A program made the position numbers and the translations under genes. From the NCBI GenBank assembly GCA_030704615.1, contig CM060733.1:63550001-63614000 (forward strand): a stretch of 64,000 bases of DNA, given 5' to 3'. The notes beneath the pieces were generated by a model, which saw only the letters and a program-made list of their open reading frames with translations, was not told the DNA's origin and did no database searches. The DNA comes from Takakia lepidozioides (lineage: Eukaryota > Plantae > Bryophyta). The number at the start of each line of letters is the position of its first letter. Within the stretch, counting starts at the first letter, position 1. Below, piece by piece: positions 1 through 64,000 of this stretch.

Positions 1-905
1 TGTAAAGGCAGGCAACAAGTTGGTGAGGAAATCCAATCAAGGGATTTTGCATGACTGCCCACCACCAGGGCCAGCTGGTCCCTGTCAACACCTTCCTGTT
101 CAACTCCACGCACCAACACCTCCAAGGGGAGTTCGAGTGTCTTCTGTGAATGCAATGCAGCCATTACTATGATGTTAATTGTTCTTACTCATCCCATGTT
201 AGGAAACATTGCAAACCAGGACAAAACACTAGAACCAAGAAGACACTGCAACTCCTGTAGACAATTTGGTGCAAAACAAGTTTTGCATTGTATTTCTCTA
301 AAGAACTTTGTCTCGAAATACCAAATAGAAGGTTGGAGTCATGAAAGCAAAGGAGCATGACTAGACTTACAGCCAACCAATAACCAATCGGCCCGTGTTC
401 AACACGTAAATTCTTGCACATCTGCAACTTGGAAAGCACATTCAAAAACAGTCAGATTAAGAAAAGAGCATGTAAGACTGAGCATACAATTGGGACCTTG
501 AACAAATACCATTTGAGATTATGGAATTGGTATCCCCCAATATGTATACAATAAGAATGCTAATGTCCACAAAAAAGGTTTCATACGTTAAAAGTAGTAA
601 CAGCACAGGTGTCCATTACTCACGTTCAAATTTGGAATTGGAACTCCTTTGACTTCTGTGCTCACAGTCTGGCAGGGCTTCGTTACAGGAGGAGCTGTGT
701 ATTTCAGAACACGTTTAAATCATGACCAAAAACAAAATTTGCTCAAGCGCTATGAAGGAATGCATAACTTTTGTAAATCTCGGAAGTAGGTTGAGCATTA
801 TATCATTCAAGGTCTGGCTCTTCAAAAGACAGTTAGCTGACTGCCAAGGAATTTTGCAGAGACTAGCAAAATTCACTTGTACTTCCTGCTTCATATATGG
901 ATCCT

Positions 906-1871
906 TCATGTTGGAAGGGTCCAGAGATATATATCCAATTCTACATCCGGTGGACCACAATAAAATGTGCAATCAAGTTCAATATTTGAGTACTTAGTGC
1001 TCTTACAGTTGCTTGGAGTGCCAGCACATAGCAAGGGGGTCAGGTTGTCCTCTTGTGGGTCGGAGTCACTTGACATACATGCTTCATCAGAATTGTGCTC
1101 AGCCGTTCCACTGGTCTGCAGTGGATCACGATCATCAATGGTGCTGGGTATCCATGTGTTATCTAGGCTGACCTTGTGAACCTGTGCCTGATGGTGCTCA
1201 GGTAGGCGCTCTGCTGATGGCGGGAACCACTGTGATGTCAGGGCATTTATTGCAGCATTTCGTTGCTCCAGGAGGATTTCCTTGTCTCGCTCAAGTTGCT
1301 TCTTGTCTTCTATCAGTTTCTTATTCACGTTAGAGACCTCCTCAAGTTTCCCTCTCATCTCCTCAGTTAACCTTTGGAGTTCCTGAGGTGGGGGGGTTCA
1401 CAATATGTCAGTCAAGCAAAACTGCTTACAACATTAACCTGTCACCAGGCCTAAATTCAGACTATTTGCGAGCTTAACATTCCAAACCTAATATTCTTAG
1501 GCTTCTTGAGGTACTTACCTTAGGCATAACTAGTGCAGCACAGATTAATTTCACTAATTAAACAGAATAATGTGCTGTTCATGCTGGTTTGAATACCAGT
1601 CATTCCTTCAACTGATCCATATGCAAAGATAATGCAACTATACTTTCTGCTGGTTTAGTGGAAATTACTGTTCACTTCCCACATATATACTAGCTACAGA
1701 GTATAGGAGTTCAGGCAGAGTCTACATAAAAGGATAACCTGTTTGTAAACTGTCTGGGTCTCCCTCGCGGCATCCCTGAGGAGTGCCTGGTTTTTTTCAG
1801 CTTCCAGGTCGAAAAAACTAGTGAGCAGGCTCGTAATGGCTTCCACCGGAGGCTTCATTTTCAGCGCAAGC
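906..1871 (-). CDS. Exons of an unidentified coiled-coil protein gene (probably continues toward or past the window start)
   Basis: Exon 1871-1739 (tag|G...CAG|gt) splices in frame to an exon starting at 1382 (cag|GAA): LALKMKPPVEAITSLL...VYKQ/ELQRLTEEMRGKLEEVSNVNKKLIEDKKQLERDKE. Possible further exons near 715-624 and 143-1. Family not recognised. Confidence 0.4.
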
Positions 1872-3334
1872 CTACAAGATACACTCAGATATGATTACAA
1901 CTTTCCCAAACTTCTTCATTTTGCTCCACAATCTCGTAGTCTTCTGTGCATAATCTGCTCATCACTAGCCTGATAAAGATTCTCTGCCCATCTGCTTCTC
2001 TCACTCTGAGAGGCTGGAGCCCTAAGCAATGACCCTCCTTCAGCCTTTTCATTCATGGGTTTTGAATCACCGAATGCTCAATGTAGAAATCAGCATAGAA
2101 ATGAAGTCTGGGATGAGGGGTGAAAAGGTGGGAGATGTATAAAGGGGAAGATAGACAGACAACAACTGAGAAAGACAGGTGGAGGGGATGAAACCATACC
2201 CAGGAAAGTCTTCCTTGTCCATAGTAAAGCGGCCACCAGGGTGAGGCACTCCCTCACCCGCTTCTAGAGCTGCCCCCTTGGTTGTAGGCCCAACACCTTG
2301 CCGCTCTCTTGCTGCACTGCTGCTACTCTGTCAAGCTACACTAACTCACTGCCCTGCACACTGTTTTGCCAAGTCCTCAGTTAATCACCCTCCTCATTAT
2401 AGATACGCCATGCAAAACTACAATCTCTTTTCTTCTTTTTTCGATATGGGGACCTTAAGCTTTTTTGATATGGTTATAGAAATTAACCACAACAGGGACC
2501 ATGAGGCTGGCACGAATATATGGTAGAGTATCTTTCAAGTGCCAAAACATGGCCTGACATACATGACGTGGACCCTGCAATTAATTTATTAGTATAATAC
2601 TTATGAGGTGATATAGCCTCTCATTTTACAATAATAGGGTCATGAATGCAAGCGTGCGAAAAGGACAGTGGGCCCATCGTATGGACGAGAGGTGCCCCCC
2701 AACCGCACCCACCCACCCGCAGCTGCCTGCGGCCGCCCATGCCCGCCCTGCTGCCGCAGTTGAACAAGCCGCGGCTGCCCCGCCTGGAGTCCATCCCCCG
2801 GCCGCTTCGTTGCGGCTTGTCCGCTGCAAATAGTCCGTTGGGGCGTGTCCGCTAGTCCGCTGGGGCTAGTCCGCCAGTCCGCTAGTCTGCTTCCGCCGAA
2901 GATCTGGGCCGTCCAGGACGAATCCCATCTCAGCCACGGCCTGCTAAGACCAAGCTGACTCTCCCAAGAACCTTGTGAACATCAGGAAGAATACCAAATC
3001 GTGGTACTAACAGGAGCCAAGAGCCCACATTTGCAGGATGGACAAATGTACATCTTCATCGTACATTAAGAAAAGCCACACCTTGCGATTGTGGTTGTCC
3101 CACCATCGTGCAAATTCCAGCTCTCATGCGGTGGACTCATAATCTGCAAATGTCTCCCTCCGCGCTCAAGCACCCCGCGCTGCAAGACATCTCTTCCGGT
3201 TATTGTCGGGCGTTTCGGGCATTTCGGGCAGGTTCCAAAGAAATTGACGACGACGATGACGTGTCTACGAAACGTGGCGACGATGACATGGTGGCAGATG
3301 GCAGGTGGCAGAGATAAGTCGTGGCATGCTGCCT

Positions 3335-3575
3335 AGCTGCACCGTGGTGGTTCTGAAGGACCAATCCGACATTACCTGACTACAGACACAAGCAGCACAC
3401 ACAAGAGGTCCTTTCGGGTTGATGGTCAGTCAAATCTTCCATGGGTCATGACACAAACAAGGACAATGTGGTGAGGGCACCTTCTTCGACCTATTTCAGC
3501 CTATTTTGCCTTCTCATCAGACTCGGCCCTGAGATGCATATTGAATTCTGTAAGTGAGCTCGTTGGGTAGATCTG
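3335..3575 (+). pseudogene. OSB-type PDF-motif fragment (NPTLPDYRHK...), inverted copy of 15020-15258
   Basis: Close match to the reverse complement of 15020-15258; followed directly by PPR sequence at about 3585. Confidence 0.6.
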
Positions 3576-3584
3576 TGGATGTGC

Positions 3585-6032
3585 GAAGGGGGTGAAGCCC
3601 AACCACATGACGTTTATTTGCGTTTGCAATGTGTGTGCAAGCCTGGGAACTGTGAAGGTCCATGGTGATATCGTCAAAGCTGGGATTGTACCAAATGTCA
3701 TCCTGAACTCTGGCCTAGTGGACATGTATGCCAAATGTGGGTTCTTTAAGGATGCAAAAGGGAGTTAATTTCAACACTATGGCTGAACGAGACGTGGTGT
3801 CATGGAATGCAATGCTTGTAGGGGTATGCACAGCAGGGGCGTGGGATGGAGGCTTTGGAGACTATGAGCAAATGATGGGGGAAGGGGTGAAGCCCGACCA
3901 CATCACGTTTGTGTGCGTTTGCAGTGCGTGTGCAAGCCTGGTAGCCCTGGAAAAGGGCAAAGAGGTGCATGGTTGCATCGCCAAAGCTGGAATTGTACAA
4001 ATGTGATTCTGAACAATACCCTCGTGGACATGTATGCCAAATGTGGGAGCATTGAGGATGCGGAGGGAGTGTTCAACAATATGGCTAAACGAGATTTGGT
4101 GTCACGGAACACCATGCTTGCAGGGTATGCACCAGTGTTGTGCGGGTCCGGGTTTTGAAGGCGGGTACCCAACGGGTTAGGATCCGGGTTACCCGGACCC
4201 GAACCCGGACCCGCCTGCTGGGTCGAGAACCTGTTAAACCCGCTACCCGTGGGCCAATGGTCAGGGTCCGGGTCCGGGTCTTAAATTTAGATGGGGCATA
4301 CGGGGTCCACCTTAGATCTGGTAGGTTTTGTCATAGGACGAGCAGCAATAGGCAGCAGCAGCCAGCCCCACCACGTTGTAGCCGAGTGGTAATGCCCACA
4401 TACCAACTCAAAAGCGGTTGTGGGTTCAATCCCCGGAGTGGTGTCACAAAGTTGTGCCCTCTGGAACCATAATTTACACCTCCCAAAGAAGACGTCATGT
4501 ATTATTATTATGCCAGATCCCACACATCCATGCTATAGTGATCTACCATTGAGGCATATTACTATTCTTAACATGTTTAAAGAATTGATATTGAAAAATA
4601 AAAAATGGAACTCAAACTTAATTTAATTCTTATTCATGGTATACACATTCATATTCATGGTATATTTTGAAGGAATGTCTCTTAAAATAAAATTCATTAT
4701 TAGGATTTAAAGTTTTTCCAACCAAAAATAAATTTATCCCTAATTAATCTTAATTTTCTAATTTATTTAATCAATAAATTAGGACCCGGATCCGAACCCG
4801 TGAACCCGCTAATATTTCCCAACAACTACCCGGACCCGGATTTTCCAAATTTCAAAAACCCGGATCCGGACCTGGACTTGGCTCCGAAAAAAACCCGCAC
4901 CCGGACCCGGCGGGTTCCTTAAAAAGGCAGAACCCGCACAACACTGGTATGCACAGCACGGGCGCGGGATGGAGGCCTTGGATCAGACCTATGAGCAAAT
5001 GATGGGGGAAGGGGTGAAATGCAACCACATCACGTTTGTGAGCGTTTGCAATGCTTGTGCAAGCCTGGCAACCCTGGAAAAGGGCAAAGAGGTCCATGAT
5101 GGGGGAAGGGGGGCAGCCCGACCACATCACGTTTGTGTGCATTTGTAATGCGTGTGCAAGCCACATTCATTTGTGTTCTCAATGTTGGTGCCAGCAGGGT
5201 GGCCCTGGAGAAGGGCAAAGATATCCATGCTGACATTATCAAAGCTGGAATTTTGTCATATATTAATTGGGAGATTGCCCTTGTTAACATTATGCCAAAT
5301 ATGGGAGTGTAAGGGAGGCCTGTCTAGTGTTCAACAATATGGTGGCAAGATATACCAAGCATGGTTGTGGTAGGAATGCCTTCGAGACATATGATCAACT
5401 GATACAACAAGGGGTGATGCCCGATCAGGTCACATTTGTTTGCATTCTCAAGGCTTGTGCGAGACTGGCAACCCTGGAAAACGGCAAAGAGGTCCATGCT
5501 GACATATGAAAGCTGGACTTGTACCAAATCTGATTTTGAACAATAGCCTTGTTGACATGTATGCGAAATGCGGGAGCATGAAGGTTGCAAAGAGAGTATT
5601 TGACAACATGGCTGAACGGGATGTGGTGTCGTGGAATGTGATGATCACAGGATATGCCCAGCATGGGTGTGGGATGGAGGCTTTGGGGTCCTATGAGCAA
5701 AAGATGCGGGAAGGGGTGAAGCCTGACCATGTCACGTTTCTTTGTCTTTGCAATGCTTGTGCGAGCCTGGCAGCCCTGGAAAAGGGCAAAGAGTTCCATG
5801 CCGACATCATGCACGCCGGAATTGTACCAGATGTCATTCTGGATACTACCCTCGTAGACATGTATGCCAAATGCGGGAGCATCAAAGATGCAAAGGGAGT
5901 CTTTGACAAAATGGCTGAACGAAATGTGGTGTCATGGAGTGCGATGATCGCAGGATATGTCCAACATGGATTTGGGATGGAGGCTTTGGAGACCTATGAG
6001 CAGATGATGCGGGAAGGGGTGAAGCCCAACCA
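3585..6032 (+). pseudogene. PLS-class PPR pseudogene array 1
   Basis: Repeated P-L-S triplets (DVVSWNxMIxGYAQHGxGMEAL / KPDHITFVCVCNACASLAALEKGKEVH / VILxxxLVDMYAKCGSIxDAKGVF) with frameshifts and stops; longest ORF 5506-6090; interrupted by a MITE. Confidence 0.9.
4133..4946. mobile_element. Non-autonomous hAT-type MITE (814 bp)
   Basis: Perfect 15-bp TIRs CAGTGTTGTGCGGGT; 8-bp TSD GTATGCAC (4125-4132, 4947-4954); many subterminal ACCCG repeats. Removing it restores the PPR frame AGYAQHGRGMEAL. Confidence 0.92.
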
Positions 6033-6463
6033 GGTCAAAATAGTTGTTAGGACTCCCAAGTTTTTTCAAAAGATGGAATGGACCCTTTAAAGAGCACAAG
6101 ACACATACCACCTCCTACCATAAAGGTATCAATTTAGATTAGAACAAACAGCAAACTGCAAAAGGCTGTGGCAATGCATACAACAAACATATCCAAAATA
6201 TACAAAAATGACAAGCATACATACCTTTCTGTGGTTTCCAGAATTCTTCCAATGTAAGCCTAATCTCTTTGTATGGTGGGTTTTTTTTTTTTTTTTTTTT
6301 TTTTTGAACAGGGGGATGGTGGTTTCCTAAGGGTAACCCAAATTTTGTGAAAAAGATTTAAATGCCGGCGCCTAGTCAGGGTATTATTATTATTATTGAC
6401 TTTATTGAGATTTGAAAAATTGTTTGTTGTTGGCAACTTGATGTTTTCAAAACAATAACTATT

Positions 6464-6705
6464 ACCAACAGTCAGTAGCTTAGTTGGTTAGCGCACTGAG
6501 TGCCACCTAGATGATTCTGGGATCAAATCCTGCTACTTGCCGGGTGTGGTATGCTCTTCTCCCACTTCCCTTGGGCAATGTCCCATCAGAAAGCCTTCAC
6601 GACGAGGTTACAGTGAAAGAGGTTATTTTCTCCTCTCACTATCAAGGGGCATGATTTGTGAGCTGTAGCTCCCAGGTGTTTCCCTTAAAAATATAAATAA
6701 TAATA
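6464..6705 (+). mobile_element. tRNA-derived SINE
   Basis: A box TAGCTTAGTTGG (about 6477), B box-like GGATCAAATCC (about 6520), A/TAA-rich tail, TSD AATAACTATT at 6454-6463 and 6706-6715. Confidence 0.75.
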
Positions 6706-6944
6706 AATAACTATTTTGTCATAAAAGTCACATTGAACACATCATTGGGCACCTATGGTAGTAAATATGTCGTATAGTTCAAACAAAGCCTCCATGGAAG
6801 AATAATTTTATCTGCATCAAACAATGAAATGCCGAGACATGACATGATAGCTTCGGCAACACTCCGTCATTCTTCTTGCGCCAAACAATGAAACACGGGA
6901 TGTGTGTATGTAACACCCTGCGGATGACCCCGCCCTTCTTGCGC

Positions 6945-7225
6945 AAACGGAACGTAGTTCTCAGAATTCGTCGCTAGTAGTGTGGAGCAACGCGAAGGCC
7001 CCCCTAGTTCTAGCGTCGACCGAAGGTCGGAAGCTAGTTTAGTGTAGAGCAGATATAGGGTGCCATAGTGCCTCATCATCGTCACCATGTCATCGTCGCC
7101 ACGTTTCGTCGTCGTCAAATTTCGTCGGACCTGCCCGAACTGCCCAAAACTGTCTTTGTAGGGCGAGGAAGGGATGACGATACCAGGCATCCTTGAGCAC
7201 GGAGGGGTTTCACACACCGATTTCA
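6945..7225 (-). repeat. Dispersed GC-rich repeat; inverted copy of 15680-15975, partial copy at about 3165-3295
   Basis: Direct comparison: shared gaaacgtggcgac, ctatggcaccctata and ctgagaactacgttc blocks. Confidence 0.75.
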
Positions 7226-7237
7226 GAGGGAGATGTG

Positions 7238-7300
7238 GAGAAGCTTTGGAATGAACACTTTCCCGACCCCAGTCAATGGTGGGACAATGGAGACAAAAGT
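7238..7300 (+). pseudogene. OSB-type PDF-motif fragment (EKLWNEHFPDPSQWWDNGDK)
   Basis: Translation matches 14885-14945 on the minus strand and the first half of the OSB PDF consensus. Confidence 0.6.
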
Positions 7301-7580
7301 TGAATGGTTTTCGTCATCGGACGAACTGTGAAAGAAGCGTGGAGTTCATTTTCAAAACATTGTCCCTCGACTGTCCAGGTTAGGAAACTTTCCTGCCTTC
7401 ATTCAATCAATGGTGGGATATGGTGGAAATGTACCATATCTAAAGCTGACATGTAGAGTTCCTTTTATAGTAAAACCACTTATATACGTTTCAAATGCAA
7501 GCCAAGAATTCACAGTTACTATGGTTACCCTTCGAGAAGATTCTTGGAACTGACATTCATTTATCCTGTTTCAATGGCAG

Positions 7581-7795
7581 GAAAAATCCCTTACTACACA
7601 GTGCCACCTTTGCGGGAGGTCAGTGAGCATGCCGAATCTGCAATTGTAGCTGACTGGAGCAAGGAGTTTGATGTGGAGGCTCTGTTTAAGAATGAGGAGT
7701 CAGTTGTTATAGCTGGACTCCCTTCTCTGGTCGACACACTTCATGTGGAAATGCCTTCAAGTGCTCCACTTATTATGGACATCGACACTGTTCAG
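7581..7795 (+). pseudogene. NSN1: Orphan exon of a nucleostemin-like (GNL3/NSN1) GTPase C-terminal region
   Basis: GKIPYYTVPP...HAESAIVADWSKEFDVEALF, bounded by cag| and |gt. No other exons of the gene recognised in the window. Confidence 0.7.
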
Positions 7796-8177
7796 GTTGG
7801 TTCAATTTAACCTGGATTATATTTTCTCCTTGGCAGCAACAACAAAATTGTGGCATGATGCTGAGGAGACATAAATGTTGTGGTGTATTATATTGGTTGG
7901 TCTTCTAAATGAATCACCCTCGTTGAAATCTCTAAAATGACTGTCACCTTTTGTTGGTCATTTCCAAAAGCTGGCGACAATGCCCTCCTTTGGTCTATTT
8001 CTTGGGTGAGTACTCACATCAAATTCATACCATGGTGAAGAGCTTTATTGAGAAAAACTGGAAGACCAGAATGATTTTGTTTTGAAACCTGAGTCCCAGA
8101 GCAAGCCTTCTATGATGGTGGTACAGCCATTGTGCCTTGCATCATCTGCTGTGTCCATCTCTAGATTACTTGAAGTG

Positions 8178-8935
8178 TGAATATTGTCTTCAGGTTGCCC
8201 ACACAACAGGCATTTGCAATCCCCTTCCTCTCTGCATATGTTTGTTGTTCAAGGTAGGCTTCCCGCCCAGAGTTTAAATTTCAGTCTAACGCCCAGAGCG
8301 GGTAGACCCTTGAGGTCATCCACGATGGCCTCACTCATGTCACCGACTGGAAACAAGTTTTTCAGGGAAGTTTTCTGCCTAATTTCATTTTTGTCAGACA
8401 AATTCCTGGCAACAGACATGGCTTTGGACCCCAAAGCCTCTAGGTCAGAATTATCCAGCAGGGTCAAGACTTGCAGACTCAGAAATCAGATCCTTGAAAA
8501 CTGCTTCTTCCGCCAGGACTTAACTTGTTTGACAGGGCAATCCTGCTTACAAGATAGAGTCGATTAACTTAGGGTATGTGTTTTTAGTCCTACATTGCAG
8601 CTGACAAACCATCTGACCTTGAATTCCTCTCATCTGGAGGGAGAAATAGAGAGAGTATTCCTAAGACGTTGTTTGCCGTAGCCTTGTGGCCATTGACTCC
8701 GCGCCCAGTTTGAGTGGAACACAAAGGGACAGAACCTACCTTTGTCAGGGGCCGACGCCCGTAAACTTACCTTGGAATAAACAATTGATCCGGGTTTTCC
8801 AGATATCCTCTAGAAATCCCTTTACACAAGCATCAACCTGCTGTGTGTGGTTTGCCCAATAACTAGGCCCCAAAAGGACCTAGGCGTTTGGCTCAGCCTC
8901 GAGACTTTCAAAGTTGGTAAACAGAGATACAGACG
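8178..8935 (-). mobile_element. Two head-to-tail 3' fragments of an RTE/RTEX-like LINE
   Basis: Homologous to 21960-22790; the TC-tailed terminus at about 8645 is followed by a second fragment that ends in CLLCGQPEDNIH. Confidence 0.8.
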
Positions 8936-10668
8936 TATGAGCAAATGATGCGCGAAGGGGTGAAGCCCAACCACATCACGTTCGGTTGCATTTGCAATGC
9001 GTATGCAAGCCTGGGAGCCCTGGAAAAGGGGAAAGAGGTCCATGATGACCTCGTCAAAGCTGGAATTGTACCAGATGTGATTCTGAGCACTGCCCTGGTG
9101 GACAATATGTATGCCAAATGTGGGTGCATTAAGGATGCAAAGGCAGTTTTCAACAATATGCAAGCTGAACGAGATGTGGTGTCGTGGAGCGCGATGCTTG
9201 CAGGGTATGCACATCAGGGACGTGGGGTGGAGGCTTTGGAGACCTAGGAGCAAATGATGGGGGAAGGGGTGAACCACATCATGTTCGTTTGCGTTTGCAA
9301 TGCGTGTGCAAGTCTGGCAACCCTGGAAAAGGGCAAAGAGGCCCATGGCGACATCGTCAAAGCTGGAATTGTACCAGATGTCATTCTCAACAATGCCCTG
9401 GTGGACATGTATGCCAAATGTGGATGCATTAAGGATGCAAAGGCAATTTTCAAGGAGGCATTTCAGCAGATTCAGATACGTATGTCTGTCTCTTGCATAG
9501 GTGCAAGATGAAAGGCCTTGAAGCTGGAAAGCAGGTGCACACTCACATTATCCAAAGTGGATTTAGCAAACTACTCAACACCCTTGTCAACATGTATGTT
9601 AAGTGCGGGAGCATCATGGATGCTCACCAAGTGTTCAACGGAATGCCTCAACCATCTTTGATCACGTGGAATATAATGTTGGCGGGGTTTACCAACCATG
9701 GGTGTGGTACGAATGCTTTGGAGACCTATGAGCAAATGATGCGCGAAGGGGTGAAGCCCAACCACATCAGGTTCGGTTGCGTTTGCAATGCGTGTGTAAG
9801 CCTGGGAGCCCTGGAAAATGGGAAAGAGGTCCATGATGACCTCGTCAAAGCTGGAATTGTACCAGATGTCATTCTGAGCACTGCCCTGGTGGACATGTAT
9901 GCCAAATGTGGGTGCATTAAGGATGCAAAGGCAGTTTTCAACAATATGCAGGCTGAACGAGATGTGGTGTCGTGGAGCGCGATGCTTGTAGGGTATGCAC
10001 AGCAGGGACGTGGGGTGGAGGCTTTGGAGACCTATGAACAAATGATGGGGGAAGGGGTGAAGCCCAACCACATCACGTTTGTGTGCGTTTGCAATGCGTG
10101 TGCAAGCCTGGGAGCTCTGGAAAAGGGCAAAGAGGCCCATGGCGACATCGTCAGAGCTGGAATTGTACCCGATGTCATTTTGAACAATGCCCTCGTGGAC
10201 ATGTATGCCAAATGTGGGAGCATCGAGGATGCGAAGGCAATGTTCAACAATATGGTTGAATGAAATGTGGTGTCACGGAACGCGATGCTTGAAGGGCATG
10301 CACAGCAGGGGCGTGGGATGGAGGCTTCGGAGACCTGTGAGCAGATGATGGTGGAAGGGGTGAAGCCCGACCACATCACATCTGTGCGTTTGCAAGCCTG
10401 GTAGCCCTGGAAAAGGGCAAAGAGGTGCATGGTTGTATCGCAAAAGCTGGAATTGTACCAGATGTGATTCTGAACGATATCCTCGTGGGCATGTATGCAA
10501 AATGTGGGTGCATTGAGGATGCGGAGGGAGTGTTTGACAATATGGCTGAACGAGATTTGGTGTCGTGGAGTGCGATGATTGCAGGGTATGCATAGCAAGG
10601 GCGTGGGATGGAGGCTTTGGAGACCTATGAGCAAATGATGGGGGAAGGGGTAAAGCTCGACCACATCA
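8936..10668 (+). pseudogene. PLS-class PPR pseudogene array 2
   Basis: ORF 9493-10263 (256 aa of PLS triplets); 8936-9450 duplicates about 9720-10250 (shared NNMQAERD insertion); in-frame stops. Confidence 0.9.
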
Positions 10669-11189
10669 AACACTGTTCTGCAACAACAAGATTGTGTTGT
10701 TCTTGTTACACCATGGGGGAACCAGTGCAAGTGTTAGTGAGGGATTTGCAGAGAGAACACATGATCCTGACCAGTGGGAGCGGCTGCTCTGTTCGTTTGC
10801 GAGCGTGGAGCCCACAGTACGGGTGCTACTGCCAATCTGCAACACATTCCAGACCTCAGCCATTCTTTGCACTTGAGCCTCCACTAGGCCTGGCACATGA
10901 TGGCCTCCCTCTGCCATCTGCTTGATCTCCAGCCTACACCCCAACCAGTGTTGTGTTACAGTGTTACAGGCAAAATATAGACCATAAAGGCATTTTCCAG
11001 CCATTACAAAAGTAGATCAACATGTATTTACCATTTTCCCTTTTACCCACTACCTCAGCTCAGATCTTATGCCATGAGTATGAGCCCCTTCTTGGTTTTA
11101 GCTATTACTCTCAACCTATGTACTGCGATCTTACAGAATCAAAGTAATGCTGAAGGTAACAACGATATTGAATAATTTAAGTCTTACTT

Positions 11190-11392
11190 TTTTGTTGCCT
11201 AGCCCTGGGAAGGAACTGGGGCAAGTCCCAAATCTGTTCATTGTACACCTCCAGTACACTGACTGATATCTCATATTTGACTTGCCTTTGGCGCTGGGTG
11301 GCCACCCAAAAGAGTTCCTCAAGACTAATGCACACATTGAACCCATCCAGTACTGAAACTACCATTGGAGCTGTGTCAGCAAAGACATCCTC
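11190..11392 (-). pseudogene. Kinesin-14-like motor domain fragment with the P-loop deleted
   Basis: EDVFADTAPMVVSVLDGFNVCI [FAYGQTGxGKT missing] SLEELF...YEISVSVLEVYNEQIWDL. Confidence 0.8.
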
Positions 11393-12119
11393 TGTTGTAT
11401 CACAAAGATAGACATGTAACATCAGTAATGTCCAGTTCATTAACCTTTCGACCTATTTTTTTCCACACTTTCTAGCCATTCAAACCCCTCCCTCCCCTCG
11501 CTTGTTAATAGACTGATCAATCAACAAATTCATTGTATAGAGCTTCATCCTGGTTAATGATTTCACTCAGTCCCCCAAATTCCAGTCCAATCACCTCTAT
11601 TGCAACTTGCAAACACCTCTCAAACAAGTTGTAAAAGGACCTTCCTCTCCAATATATAGCATGACAAGGGCCCAAAGTTCATCAGGTGAAGGCTTTCAAA
11701 GACTAGTTACCAACACTTGACAACTTGCCCTTGCAGCATCTGTGCAAGTCAATACAGAACAACACAACTGCTTGCATCACACCACCAGGCATAAAGAGGT
11801 CAACAACAGATTTTGAACGTGAAAAGCAAACCAGACACTTAATCACATCCCGCAGGCACTGACATCATCTATATGTAAGTACACATTTCAACTCCAAGCT
11901 CTGCACTTAACATGTCTGATATCTACTGTGTTGTTTCAAGGGCTTTCCTTTCCACAGATTGGTGACCTATCCTAGCAGGATGCTTAATCAGATAGAAAGT
12001 CTTTAAAAGTCAGTATTAGGCTGTGTCCTTGTACCAGGAACATTCCAGCCTTGCAAGGTTTTCAGGACAACACCATGGACTAGCTCAAACTAATGGTGCC
12101 TGCATACTGTACTGGATTT

Positions 12120-12215
12120 TCAAGACCATGGTGTCTGCAAGACCAGCCAGCAATCCATTCCACCTGTCAGATGAAGCATGGCATCGATTTCATCGCCGTC
12201 CTCCATGTCAAGTTG
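12120..12215 (-). pseudogene. SUMO: Orphan SUMO last-exon fragment
   Basis: Manual translation QLDMEDGDEIDAMLHLTGG-MDCWLVLQTPWS*, the plant SUMO1/2 C-terminus including the di-Gly. Not present in the ORF track. Confidence 0.8.
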
Positions 12216-12309
12216 CCACGCCCAATTAATCATCAGTCTCATGCAGCACGTCACAAGCACATCAAGGCCGTCATATACCCATCACATGTCCAATCCAAAC
12301 AGCAGCCCT

Positions 12310-14420
12310 CACAGCATCTGGATTGATGGCATTGAATTAATCAGGTCCACTGCCTCATCCAGTTGTCCCGCACATCCAAGAAGGTCCACCATGCAGCCAA
12401 AGTACTTTACTGTCAGAGTGATACCATGATCTTGACTCGGGGAATCCCAGTAGCGTCTTCCTTCATCCAGTAGGCCAGTGTGGCTGCATGCAAAGATAAC
12501 ACATATAAAGGTGATATTGTCCGGCTTCAAACCGCTCGCATTCTTTCAAATAGTTGCAGGACCTCCCTACAACAACCATGTTGGGCACATCCTGCAATCA
12601 TCGCGTTCCACGATCCCACATTTCGTTCAGCCATATTCCCTTTGCATCCTCAATGCACCCACATTTCAGATACATGTCCACCATGGCAGTGTCCAGAATG
12701 ACAATTGGTACAATTCCAACTTTGATGATGTCACCATGCACCTCTTTGCCCTTTTCCAGGGCTGCCAGGCTTGCACAAACATTGCAAACGCACACAAACG
12801 TGATGTTGTTGCGTTTCACCCCTTCTCCCATCATTTGCTCATAGGTCTCCAAGGCACGTACATGAAGGTCCACCATGCAGCCAAAGTGCTTTACTGGCGG
12901 GGTGACACCATGATCTTGACTCAGGGAAGCGTCTTCCTTCATTCAGTAGGCCAGTGTGGCTGCATGCAGAGAGAACACATATAAAGGTGATATTGTCCGG
13001 CTTTAAGCCGTTCCTTTATATTCCTTCAAATATTTGCAGGACCTCCCTATGACATCCATGCTAGGCATATCCTGCGATCATAGCATTCCACGACACCACA
13101 TGTCGTTCAGCCATATTGTCAAATACTCCCTTTGCATCCTCAATGCACCCACATTTCGCATACATGTCCACCAGGGCAGAGTCCAGAATGACATTTGGTA
13201 CAATTCCAGCTTTGATGATGTCACCATGCACCTCTTTGTCTTTTTCCAGGGCTGCCAGGCTTGCACAAGCATTGCAAACGCACACAAATGTGATGTGGTG
13301 GCACGTCACCCCTTCCCCCATCATTTGCTCATAGGTCTCCAAGGCCTCCATCCCGCGCCCCTGCTGTACATATCCTGCAAGCATGACACCAAATCTCATT
13401 CAGCCATATTGTTGAACACTCCCTCCGCATCCTCAATGTTCCCATATTTGGCATACATGTCCACGAGGGTATTGATCAGAATCACATCTGGTACAATTCC
13501 AGCTTTGGCGATGCAACCATGCACCTCTTTGCCCTTTTCCAGGGCTGCCAGGCTTGCACACGCACTACAAACGCACACAAACGTGATGTGGTCAGGCTTC
13601 ACCCCAAGGTTCCCCCATCATTTGCTCATAGGTCTCCAAAGCCTCCATCCCGCGCCTTTGCTGTGCATATCCTGCAATCATCGCACTCCACGACACCACA
13701 TCTTGTTCAACCATATTGTCGAATACTCCCTTCCTACATGTCCATGAGGGTATTGTTCAAAATGACATTTGGTACAATTGCAGCTCTGACAATGTTGCCA
13801 TGCACCTCTTCGCCCTTTTCCAGAGCTGCTGGCAGGCTTGCACACGCATTGCAAATGCACAGAAACATGATGTGGTTCACCCCCTCCCCCATCATTTGAT
13901 CATAGGTCTCCAAGGCCTCCATACCACGCCCCTGCTATCCATACCCTGCAAGCATCGTGTTCCATGTGATCAAAGATCGTTGAGGCATTCTGATGAACAC
14001 TTGGTGAGCATCCATGATGCTGCACTTAAGCAAAAGACAGACATTCGTATCTGAATCTGCTGAAATGCCTCATTTCATGTTGTGAGGGAAAAACAGGGTG
14101 AAATGTGTTGAAGAAGGTCCTGGGCTGCCAGGCTTGCACACACACTGCAAACGCACACAAACGTTATGTGGTCGGGCTTCTCCCCTTCCCCCGTCATTTG
14201 CTAGGTCTCCAAAGCCTCCATCCCGCGCCCCTGCTGTGCACAGCCTGCAAGCATCGCAGACACCACATCTCATTCAGCCATAGTGTTGAGCACTCCCTCC
14301 GCATCCTCAATGCTCCCACATTTGGCATACATGTCCACGAGGATATTGTTCAGAATCACATCTGGTACAATTCCAGCTTTGGTGATGCAACCATGCACCT
14401 CTTTGTCATTTTCCAGGGCT
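12310..14420 (-). pseudogene. PLS/E-class PPR pseudogene array 3, convergent with arrays 1-2
   Basis: PLS triplets plus two copies of the terminal P2-L2-S2 block ([23 protein letters not shown]...FGCMVDLLGCAGQLDEAVDLINSMP) at about 12310-12560 and 12860-13050. No DYW domain seen. Confidence 0.9.
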
Positions 14421-15258
14421 GTCACCAATGACTGGGGTCAGAAAAGTATTTATTCCACAGCTTCTCCTCATCTCTATTACCTTTTTTTGGCTGCTTTCAT
14501 GTTGTGAGGGAAAAACAGGGTGAAATGTGCTGAAGAAGGTGCCTTGATTAGCAGTGCCTGATTTTATCAATTGTGCCGCTGCTGCTGCGGCTTCCAGTTG
14601 ACCATCTACCCATGCAAGTCTCTTGTAGCTATTGATCCACATGGATTCACATGTACTCTTCTTGGATGAATCTGGACCCACATTCTATCCCTGCTCCTTC
14701 AGCTATCCATGCCTCTGCACAAATCATGCATACATCCTTGCCTTGCTGCTAGCAGTTGACAATGACAGCCTTGACTTGTTCTAGGAAACACACAACTCAA
14801 CTCATCACACTAGTTCCTATGCTAAATTGCATCTGCTACTCTCTGATTGCATCTGCTTCTCTCTGTAGTCCAACATGCATTCACCTTTTTGTCTCCATTG
14901 TCCCACCATTGACTGGGGTCGGAAAAGTGTTCATTCCAAAGCGTCTCCTCGTCTCTGTTATCTATTTCCTGCTGCCACATCGGCAGTAACTTGTCAAAGT
15001 CACTCCAAACCATCAGAGATCCACCCAACGAGCTAACTCACAGAATTCAATATGCATCTCAGGGCCGAGTCTGATGAGAGGGCAAAACAGGCTGAAATAG
15101 GTTGAAGAAGAAGGTGCCCTCACCACATTGTCCTTGATCTTGTGTCACGACCCAGGAGACCATCAACCCAAAATGACCTCTTGTGTGTGCTGCTTGTGTG
15201 TGCTGCTTGTGTCTGTAGTCAGGTAATGTGGGATTGGTCTGTGACACGGTGCAGCTAA
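14421..15258 (-). pseudogene. OSB-type PDF-motif repeat exons abutting the PPR array
   Basis: NPTLPDYRHK; EETLWNEHFSDPSQWWDNGDKK followed by a GT donor; GPDSSKKSTCESMWINSYKRLAWVDGQL; DEEKLWNKYFSDPSHW*; repeated linker GTFFxxFxPVxPS. Confidence 0.7.
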
Positions 15259-15399
15259 GCGGGGAGAGATTGAAACACGACCTCCTAAGACCAAACTGAC
15301 TCTCCCAATAAGCTTGTAAACATCAGGAAGAATACCAAATCATGGTACTAATAGGAGCCAAGAACCCACATTTGCAGGATGGACAAACTTCTTCACATC

Positions 15400-15570
15400 A
15401 TACAGTCTCCAATGCCTCCATCCCACATCCATGTTGGGCAAACCCTCAGCCATATTGTTGAACACTGCCATCCTCCATGCTCACACACTTCGCATACATG
15501 TCCACCAGAGTAGTGTCCAGAATGATGGTTGGCACGATTCCAGCTTTCAATGGCAACATGGACCTCTTTA
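15400..15570 (-). pseudogene. Degenerate PPR fragment
   Basis: KEVHVAIE...ILDTTLVDMYAKCVSMED...VFNNMAE across frameshifts. Confidence 0.7.
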
Positions 15571-16289
15571 GAGCTTGAAATCCGGTCCTCTTGCATGAAT
15601 CTGAACGTAACTTATTCATTCCAGAGCTTCTCCTCGTCTATGTTATCTATGAAAAAGGTTCTACATGTAGGATCTCCCTCTGAGATCGCTGTGTGAAACC
15701 CCTTCGCGCTCAAGGACGCGGGGGCATCGTCAACCCTTCCCTGCGCACACCTCTCCGGGGTATTTTCCGGTTATTTTCGGGCATCCCGGGCAGCCCGGGC
15801 AGATTCCAAAGAAATTGACAACGACAGGTGGCGACGAAACGTGGCGACAATGACGTGGCACTATGGCACCCTATACCTGCTCTACGCTAAACTAGCTTCC
15901 GACCTTCGGTCATCGCTAGAACTAGGGCTTCGTGTTGCTCCGCACTACTAGCGACAAATTCTGAGAACTACGTTCAATTTTCACAATTAGACAAGATAGT
16001 CTAAAGGGATGGCTGTCACAGGCATTACGAAATTGCATGCATGTTCCTTTGCATCGTGAAAGTAGGTGCCACTTAGGGAGTCACTCATCAGGGAGTCACT
16101 CAGGTAGATATTAGTCATCTAGGTTTATGCAATTTTGCTACATTTGATTGTCAAGTAGTACAGGATCTGTTTTAAATCTAATATGTGTAGTATTGTCTTA
16201 AGTGTGAAGTGTGCACGAGGTACAAAGTCTTGGGGCAAGGCGGTTGGAGACCATGCAACACACTTGCGAGGTTGAACCAATAGCCCCAC

Positions 16290-17200
16290 ACCCTAAAGCT
16301 GAGCGGTGAAGTGGTAGTACGTCGGGAGCACCTCAGAGGCCGAACCAATGATGTGAGTGTCGTCAGCAACTGAGGAAAACTAGCACGTTGGGAATGCTGC
16401 TGCAGATGACATAAGGGTGCGCAGATGTCCCATGGCAAGCAAAGGTATCCCAAAGGATCGCCCTGTCGGGTGCCAACCTCAGACTGGATGACGATGTAGT
16501 TGCCTGTACGAAAACTGTAGAAAAAGGGGGCGGCAAAAGCATAAAACAGTCTGACGAAAGGGATGAGTTGGTGGAATTCTCCTCCAGCTGAGCGAAGTTA
16601 TTGAGTTGAAGGCGTTTGCTATATCGACTTGAAACACAACCGAGTCCGGGTGAAGGTTGAGAATAGCCCGATTCCATGTACCATAGCCTCACAATCGTCT
16701 GGAGTGGCAAAACCAAACTGATGTGGGAAGAGATGGGTAGAGAATGCATCACGGTACTGCATGACAAGGGAACGGCTGAGAAGACGATACAAAACTTCCC
16801 CGATAACAATGGGACGGATGCCATTTCCAGAGTGCTTGGTCATGGCTAGTAGTCAGGAGTCTCCAAGAAGACGTGCCACTGGAGAAGGGATGCGGCCAAC
16901 GGCGATGTAGGAACAGACTTATAGTTGGGAAAAACCACTAGCGGAGTCTTGAGAAGAAAAGCAGTCGCGCAAATGTTCGTATAACATACCAGATGGTCTT
17001 GGTGCGGAAAGATGCGGACTGCGGATAAAGGCCTTGGTGAACAGAGAGAGATCTAGCTGAAGGTCCTGATCCTGCTCGAAGTCATTGACAAAAGCTGAAA
17101 AGATGTTGTCTGCCTCAGGATGGAGGTCCTGTAGAGCGACAATAGTGTCCGTAGAAGGTGGGGCGGGGGCAATAGTGTCCTCAAGATTTCTCCATCCCAT
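16290..17200 (-). mobile_element. Degenerate CRE-like non-LTR retrotransposon RT fragment
   Basis: SAPRPSG, GIRPIVIGEVLYRL, PHQFGF...CEAMVHGI, GTRQGDPLG and an ADDTH-like motif spread over shifted frames. Confidence 0.7.
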
Positions 17201-18961
17201 TCTTATAAAATGCAGCTCAGGAGACGCAGAGCACCCAACCTATTTTTCTCCCTTTCATCCATTGGAGGAGCACGAGCTATTAAGTGGATACATATTGCAA
17301 TCACATCAGACTCTAACATGAGTAAAACTTCTGGGGGTACATGCGAAAGAAAAAGAGAAAGGATAAACTTGATAACCTCGACTTGAGCCCAAGGCCCCAT
17401 CATACACAAAGAGAGTACAAAACGAAACTGTTGAAGTCCACTCTAAGGCTGAAGGGCTCCAGACACACAAATATATTACCTTTACCAAAAGTTCAAAAGG
17501 ACACATCAGTAAGATAAAGATAAAGTTTCTTTAACGTCCAGTGAATTTACAGAGCCCACTGCTCAGTAAGAGAGAGAGACACATCCACCAAACACCACAA
17601 GGTCCAAAGGTACAGTTTATCTTGGATGCGAAAGACTGCTTTGGAAATTGTGGCATTCAGATCTAAGAACATTACAACCACTCTCTCACATGACAGGCTT
17701 GGGAGGGCATTCAAATTCTGCAAAAGTGATTCAACGCTCGACCCAACCAAATTAATGATAGCATGATTCACAAAATGGAAAATAACATCTTGCAAGGGTA
17801 GTATCTACCTTTACAGAGCCCAATTCAAAAATATACTGAGCCCTCCCTCCCAGTTGTGAAGGGAAACCAATGCTACCAGAATCCCATAGTTTAAATTCTT
17901 TGTATGTTAATGGGACTTTCATGTTGACAACCAAAGATTTGCTGGGATGCTTAATTATTGTACTATACTTCTTGAGTAAAATCTTCTGCATGAAGTGTCA
18001 GTGAGGCAGATGGGAGAGCCAAAACTATTTAAGTAACCTGCAAAAGCACACCACAAGAACTTTCATTAAATTTCCAAAAGTCTACACCTAGTCTTGCAGA
18101 CTCCACCTTCTGTAGGCTACGGCAGACAGCGTTTCATGAGTACATTCTCTACCTTACCTCTTTCCTCACATAGACAGAAACAGTAGAAACAATGTACTCA
18201 TAATTGTAAAGACAGCCAGTTAGCATGAAAATGCCATAACTCCCTAAGGCCACCAGCAAGACTTACCTGGTGTCAACCACAACTGGGACTAGCTCATCAA
18301 CTAAAAGATTCCCCGAGGAGATACAGTGAGAGGGGACTGCAATTGGTGCATTTATAGAAAATGGAGAAGAGGGCAAGGAGGAGAGATAGAACCTGATAGC
18401 CATGTTCGTGAAGCACAGCCTTGTAGCAATCCAGTGACAACTAGACATCTGCAAAAATCAGCCCGTATGAAAGTCAAGATGAAATAAAGCTACTAAACAC
18501 ATACATATTAAGAATTGCTTCCGTAAAAGGGGCTACCACTAAGGAGAGATCACTGCAGGCTCCCAAGGTGCTTAAAATCACTTGCGTACCTTATTTAAGA
18601 GAAGTATGTACTCCTTCCACTGCTTGCTCTAGTCTTTGCATTACCCTAACCCCACATTGTACGTATTGGGAAAGCAGAGAAAAGAGCAAGGGGGAAGAAA
18701 TACAGGGAGAGAAAAAGAAAGAGATAAGGATGTCCAAAGGGCCTACGGGTCACATTAGCACTACAGGAGAAAACCAGGAAAATGAGAAGACATTTATCAT
18801 GGCCGTGGGAGGCTTACAGAGGAAGTAAGAAAGAGGGAGGGCTTAGCATAAGCAATGAAACGGACACATTTCCCGTGTTGAGCAATTGCACTGGACACAA
18901 ATTGGCCAACCAAGAGTAAAACTCAGAATTGAGAACACAACACATTCTGCCACATGCAGGG

Positions 18962-21900
18962 TCAGCGTACCCTAGGCTTTGACACAAAAATTGTGCTCCA
19001 CTTCCCCTTCAAAGGGATAAATGTGTTGTGCAGCCATTGGGCTCCAGCCAGAGAGGGCCGGTGGAAGCCCAGACTGTAAGACCTGCAGGCCAGTGCGAAC
19101 TGAACAATATCAAAGGCCCCACATGATATTTGCTTAAAAGTTTTGCTTCCCATGCCTTGCTGCCAATGGGCGCCTTGGGATGGAGCTTCTTCTATGAGTG
19201 ATCTTTTCGGCTTCCATGCTGATGCCATATCACCAAAACAGCTTACAAACTGAGTCTCTGCAGATTACAACAGACAAGCAGGATTCCTTAAGTTATTACA
19301 TGGATATAACCATAGACTACTACATCTAGCAAATATGCACTAGAAAAAAAATTCGAAAAGGGTACCTGGGAGATCCACAGCTTCATTTGCTAATGCATCA
19401 GCATCTGAGTTCAATTCCTGCATGCATACATGCATGCAAATGTCACCACACACCACATACCTCCTGATCAATACCAGCATGTTTGGAAAGCATCCTAGGT
19501 ACAATAGGTTCAGACAGATTGACAAACTCTAAGAGCATAAGCTGTGTCCAGATATTTATTTTGAAGGCCATTAGTCAAAGATCGATGGATATGGTTTGAA
19601 GGTATGAACACTAAAGGTTAGTTATATTGTAGGAAGATGAGAGAGAACAAAGGGAGGAATAAAAAGAGGAGAGAAATTACTACCATAAACTTGCTTTCAA
19701 AATAAGATGAGGATGAGTGTGAGAGGATGAAGATTGGAAACATGGCAAGAAAAACAAAAGAGGTGATATAATCTCAAAACCAGGCCAAGACCTGAAATTT
19801 ACCCTGTCAATATGACGAATGGAGCACTCGGCAAAGTTCTGGATCAAGTTGTGTGCTTCTCGGCATAGGGGAGCAAGAGTCGCTTGGTTTACTTTCCAGT
19901 TCCCTAGCACCTTAGTTCATCACCATTCCAAATTCTTAGCGAAACAAAAGAGATGATGTCAGTGCTCATATCACTAGCATAACTCCTGGAGAATACCAGG
20001 AGGGAGAGAGCTCTATGTACTCATTAGAGGATGCATGCAACATGACACCTTCCAGCTGTGAACCTTGTGCTGGATTTGGATGAAGCAGAAGATGGGGAGG
20101 GGAAAGACTGAGAAACCCCATTTCCATGAAATGCCAGATAAAGCCTTGTTTGCCGTAGACTTGTGGCCAGAAAAGCCAAGAGAGAGAGTTTAATTTAGTC
20201 ATGTCAAGAATTGTCCAGTCCTAGATCACTTAAATCTGCTCCTGTTTTGTTTAACGACATCATACATCTGGACCTGGTCCAGCTCCTTCAATATAGACAC
20301 TAGCATTTTACATAGAAACCTCACAAGTCCTGCAAAACTCCTTCCTAGATTCCACAAGTAGAGTAGAAACCCCCATAGATTTTTACTAGAATATTTCGTA
20401 GACTCTGTGTAGAAGTCAAAACTGCAGCTATGAGAAAAGCCATAGCTCAGCAGTTAAGGGATTGGTTCTTTGAAGCTGTTCTGCAAATTCAAAATGCTCC
20501 AGGTGTGCATACTTGAGCCCCTAGGAGGTCATAGTGTCACAGTGAATCCATGTAGGTGATACCTATTTCAAGGTAGGAATGAAGAATTATAGTAGGCGTA
20601 TTCTTGTCAAAATTCCATCGTATGGCAAGGCTGCCACTGAAAAGGTCCCAACATCTTCCTACAGTCCATCAGAAATTTGAGACTAACACAAACATGTGTT
20701 TTCTCTGAACACCATTCCACATCGAGTATGAGGCAGCAAGAAGGCTTCCCTTATGCCCTTTTCTTTCCTTTTGACAGTCCAAGCATGTCTACCCTCTAAA
20801 GCAAGTGAAGCTGCCTCACCTGGCCCCATTATGCGCACACCCACCAACCAATAGATTAGTAATTTGCATAGAATTCCAGGCTTAAATGGCTTGACAGTTG
20901 TTATCCATGTCCACTTTAGCTAGGAGACATTCATGGATTGCAAGAAATGAAATGAAATGGTACTTTATAACGTCCGCGGAAAGCTCAAAGAGCTTATGGG
21001 ACAAAAGGGAAAAGCAGGAAAGAAGAGACAATACCATGCCAAAAGCAGCCCAGAAGCAACTACTGCTCAAGGGATTGCCCAAGGGCCAAGGCCTCATGCA
21101 GATAAGCTGCCAAGCACTTCTGATCCTCATAATGGAAGACTTCAGTGAGAGATTGGGTTCCACAGAATAGACAGTTGAATCTCCCACGGATCTCATAGTA
21201 TAGAGGGCAATAAAAGAAGAAGTGTTCTTCAGTTTCGATTTCCTGGTTGCGCCCGGTGCACGCTGGGCATAGGCGATCCTCCCGTTGCAGGTTTTCCCAT
21301 CTACCAGTGTCTATCCGTAGATTGTAGGAGCCCACCCTGAACTGCCCCAATGCCCTGAGGAGGGAGGGAGATAAAGGCGCCGAAAGGTAATTGGAAAGGA
21401 AAGGTAAAAGGAACGAAAGAAAAGACAGCATACCAGGGGGTGGGAGGGTGGTAGTATCTCTTGCAACAGTACAGCGGCAAAGCAAAGCATTGCTTATGCT
21501 TTTACAGCAGCACTCAACATTGCCTTTGCATCTTCAATGCACCCAAATTTGACATACATGTCCACCAGGGCAGTGTTCAGAATGACATCTGGTACAATCC
21601 CAGCTTGACGATGTCAGCATGGACCTCTTTGCCCTTTTCCAGGGCAGCCAGGCTCGTGCACGCATTGCAAATGCAAACAAAAAATGAGAAGACCAGCCAG
21701 GGCTTCTAACATTATAGGGTAGCTTCTTTCCTGACATGTAGGACGGCTGCTTTAGGTTAGGACATAGGGAGAACCCTACTCCGTTTCCCATTATCCCATT
21801 CTGTTCTAGGCAAAAAAAATCCTAACAGAATAACGGGATTAGGCAATTCTTTGAGTGGTATCACCAAAACTTAGCCACCATCAAAGATAAAAGCAAGAAG

Positions 21901-24900
21901 GAATGTACTCATAAGACGTTGTTTGCCGATGTTTGTGTATCATGATAAAAGCAAGAAAGAGATTGTACTCATAAGACATTGTTTGCCGTAGCCTTGTGGC
22001 CATTGACCCCGCGCCCAGTTTGAACGGAACATAAAAAGGGACAGAAACTACCTTTGTCAGGGGCTGACGCCGGTAGTATGATTTACCTTGCAATAAACAG
22101 TTGATCCGAGATTTCCATATATCCTCCAGAAATCCCTTCACACAAGCATCAATCTGATGTGTGTGATTTGCCCAATAGCTAGACCCCAAAAGCGCCTGGG
22201 CTTTTGGCTCAGCCTCAAGATTTTCAAAGTTGTTAAACAGAGGTACAGGCACAATTTCCTTGATGGAATGGAAGAGGGTGTCCGTTGGTGAGAGTACCCA
22301 GGACAATGAATCAGGAAGTGAATATTGTCTTCAGGTTGCCCACACAACGGGCACTTACAATCCCCCTTTCCTCTCTGCGACTGTTTGTTGTTCAAAGGTA
22401 GGCTACCCGCCCTGAGTTTGAATTTCAGTCTAGTGCCGAGGGTGGGTAGACCCTTGAGGTCATCCATGATGGCCTCACCCATGTCACAGACTGGAAACAG
22501 GTTGAGGGAAGTTTTCTGCCTAACTTCATTTTCTTCAGACAATTTCCTGGCAATAGACATGGCTTCGGAAACTTCAGCTTCTAAGCCAGATTTATCCAGT
22601 AGGGTCATGGCTAATGGACTAAGATTCAGATCCTTGAAAATCTCTTCTACCCTTTTCCGCCAGGATTTAGCCTGTTTGACAGGGCGGTCCTGCTTCCAAG
22701 ATATAGAGTCGATTAACTTAGGATATCTGGTATTAGCCATACGTTGCAGCTGACCCCACCATCTGATTTTGAATTCATCGCGTTGGGAGCTTAAGGGAGG
22801 AATGCCAAACCCACCCCGAACAGCCACATTAGCTGTTTTGGAGCATGCTGACATGCACTCCTTGAGCACCCCGACTTGGATGGATTCAAGAGACTTAGCC
22901 TGGTTGGAGTTATCAACCCATACAGCAGATGCATACTCCAAGGCCGGCCTGATAACGCGGCAAAGCATGGTTTTTATTTTACTTCAGAGTTGATCCCTCT
23001 GCAGTGGAAAAATTTAGTGAGACCCAGCGCTTTGCGTTTGCCAGATTGAACCACTCTTTGAATATGTGCTTCCCAATTACAGTTGGAGGAAAACTCAACA
23101 CCAAGATAGGTGTAGGAGGGGAGAACAGGGATCTCTTGGCTTCCCCACTGCCACTTGAGATCGCCTCCTCCTTCCCCCCGGTCGTTGAATGCCACCACTG
23201 TGCATTTACTGACATTGGCCTCTAGCCCCCAAAGATCAATGTATCTCTTCGCGCAATCTATCAGCCCCTGGAGGTTGGAAGGAGTCTCCCCTATGCCTGC
23301 GAAGTCATCCGCAAACATAAGGGCTGGTATGGTGGCATCACCCACCCTTAACTTGCCTTACCAGCAGAAATGTACGAACAGCTCAACAAGCAATCTCTCA
23401 ACACCCGACAGGATCAAGGAATCCAGGAGTGGGGTTAGCCAAATCATGGATAGAGAGAGGGACAGGGATCAGGCAATTCTTGAGTGGCGTTACCAAAACC
23501 TTAGCCACCACCAGGATAAAAGCACGAGAGAGGGACAGAGGGGAGAGAGAGAGAAGTAACAACCTTTCCAAATCTTGACAAGTGAGAAAAAAGAACCTGT
23601 TGGCACACAAGGTTGGAGTCCCCTTGGACTCTGACTCGATATATCCCTCTGTCAAGCGCTCCACGTAAACCCAAGAGTAATGCACGATACTCTGCAACAT
23701 TATTGGTTGTTATGCCCAGCCCTTCTCTCAGTTTGCACACCTGTAGGCATTGACATACACAAGCCATGTTACTTACAGAAGGATTGGAGTACTTGGATGG
23801 CCCATATTAGACCACCTTAAAATGCCCAAAACATGGGTCACCTCTTTTCCTTGGTTGCATGATGTGTATGTTCAGTGAGTGCTCGAGACCAACAAGGCCA
23901 TTCAAAACAGTTGCAACTTCTGTGGGCTTTGACTTCGCACCACAACCCTAGGAGGTGCCCTAACAAAGAACGAGCTTGTGCTTTCCCTCAACATTGCCTA
24001 CATATGTGTGGAAGAGTCTCAGACAAAAAGAAAGAAACACTATAAAGGCCACACAGGGCCACGGGACAAGATAGTCTGGGTGGGTGGGTGGGTGGAGGTA
24101 GAGACTAAGTCCTTTTTAGTCCACACACCAGAGAAGTTGAACACTAGTCACGACTGCACCCTTAGTAGTCCTCAGCGCTTGTACTTAGACGGCTGTGAAG
24201 GGCCAGCCAGAATCTCTTGTCATTACCACCATGGTGATTTGAGTTTATTTTACTGTATAACTTGTCCCAATATATTTTCTTCTGAGACCTGATTGATATC
24301 TTTGCGGATCTCGTAGTACCTAACCCACAATTCTTTGTTGACTTTCATAATGCAGCACTCTTTAGAGGACTCGTCTCTCGTCTATCTTGAGTTTGATCTC
24401 ATGGGTTCACCAATTTAAAGCTATATGCTGCAGACAATTAGTTTCCTCCCAATGATCTTGTCAGCCACAGAGGAGACGAAACTCTCCCAAGAATCCACCG
24501 CTCTCTCAACTTCATTTCTTGCATCACCAGAGCGAGACTGAAGATCTTGGACTGAACGGACAAAGTGAGGGAGAGCCTCTTGCAAGGCCTGGAACATACT
24601 CTCTTCATTTTGGAATTTTTCTTTGCGCCACTTCTGAAATTGAACGTTTCACAGATCTCTTGGTGTCGGGGAAATACCTTTTGATCTCAGTCCAAACCAG
24701 AAAGTGGGCAGAGGTACCAATATCAGTGCTGCCAGTAAACACATAGGCAGTCTGGGGAAAAAAATTCTTGTCCAATATGATATAATCCACAATGGATCGT
24801 TCCCCGGTTTGGGCTTTCTAGCGAGTCCACTGCACAAGGTCTGATCTACAATTCAAGGTCAGAAGCTGGACTTCTTCCAGGCAGTTTACTAACCGTCTTC

Positions 24901-27439
24901 CACTAGAATTCAGCTCGTCCTCACCAAAAGGCCCAATGGTATCATCCTGGTGAAGACCTTCACCCACCTGGGCATTGAAGTCACCCAATAAGCCCACCTG
25001 GCCTTTGGCGAGGAACTTAGCACAGTCCAGCTTTACATCTTCGAAGGCTTTATCTGCGTCAGCACTACGGGGCCCCTCTGTGGGCATGTAAACGCAACCC
25101 ACAAAGAGGTCCTTCCTACTCACGCCGCCCTTCAATTTCAGTTTCAGCCAGTTACTCTGCTCATACTGCAAATCCTTGTTGATGATTTCACAATTGTCAC
25201 ACAAGAAATCTCGGACAAAGAAGCTTCCCAAACCACCTATAACCATTGACATCTCCAACCAGTTTGTCTGAAATTTCCCATGTCTCTTGCCCTGCACAGA
25301 TATGACTACCATTTGCCTCAAGAACTTGTCCCACATCAAATTGTTTCCTTTGGTTAGTCCCCCGAGAAGTTGAAAGTGAAGCCAGCCTTTTGCATATGGA
25401 TTGTTTGCCATCTAGGTCCTACGATTGCTCCTGGACGACCAACCGGTCTGCACAGGGGGGTCAATTACCCCGAGTGTAGATTTTGATCGTCTTGTGTAAA
25501 CTTTGAGGATTGGCAAATCATTCAGAGTACCATATCCTTCAGTCACACGACGCTCGGACTCAGCACACATAGGGCCAGCTAGCCTGTCTGGCTGCTTGGA
25601 TCAAATCAACCTCATCCAGGGTTTCAAACCGGTTAGAAACTTTCAAATTGAAGTCCCCACCCTTGGCTGTCTTCCTAGAGCGCCTCATTGAGTCACCAAT
25701 GTCTAAGACCATTCTCCAGCCAGTCAAGGGACGAACTTCTTTGAAATTGATTTGATATGAGACTCTATTTGTAGCATTTTTAGACATTGAAACCTTCAAA
25801 GTACCTCTGTTATCAAGTCTCGAGATGGTGCCAGGTAGTTTTAAAGGACGCATCGTCTGCAATTCACCCCAAAAACTACACATGAAGCTCTAGATTTGGC
25901 ATAAGTAACCCATTCCCAGGAATCACCCTGAGGAGTGTTGTTGTCAACATGGCAGATGAAATTGTTTGTTTTCACAGGCTATAAGTTTAAGCACAAGGCC
26001 CAACCCTAGCCCAAGTGCGAGCATGCTAGACAGAGCATGCAACTGCCCATTTGGGCGAAGGGGCTGCCCCCAAGCGGTAGGGGTACGCTTGTTACCATCA
26101 TCACTCCAAAGGAGCTGCAGGGAATGGCCCGCGTAGACATATTCTTAAGAGGGAGAGGCCCCAAACTCTCCAACTAAATCCAATGTACTACCTTATACGA
26201 AGCAGAGTGCTTCAGGTTGAAACAAACAGAGACACAAGGCCAGGATTTAGTCACAGAGACCTTTATCTACTCCCACATCAAGTCCACCCAATGGCAATAG
26301 GCTTCCTAGAGGGCAGGGAGATACTAAAGAGAGAGAGAATGTACTCATAAGACGTTGTTTGCGGTCGCCTTGTGGCCATAGACCCCGTGCCCAGTTTGGG
26401 CGGAATTAAGGGAACGGATACTACCTTTATGAGGGAATATTAAAGAGAGATTGTACTCATAAGACGTTTGCCGTAGCCTTGTGGCCATTGACCGCGTGCC
26501 CAGTTTGAGCGGAACACAAAGGGACAGAAACTACCTTTGTCAGGGGCCGACGCCGGTAGTATGACTTACCTTGGAACAGACAATTGATCCGAGTTTTCCA
26601 GATATCCTCTAGAAATCCCTTTACACAAGCATCAATCTGCTGTGTGATTTGCCCAATAACTAGGCCCCAAAAGGGCCTGGGCTTTTGGCTCAGCCTCGAG
26701 ATTTTCGAAGTTGGTAAACAGAGGTACAGGCACAAATCCCTTGATGCCCACACAATGGGCATTTGCAATCCCCTTTCTTCTCTGCATCTGTTTGCTGTTC
26801 AAAGGTAGGCTTCCCGCACTAAGTTTAAATTTCAGTCTAGTGCCGAGAGTGGGTAAACCCTTGAGGTCATCCATGATGTCCTCCCCCATGTCAGAGACTG
26901 GAAACAAGTTCAGGGAAGTTTTCTGTCCAGCAGGGTCAAGACTTGCGGACTTAGATTCAGATCCTTGAGAATCTCTTCTACCCTCTTCCGCGAGGACTTA
27001 GCCTGTTTGACAGGGCCTGAGAGAGAGAATGTACTCATAAGACGTTGTTTGCCGTAGCCTTGTGGCCATTGACCCCGCGCCCAGTTTGAGCGGAACACAA
27101 AGGAACCTACCTCTGTCAGGGGCTGACATCAGTAGTAAGACTTACCGTGATATAATTTGCCCACACAACGGGCAAATGCACTCTCCCTTTCCTCTCTGCT
27201 TCTGTTTTCTGTTCAAAGGTAGGCTTCCTGCCGAGTTTAAATTCCACACCAGTGCCAAGAGTGGGTAGACCCTTCAGGTCATCCATGATGTCCTCCCCCA
27301 TGTCACAGACTGGAAACAAGTTTCAGGGAAGTTTTCTGCCTAACTTCATTTTCATCAAACAATTTCCTGGCAACAGACATGCCTGAGAGATTGTACTCAT
27401 AAGACGTTGTTTGCCGTAGCCTTGTGGCCATTGAAATGC

Positions 27440-27482
<43 letters not shown>

Positions 27483-30146
27483 CCAATGGGTTTGATACCT
27501 GTGGCCTCCTCACTCATGGAGGGAGCTAAAGGGTGTCACGGTGTATTCTTACCCTGTGAGGGATAAAGGATTTACTGATGACACATTCATTTTTCCCTCT
27601 CGACCAAAACACTGAAAGAAAAGCAGAAATTCCAAGCATCTCTTTAAGGTGCACATACCACAGATCCATCTGGACTCCGCAGCAGAGCCCCAGCCCCAGC
27701 TTGGCCTGGGTTGCATTTGGAAGCTCCGTCGTACTCTACTTGATACACACCCTCCTGGTCAGACCCACAATGAATCCAACACCTTCATGAGATGATTATA
27801 GCCAATATTTTGTGGAATAGACAAAGATATACCCTATGAGGAGTCATCTAAATAAAATGCAAAATTAACCTCCACATAACCTGGATGGCATCAGAGAGCA
27901 ATGTCCATAGGAATTGAACCCTTCCAAACACCTTGGTGTGCATTTACCTGCATCCTAGTTATCCTCCACCAGCTGCATATAAGACCACAAAATCTGCACA
28001 AATTGGCTATTGCACAGAGTTCTACTTTAGAACAAATGGAGAGGCCTCGCCAGTTAATCTGACCACTCCTTGAGTTGTGGCTAGCCATACCCTAGAATAG
28101 TAGGATTTCCCAGCCCTCTTAGCAGAGATGGAGCATATGCTACTTCAGACCTAGCCCAGTTTGACATTATGTGATAGAGAATATGATTCTTAATGCCATT
28201 TTCTTTCGAGGGGGGCAACAGGAACTTATTCAGATGCCTGCAAACCCCAGTAGTATCAATTCAATGCCTGAACATTTTGGTGTTGAAAAACCACACCATT
28301 CTCCTAGGCCTTTACACTCCTTGAAATAATCCACATTGGCAAAAACTACCTAGGGTACATTGTGTGTTGTACTGAAAATAATAAACATGAACTTCGAAGA
28401 AAAACTGGTTGTTAAAGGTCACCATCACTATGCTAGAATAGGAAGAGAGAAGAAACAAACAACTTATTATTCCCATGAAGGCTAGTGGGAAAAGGGAAGG
28501 AAACAGAAACTTTCAAGGAAGGCCGATCGGGCTCATGGGACAAGAATGCCCACAGAGAGAAAAAACCAAACAAAGGAAGAAAGGAAGAAAGAAAGAAAGT
28601 TTATTATGTTTGCGGGGGGAAGGGGGCAGGGGGCATAGAATCACAAGAGAGGGAAGCGGGTAAAAAGAATGAAACATGACAACATGCACAGGAAGTGAGA
28701 GAAAAAGAGCAGGTACATCTCTATTGAGAGTGAAGGCTGCACTTTTGGGTTGAGCACTTGAACTTTCTTTTCACCATAAGGAGAGATTGAGGGCGTTTGG
28801 ACTTGTCACACTTTTCCACTTTTCCACATGATTAGCTCTGCTGAACTACCGGCTAAATGTTGTTCTGCTTCAGAGGGTGATCCAATGAGAGAAAAAGAGA
28901 GGGGAAAAGAGACCTCAGTTGTGGGTAAAGGCAACGCTTCTGGAGCCATTGTTGAGGGCTGGCGGCTTGGTTCCACTATAGGTGGGGCTGGAGGGCCTTC
29001 AGACTTTGTTGCTTTGAGGTTGGAATTTCCGACTGTTACCACAGGTGGGTCTGACAGATTACCAGTCAAATACTGTTCTGCTTCACTGTGTGATCCAAAG
29101 CTTTTGTGTAGGCTTCCTTTATACCCTGTCACCTGCTTCCCTCCCATATCCAGCCATTAGAGCTGTGCTCACTGGCTACTTTAGCTGTGACAGACTGTGA
29201 GTGTGTTGCCCTGACATTTATGACCTTCCTGGGGGTGGTAAATTTTCACCCACAAGGATGCGTGCAAATCGCCATAGCACTTGGGGGAAACCGATAAAAG
29301 TGGGGTTACAGGGAGTGTAGGTTAAGAGCTGGCATAATCATACAAGAAACCAGGATGTTGGTGCCAGCACTGCTACTGCACCCTGCTACCTTAACACGTA
29401 AGTGAGACATCACCAAGCGTCAGAGAGGGAGAAAGTGTCCAAAGTTCCACAAATGGGATGTCCAAAACACTATATATAGAACGCAACTCTGAAATGGCTG
29501 AGATCCCTGCTAAGAATCCAGACTCTAAAACCCTGCACCCTTCCACCAAACCCCATTCCGCGACTACACATCGCCCACCAATCCTACACTCAGCTGCATG
29601 TTTGGCAAATTCGCCAACCAAATATTCTTACATTGTCACCTCCATGGCAATAATTTTACACTGAGAAAACTTATATCGTTCTTCTACAACCGTATGGAAA
29701 TTCTTTGCGACTCAAACTGAGTTCACAGAATATGTGAAAGGCTTGGCATGTTTCTTCTGAACAAGCAAACAAACAAACAAACAAAACACACAGAAAACAA
29801 AGCAAGAGATGAAACAAATATAGAGACAAAGAAAGATAACGCCCAAAGAAAGGTGGAAATAGGCTAAAAAGGAATCTTTCCTCAGTTACAAACTTGCCAA
29901 CAAGTTAGCAAGCTTTAAGGTAATCTGGCGACTACCACTTCTAGCCACCTCAAGTGAATAATAGCCTTCATAGCTTGGTCATCTCTCTACTTTACCTGAC
30001 CTAGTGAATGAAGGGAGACAATGCAATCTCACAATTGACCAATGCACGAGTAGTGAGACGACCTGATTCTGGCAATCTGTCCATGTTCTATAGATTCCCG
30101 GGATGCGACCTTTCTTCACTGCATAGTACTTTAGCTTCGATGCCAT
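18962..30146 (-). CDS. RNH1: RNase H1 (N-terminal hybrid-binding/caulimovirus viroplasmin domain plus RNase HI domain); exons 30146-30063, 29132-28914, 27754-27659, 23740-23597, 19910-19803, 19417-19366, 19257-18962 (last exon tentative)
   Basis: All introns GT-AG with compatible phases: YYAVKKGRIPGIYRTWTDCQNQ/VTGYKGSLHKSF; VEYDGASKCNPGQAGAGALLR; TNNVAEYRALLLGL..VQGDSNLVCQQ; WKV..HIDR/ELNSDADALAN. Catalytic D-E-D-D intact; about 330 aa. Confidence 0.88.
21080..21400 (-). mobile_element. LINE C-terminal fragment (second RTEX-like family)
   Basis: LGQFRVGSYNLRIDTGRW...RLCPAC...ETEEHFFFYCPLY zinc motif. Confidence 0.75.
21515..21680 (-). pseudogene. Isolated PPR L-S fragment inside an RNH1 intron
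   Basis: FVCICNACTSLAALEKGKEVHADIVK...ILNTALVDMYVKFGCIEDAK; same family as the arrays. Confidence 0.8.
21900..23348 (-). mobile_element. 5'-truncated RTE/RTEX-like LINE (RT C-terminal half, zinc motif, duplicated 3' terminus)
   Basis: ALMFADDFAG, YTYLGVEF, IRPALEYASAVW, CPLCGQPEDNIHFLIHC; terminus GCAAACAACGTCTTATGAGTACA plus TC-rich tail, present twice. Confidence 0.9.
24530..25900 (-). mobile_element. LINE 5' part with AP-endonuclease domain
   Basis: GGLGSFFVR, LFVGCVYMP, GLLGDFNAQVG, LNSSGRRL, IxDYII motifs; RT absent. Confidence 0.8.
26330..27478 (-). mobile_element. Head-to-tail stack of four or more LINE 3' ends, with (GA)n at about 27442-27478
   Basis: Terminus gtactcataagacg recurs at about 26341, 26452, 27031 and 27393, each next to a gaga tract. 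Confidence 0.85.
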
Positions 30147-31449
30147 AGGGTTACGCTTTGTTGGCACTAGACAGGTACAAACACAGAGAAACAGACTGAA
30201 ACCAAGGAGATTTCATCAAAACAAGAAACCTACGATGTTATGCATTGGTCAGGGCCACCGTCGACAGGAAGCAGGGGAGCGCAGGGTTTCGCATACCGGC
30301 GAGCGGAATCTGGATGGATGAAAAAGTACAGAAATGAAACGAACGAGCGGCTCGTCGCTAATGGCTCCAATAGGTGTGACCTAACCCTTATTATTATTAT
30401 TACCATTTCAACTGTGAAGCCAGATTCCCGCTCTACTTGGTGGTCCACCTCATCTACGATGGTGAGCTGAAAGTCGGTAAAGCTAGCTAGCCATGTAGGT
30501 AGGATCTTCTGCAGAGGTATAAGATTGGAAGAGGGTGCCCTGTCAAGTCCTTTCTCACTTGCCTTCATCACTGTGCACTACCACTACTGCAGCGGAAGAG
30601 AAAGTAGTATTAATCTGTGATTGTCATTCCTTCTGTTTATTACTTCTCTAGGCCTTGTGTCGTATCCTTATTGAGTAACAAGTCCTCCATTGGAAATAGA
30701 AGCTATGCACTGTCAGCAGAAGTTCCCATCTTGCTGAGTATCTTCGGTAAACACTCATGGCAATATCTAAATTGACATGCCTCTCGATTGACTTCTCGCT
30801 TTGATGCTTGAACATTGGAACTATATTATACTTTTGTGTTGCCTTGACTCTCAAGTTCTAACCCTTTGACATTCCTGAAGCTAAGCACATCAACAGTGTG
30901 CTATTTGCAGTCAGATTATTTCGATTGTTACATCATTCCTGTAAACTGGGCATCCCACACACCATAATGATTCTGGTCTAAGTTCTTGCTTCACCAACAA
31001 CTCACTTCCCTCTCTCTGTACCATCACACCAGCACACATGCTCTCTCTCACACTTGCATCGTACCATCAGCCACTTTACTACAGCAAGAAGAGAGAGAGT
31101 TTTTTTTCACATCGAGAGCTGATAAACTAGTGCCAGCCCCTCATACTTGTGCTGTTTGGCGCGCAGCTTAACTGGCTATGGCTAAGTCCCACTTTATTAC
31201 ATAGTCAAAATCCTATAAATTAGCTAAAACAAAGGTCGGTGGGTATTATCCCCCTTTCCTTCCTTTGCTAAAATACAAATTTCCAACTTTTTCTTTTTCT
31301 TTTTTTTGTGGGTTAACAGGGGGATTGTATCCCTGGTTAACTTTATTATTTATTGTATTGGGACAAAGCCCTTACAAATTATTTGGGATTATTCTGGGGA
31401 AAAAAAATTAAAACCCCTTACTCACCATAAGGCAAACACACCGTAATCA

Positions 31450-31935
31450 GTGTAAATGATCTTTCATCCTATAGAGGCGGATTACCTACAACACCTGCCA
31501 GGGATCAATTCACGAGAAGATCACTTCAATACTACGAGCCTGTTTGGAACATATGTGTCGATAGAAGACCGACCAAGACAGCAGGGAGATGAGGAAGAAC
31601 TGAAGTTAAGGCCTTTGACTTTTAGAACACAGACTGAGCTCTACTTGTAATGGAGCCTAGAGGCTTTCGCTGATGGCTTCAGATGTTTCCAATTCACTTC
31701 GTGCTCAAACTCAGGGGACAGTGTGCAAGGGGTTATGGCACGCACATGCTCAGGGTGCCAAAAGCTCGCATCTGCATTTTTGCGTAGCACATAGGTGTCG
31801 TCGTCTGCCCCCCACTTCTGATAGCGTTTATCAGCCACAGCCGTGTCACCTTGGCCAAATGAAGTGCGTCATGCATCAGTGAAGCGCTTCTTCACTTCAT
31901 GAAGAGACCGAGAACAACAAAGGATGTAAAATTCC
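31450..31935 (-). other. Degenerate coding fragment, probably TE-derived, joined to the truncated DNMT
   Basis: FYILCCSRSLHEVKKRFTDA*...GDTAVADKRYQKWG..YVL reads as protein but family not identified. Confidence 0.3.
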
Positions 31936-31937
31936 AC

Positions 31938-32790
31938 ATTAGGTTCCACTAACTGCTGCAACTGAGCATCCCACAGGAGGCCAGGTCCACTATCCCAGAA
32001 AGCATGCGATCCTGGGAAGCTGAGCAGTGTAGGTAGTGCTGCTTGTGGTTGATCCACCTTGTTGACCACTGCCAAAGGCGATCGGTCATCGTGTCTCACA
32101 CGCTGAGACTGCCTCACTGTGTCCAAAATGCTATCCACTGTGAGGTGTGTTGGCCGCTGCACCCCATCAAATGCACGCTTGAGCAGTGCGGGTGGCATCA
32201 AATTAGTCCACCATAGCCGTGGACGATGAGCCCATGACCCCACTGTAGCTGCATCCAGCAACACTGCTGACCCAATCCACGACCGGACTTGATGCACACT
32301 GACCATCACCTTGGCCCGAGAATTGCCCATCAATGACACATTCTCCAAGATGTATGCTGGAGATACAGCTTGATGAAGCTGTAAGTGGCGCAAAACCCAC
32401 ACCATCTCCCAAAACAGACCCAACCTCGAGTCTCACAATCCATTGCCATGCCCGGCTGATGAATGCCCTTAGCAGGGCCAACCTCCCACTACCAAATCAA
32501 TGGAGCCAACCCGTTCCAAATCCTGCGCCCCCAGCAACGAAATATCTGCTGACAAGGCCTGCTGATATCCACGAATTGTAGACACCGGCAACAACTAAGG
32601 GTACTGCTGCACCAACTGAGCAACATGACAGAGTGAGACGCGTTGTGCGGTCTCATCCCTCTCCACATACAAGTAACGCCGTACTCATACACATGCCTGT
32701 AGAACAACAGCCAACCCGATGCTGATCCCGCCAAACAAGTCCAAAAGGCAAATGCATTCATCCGGACACTGCCACACGATCAGTGTGGTA
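31938..32790 (-). pseudogene. Retrotransposon-encoded C5 cytosine DNA methyltransferase domain (motifs I-VIII, 3' truncated)
   Basis: One frame: LLDLFGGISIGL (I), YLYVERDE (II), ADI (III), IDLVVGGWPC*GHSSAG (IV), DSRLGLF (V), YILENV (VI), GSWAHRPRLWWTN (VIII); four internal stops. Confidence 0.9.
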
Positions 32791-32921
32791 TCCAATGGTG
32801 ACAACTGAGGTGGTCTTGGTGCAATCCCCGCACTGTCCTCCTCTCCTGACGGTACAAAAGCCTCTACCCAGGTTTGTTGCACACAACAATCAGCAACCCG
32901 CTGCAAATCCTTGCTCGAGCG

Positions 32922-33566
32922 TCACAATGGAGTGTGAGCAACCATGGCAGGCAACTCCGCCATACCATACATGTCATCCTGCTCTCCCAGAGGTGACACA
33001 TCCTCTGAATGAGTGTTGTCATCCAACAACTCTCCAGGCCAAGTCACTGCAGCTGTGAATGCTGCCAGTGTTGGCATCTTGCCTCGCTGGGCAACCGCAA
33101 CTCCTCCTATGAACATCACAGGGAGCTGCACACGCCGGCCCTCCCCTGACTGCCATCCAGGCCTATAGGAAGCTGACTCCTCCCAAAAATCCAGGGTGAA
33201 GCCCATAGGGTACAACACTGCCCCACCAACAAGGACATCGTACGAGGCCGCGTCTGTCACAATGGCCTTGGCTCTCATCACTGAGCCATCTGTAGGATGA
33301 TCCGGCTGTAGTCGAATAGCCAACTCACGCCGTATCATGCCTCGAGCTTGCTCTGATCCTCCCAGAGATGTCTGTATCTGGAAAGGGCACGGCTCCATAT
33401 CTGCCTCTGTAAGGCCCAAGCCTGCAATAGCAGCTCTGCCCAGCATCAATGGCTGAGCTCCCGAGTCCAACAAGACTTGCAGTGGCCGGTACCTCTTGCA
33501 TGTCGGTCCACTCAAACAGAAAATGTCATCCTGGTTGTCTAACATGACAACTCCAGGTGTCACCAT
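32922..33566 (-). pseudogene. Retropepsin-like aspartic protease of the DNMT-carrying element
   Basis: VLLDSGAQPLMLG...YDVLVG; same frame as the DNMT, separated by one TGA. Confidence 0.85.
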
Positions 33567-34559
33567 GGCGCGCTCAATGGCTGGCCTAGCTGGCAGCTGC
33601 AGCTTGTCATGGCGCCGTCATGGCAGTCTTGACCCTCACATCCGAGGATCCCTCTGGCACTACACCTCCCACTATCTCCGCAGAAGATGAAGTAACCTCC
33701 CCACTCTCACAGAGTATAGCTGCCAACCTGAACACCTCAGTTGGTCTTACCCCCGGCGTCGCAATCATGGTAGCCGAGAACAGTGGAGTCTGGCACACAG
33801 ATGTGGCCGCCCCAGCAGCACACTAGCTGCCGTAACCTTGGCAACACTAGGTAGTGGTGCTGCCCGTGTAGCTCTCCCCAATGGCATAGTAACCTCCGCC
33901 TCGATAACAGTCGGGCGAGATCTAGGTGCCATGGATGGCATCGACACTGTCTCCGCCAATGTTAATGACTGAGGAAGCCTGGCTTGACGGCTTGCCTCCC
34001 CACGCTGTGGATCCAACTCCACCTCCGCACCCCGTGCTCAGGAACTCGTGCTGCTCCTCGAGTCACTACCGCAGCCGACTCCACTTGCACTAGTGGTAGT
34101 GCTGCCCCGCACATAGTGGTAGTGGTAGTGGTGCCCGGCACTAGTGGTAGTGGTGCCCCACCCACAGTGGTAGTGGTAATGGCACCCCTCACTAGTGGTA
34201 GTGTTGCCCCGCACATGAATCCCATTCCTCCCATGTCTCCTCCCTCAGGAGCAAGAGGTGGACCATCTGGCCTTAGAGCCGGTACCACCTGAGCTGTGGC
34301 CATGGCAGCGAGCCTCTACTCTAGCTGCTGAAGCTGGTTGGCCATGCCTTGGTCACCACCCTGACCTCCGCGACCTTGGCCATGTTGAGCCTACACCTCG
34401 TCCTCTCTGGGCTGCTCCACCTCGCCCCCGGCCACTATTGTTCCATTGGAACTGGCCTGGGCGCAACTCATGATGCAAACCATAGCACTGGGCCTCTCCA
34501 TCCTCTCATGTACCCCCATGACAGTGCTATCAGTCCCTTCAAATTGGATCAGTGTGGCA

Positions 34560-35866
34560 CGAGCAGTTCCTGCACTCAGCGTACTTGCCACAATGCCCAC
34601 ACTGCATCTGTGCAGGCTATGTCAGTGCCAAACCATTGCCTCCCTCTGGGCAATCCTTCTTGACATGGGGTCCCCCACATGTCCAGGACACCACATCCGC
34701 CCGTTGTTGGCTAGCAAATGAAGGGAGAGACCCCTGCATCTGAGGCCCTCTCTGCCCTTCCCTGGGCTTCACCTAAGCCCCCTTGTTGCCTTAAGCACGT
34801 TGAGGTAGTGGCTGGTTAGGAGCACCACTACCCCGTGGTGCCTCCTTAGCAAATCCCACCATGACCACTCGTTCCTCCACCATGTTGAGCTCTATCCGCT
34901 CTGCCAGCAAAAACATATTTGCTAATGTGGGTTGGGCCGCTTGTAGGAGAGTTGTATCCCACACCCTTCTCCTCAGCTCCTTGTCCAATATCCCGTACCA
35001 GAACTGGAGTGTCTGAGCCTCCGTAACCCCTTGGGTTATATTAATCAAGCGCCTCATGCGAGTAAAAGCCTCCCTCAAGCTCTCAGTAGGCTTCCGTTGG
35101 AACTCTTGCAAGCTCCTCAACTTCTCTGTCCTCACCCCTTGGTAGTTCCTTCTCAACTCTTCGAAGAACTCCACAACAAGGTTGAAGGCAGGCACCGCCA
35201 CTGGTGCTGGGGCAGCAGTAGTTTGGGTGGACGTCGTAGTTGCTGTACCACTAGTTTCACTATTGCTCGTGGAAGCTGCTGTTGTAGCTGCTGTTGTAGC
35301 TGCTGCTGCTGGTGCAACTGCCGGTGTGGCTGCTGCTCTTGTGCCTCTAGTGATGGAGACATAGTCGGGTGACCAGTACATCCTCCACTCCTCGATCTCA
35401 ATATCGTGCCCCCGCCTAAACTCATGGTAATCATCCATGGGCGGCCCCTCAAGGTGCTGAAAAAGCCCTTTCCATGCCATAAAAGGCGTAAACAGTTGCG
35501 CATTTGCTGCAAGTCACACCAACTATCAAACTCTTGGATAAAATCATCCAACTCAATGGTGCCCACCGCCCCAGAGTACCTTCGTGGCCCCTTGGTGGCT
35601 CCATACATCTCCTCCATTGTGTCCCACAACAATGGCAAGGAAACAACTTGCACCACCGATGTGAGTCCTCCTGATGCACAATCCGAATCAGAACCTTCCG
35701 TAGAAGACACAGGAGGTGAAGGTGGCCTAAACCGCACACCTTGTCTCGTATACCCGCTAGTATCGCTAGTGCTCGTACCGGCACTTTCCCCAGCAACTAC
35801 TGGCACCTCCGTGTTGACAAACTGGCACTCAACCGGCCATGAACCTGTCTCTAACCCCCTCTCCAC
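34560..35866 (-). pseudogene. Gag and zinc knuckle(s) of the DNMT-carrying element
   Basis: RRYSG..IELDDFIQEFDSWC, FQRKPTESLREAFTRMRRL, FWYGILDKELRRRV; knuckle remnants WTCGGPHVKKDC (about 34650-34690) and CGHCGK; frameshifted. Confidence 0.8.
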
Positions 35867-38359
35867 AAGGTAACCGGGTAGATAACCTGATGCGGCTTAT
35901 GGTCTGGAATACTAGATTCCTAACATAGCCTGCACCTGCATCTGCATCCACCACATGCACTCCTATGGTTGGCTAATCATCACCTCCAACCTCACCACAG
36001 GAGAAACAAAGATGGTCTGACTGGTCATCAACCCAGCCTCACCAGCGACAGCATGCTCTAGGGTGGGATCGGCGATCAAGCCCGAGTCCTCCACCTATAA
36101 AATCAAGCGCCCACACAAAACTAGCATGGCGCACAATCAAGCATACAGGTGTGGAGGGGATCCAAACACAAGAATGAAAACAACAACTCCCCCACACCAA
36201 AAATCTCTCCACAGTGTCGCTCCTACAACCCAGCCCAAACCCGGACTGACTCTTGCCTCCACCTACGGAAAGGTCTCGGCCTATAGAGAAGGTGGAAAGC
36301 TATGAGGAAGGGAAACTAAAGCAATGCCTATCCCCAGCACGCTCTCATCCCAACACCCTCTTTTTTTTCCTCTCTTCTCTCATTTGCATGACCATGAGAG
36401 CATCCTGTAGACACTCCTCAAACCGCCCTCCACGAGCTCATGAAACTTGGCCTCCAAGGCCCCATGCAAGCCTCCACAGGGTCTGTCAGTGCCTCCTTAC
36501 GTCCACCCACCATTCCTCAGAATGGAACCACCTCAGGAAACCACGCCATTCACTAGAGGTTCAAAAATTGAGCAAATAGAGGTACATATAGGCCCCAACA
36601 ACATTTTGTCCAAAGGAATTACCTGCAGGCTGGTCTCCCCCATAGTTAAGAATTGGGCTGAAAACCAGAAAAGATTACCTGCAGGGGAGTAATCCCCTTT
36701 GTTAAAACGCAACAGGAGGCAATTCCGACTTTTCTGCCGGATCAGCTAGCTCAAAACCGTTGTTCTTCAGAGCCCAACCTCCCCATCAAGGTCCCACGAA
36801 ACGAGTGAAAAAATGATTTTTATTTTTTTTATTTTTTTTTCACTCTGCTTGTTCACGGCCTTCCGTGGCTCCAACCGCCACTACTCCTCACGGCCCGCCG
36901 TAGGCACTCGTTGGCCACGGGCTGCCCAGTGATACCCCGTGGTACCACTCCCACGAGCCTTCACGGCTCGCCATCCCCACGATCTGGTCACCGTGCCCAC
37001 CCGTTGTGTCCGCACCACGACTTCCAACGGTCACGGTCAACCATCATGACCTGGGCTCGTGGTATCTCGTGATACCACCCCAACGGCCCATCGCGGCCAC
37101 TATTCCCTGCGTTCCCTGGAACTCCCAATGAGTTCTCATGCGTTCCTGAAGCGTTCCCAAGCTCTCCCCGAGCTGGGGTTTGCTCCAGCACCTGCTGCCG
37201 ACGAGCTATGGCTTCTGCGGAGCCATCAGCCCCGTCGCCCTGCACTCCTCAGCTCTCACGGCCCACTAGAAGCGCCCCCAACTCAGCAAGCAACCTATAT
37301 GCTGCCCAACAAACTCCCTTTCTTCATGAAGCTCACAAAAACGAATCTGAAAATACACACCTTTACATACTTGGTGCACCTGCACTTCTCATGCATATCC
37401 CCTGGCTCTAGGGCGCCTTGTTGCTACCCTTCCAGCCCCGCTCTTGCCACTCCAACAGCCCTTACACTGCTGATTTTCAGATTGAAACTCCAACTCAGCA
37501 CATGCTTCACAAGTGCACTGATTTTGCACACAAGAGGGACCAGCCTCCTCTCTTCACTCATACCTCTTCATGAGCTTGGAGCTGAAGCTCCCAACGGGCT
37601 GCGATGCATCCCCTCGCAGCTCCACCATTTGGCTGCTCCTCATCTACCCGCAACAACTAGTTTCGGGCAGAGATATTTGGAGCTGATCATATCATCTCCA
37701 ACCTGCAACATGCTAGCTTCCCATGCACAACCCACATTCATGCAGCTCCTTAACTCGACCTGCAGCTGAAGAAGACGACCACCAGTTTGCCCACTCGTGG
37801 CTAGCATCTCCTCCGCTTCACACTAGAAGCCCAAACTTGGTTGTCATAGCGTTGAGCTATGCGACGCCGCTCTTCAACATAGGCTACCCGCCTCTCTATC
37901 CATGGCAAACCTGCAACCTGTTCGCCTTTGCACTCTATCCGCTTTGGATAGGCTCATGCACGGCTCCCTGCACTCTAGGCTGAACCGCTTCTCATGATCT
38001 GAAAACACAAGTGCTACAACTAACTCGAACTTGGTACTCACAGACTCGAGCTGATCTTTCTTGAGTGATAAGGAAAGGAATAATACAAGCACACAAGCTC
38101 TCTCAAACTCACATACTTGCACATGAAAACATCACTCATATATTAAGTCGAGCCAAGTGCACCCCACTCCATGGGGATCCACACTACAGCGCCATAGCTA
38201 GACGCGATGAGGCTCAACTCGAGAAAGATGAGTCCACCGCGATCTGCCGTGAAGATAACAACGCCAGGTGCCCAAACATGTATTGGCCCTTGGATTGACA
38301 CTTGGGTCAATCCCAAATGTCAATATATAGAAGCTAGCTAGTGGTAAAATAACTTGACA

Positions 38360-39613
38360 GCCACCATTGTTGAGCATAGCCCCTCAAATAGGTGGGAGCC
38401 ACTTCCACCCGCTCCTCGTCACTCAACTTGGCCGCACGGAAGTACTGCTCTAGCTCCAAGAGCCAGGTGTTGAGTGCCTTCCGATTTCGGACGCCCTCAA
38501 AGGTGTCGGGTTCTTTAGGCTTCACCTTAAACTTTGCCGTAGTAGAAGTGGCATTAGCCGCCCTCAACACGTCTTTCAACGTCCCGCCAAACTGCGCCAA
38601 CAACCCTTCCCAAAAGACTGCTGGCATGGGAGGCATCTGTTGGTCTGTCGGAGCTCTCAGGGATTCCTCGGGCTCCGACTCCTCAGATTCCTCCCGTTCT
38701 TGAGTGGCCTCGCTTTCAAAAGCATGCATTGCTTCCTCAAATGGCCGCTTCGGTGACACGTCGCCCCCATCGGGCTCACCAGGATCATCATCTTTCGGGC
38801 CGTTCCGCTTTCGCTTTGGCTTGCCCGACCCCATGATGAGGTCGATCCCAAGGACGATCGCATACTGAACTCTAAGCTCTGATACCAAGTGTCACGTACC
38901 TCACTTCGGTAAGCTCCCCTTCAAGTCATAGTTACTCGCTTTGATGCGCGCGCCTAACTCCCAACATGGCCGTCGGGCAAACTCAGAGCTTCGGCTGCTC
39001 ACTAGGACACAACGGTCCCCTTTTCTCCCCCAACAGACCCTCCACCAATTTCGGCCTAGTGGAAATTCCCTTTGGTAGATGGCAGTCCGGAATAGCTCCC
39101 CACTTCTTGGTCGCTTTTTGGCTCGCTCGCTTACTCACTAGTTTTTTGTCACCAACGGGCTTGCACCGTTCTCGGGGTTACTACTCCCTATATATACTTC
39201 TGTGACTGTCCGCGGGGGTTTCACAAACAACCATGCCATTTTATGGCGAACCACCACGAAGACCCTCGATTCTCGGTGATGAGTCGCGGTGAGTCTTGGC
39301 CCACCCACCACGGCCCTATTGGACCGTGGTGAGTCCCAAGACTCCCCATGACTCCCACCACAAGGTCTCCGCCCCATGGTGAGTCCTATGCCACCCCCAT
39401 TAAGTCCCACTAAGCTACCTCCACCCCTTGTGGAGCCACCCCTACCGCAACCCGGTGTGCGGGGCTCCACCTAGTGAGCACCTCTGCCTCCTTGAGTGCT
39501 TTGGGCACTCAAGGGTGCTTCAGCCCCCCGTACCTATTGCAGCCACCGCCCCCACCACAGGGGCAGCCCCTCTGCGTCCCAACCCCCTGCCCTAAAAGCA
39601 AAGGGCCGCAACA
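38360..39613 (-). mobile_element. Ty3/gypsy family A copy 1: 5' LTR (38890-39613), iMet PBS (38876-38887), truncated gag
   Basis: TG...CA LTR; PBS TGGTATCAGAGC; gag KPKEPDTFEG..WLLELEQYF..YLRGYAQQWW. Confidence 0.88.
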
Positions 39614-41126
39614 TTGATGAAGGTTCATAATTGAATAATAGGTTGATAGAGGAGAGGTTCATTGGATTCCAGTGGAGATAGAAAGCTTTGATTAATGGCC
39701 AAATCATTGCCGGTGCTATACAGAAGAGCAAGCAGTGTTCCATGGTTCGAAGTGAATAGTATGCACATAAGAGGGCATCATGAAACCGATACCCCGCGGC
39801 CAGCGCTACGTTGCGCGGCGCGACTGGCCCGCCGCCTGCGCGGGTCTAGTGGGTAATAGCAAGCTCCGTCGTCTCTGCCGCTCGTGTCGTATCTGTGCGA
39901 TTTTTATGCAAGCAATGTTATAAGGTCCCTTCTTGGAACAAGCTTGAACAACAAATGAAACAAATAAATTCAAAGGTCAAGATAGTATGGTAAGTCACCC
40001 TCTGAAACAAGTGGTGCTTCGGATGCACTAAATCGCTCGGTAGAATGGTACTCAAATCTGGTCCTCCTCCGGCACTCCTACTCGTTCTCAAGTCTGCCAC
40101 TTCATGGAGCGCTTCCTCTACTTCTTGCCTCAAATGGCCACAAGGCCTTGAGCTAGGACTATCCTACTCTCACTATGCTTGCTTCTATTACTAGAGGGCC
40201 ACAAGCTCAACTCTCTAGGAACTCGCTCCCTCAAGCTCAAAACTAACTACACAAGCAAGAGGCCAAAACAAGGAAATGAGACTAGATTGAAGAACAAGAG
40301 GAGCCTGCTCTTCTTTTATTGTGTTTTTGGGGCCTCTTAAACTAGTGAAGGATAGTCTTAAACTATTATTTCCTACATGAGTCTATAATTTAAAAACGAT
40401 ATAACACCATAAAATAATAACCATGGATGGAAAACCTTGGTGTTAATGATAAATCTGGTATTTCATCCATCCAATGGATCACCCGTTGGCGCTAGGTTGT
40501 CTTCTCATCCCTCCAGCTTGTAGGTCGAATTTCCAGTTTTCATCCATTGGATGAACTAGAATTCCATTTAATCGCCTTTCGCAATTGCCTCCGGCGTGAT
40601 AATTTGATGCCGTCTCTCATCACCTCCAAAAATCCCCAAACTTGGTGACAAATTATAATTAAATGACTCGTAGCTGCTCCTAAAATCTCAAAGGAATCGG
40701 GAAAGAAAAGCCACACCTTTGGTTGGTTTCCATGGTTTCGCCGTATAAGCAGTCTGCCGCTTCCTGGCAGTAAAATACTGGTGGTGCCCCTAGGGGGTCT
40801 TTGGCCCTGCCACTGGGTCACAGATCATCTGGAGTTTCCTCCTACACATTTTGCATCACTGAGGAGTTCAAAACTTTGCCGGGAAGGTCCTTCACCCGTC
40901 GTCTGCTCCAATGCAGCACTTGTTTTGTCGCGATATTTCATCGTTGTACAGATTGTTTCCTCCAATTGCCAAGAGTCCTCACCGCGTGCTCCTACGCGAC
41001 TTGAAAGGCGGGAGAATAGAGAGATCACAATACGGGACTGGAACAGTCGCCATGTATTGTTTCGAACAGGTGCATGTTGTCGTTACTGGTATCGAATTGG
41101 CAGCCTAACTCACTGTCGATGCAGCT

Positions 41127-41998
41127 TGTTAGAGGGCTGCTTGGGACTTAGACGCTTTTACGGGTTCTGTGGGGTACCCTTAATTTTTGCGCAGACTGAG
41201 ACCAACAAGAGCCTTAGGGGTGGCAGCAACAGGCTTTAGGGGGGGTTACACAGCCCGACACAGCTTTACACAGCCCGTCACAGCCAGTCACAGCCGCCAC
41301 AGTTTCGCACAGCCCGTCACAGCCCAACACAGCCTTACACAGCCAGTCACAGCTCGGCACAGCTTGACACAGCCTGTCACAGTACATGGGAAATAGTTAT
41401 CATTGACAGGGAACGACTGTGAGGGAACGACATCTGCAGAAGGAACGTGTTACTTCAGGGATGACGGTTAATTAGTTAGGTGGTTAGAACAGCTTGCGGG
41501 CAGATAAGGAGAGCGGCAACGGAAAGGAGGACACTTCACGGGGAGCGCTTCTGGGTCATGCATGAGAAGAGATCAGGCGGGGAGCAAGAGGAGGAAAGAT
41601 GAACAGTAGATGCTGATTACCTGCAGAGCTGTAGTGATACGGTAGGGCAGATTAGAGTCACCATGGCATTGGCCTGATACCTGATAAATCATAATCTGAT
41701 ACTTATTCAATACAAACACACTGTGTAGAGTAACATGAGTAAAGCTGTGGAATGAATGCATGATTAACTGGAACTTAATAGATACTGATGCAATCTAATG
41801 CTTTAGTATACACGGTAAGGTAAATTGATAACATGAAGGCAAGAAGGAATACAAATAGGAAGCACAACCATGATTCACTAGCTGCAGGTCATGACTGATT
41901 GTTCTGAGCGGGCTGAGTGCTTAGAGATATCCAACTCTTCTATCTTGGAGTTTCCACCTCGGATAGCGAAGGGATGGGTGAGTAAAAGCCGCTCGACA
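41127..41998 (+). mobile_element. 5' LTR of Ty3/gypsy family B, followed by PBS TGGCGACCATACTGGGGA (from 42001)
   Basis: TGTTAG...CTCGACA termini; internal ACAGCC tandem repeats at 41248-41385; left flank CAGCT. Confidence 0.92.
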
Positions 41999-42607
41999 TT
42001 TGGCGACCATACTGGGGAACTGGGTCATGAACAACCAGATGTGACAGGCATCTGGTGAGATCATGGTGGATGGAGAATTAAAGAATTTGATGTGAATCAA
42101 ATTCCCTGTGAAACTGAGAAGGAAAGATTGTCCAAACAATTCTTTCGGAGGTTCTTGGAATTGCCAGACGGTTGTAAAGAAAACATTCTTAAGAGAGTGC
42201 ATGATGTTGACCCTGAGTGGGGTCTGGAGAAAGGGGTGATAAAGATTTATCAGGTGGCCTGTAGAGGAAGAGCACGTTGGTTACCAACACTGGTTTATGT
42301 GATAGCATTGCTATCCATTCAGCGAGTAGAGTTTTGAAGGCTGGGAGGAAAGGAAGGTGAATGTTTATACTCATATGCATGAGGAGCTTGTTCTGGTAAA
42401 GAATTGGATTCCAAAGGATATTCTGTGGATCAAACTCACACCAAGAACAGCTTTCCAGACTTGTTTGCCATATGGTTATATGGTAACGAAGACTTCTAGT
42501 ATAGCCAAGGGTGCATTGAAGCTTGAAAGAAACCCAGGCATATACGAGAGATACTACAAAAGAGAGTTTTGGTTATTGCCACATTAAAGAAATGAAAGAC
42601 ATAGGAC

Positions 42608-44496
42608 ATGAGTGATGAAAGAGAAGCTAGACTCCAGAGATATTCAGCAAAAAGAAAAAGTTATCTGAAAGCTAATTATCCATATCTTTGGGAGAGAGGA
42701 ATAGACATAGGGGAATCATCTGGACCTCTCACACCATTAAGATCAGAGAGTACATCACCCATACCGGAAGAACTAGAGTTGGATGTCACTCCTTCTTTTT
42801 CTTTGCAAGAAAGATTAAGGGAATTGGTACGGGAAGAAGATCAACCACGAGGTGAAAGATCTGAGGTACATCCCTGGATAAAAGATTTGACAGAAATCTT
42901 TGATAAGAGTTGGCATGGAACACCAAAAGCAGGAACTCCAGTTTCTGAAACGGAAGGTGAAGAAGGAGGAGAGGATGTGGCAGAGCCAACGGAGAGTTCA
43001 GACTCTCCAACACCATTGCAGTTGAGTTACATGAGTGAAGAAGAAACCCAAGGGCAGAACTTGGAGGATGAAAACAGAGAGAAGAAATTGGAAGAGGAAG
43101 AGTATGAAGAAGTAGAACCAACAGCTAAGGTTGAGACTACAACCAGGACATAGTTATCCCTCTTCAACTTCTCCTTTCTCTTACTCTTCCTTTTCAGCTC
43201 TTGCAAAGTGCAAAGTGCAAAGTGCAAAGAATGAAGGCCATACCACCACTGAATGCCACATGAAGGAGAAACACTGTACTATCTATAAAATGGATAACCA
43301 TTATACTGAGAATTGTTACTACAACAGAAGGACAACAGCTAGAGAACCTAGGCAAGTAAGGGTGCATCAAGTGCAACCCCAGCCAAGAAGAAACAATGAT
43401 CAGGACCACTATGGTAGGCCTGGTGGTTATAACAATGGCATGGAAGGGAGAGGTAATTCAAGAGGGAATTACCATGGAAATTCCAGAGGCAACTATCATG
43501 GTAATCCAAGGGGGAATTACCAGCCAGGGAATCAGGATTACAGAAACAATTCCAGAACAGACCAAGGGCGAGGACCTAATGGGGAAGAACTGTGTTATTA
43601 TTGTAATCAGGCAGGCCATCGCAAGGCAGCCTGTCCATTCTGGATCAGACACCAGAATGAGATGAGAGCTCCTGTGAATGAGGGGCCAGTGGTGGCAGTT
43701 CACATGGTTAGGCCATGTGTTGTACCAGTAGTAAGTACAATGATAGTAACGAGAAGCAAAGCCAAACTAATACCTCCAGTAGATGAGGAAGATGATGATA
43801 ATGAAGATGGCAGTGACGTGCCTGAAGATGATGAGGCTTGGAGAGATGAGAAGGAACTGCACAAAGAAGTGGCAGATACCATAAGTGAAATGTAAAAGAG
43901 TACTGATATTCCTATGGCAAATTCCTCTGATTCTGAAAGAGAAGAGGAAGTGAGTGAGGATGAAGGGAAGAAAGAAGCTGCAGACATGCAGAGTAATGAA
44001 GGGACTTTGGCTGAAGTAATATGCCAGTCCAAAGCGGAGATTACCATTGGACAGCTATTGGCTGTGGCACCTTATTGTAGACATAGGCTGTATCAAGCAA
44101 TCAATCAAATTGCCCATGTGACAGGGAACACAGACCTGAACAGCAAGGTGACCAGTTATAATGTGAAGCCGGATGGGCGAGAAACAGTCATGGACTTTGA
44201 TGATTCTATGCCAGTAATCCAATTGAGAATTGGAAGCACAGAACTAACTGATGTACTGATAGATGGAGGCTCTGGCGTGAATATCATGACAAACCAATTA
44301 AGGCAGAAGCTTGGTCTAAGTAACATGAAACCAGCCCCGTTTACAATAACAATGGCAGATCAAAGAAGTGTACAGCCATTGGGATTGATAGAGGAGTTAA
44401 GATACAGATTCAAAAGATGATCTTTATGATTACAGTAACTGTATTGAAAATGGATGAAGTCATGGAAGCTTACTCATTATTGTTGGGACGTCCGTG
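42608..44496 (+). pseudogene. Family B gag remnants (CCHC knuckles) and protease
   Basis: CYYCNQAGHRKAAC; VLIDGGSGVNIM; YSLLLGRPW; gag core appears deleted near 43150. Confidence 0.85.
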
Positions 44497-44564
44497 GTAA
44501 TTCATCCGGTATGGATAAAAAATTGTTATAGGGTGGGTGAAAAAATTGCTTAGAGTCCATCCGG

Positions 44565-46022
44565 TATAAACACGCGACTTCGAGCAACAGCACATTGAAA
44601 GCCTGGACATACCCCCGAATGTCATCTGTTTGCTTCAAATTCCTCATCTTGTCCCGGGCAAGCCAGGACGCGTTGAGGGGCACAAACTGTCTCTTCATCA
44701 ATTCCTTGAACCCACTCCAGTTCAAGGTTTCCGGGCTTGGACCTCGGTCGTGAAGGCGTTTCTGCCACCATTGTTGAGCATAGCCCCTCAAATAGGTGGG
44801 AGCCACTTCCACCCGATCCTCGTCACTCAACTTGGCCGCCCGGAAGTACTGCTCTAGCTCCAGGAGCCAGGTGTTGAGTGCCTTCCGATTTCGGATGCCC
44901 TCGAAGGTGCCGGGTTCCTTAGGCTTCACCTTAAACTTTGCCTTAGTGGAAGTGGCATTAGCCGCCTTCAACACGTCTTTCAACGTCCCGCCAAACTACG
45001 CCAACAACCCTTCCCAAAAGGCTGTCGGCATGGGAGGCATCTCTTGGTTTGTCGGAGCTCTCAAGGATTCCTCGGGCTCCGACTCCTCGGATTCCTCCCG
45101 CTCTTGAGCGGCCTCGTTTTCGGAAACATGCATCGCTTCCTCAAACGGCCGCCTTGGTGACACGTCGCCCCCATCGGGCTCACCAGGATCATCATCTTTT
45201 GGGCCGTTCCGCTTTCGCTTCAGCTTGCCCGACCCCATGATGAGGCCAATCCCAAGGACGATCGCGTACTGAACTCTAAGCTCTGATACCAAGTGTCGCG
45301 CACCTCACTTCGGTAAGCTCCCCCTCAAGTCATAGTTACTCGCTTTGATGCGCACGCCTGACTCCCAACCTGGCCGCCGGGCCAACTTGGAGCTTTGGCT
45401 TGCTCACCGGGGCATAACGGTCCCCCTTTGTTCTCCCAAAGAACCCTCCACCGATTTGGAACCAGCAGGAATTCCCTTTGGTAGTGGCAGTCCGGAACAG
45501 CTCCCCACTCTTTGGTCGCTTTCCGGCTCGCCCGCTTACTCACTAGTTTTTGGTCACCAATGGGCTTGCACCGTTCTCGGGGTTACTACTCCCTATATAT
45601 ACTTCTGTAGCTGTCCGCGGGGGTTTCACAACCAGCCATGCCATTTTATGGCGAACCACCACGAAAACCCTCGACTCCCGGTGATGAGTCGTGGTGAGTC
45701 TTGGCCTACTCACCACGGCCCCTATGGACCGTGATGAGTCCCAAGACTCCCCACGACTCCCACCACGAGGTCTCCGCCCCCATGGTGAGTCCTATGCCAC
45801 CCCCACTAAGTCCCGCTAAGCTACCACCACCCCTTGTGGAGCCACCCCCACCGCAACTCGGTGTGCGGGGCTCCACCTAGTGAGCACCTCTGCCTCCTTG
45901 GGTGCCTTGGGCACTCAAGGGTGCTTCAGCCCCCCATACCTATTGCTGCCGCTGCCCCCACCATAGGGGCAACCCCTCATGTGTCCCGACCCCCCCTGCC
46001 CTCAAGGCAAAGGGCCGCGACA
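44565..46022 (-). mobile_element. Ty3/gypsy family A copy 2: 5' LTR (45294-46022), iMet PBS (45280-45291), truncated gag
   Basis: Closely similar to copy 1; gag extends to LKQTDDIRGYVQAF. Confidence 0.88.
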
Positions 46023-47760
46023 GGTATCTAGTATTGTCATGGGCTGTGGATTATACTATGCTACTTGTTTTCTGGCACGTTATCAAATTGAGCAGCAGAG
46101 GATGCAATCCCGATTTCTGAGTTATTCCAGTGGGGATCATTGGGTCTTACCTTCAGTGCCTTCTCATATGTACCTATATGATGCAAAAGTTATGATGCAG
46201 AAGGATTCCCAACTTCGTTCATGGTTTCATTCAGCTTGGAACAATTTGACAACACAGAAATTCGGCCCTGAGGATATTTTCTTTAAGGGACATGAAGCCT
46301 GGAAATACTTACACTGTTCCAAAGTCATTGGCACACCTCTCACCTATACGGATAAGGAGTTTAGGGTGTTCACTAATTTTGCTTACAAGCACTGACAACA
46401 AGTTATACAGTTTAAACTTCTAGACATGGTGGGACCACATTGTATGCCACACAAAATTCCACTTAAAGTTCGGCCGTTAAAACACCTAAGGGGGGACGAG
46501 GATTCTGATACTATTGTTTCTTCAGAGGACTCTTTTGACATGGCAGATGACTATGCACTTCAGATGGCAGAGAAGAAACGACGGGGATCTCCTATGCCTG
46601 AGCGATTACCTCGTTATCAGCCAAAGGAGGGTCAGACATTTCCAGGTAGTGCTCAATCATCTCCATCCGCCAGTGACAGGACTCGGGCTCGCACACGGAG
46701 TCCTTCACGCGACTCTCACCGACAGAAGGGTGCTCGCTCACAAAGGTTTGTTGATCCCAAACAGTAAACCGTGAGGACACGACTTTTTGAGAGGGGGAGG
46801 GGTAATGTTAGAGGGCTGCTTGGGACTTAGACGCTTTTACGGGTTCTGTGGGGTACCCTTAATTTTTGCGCAGACTGAGACCAACAGGAGCTTTAGGGGT
46901 GGCAGCAGCAAGCTTTAGGGGGGTTACACAGCCTGACACAGCTTCGCACAGCCAGTCACAGCCCGTCACAGCCGTCACAGCCGACAAAGCCAGTCACAGC
47001 CCGCCATAGTTTTGCACAGCCAGTCACAGCCAACACAGCCGACACAGCTTGTCACAGCCCGCCACAGCTTCGCACAGCTAGTCACAGCCCGACACAGCTT
47101 TACACAGCCAGTCACAGCTCGGCACAGCTTGACATAGCCTGTCACAGTACATGGGGAACAGTTATCATTAACAGGGAACGACTGTGAGGGAACGTGTTAC
47201 TTCAGGGGTGACGGTTAGTTAGTTAGGTGGTTAGAACAGCTTGCGGGTAGATTAGGAGCGGCAACAGGAAGGGGAGCACTTCACGGGGGGGCGCTTCTAG
47301 GTCATGCATGAGAGGAGATCAGGCGGAGAGCAAGAACGAGAGCACGGAGAAGAAGGAAAGATGAACAATAGATGCTTGTTATATGCAAAGTTGTAGTGAT
47401 ACTGTAGGGCAGATTAGAGTCACCATGGTATTGGCCTGATACCTGATAAATCATAATCTGATACTTATTCGATACAATCACACTGTGTAGAGAGACATGA
47501 GTGAAGCTGTGGAATGAATGCATGATTAACTGGAACTTAGTAGATACTGAAGTAATCTGATGCTTCAGTATACACGGTAAGGTAAATTGATAACATGAAG
47601 GCAAGAAGGAATACAAATAGGAAGCACAACCATGATTCACTAGCTGTAGGTCATGACTGATTGTTCTGAGCGGGCTGAGTGCTTAGAGATATCCAACTCT
47701 TCTATCTTAGAGTTTCCACCTCGGATAGGAAAGGGATGGGTGAGTAAAAGCCGCTCGACA
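46023..47760 (+). mobile_element. 3' end of a second family B element: accessory ORF end, PPT and LTR (46806-47760)
   Basis: PPT GAGAGGGGGAGGGG before TGTTAG; LTR homologous to 41127-41998 but with indels; right flank GGAGC. Confidence 0.88.
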
Positions 47761-50340
47761 GGAGCACCAATTCCTGTATCACAAGAAGTATGAAGCACAC
47801 TGGAAGTTGTGTATACATCAATTTCCAGTTTGCGGAAGAGAAGGTGAGGAGTTCGCTCCTGGGTTTAAGTAGGGGTTCCTCTTTGTAGGTTTCTCCTCTA
47901 ACTTCTCTCGAGGTTCTCGTGGAGGTAATTATGTCTTGCTGGTTGCCTAGGTTTAAAGCGTGGTTAGCTTTAATTGTTGGGCCCAGGCTTACCAAGAAAC
48001 ATTTAGCCTCAGGTAACGGTTTTGAAAAAACTTCATCCCTTTTGTGCTGAATTTTCTTCCATTGGGTTTTTCTTCGTGATTTGTTTTGTTTTAAACTGAT
48101 GGTCGTTGAGGATTGTCCAGTTTCGGTCAGTTTATGTTCATCCCTCTGAGCTGTGTTCATCCACATTGGTATGTGGTCCGTTTTTAGATAGGCGGCGTTG
48201 GCGCAGTACTTGCAGCTTGGTTTAATGGCTTTGCCCTTATCGTCCGCCGTCTTTTGGCAATCCGTTGGATTGCGCCGTTGTTCCGCCTCTGTGTTATGAT
48301 CGAAGGGTAGTGGTGTATGATTACCACTGTTGGTGGGGTGATCTGGAGCGCACATCTCGGAATTTAACACAAGCAGTGACTCGTTGGCCGTTTCGTATTC
48401 GTTCACTGTTCTGTAGGGCATCTGTGCTGGCCACGGTTCACCATACGGTATACGGGGTGGTAATGTTGTCCTCCAGATAAATGGTGGTCTAGCCGTCGTG
48501 GTGCCCTGAATTCGTGTTGCCACTTGCCTTAGTACATGCTGATTCACCGTGTCGTGATTAATGTAGTAGGCATTGGTAGTTTCGCGCTCCTCATCTTCAG
48601 TTTGATCTTCCTCGTTGGCGTATAAATCATGTATAAGGGCTTTGTCATGTATTCCCTGGTAGCCTTTTAGCTTGTTAATATTAATTCGACCCACGAATTC
48701 TTGTTCCAAGGTTTGCAAATCAACAGTTCCATTGTCATGTACCCTTTTGATTTGAAATGGTCCCATCCATGGCATTTTCAATTTTCCGCCCAGTTTGATC
48801 TTCTTGATTTTTGGTAACCATAATACAATGTCCCCGTCCTGGAAAGATTTCTCTTTCCCTTCGGATATTCTTTTCCTTTGTTGTTCCTGAATTCGTGCCA
48901 TATTATCTGCGGCATCTGCTTGAACTTCTTCCAAATGGAATAACTCATATTCCCTGACTCGTAAGGATTCTTCTAAACCCCATCGTTCATGAGTCCCGGT
49001 TCGTAGTGTGGGTATCATACATTCAATAGGTAATAGTGCCTCTGCTCCATACACCAGTTGAAAATGGTGTATGCTTCGTGGTTACCTTGTATGATGTCCT
49101 GAATGCCTATAGTGTTGTGTTCAATTTGGCGTCCCAATCTGTACGATTGGCATTTACTATCTTGGTTAAGATAGTGCATAATATTTTGTTGGTAGATTCG
49201 GCCTGACCGTTTCCTTGAGGATAGTAAGCAGTACTCTTGTGATGTACAATCATGAACTCCTCCGTCAAGCATTTTATGGCATCATTTATGAAATGTGATC
49301 CCTGATCACTGACGAATTCCAGTGGGCAAACAAATCGTGTGATGATGTTTTCATATAAGAATTTGGCTGTTGATCTGGCAGTGTTGTCTCTTAGTGCCTT
49401 GGCCTCTACCCATTTGGTAGTGTAGTCAGTGGCTGTGAGGATGTATTGGTTTTGTGTGTACCTTGCTGGAGGTTTAATGGGTCCCACGAAGTCTAGCCCC
49501 TAGCGCTGAAATGGTTCTGTTGGTAGTATTGGGTGCAGAGTCCCCTTCCCCGTTCGTTCTACTGGTCCCATCCTCTGGCAGACATCACACTGTTGACAGT
49601 GTTCATAAGTATCTCCAAATATAGTAGGCCACCAGTAGCCTGCTAGTAATATTTTCTTTGCTGTCAGGTCCGAATTGAAGTGTCCACCTGCAATTCCATC
49701 GTGTAGTTCTTGCATTACTGTTTTGGCTTGGTCTTTCTTTACACATCTTCTCATTATGGAGTCAATTCCTCTTTTGTACAGAATCCCTTTGATTAATGTG
49801 TATGGCTTGCTTTTCATTGAAAGCTTCCTCCTGTCATCTTTGGTGTAACCTTCAGGAAATTTCCCTGTGTTCAGATAGTATTTGATTGGCCATTGCCAAT
49901 CATCTTGATCTTGATCTTGAATATCTTCTGATTCTTCTTTGGTGACTGTATAAGCTCCAATACTGATATTGGCCAATTCTTGATTGTTTGTTTCTTTGTT
50001 TTCCTTGTCATCTTCTTCTTGTGGATCTGGCTCTTCTTCAATAATAAGTCCTTCATCAAGAGGTTCATCTTCATCGGATGAATCTTCATCTTCATCCGTG
50101 TCGTCCATGAGTTTGAGAGCATTTGGAAGGTCATAGTCTCCTTGAAACATTCCCAAAGCATTTATAGGATCTGTCTCTTCATCTGGTGCTTCTGGTTGAA
50201 CAGCAAACAGAAATGCATCGGGAAGTTGATCCTCTACCCCCGTGGCTGGTTCTCCTGTAGTAATCCTTGACAGATGATCTGCTGTAACATATAATCTCCC
50301 TGGTTTATGAACAACTTCAAAGTCATACTCATGAAGAAGT
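47761..50340 (-). mobile_element. Ty3/gypsy family C pol fragment (RH end, acidic linker, integrase, long C-terminal extension)
   Basis: [55 protein letters not shown]; stop and frameshifts. Confidence 0.88.
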
Positions 50341-50678
50341 AACAGGCCAGGGTATTCCATGACTGGAATTCCCAGTTACTAACTGTGCATGATGGGATGC
50401 ACAAGATACAAATTACCACTAAGAAATCTAGTAGATTACCTGCTATGAGAAGACCTCGAGGGGTCAGGGAGTATGACTGGAGGGGAGGACTGGAGGGAAG
50501 GACTGGATGAGGAGCAGGAAGCTACCCTGTTCGCGGCACACCCAGAGTGGGAGCAGGTTGCAGAGATGCAGCTGGAAGGCCTAAGTTGTTTAAAAGGTAT
50601 GTGCTGTGGTGTGGTGACAGCAACACCAATTGAAGGTGAAACAAGCAGTTACATTTCTATGAAGAAAGAGAAGGAGAA

Positions 50679-53567
50679 ATGGAAATCCTAGAGGAACCAG
50701 CCACTGTGAGTTTACAGGATGAAGTGGTGACTGGTTGGACAATCACAGCTGATGAGCAGGTGAGAGAAGTGAATGTGGGAACTGAAGAGGAACCGAGGAT
50801 GGTGAAGGTAGGGGCTGATTTGGAGCCTGAATTCTTTGAGGAAGCTAAGAGTTTGTTCATCAAATACAGAGATGTATTTGCTTGGAGCTACAAGGATCTA
50901 AAAGGGATACCACCTGAGATCTGTCAGCATAAGATTGAACTGGAACCAGGGTCAGTACCAATCAAACAGGCAAGGTACAGAATGAATCCCAACTATGCAC
51001 AGAAGGTTGGAGAAGAGATCAAAAAGTTGGCTGAGGCTAAGTTTATATACCCGATAGAGTATACAACTTGGTTGTCACCCATTGTGATAGTTCCCAAGAA
51101 GAATGGTAAACTGAGAGTTTGTGTGAACTATAAGAAGTTGAATGCTTGCACGAAGAAAGATCCTTTCCCTTTGCCATTCACAGAAGCGGTATTGGACACT
51201 GTGGCAGGCCATGAGATGTACTCATTCATGGATGGCTTCAGTGGTTATAATCAAGTGCAAGTGGCAGAAGAAGACCAGGGAAAGACAGCTTTCATCACAG
51301 ACTGGGGTGCTTATGCATACAAAGTCATGCCTTTTGGACTTTGTAATGCACCAGCAACCTTTCATAGAGTAATAAGTGAATCTTTTCATGAGTATCTGGA
51401 TGATTTCATGCAGGTGTTCTTGGATGATTTTAGTGTGTACAGCTCTAAGAATGAGCACTTGCATAAATTGGAGTTATATTTGGCCAGATGCAGGATGAGA
51501 GGTCTGGGCCTGAATCCAGAGAAGTGTACTTTCTGTGTGAACTCAGGGGTGCTTTTGGGTCACATTGTGTATAAGAGGGGACTTCTTGTGGATCCCAGGA
51601 AGACAGAGGCCATTAAAGCCTCTCCACCACTAGTAAATGTTAAGAGTCTAAGGAGATTACTTGGACAAACCAGTTATTACAGAAGATTTGTCAAAAGGTA
51701 TGCACAGATAGCAGCACCATTGAGCAAGCTTCTGAAGAAAGATGCAGTGTTTGCATGGACAACTGAATGTCAACAGGCTTTTGAGGAACTTACATTGTCT
51801 GTAACAACTACACCTGTGTTGATTAACCCTCACTGGCATGTAGTATTTCATGTTCACTGTGATGCCTCAGGAGAAGCGTTGGGAGCGGTGTTAGCCCAAA
51901 ATGTTACAGGAAATATAGATTCACCTGTGTACTATGCTAGCAGGTTGATGAACAGTGCTGAAATGAACTATAGCACAACGGAAAGAGAAGCACTGGCAAT
52001 GATTTATGCAGTCAAGAAATTCAGGCATTACCTATTGGGAAGAAAGTTTATGTTTTATGTGGATCACCAGGCTCTGATATATCTGGTGAACAAACTTTTG
52101 ATAAGTGGAAGGATAGCAAGGTGGTTAATAATCTTGCACAAGTTTGAGTTCGAAGTTGTTTACAAGCCTGGCCGTTTGCATCTTGTGGCAGATCATTTGT
52201 CACGCCTAACAACAGGAGAGCCCGCCACAGGAGTAGACGACCAATTACCTGCTGCGAGTTTATTTGCAATGGAGGTGCAAGGAAGTGCAGATGAATGGTT
52301 AGATTGGCAGTGGCCAATCAGATACTACCTTACTCATGGTCACTGCCCACCTAGTTATGGTAAGGAGCAGAGGAAGAGAATCGCTATCAAGGCTTTACCT
52401 TATACTATGGTAGGGGGCAGAATGTATAAGCTAGGACCTGATGGAGTACTTAAACGATGTTTGTACCACCATGAAGTAAATAAAGTTTTGGAGGAAGTTC
52501 ATAAAGGAGTGGCTGGAGGTCATTTTGGAGAAGAGACTACCAGTAGGAAGATACTACTTGCAGGTTATTGGTGGCCTACTTTGTTCAAAGATGTACACAA
52601 GTATTGTCAGAGTTGTGATGAATGTCAGAGGCTAGGACCTTTGCAGAGATCTGGGAAGATGGCTTTGCATCCTACGATGCCTACTGAACCATTGCAGAAA
52701 TGGGGACTAGACTTTGTTGGACCAATTAACCCACCGGCCAAGAATACACAGAACAAGTACATAATTACAGCCACTGATTATACTACGAAGTGGGTGGAAG
52801 CCAAAGCTCTGAGGGACAACACAGCCAAGTCCACAGCAAGGTTCTTGTATGAGAACATACTTACACGATTTGGCTGTCCCTTGGAATTTATCAGTGACCA
52901 GGGAAGTCACTTCATTAATGAGACCATTGAACTATTGACTAAAGAGTTCATGATTGTGCATAGGAAGAGTACAACGTATTACCCACAGGGTAATGGGCAG
53001 GCAGAGGCTACCAACAAAATACTATGTACTATCTTGGCTAAGATAGTCAATGCAAACAGAACGGATTGGGATACAAAGCTGCTGACAGCTTTGTGGTCAT
53101 ACAGGACTTCATATAAAGTCACCACTAAGTATACACCATTCCAATTAGTTTATGGTATAGAAGCTTTACTTCCAGTGGAATTCTTGTTACCTACCATGAG
53201 AACTGAATGGGGAAAGAGAATGGAATTGGAAGATTCAATTAAGGTCAGGAAACATGAATTATACCATGTGGAAGAAATACATGCTGATGCAGCTGATAAC
53301 ATGACCAGAATTCAGATGAAGAGGAAGGATCAGTTTGATGAAGACAAATTAAAGACTTTTAAGACGGGAGATTTGGTTCTCTGGTTGCAGAAGAAGGAGA
53401 AGATTAAAGCTTCTAAGCTTAAATCACCATGGAAGGGACCTTATGTCATACAGAAGATGTATAATAACAACACAGCCATGTTACAAACCATTAACAAAGA
53501 GATGATGGGAAGAGTCAATGCCAATAAGTTGAAGGGGTACAGTGGTATCCATGACAAACCATCGTAG
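50679..53567 (+). CDS. Family B pol: RT-RNase H-integrase (open 962 aa), non-chromovirus Ty3/gypsy
   Basis: FMDGFSGY, MPFGLCNAPATF, FLDDF, HCDAS, TTEREALA, YVDHQAL, HHCC, D-D-E, GPY; no chromodomain. From 50340 the sequence continues the protease broken at 44496. Confidence 0.95.
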   Translation: MEILEEPATVSLQDEVVTGWTITADEQVREVNVGTEEEPRMVKVGADLEPEFFEEAKSLFIKYRDVFAWSYKDLKGIPPEICQHKIELEPGSVPIKQARYRMNPNYAQKVGEEIKKLAEAKFIYPIEYTTWLSPIVIVPKKNGKLRVCVNYKKLNACTKKDPFPLPFTEAVLDTVAGHEMYSFMDGFSGYNQVQVAEEDQGKTAFITDWGAYAYKVMPFGLCNAPATFHRVISESFHEYLDDFMQVFLDDFSVYSSKNEHLHKLELYLARCRMRGLGLNPEKCTFCVNSGVLLGHIVYKRGLLVDPRKTEAIKASPPLVNVKSLRRLLGQTSYYRRFVKRYAQIAAPLSKLLKKDAVFAWTTECQQAFEELTLSVTTTPVLINPHWHVVFHVHCDASGEALGAVLAQNVTGNIDSPVYYASRLMNSAEMNYSTTEREALAMIYAVKKFRHYLLGRKFMFYVDHQALIYLVNKLLISGRIARWLIILHKFEFEVVYKPGRLHLVADHLSRLTTGEPATGVDDQLPAASLFAMEVQGSADEWLDWQWPIRYYLTHGHCPPSYGKEQRKRIAIKALPYTMVGGRMYKLGPDGVLKRCLYHHEVNKVLEEVHKGVAGGHFGEETTSRKILLAGYWWPTLFKDVHKYCQSCDECQRLGPLQRSGKMALHPTMPTEPLQKWGLDFVGPINPPAKNTQNKYIITATDYTTKWVEAKALRDNTAKSTARFLYENILTRFGCPLEFISDQGSHFINETIELLTKEFMIVHRKSTTYYPQGNGQAEATNKILCTILAKIVNANRTDWDTKLLTALWSYRTSYKVTTKYTPFQLVYGIEALLPVEFLLPTMRTEWGKRMELEDSIKVRKHELYHVEEIHADAADNMTRIQMKRKDQFDEDKLKTFKTGDLVLWLQKKEKIKASKLKSPWKGPYVIQKMYNNNTAMLQTINKEMMGRVNANKLKGYSGIHDKPS

Positions 53568-54115
53568 CACAATTTGCATGTTGAAACGCAAAAGCAGTCA
53601 CGGGCTGCGCCAATGATACCAACGGAGTATGGAGCACTTGTCGCTAAGCCGAGCATATATGACCAGGGCGGGAACTATAGGTGTTCGCATACCTATCACA
53701 GCCCATCACAGCCCATCACAGCGTCACACAGCCTATCACAGCCCATCACAGTGCCATACAGCCTATCACAGCCCATACAGATTACACAGTCCATAGGTTC
53801 AGTGACAGGTGGACGCGAATTAACGTTAGAAAAATGGCCATCAAGTGAAGAAAAAGTTTGGAAGTCAAACTTGGAGAATGTGCCACGCGGAAGGGGAAGA
53901 CGGGGGCATGTTTAGAAACGGACATGTGGCGGCTAAGGTGAAGCACACCACGCTGCATCGATTGCAAAAGTGAGTTTCATCATGCAAGAGGACAAATCGG
54001 GCCGTCGAAGTACCTACCCGGTACAACAACTAATACTAATTGTGGGCCCATTAATGCATTCAGTGCCAGGGTAACGGAACCCTTTTCGAGTTCAGAAAAG
54101 AGAAACCTATGCCAC

Positions 54116-56480
54116 ATGTGCTGTCCTACTGGACATTCCAAGTGGAAATGTCCATGGAGGGGGGTGGAATTAAGGAATTATCTAAGCAGTCCACAGCCAA
54201 TCAGGAGTGAGAATTACATGCAGGTGGTTCCCTCCAAGAAACAAGAACAAGAAATAGGAAGTGTTATGAGTGGAAGAGTCGGAGTGGCTCTGAATAGCCA
54301 AGCTCTCGACGGAAGGGGCAATCAAAGCACTAGCCTGGTAGCTATGGCAGATGTAATCGATTACACACTCGCTTTACTTCTCACGCAGTGGCGCAAGGAC
54401 GGACGCATTGAGAGTATATTTTCTCTCACTCGTTACTTGCAAGCCCCACAGGCTTACACGCACTTACCTATTCCATTCTGTGCCAACCGTACCTTCATGC
54501 TCTGTGCCCTGCAAGCTTTCCTTCAGCTGTTTCAAACAAAGCCTTTTTGTTTGTCTAGAATGAAGAAAGTGAGGGGAATGGAGGATATCAGGGTGAAGAG
54601 CACCATGATACTGCAGAAGCAAACAATTGCAGCACCGCAGGCAGTACAGCTGCTAAGGGAGTTGCGATTGGAGAGGCTGTTACGCAAGGACTGGTCCTTG
54701 CATCATCAGCAGTTCATGATACAATTTCTTCAGAACTTTGAGCCTCGGACGGGAGTTACTCAGGTGAGGGGAGTAGATATAGAAATTACTCCCCAGTACC
54801 TGCAGCAATTGTTTGATTTGCCATCAGGACATGTGGATGTGGATGAGCACAGGGCAAGATTGCAGATAGGGAATTTGTTCCAATAAGGGAGTTTATTTAA
54901 AACTCAAGGTTACGCTTGTACCAAAGCCGAGTACCCAGGGCTTAGGGAAGTTGGCCAAATATTGAACGTTCTGTTTGCCATGAAACAGAACCAACAGTAT
55001 TTGAGCAGGTCATTCACAAAGGAGATCCTGAAGGCTTTGAGGGGAGAGGATGTTGCTTGGGCGGAGTTAATGTACAATGGACTAGTGGACGAGATGAAGA
55101 GGTTACAGGGCATTGCTGCTAAGTCTCCGATCATTGTGTCTGGTCCAGTCATTGCCCAAATAATTCTTGATTCTTGCATACTTCATACTCGGGAACGTAA
55201 GGAGATGGGAGTGTTTGAGGCAGAAACCACTGCAATTGAAGAGCAGGGCTCTTCACACAGTGAGGGTGGACTGGCAGGGCAACACCAGTCTAAGAGACAG
55301 AGGCGGGGTATGACTATAGTGGCGGATCCACTGGCGTCACGGAAACCACACGATAATGTTTCTCAAGCTCTTGTGCAAGATGGGGCACAGCAGCACAAAG
55401 AGCTGTTATTATTGGAAGCACAGCCTTCGGAAAGGGAAGAGGAAGTCACTTTGATACCACAGCCACCACAACCAATTGACTCAGTTGTTTTAGAGGTTCC
55501 ACAGTTAGTACATGCTGTGACATCACCCCCAATTGCTCTGGAAGGAGAAAGGTTGGACATTCCCACTACAGACCAGGTCGTGGCCAAAATTGAGAAGGGT
55601 GACCTTCTCTATGAAAACTCTGGCTTGGTAAGGGAATCAGTGATTCTAGGGGTGCAGCGGTTGTCCAAGGGAAACCCTGCTGTGCATGTAATACCCACAC
55701 CTGTGACGGAGGTACCAGGGGTAGAATATCAAGACACTGCAGCACCTGTGGCGGATGAGGTAGTTTAGGAAGAAAATCTGGTGGGGCAATGGCCTGATTT
55801 GTGAGTGAGGCATCACACTGTCGAGGATCAGGAAGAACAGCAGCAAGCTCACCATGATGACCCTCAACAGGCCATGCTTATGAGTTCCATAAGCATAACA
55901 CTTAATTTGTTGGGCACTTATGTGAAATCCCATGTTCCATCTACCCAATTGGCAGCTTTGAGGGAGGAACTCAGAGAAGGAGTTTGAGGCTCGACTCGCT
56001 ACTGAGTGTGCTAACAAGGTAGATGAGGAGGTCAATCTCAAGTTACAGCAAGAGTTAGAGGACACAAAGGCTGCTTTGCAGTTGGCCAAGGGACATCTGA
56101 TTGAAGCCGGCCTCGAACAGGACCAGTTGCAACAGTTATACCAAATGCAGGTGAAGCATGAGGGCAAGTTGCAAGAAGTGAATGCACTACATACAGAGTT
56201 GCAGGCAGTACATGAGAGGATGACCATACAATGTGCTACACTCACAACTACTCTTGAGCAAACTGCATTAGAAGTTAACAGACAAGGGGAGAGATGTATG
56301 AAGGCAGAGGCAGAGATAATCGAGCAGGCAAAACTCATTGTTGATATGAAGACTACAATCTGTCGCAATGAGAATACTTTCAAGCAATACAGACAGGTTG
56401 AGGCTGACCAAGAGAGGTACATCCTGGAGTTGCAACAAACAGTCATGGTAAATAGAAATGAACTCTCTGTGGCTAACAAG
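54116..56480 (+). pseudogene. Family B 3' accessory ORF (Athila-type plant-transposon domain plus coiled coil), broken by stops and a frameshift
   Basis: QFLQNF...VRGVDIEITPQYLQQLFDLP motif; Q/E-rich heptads at 55990-56480; conserved in the copy at 57115-58080. Confidence 0.65.
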
Positions 56481-56900
56481 GCTTGAGTGTGAGCATACAA
56501 GTTATGGACCACTCTCCACATCTTTCCCTTGATCCCGGAAGACCAAAGTCGGAGCCATAGACCGTCTCTCCACACATTGTCATAGGCCTTTTTGACATCC
56601 AAGAAAAAGACAAAAGTAGGTTTCCCTTCTTTTTTCTTTCCCTGGATAATCTGGCTGAGTGTGAAGATATGATCCACGCAGCCCCTGTTTCGCCGAAAGC
56701 CAGCTTGGCCTTCATGGAAACAACCTCTGGACTCCAGATCAACCTCGAGATGAGTACTTATAACTCTGCAGAATATCTTGCCAACTGCATTAAGAAGCGT
56801 GATGCCCCGATAGTTACCTAGCTCTTCTATGTCACCTTTCTTATATAAATTGACAATGACCCCCTGCCGTCAGCGAAAGGGGGTAATTTCAGTCCTCCAT
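56480..56900 (-). mobile_element. RTE-like LINE RT N-terminal fragment
   Basis: NYRGITLLN, QAGFRRNRGCVDHIFTL, FFLDVKKAYDNVWRDGLW. Confidence 0.85.
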
Positions 56901-57114
56901 ATAAGGAAGAAAGCAAGAAAGAGAGAGACAGAGAAAGAAATCTTGAAGCCTATCATTTTCAGGTTTCCTAATTCTGACACAAGGCATTGGCTACAGTAGA
57001 CCAGCCACAAGACCAATGTACATTGACCGGATCATGTAGAAGGTGTATACATATACTACTGTATGCTGCTGCTACAGGACCTAGAACAAGATATCAAGGA
57101 TTAGTTCACCATCA

Positions 57115-60100
57115 GATGTCATGTTTGTTCACTGGGAACCTTCATGGACATACCATTCATGCTAAACAAAATGCTTAGTATCTGGCCTATTTCCCTCAAA
57201 CCTGGATACTCTGCTTTTGTACAAGTATAGCCCTGATTCTTGGAAAAGTTATTTTCTTGGAAAAGATCCACCATCTGCAATCTTGCCCTGTGCTCATCCA
57301 CACTCACTCTGTCATTTGGTAAATCAAAGAGCTGCTGCAAGTACTACGGAGTGACTTGTATATCCACACCCTTCACCTGCGTAGCTCCTGTCTTTGGCTC
57401 AAAGTTCTTGATGAACTGAATCATCAAATCTCTATGATGCAAAGACCATTCTTTGCGCAACAGTCCCTCCAACCTCAATTCCTTCAACAGCTGCACTGCC
57501 TGTGGAGTGGCAATTGTTTGCTTCTGTAGTATCATAGTGCTCTTCACCCGTAAATCCTCCATCTCTCTAATTCGCTTCATGCCGGACGAACAAGAAGGCC
57601 TTGTTTGGAATAGTTGCAAGAAGCTTTGCAACACATATAACATGAAAGTATAGTTTCCACAAAATGGAACGGGCAAATGTGTGTAAGCCTGCGGGGCTTG
57701 CAAACAGTGAGTGAGAGAGAAGGTAAGCGGGTCATGTCCGTCCTTGCGCCACTGCATAAGAAGTACAGCTAGCATGTAATCTGTAACGCTCGCCATAGCT
57801 GCTAGTCTATAGCCTATGTTGCACCCTCTTTCTCGGTAGTCGTTATGAGGAACAACACCTACCCTACCGCTCATAATTACCCGCTTTTCTTGATCTTGGT
57901 TTTTAAAAGAAACCCTGTTGGCCATTTCTCCTCCGTTGATTGGCTTACAAATAGTGGCTAGGTAATTTTCCCAAATTACCTTCCTCCGCATTTCACATAT
58001 TGCTTTTGAATGACCACTATGATCACAATATTGGCACAACCTCCTTCTAGGTATTTGTGTAAAACTTTCAATAGCCTGTTGATCCGTGTGGGTAATAGGT
58101 TGTACTCTTCCTGTGCACAATCATGAACTCCTTAATCAATAGTTCAATGGTCTCATTAATGAAATGACTCCCTTGGTCACTGATAAATTCTAAGGGGCAG
58201 CCAAATCTAACTTTATTAATTTCATGATGGTACAAGCATCTTTTCATGACTACATCTGATCCCAGCTTGTACAATTTTCCTCCTATCATAGTATATGGTA
58301 GGGCTTTAATGGCTATCCTCTTCCTTTGTTCCTTCCCATAACTAGATGGGCACTGTCCATGAGTTAGGTAATATCTGATTGGCCACTGCCAATCTAACCA
58401 GTCATTTGCTCCCACTTCCACTGCAAATAAATTACTTGCATCAGGCAGTTGATCGTCTACCCCTGTGGCGGGTTCTCCTGTTGAAAGGCGTGACAAGTGA
58501 TCTGCCACAAGATGCAAACGTCCAGGTTAGTAAACGACTTCAAATTTAAACTCATGCAGTATAATCATCCGTCTTGCTATCCTTCCACTTATCAAAAGCT
58601 TGTTCACCAAATAATTCAGAGCCTGATGATCCACATAGAACGTAAATTTCCTTCCCAGCAAATAATGCTTGAACTACTTGACTGAATAAATCATTGCCAA
58701 AGCTTCTCTTTCGGTGGTGCTATAGTTCATTTCAGCACTGTTCAACCGTCTGCTAGCATAATACACCGGTGAATCTATGTTTCCTGTGACATTTTGGGCT
58801 AACACAACTCCCAATGCTTCCCCTGAGGCATCACAATGTACATGAAATACCATATGTCAATGTGGGTTAATCAACACAGGTGTAGTTGTTACTGACAATG
58901 TAAGTTCCTCGAAGGCGTATTGGCACTCAGTTGTCCTTGCAAACCCTGCATCCTTCTTCAAGAGTTTACTCATTGGTGCAGCCATCTGTGCATACCGTCT
59001 GATAAACCTTATGTAGTAACTGGTTTGTCCAATGAACCTCCTTAAAGCCTTAACGTTACTGGTGGTGGAGAGGCTTTAATAGCCTCGGTCTTTCTAGGAT
59101 CTACAAGCAGTAATTTTTTACACACAATGTGTCCCAAAAGAATTCCTGAGTTTACACAGAAAGTACATTTTTCTGGATTCAGCCCAAGGCCTCTCATTCT
59201 GCACCTGGCCAAACATAAATCCAATTTCTGCAAGTGCTCATTCTTAGAGTTGTAAACAGTACTGAAGTCATCTAAGAACACTTGCATGAAATCATCCAAG
59301 TACTCATGGAAAGATTCACTGATCACTCTCTGGAAAGTTGTGGTCTTCTTCAGCTACTTGTACTTGGTTATACCCACTGAAGCCATCCATGAATGAGTAC
59401 ATCTCATGGTCTGCCACAGTGTCTAGCACAGCTTCTGTGAATGGCAAATGAAAATGGATCTTTCTTTGTTCAGTTTCTTATAGTTAACACAAACTCTCAG
59501 TTGCCATTCTTCTTTGGTACTATCACAATGGGTGATAGCCACGTTGTGTACTCTATCGGGTATATGAACTTAGCATCAGCCAGTTTCTTGATCTCCTCTC
59601 CCACCTTCTGTGCATAATTAGGATTCATTTTGTACCGTGCTTGCTTAACTGGTACAGAATCAGGTTCCAACTCACTCTTATGTTGACAAATCTCAATTGG
59701 TATCCCTTTCAAGTCTTCATAACTCCATGCAAATACATCCTTGTATTTTACGAACAAACTCTTGGCTTCCTCAAAGAATTCAGGTTCCAAGTCTGCTCCT
59801 ATTTTAACCATTCTTGGTTCTTCCTCAGTTCCCACATTCACTTCTCTCACATGCTCTTCAGCTGTGATTGTCCATCCAGCCACTATTTCATCCTACAAAC
59901 TAACAGTGGCTGGTTCCTCTAGGATTTCTATTTCTCCCTCTCTTTATTCATAGAAATGTGGTGGGCAACTGCTTGTTTCTCCCTCTATTGGTGTTGCTGT
60001 TACTGCACCACAGCATATACCTTTGAAACAACTCATACCTCCCAGTTGCATTTCTGCAACCTGCTCCCACCCTGGGTGTGTAGCAAACAGGGTAGCCTCC

Positions 60101-60330
60101 TGCTCTTCATCAAGTCCTCCCCTCTAGTCATACTCCCTGATTCCACGATGTCTTCTGGTAGTAGGTAGTCTACTTGGTTTCTTAGTTCTGTATTTTGTGC
60201 TTATCCTTGCGCACAGTTAGAATCTGAGTATTCCAGTCATGGAATACCTTGGCCTGTTTCAGCCATGGTTGTCCTAACAATAAGGAATAAGCTTCCATGA
60301 CATCTTCCATTTTCAATACAGTTCATTTTG
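57115..60330 (-). mobile_element. Degenerate, internally deleted family B-related copy (protease end to RT, RH, INT and accessory ORF)
   Basis: Collinear with 44440-44496 plus 50340-55000, with many stops and deletions. Confidence 0.9.
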
Positions 60331-62397
60331 CAAAAAAAATTTATCGGATGCAGGGGTTCTTGTAATGATCCAGTCCGTCACTACGAAATGTTGACGGGAG
60401 CTTGCAAGCTATCTCAAGACCTCGGGGATGAAGATCATCAAAACATCGAATGGTATGAACAACCTGTACTTGACAAAAGGCGATTGTCCGGGACAAATGG
60501 TAATCGACCTTCTCTTGCCTACTTCATTTGAAGTTCAATTTCACCCCTCCAGAAATGAGTGTGCCAACGCACTCAATATTGGAGGGTTCAAGCACTGTTC
60601 TTTCTAGATGTTTTTTTGGGCATTCATTCATATGTGTGTAGACCCGCATTTTTGAGGCCGTTTGCCTTGTCAGGGTGCACCCTTCTTCGACTCCCTCAGC
60701 ATTGAAGGAGTTCAGGCTTCATGGGGGAGGTTCCAAATTAGAAAAAAAATGAGGCCAAAGAAAAGCTGTCCCAAGGCCATTTGTGCCCTATAGCCGCTCA
60801 AGGCGGGCAGAAATATTTTGGTCGATTTCAACTGCCACGGTGGCAACATGGTTGCCACGTGTGTTTTCGCGCGCCTCCCCGCCGGCTCCTTCTGGCGCGC
60901 TTCTTGCACACAGTTCAGCTACTGCTCAAGCTCCCGCTCTGCACTCAAGCTCCCGCTTAGCTGCCCAAGCATGCCAGTGACTTGATGGTGTTGTCTTCGT
61001 AGGGTATGCTACAACCGTTTTGGATTTATAGGTTGGGATGCTGACATCGGGCTCTACTGCATGGTCTCATCTTCACTTTGGTACATCAGCTCTTGCATAA
61101 GGTGCTCGTTGAGCACTCAGTGGCTTAGAAGGCAGCTTCAATTGATGAGCGGTAGCCTTAATCTGGTGGTCAGTCATTTGTTCAACCCCTTTGGTGATAT
61201 TTTAGTGCAAAAGAGTCTTCAGGAAGAGAGAGGCTCTGGAATCTTCTACTACACATTGTATGAAAGAGTCTTTAGGAAGACGACCCTGTGTATACAGAAC
61301 ACTTGGCTGTGACAGTGCTGGCCTGGGCAATCACAATGATATCAATGCTTTTCTTTTAAAGACAGATGAAAACGTCACATTAATGCCAACGTAGAGAGAG
61401 AACTAACTTGGGGGGATGATGTCGAATGATTTCTGAAGTGTGCTGCAGAATGGCCTTCAACCAAAAGAGCATCTTAGTGCTAAGGTAGACCGCAACATTT
61501 CTTCCTGCTAGACTAAGTTCTTGATTAACAGTCTTGGATTTTCAGGTTCCGGCAGCGACTCTCTACAGCAATTACACATTTAATCATAAATATTTGATGT
61601 AACTGATTACCTGTACTGTACGTCTCTTCAAACTTGATCAATTCAAAAATCTTCCCGCACGCCACCTCTCCATTCTACTGTCAGGACTGCTTGCCTTTCC
61701 ATCGTTAGCCAATATCTGTTGGAACAGAGATCGCATGGGGAGAGATGGCGACGAGATACTCATTGTATGTATTCTATGGCTTGAGTAGAGAAGATACTCA
61801 TCTTCTATGCTATGGCTTCTGTAGGCCTATTGGTGACGGTTTGTGCATCACAGTCTACTTCAGGTTTGGGCTTCGCTTGGCTTTTGAAATGTTTCTTGTT
61901 TTAAAATGGTGCTCTGAAGGATGGACAAATTGAGGACAAAGATCTGCATGAGCATACTACGAAGCTGTCGCCTTGTCACATAAACGACATTTTCAACTTC
62001 CAGCCAGACCGTTCTGATTACTCGACCTGCTCTCAGCATGGGATGAGCACAAACAAGAAGCAAACACTTGAAACGAGGGACTTTGGAGAGGTACATCCTC
62101 TCCCTTCCAGGTCTCTTTTGCAAAATTTCTGATTTCTGATGTTCTCCATCTACTTATTTGAGAGCTGGTTGTGACTAGGAATATATCTTATCCCACTCAG
62201 CAAGTAGTGTTCATGTGTAGTTATTGACTGTGGGTGATGGCCACAATGTAACCCATGTCAAAGGCACTCAAACCCTGTAGCAATGAGCCTCTTAGGTCAA
62301 GATTTGTGGGAAGCAGGCAGAGTTAACCTATTCAAAAAGTAGAGAGGTCTATCTCTACATACCTAGACTTCGCCTCCCATTTTTGAGTTACGTGCAA

Positions 62398-62472
62398 AGG
62401 GAGTGCTTAACAATATGGCTGAACCAGATGGCGTGTCGTGGGGGGAAATGATTGCATGATCTGTATAGCAGG
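62398..62472 (+). pseudogene. Tiny PPR remnant
   Basis: KGVLNNMAEPDGVSWGEMIA*SV*Q matches the local S-P junction consensus. Confidence 0.55.
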
Positions 62473-62677
62473 CCGAGCAGGGGTGTAGATGCATATATTG
62501 ATACAAATTTCTTTTCAGATCGTTTTTGATCTTAAGGCAGACAGTTTAGGCATTGTACTGCCAAAGCAGGGCAGTTTGCGAGTTATCTGGGAATCGCTGG
62601 TAAAGCACGTAGGAATTTAGATTATGTCTGAGACGACCATGGAGGAGCTCTGGCGTCAAAATGACCGTAGGGAGCTG

Positions 62678-64000
62678 AGTCGAGCGGCTTTTACTCACCC
62701 ATCCCTTCGCTATCCGAGGTGGAAACTCCAAGATAGAAGAGTTGGATATCTCTAAGCACTCAGCCCGCTCAAAACAATCAGTCATGACCTGCAGCTAGTG
62801 AATCATGGTTGTGCTTCCTATTTGTATTCCTTCTTGCCTTCATGTTATCAATTTACCTTACCGTGTATACTGAAGCATCAGATTGCATCAGTATCTATTA
62901 AGTTCCAGTTAATCATGCATTCATTCCACAGCTTTACTCATGTCACTCTACACAGTGTGTTTGTATTGAATAAGTATCAGATTATGATTTATCAGGTATC
63001 AGGCCAATGCCATGGTGACTCTAATCTGCCCTACCGTATCACTACAGCTCTGCAGGTAATCAACATCTACTGTTCATCTTTCCTCCTCTTGCTCCCCGCC
63101 TGATCTCTTCTCATGCATGACCCAGAAGCGCTCCCCGTGAAGTGTCCTCCTTTCCGTTGCCGCTCTCCTTATCTGCCCGCAAGCTGTTCTAACCACCTAA
63201 CTAATTAACCGTCATCCCTAAAGTAACACGTTCCTTCTGCAGATGTCGTTCCCTCACAGTCGTTCCCTGTCAATGATAATTGTTCCCCATGTACTGTGAC
63301 AGGCTGTGTCAAGCTGTGCCGAGCTGTGACTGGCTGTGTCGGGCTGTGACGGGCTGTGCAAAGCTGTGGCGTGCTATGTCGGGCTGTGACTGGCTGTGTT
63401 GGGCTGTGTTGGGCTGTGACGGGTTGTGTAAAGCTGTGTCGGGCTGTGTAACCCCCCCTAAAGCTTGCTGCTGCCACCCCTAAGGCTCCTGTTGGTCTTA
63501 ATCTGCGCAAAAATTAAGGGTACCCCACAGAACCCGTAAAAGCGTCTAAGTCCCAAGCAGCCCTCTAACATTTATCCCTCCCCCTCTCAAAAAGCCGTGT
63601 CCTCACGGTTTACTGTTTGGGATTAGCAAACCTTTGTGAGCGAGCACCCCTCTGACGGTGAGAGTCTCGTGAAGGACTCTGTGTGCGAGCCCGAATCCTG
63701 TCACTGGTTGACGGAGATGATTGAGCACTACCTGGAAATGTCTGACCTTCCTTTGGCTGATAACGAGGTAACCTCTCAGGCATAGGAGATCCCTGTTGTT
63801 TCTTCTCTGCCATCTGAATTGCATAGTCCTCTGCCATGTCAAAAGAGTCCGCTGAAGAAACAGTAGTATCAGAATCCTCGTCTCCCCTTAGGTGTTTTAA
63901 CGGCCGAACTTTAAGTGGAATCCTGTGTGGCATACAATGTTGTCCAACCATATCTGATACGCAAAATTAGTGAACGTCCTGAACTCCTTATCTGTATAGG
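62678..64000 (-). mobile_element. Family B 3' LTR (63570-62678), PPT and accessory ORF end; continues beyond the window
   Basis: LTR shares diagnostic indels with 41127-41998; terminal base mutated; outer flank CAGCT; 63600-64000 matches 46350-46800. Confidence 0.92.

Follow-up and report, generated by a model that had tools for sequence, protein, structure and literature searches.

A dead, 3'-truncated Ty3/gypsy copy in Takakia lepidozioides from a bryophyte family that carries its own DNA methyltransferase

The closest described element is KnitGypsy-Dnmt3 from Klebsormidium nitens (de Mendoza et al. 2018, PMC5890265), which according to the text of that paper has Ty3/gypsy domains, an intronless DNMT3 under purifying selection and 'DIRS-like' repeats, as has the family described here. 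The K. nitens protein GAQ93235 likewise has the order gag-CCHC-PR-DNMT. In contrast to KnitGypsy-Dnmt3, the present family occurs in land plants, apparently with a far higher copy number, and its DNMT forms the end of ORF1, with a conserved stop behind it, whereas the text of PMC5890265 places the DNMT in the Pol ORF. The chromoviruses Tf1/Sushi and Tcn1, as treated in the text of Neumann et al. 2019 (PMC6317226), share the predicted self-priming, the order RT-RH-INT and the occurrence in bryophytes. Here, however, a PHD finger replaces the chromodomain, a DNMT is added and the integrated copies are not bounded by LTR ends.

The repeat order A-coding-B-A-B is shared with the PAT/DIRS tyrosine-recombinase elements and the DNMT3 domain with SymbioDIRS-Dnmt3, but its protease and DDE integrase, together with TG...CA ends and 4-bp duplications, set the present family apart, and no recombinase was found. 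REM1 of Chlamydomonas is a Gypsy element bearing a PHD finger. Another is Chlamydomonas Gypsy-7a_cRei (PMC9940879), for which no DNMT is listed and whose legend mentions LTR subparts, not the present layout. Finally, palindromic CA/TG junctions of 2-LTR circles are cut by the DDE integrases of foamy virus and HIV-1, where, in the accounts of PMC1180852 and PMC4372172, the palindrome arises from joined LTR ends and its cleavage is a side route. In the present family a similar palindrome, at which the integrase would cut, belongs to the internal sequence of the LTR, and all insertions seen are bounded by it.

Structure of the copy in the window

The window, 64,000 nucleotides of contig CM060733.1 (assembly GCA_030704615.1), contains a dead, 3'-truncated Ty3/gypsy copy of a bryophyte family that carries its own DNA methyltransferase. 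Its parts are given in Table 1.

Table 1. Features of the element and of its insertion target in the window
Feature	Position	Strand	Remarks
Unrelated retroelement gag, insertion target	38360..38891	-	Rest of this gag absent from the window
Repeat A, element 5' end, 294 bp	38066..38359	-	TGTCA start, CA end; same start and layout as A of the relatives
Predicted transcript 5' end, self-primer	38218..38229	-	12 nt complementary to the sequence directly behind A, 1 mismatch
Predicted self-priming primer-binding site	38054..38065	-	Design also in L071, L050, L056 and L079
5' untranslated region	35618..38053	-	Between primer site and gag start; repeat-level read depth
gag, broken by frameshift and stops	34395..35617	-	PF03732, E 0.00095; 46-65% identity to Marchantia Mp_4g09160
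Degenerate zinc knuckle inside gag	~34688-34650	-	First Cys lost
Aspartic protease	33130..33617	-	LLDSGA at 33473-33456; weak match to PF13650, E 0.05
DNMT3-type C5 cytosine methyltransferase, motifs I-VIII	31938..32790	-	PF00145, E 1.9e-9; cut before IX-X

The start of the element was set at 38359 because the neighbouring gag is interrupted there: the TGTCA at this position is the cut point, and a paralogue of the gag aligns only up to 38361. Over residues 1-77 the interrupted gag shares 94% identity with the ORF at 44477-44995; beyond them the similarity ends. A first candidate for the 5' end near 36355 was rejected. A sequence-only reading of this DNA had set the limits of the element at 31938 and 35866; the former was retained, but the 5' end lies 2.5 kb past the latter. 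The copy begins with A without a preceding B, and A is its only visible repeat, the 3' end being absent. It is the counterpart of the downstream part of the relatives' true LTR. A self-primer complementarity of this quality was obtained in none of 300 shuffles, while two other such matches exist among the window's 216 TGTCA sites.

The gag and zinc knuckle named in the same reading were found as a family match for gag, but this is separated from the PR-DNMT part by frameshifted stretches and the knuckle is degenerate. Positions 34034-31932 align with a Marchantia polyprotein at 50% identity, and 35617-34395 also align, in two frames. The truncation after VEPN was borne out: the frame is cut at 31938, and motifs IX-X, RT and INT are absent from this copy. 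No listed contig piece spans the break, so that a deletion and an assembly join both remain readings. Read depth is at repeat level and alike over gag, PR and DNMT; judged by it, the family appears highly amplified in its host. PLS/E PPR genes had been placed next to the element. A period of 303-306 bp does fit PLS triplets, but at a distance of 10-28 kb and not beside the element, and 49 ORFs scanned from that region gave no match to an E or DYW family.

The methyltransferase domain

The proposed order of gag, protease and a C5 methyltransferase in the protease frame was recovered, with all named motifs in one minus-strand frame at their expected places. From the LLDSGA of the protease, this frame proceeds through LDLFGGISIG (32744-32715), GGWPC (32486-32472), ENV (32345-32337) and AHRPRLWWTN (32231-32202) to VEPN (31949-31938). 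It was translated through with X at five internal stops, of which four lie in the domain (32687, 32597, 32471 and 32435) and one in the linker (32924), and matched PF00145 with 37.8 bits (curated cut-off 22). The motif order is linear with PC and ENV, motifs I-VIII being present in the window and IX-X only in relatives.

By sequence comparison, the domain is DNMT3-like and not DRM-like or bacterial. Its best matches among PDB sequences were DNMT3A (E 1e-5) and DNMT3B, with E values of 0.044 for HaeIII and 0.31 for 4onj, which we take to be a DRM structure. It is 66% identical to the Marchantia domain. The model of a relative's DNMT (pLDDT 93.5) matched DNMT3A with an E value of 2.8e-19, and all Foldseek matches shown were DNMT3 entries. 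Viral contigs gave 11 weak and partial matches (E 1e-7 to 2e-4, up to about 100 residues), so that a close viral donor is not indicated. A search of an atlas gave DNA-methylase clusters only. DNMT3 is also present as host genes in non-flowering plants, according to the text of PMC6453930.

Between distant lineages, substitution ratios show that the DNMT has been under purifying selection: comparison of the window copy with the other loci gave a dN of 0.28 and a dS of ~2.3, saturated in 38 of 75 pairs, and deep pairs had a ratio of 0.20. Among close copies dN/dS was 0.6-0.9, as expected from decay after insertion, and lends selection no support. A stop-free DNMT domain was present in four out of 76 mapped copies, the window copy not being one of them.

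Coding order and terminal repeats of the family

Homologue searches returned 89 and 13 matches, the named ones being from Marchantia, Calypogeia, Sphagnum and Closterium; the suggestion that the family exists in embryophytes thus held. Marchantia, Calypogeia and Sphagnum carry the PR-DNMT fusion, as do more distant elements of Closterium, Klebsormidium and Mesostigma, and in several species it lies within single ORFs. As had been supposed, other members carry the DNMT likewise: among 80 loci, the protease lies upstream of it in 66 and RT downstream in 58, and a different order was seen in none. The Gypsy assignment was confirmed by the relatives' RT and integrase, which are Ty3/gypsy; the RT of the distant subfamily L079 is closest to Ty3 (E 3e-97), and its integrase has intact HHCC and DDE with an added PHD. 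The anticipated LTR-gag-PR-DNMT-RT-RH-INT is correct with regard to the domains, but the LTRs are permuted and the relatives read gag-CCHC-PR-DNMT, a conserved stop and then RT-RH-INT-PHD. This stop, either TAG or TAA, occupies the same site in 53 of 55 loci, and CAA comes next in 51 of 55; its context in L079 is TAG CAG TTA. In P0117 and P0261, DNMT and RT share one ORF, and K. nitens P0177 ends after the DNMT. An RH-DNMT-INT type was a further domain arrangement among the clusters.

The PHD finger of the integrase was most similar to those of CHD4, PHF12, PHF21A, KAT6A and KDM5A, several of which read unmethylated H3K4. A chromodomain was not matched in the relatives' scanned proteins, which have the PHD instead. 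Tyrosine recombinase families had no match in 14 scanned proteins, in which an rve integrase and a protease are present. The DNMT3 type, the conserved DNMT/RT stop, the terminal PHD finger of the integrase and the permuted LTRs go beyond the sequence-only reading.

A quick DNMT tree built without host DNMT3 grouped Marchantia with Sphagnum (SH-aLRT 94) and left Calypogeia outside, without resolution of the deep branches; an RT tree without reference elements was not resolved at its base. The family is best read as a land-plant branch of Klebsormidium KnitGypsy-Dnmt3. No report from land plants was found in the literature searched, although supplementary figures, Repbase, theses and subscription papers may describe such elements; the searched supplements of PMC5890265 and PMC12344493 had no match for Marchantia.

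The relatives work like Ty3/gypsy elements, but their integrated form is permuted. Their repeats, studied mostly in a Sphagnum-type subfamily, are arranged A-coding-B or A-coding-B-A-B, the latter complete in L047, L066 and L071 and partly seen in L026 and L044. Each of the 21 distinct 5' ends opens with A, and the 600 bp before it contain no B; a full B+A repeat occurred at none of them (0/21), the mirror form A-B-A-coding-B likewise at none, and two complete direct terminal LTRs were not seen. A 4-bp target duplication was present in eight of ten copies with both ends. The true LTR is B+A, as shown by the priming sites, namely a purine tract that precedes B and a complementary self-priming site that follows A (in L066, a self-priming match was looked for and not found). 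Copies begin and end at a near-palindrome, GACA-nn-TGTC, inside the LTR, and the B|A motif is retained in L079. Of five A|B joints, three are nearly identical clean 2-nt joins, the fourth contains a primer-site copy and a purine-tract remnant and the fifth a templated insertion and a purine-tract remnant. L056/L057 is a rearranged copy.

Proposed integration route and role of the methyltransferase

Intact relatives have their ends at a palindrome within the terminal repeat, and their insertion therefore probably follows a different path from that of other, ordinary retrotransposons. On balance, the DNMT3-type domain at the end of the Gag-protease frame is probably packed for methylation of the cDNA, while the integrase probably cuts the palindrome within the LTR. 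The RNA would start inside A and prime itself. ORF1 would be made at Gag level, and hence many DNMT copies would enter each particle, whereas pol would need leaky reading of the stop or re-initiation. Reverse transcription would yield BA-coding-BA DNA of the usual linear kind. Staggered cutting at GACA-nn-TGTC would then create two CA-3' ends with 2-nt overhangs for insertion by the integrase, and repair would join the original ends before integration (2-LTR circle) or after it to give A-coding-B-A-B. A-coding-B could arise via 1-LTR circles, double cuts or later B-B recombination. Reverse transcription to BA-coding-BA, palindrome cutting and end joining, taken together, are considered likely, and CG methylation of new cDNA is slightly favoured as the task of the DNMT.

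Some observations speak against parts of this proposal. A symmetric cut should also produce the mirror form, which was not seen, and no footprint of self-methylation was found, the CpG observed/expected ratio being 0.44-0.52 in the element and 0.45 on average in the window. The DNMT of the Klebsormidium element gave no methylation in yeast, a result called inconclusive by its authors in the text of PMC5890265. One of the plants with this family, Marchantia, is a genetic model for which methylation mutants exist, so that the purpose of the captured enzyme becomes testable.

Copying as in PAT/DIRS elements is a rather improbable alternative, in which RNA spanning B-A-B would be the template for the second B and for the A|B joint, and split repeats would only rebuild circle ends before a DDE integrase opens the circle. 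The layout is that of DIRS/PAT, as stated for KnitGypsy-Dnmt3 in the legend to Fig. 4c of PMC5890265, three of the five joints are nearly identical and the missing mirror form would be accounted for. However, the purine tract before the first B and the self-priming site after the first A predict an ordinary BA LTR, the primer-site and purine-tract remnants in two joints are marks of free DNA ends, and the 14 scanned proteins matched no tyrosine recombinase family. In the literature searched no mechanism was found for these repeats, and the text of PMC5890265 gives none; palindrome cutting would be a concrete reading of these unexplained repeats and a natural example of the cleavage of palindromic junctions by integrase, which has long been under debate for retroviruses. 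Somewhat unlikely is a chromosomal role of the DNMT, which would methylate the insertion site or, as self-limiting silencing, sister copies under guidance by the integrase PHD, or defend the host against DNA viruses. The similarities of the PHD finger and the lack of excess CpG loss agree with it, and such ideas were raised in passages of PMC5890265 and PMC6338049, but the Gag fusion, judged from the conserved stop, would put the enzyme into the particle with the cDNA, its domain has no targeting module of its own and the family appears highly amplified.

Independent capture of a host DNMT3 by the land-plant family, or horizontal transfer, instead of streptophyte descent from algal elements, is quite unlikely. 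The tree leaves room for it in its deep branches and in the position of Calypogeia, a liverwort that falls outside the Marchantia-Sphagnum group in conflict with host phylogeny, but the same PR-DNMT join exists in Mesostigma, Klebsormidium and Closterium, and a legend of PMC5890265 reports the same odd repeat layout for K. nitens elements. The widest version of the preferred reading is itself doubtful as a whole: a streptophyte-wide Ty3/gypsy lineage, alive in land plants with thousands of copies here, whose attachment site has shifted away from the LTR ends to an internal palindrome that contains CG, whose integration starts from end-joined intermediates and whose cDNA is methylated by a Gag-borne DNMT3, possibly as a mark of which of the two palindromes is to be cut. 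If true, it would be a natural retroelement with junction cleavage as standard route and a captured methyltransferase steering integration. Marking by Dam is a parallel in some bacterial IS elements. Permuted copies would escape detection by LTR finders, and counts of host DNMT genes may wrongly include them. A one-off juxtaposition or assembly artefact is extremely improbable: the window holds a broken copy, and no listed contig spans the 3' break, but the fusion lies in single ORFs of several species and in 66 of the 80 loci, and repeat-level depth is found across gag, PR and DNMT alike.

A truncated copy on the minus strand

On the minus strand of the window, motif reading gave gag, a degenerate zinc knuckle, an aspartic protease (PR) and a C5 cytosine methyltransferase domain (DNMT). 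All DNMT and protease motifs named in an earlier sequence-only reading were recovered in a single minus-strand frame and at the positions it had reported. With X at its five internal stops, the DNMT frame matched PF00145 (E 1.9e-9, exceeding the curated cut-off), as that reading had predicted. The gag ORF matched PF03732 (E 0.00095), and the protease gave a weak family match in the profile scan. Likeness to relatives stops after VEPN, at 31938, which agrees with the truncation proposed earlier, and the window holds no reverse transcriptase (RT) with >38% identity to the family RT. The copy is thus truncated and dead.

Its 5' limit had been placed at 35866 and actually lies at 38359. TGTCA at this position interrupts the gag of another element, and the in-window paralogue of that gag aligns only to 38361. 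Located 294 bp downstream of 38359, behind a CA, are 12 bases complementary to 38229-38218 with one mismatch. This start-plus-primer pattern was seen in none of 300 shuffles and at two other sites among the window's 216 TGTCA sites. In two read runs of the presumed host, summed contig depth was 65.6 for the flank vs 0.39-1.04 million for the coding part, and 25 vs 90,000-240,000; as this measure is no copy number, it was taken only as a sign of a highly repeated family, likely with thousands of copies in the presumed host.

The DNMT and its family

The top PDB sequence matches were DNMT3A and DNMT3B for the window frame and a Marchantia protein alike, with bacterial enzymes far behind, and the predicted structure of a relative (pLDDT 93.5) matched DNMT3A (E 2.8e-19). 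Of 75 loci, 72 retain the catalytic Cys and 73 the ENV glutamate. Between the window copy and related metagenome loci, the DNMT had a dN of 0.28 with dS about 2.3 or saturated. For deep pairs, dN/dS was 0.20 (DNMT), 0.18 (gag), 0.29 (PR) and 0.08 (RT); close pairs gave 0.6-0.9, as expected for decayed copies.

The protease-DNMT fusion was found in 89 homologues of comparable length and in a further 13 that are longer, with named members from Marchantia polymorpha, Calypogeia fissa, three Sphagnum species and Closterium. Marchantia Mp_4g09160 is a single ORF from gag through DNMT, and MARPO_0091s0058 joins PR, DNMT, RT and RNase H. A one-off juxtaposition had been considered earlier; among the best 80 of 137 metagenome loci, some of which repeat one insertion, PR lies upstream in 66 and RT downstream in 58, the loci lacking either being mostly contig edges, and no other domain order occurred. 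The nearly intact locus L079 carries PR and DNMT in ORF1, and RT, RNase H, integrase (HHCC, DDE) and a PHD finger in ORF2. Its RT is nearest to yeast Ty3 (E 3e-97), which supports the Gypsy assignment that had previously only been presumed.

A stop follows the DNMT at the same site in 53 of 55 loci, with CAA next in 51 and TAG CAG TTA in L079. The context resembles the leaky stop of tobacco mosaic virus. Given this conserved stop, the DNMT closes the Gag-protease ORF and is likely made at Gag level.

In a quick tree of 52 DNMT domains, which left out host DNMT3 and did not resolve deep nodes, the window copy fell within a clade of 11 with Marchantia, Calypogeia and Sphagnum (SH-aLRT 99), and locus L066 paired with Sphagnum (SH-aLRT 99). 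Marchantia and Sphagnum DNMTs cluster, with the liverwort Calypogeia apart (P0006, P0007, P0091, L066), a grouping that suggests either transfer between bryophytes or paralogues that separated long ago.

A DNMT profile search returned 441 clusters at E 1e-30 or better. Among the best 150, 148 could be mapped: 19 were PR-DNMT-RT (named members Mesostigma, Klebsormidium nitens and Closterium), 78 RT/RNase H-DNMT-integrase and 51 DNMT-only pieces. Gypsy elements of RT-RH-DNMT-INT-PHD order form a large second type with a related DNMT (P0116, P0130, P0138, P0143, P0147, P0160, P0171 and others); the 12 included in the tree were one clade (SH-aLRT 97), and no description of this type was met in the literature examined. 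Retroelement proteins P0287 and P0288 of Tetraselmis striata gave weak DNMT-profile matches (E about 1e-15), had no precomputed PF00145 match and are possibly another DNMT-bearing lineage.

Terminal repeats and a model of integration

Complete relatives of ~9 kb open with a 339-bp repeat (A) and close with a 112-bp repeat (B) behind a purine tract. All 21 distinct 5' ends start at A, and B was found upstream of it within 600 bp in none of them. At the distinct 3' ends, 16 stop after B and 5 continue into A, 4 of these visibly as B-A-B; one further rearranged copy ends in A-B and another is a B-A fusion. An exact 4-bp duplication was present in 8 of 10 copies having both ends. The sequence behind the first A is complementary to A positions 166-179 in 3 of 4 copies tested; this matches the self-priming design known from Tf1/Sushi and Tcn1 (PMC6317226).

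Because the purine tract lies ahead of B and the primer site behind A, the true LTR is B+A; BA-coding-BA would be the product of ordinary reverse transcription. Integrated copies terminate instead at the B|A seam, ACGACA-nn-TGTCA, which is also kept in the distant subfamily L079, accompanied there by a purine tract and a primer site of its own. B ends read CACGACA or single transitions of it in 21 of 21 cases. Among five A|B joints, three link the repeats through 2 nt (gt, gt, at), that of L056/L057 holds a primer-site copy and a purine-tract remnant, and that of L047 a templated insertion and a purine-tract remnant. Such remnants are expected at joined free cDNA ends, as in 2-LTR circles. Some copies (L008:6332-6443, L014:6342-6453, L053/L054, L056/L057) show a B inverted at their 5' end, a B fused to A, or inversions within the element, and are possibly products of autointegration or template switching. 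Repeat A of L071 (1679-2017) has TAGGGTT motifs resembling telomere repeats, upstream of where the transcript is predicted to begin.

We infer the role of the enzyme and the integration route as follows. The transcript would start inside A and self-prime, Gag-PR-DNMT would form the particle, and the protease would release the DNMT. Methylation of CG in the new cDNA by the released enzyme is slightly favoured; CpG depletion in the element is no greater than in the whole window and lends self-methylation no support. Integrase probably cleaves the internal palindrome in a staggered manner, leaving two CA-3' termini that each carry a 2-nt overhang; joining of the old ends probably takes place either before insertion or afterwards. 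For foamy virus and HIV-1, integrase is able to cut palindromic junctions this way (PMC1180852; PMC4372172). The weak point of the model is its symmetry, as A-B-A-coding-B would be expected from a cut at the other palindrome, a form seen at none of the 21 5' ends examined. This absence might be explained if the site nearer to the joined ends is preferred, if A-B-A collapses through annealing, or if one site is methylated. At the single end visible in the window, the copy agrees with the palindrome-cutting model: its TGTCA is preceded by target DNA and not by B.

The C-terminal PHD finger of the integrase (L079:8038-8193, L066:13346-14467) is nearest to those of CHD4, PHF12, PHF21A, KAT6A and KDM5A and is likely a reader of unmethylated H3. 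DNMT3 together with such a reader recalls the DNMT3-ADD pairing.

Previous reports and neighbouring features

The element is real, and it adds a land-plant range, the likely Gag-level placement of the DNMT and a permuted, palindrome-bounded LTR. KnitGypsy-Dnmt3 of K. nitens was described by de Mendoza et al. 2018 (PMC5890265), with DIRS-like repeats noted alongside gypsy domains and no activity of its DNMT in yeast; the text covered here gives no mechanism for the repeats. Marchantia had no match in this text or in the searched supplements of PMC5890265 and PMC12344493. Later papers write 'streptophytes', with land plants unnamed in the sections covered (PMC12344493; bioRxiv 10.64898/2026.05.21.726589), and PMC6338049 mentions absence from 'land plants, such as tracheophytes'. 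A bryophyte element of this kind was absent from the covered parts of bioRxiv 10.1101/363937, PMC11982613, PMC6453930, PMC6673714 and PMC9940879. The literature search, with subscription papers, Repbase and theses outside it, found no land-plant report or repeat mechanism.

PPR genes of PLS/E type had been placed next to the element. The arrays lie 10-28 kb off; their 303-306-bp period fits PLS triplets, and none of the 49 ORFs scanned from that region matched an E or DYW family. Together with the DNMT tree, these arrays point to a land plant as the host.

Other features of the window
Feature	Position	Remark
Broken PLS-type PPR arrays, many	3500-15600, 21500-21650, 62400	both strands
Kinesin exon	11180-11452	amid PPR arrays
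Near-identical (93-98%) repeats, 10-bp tandem units	41127-41997, 46422-47759, 62679-63955	probable LTRs, younger gypsy family
Non-DNMT gypsy pol ORF, then extra ORFs without Pfam match	50640-53567, 53942-55768	pol ORF: CpG observed/expected 0.18 (very low)
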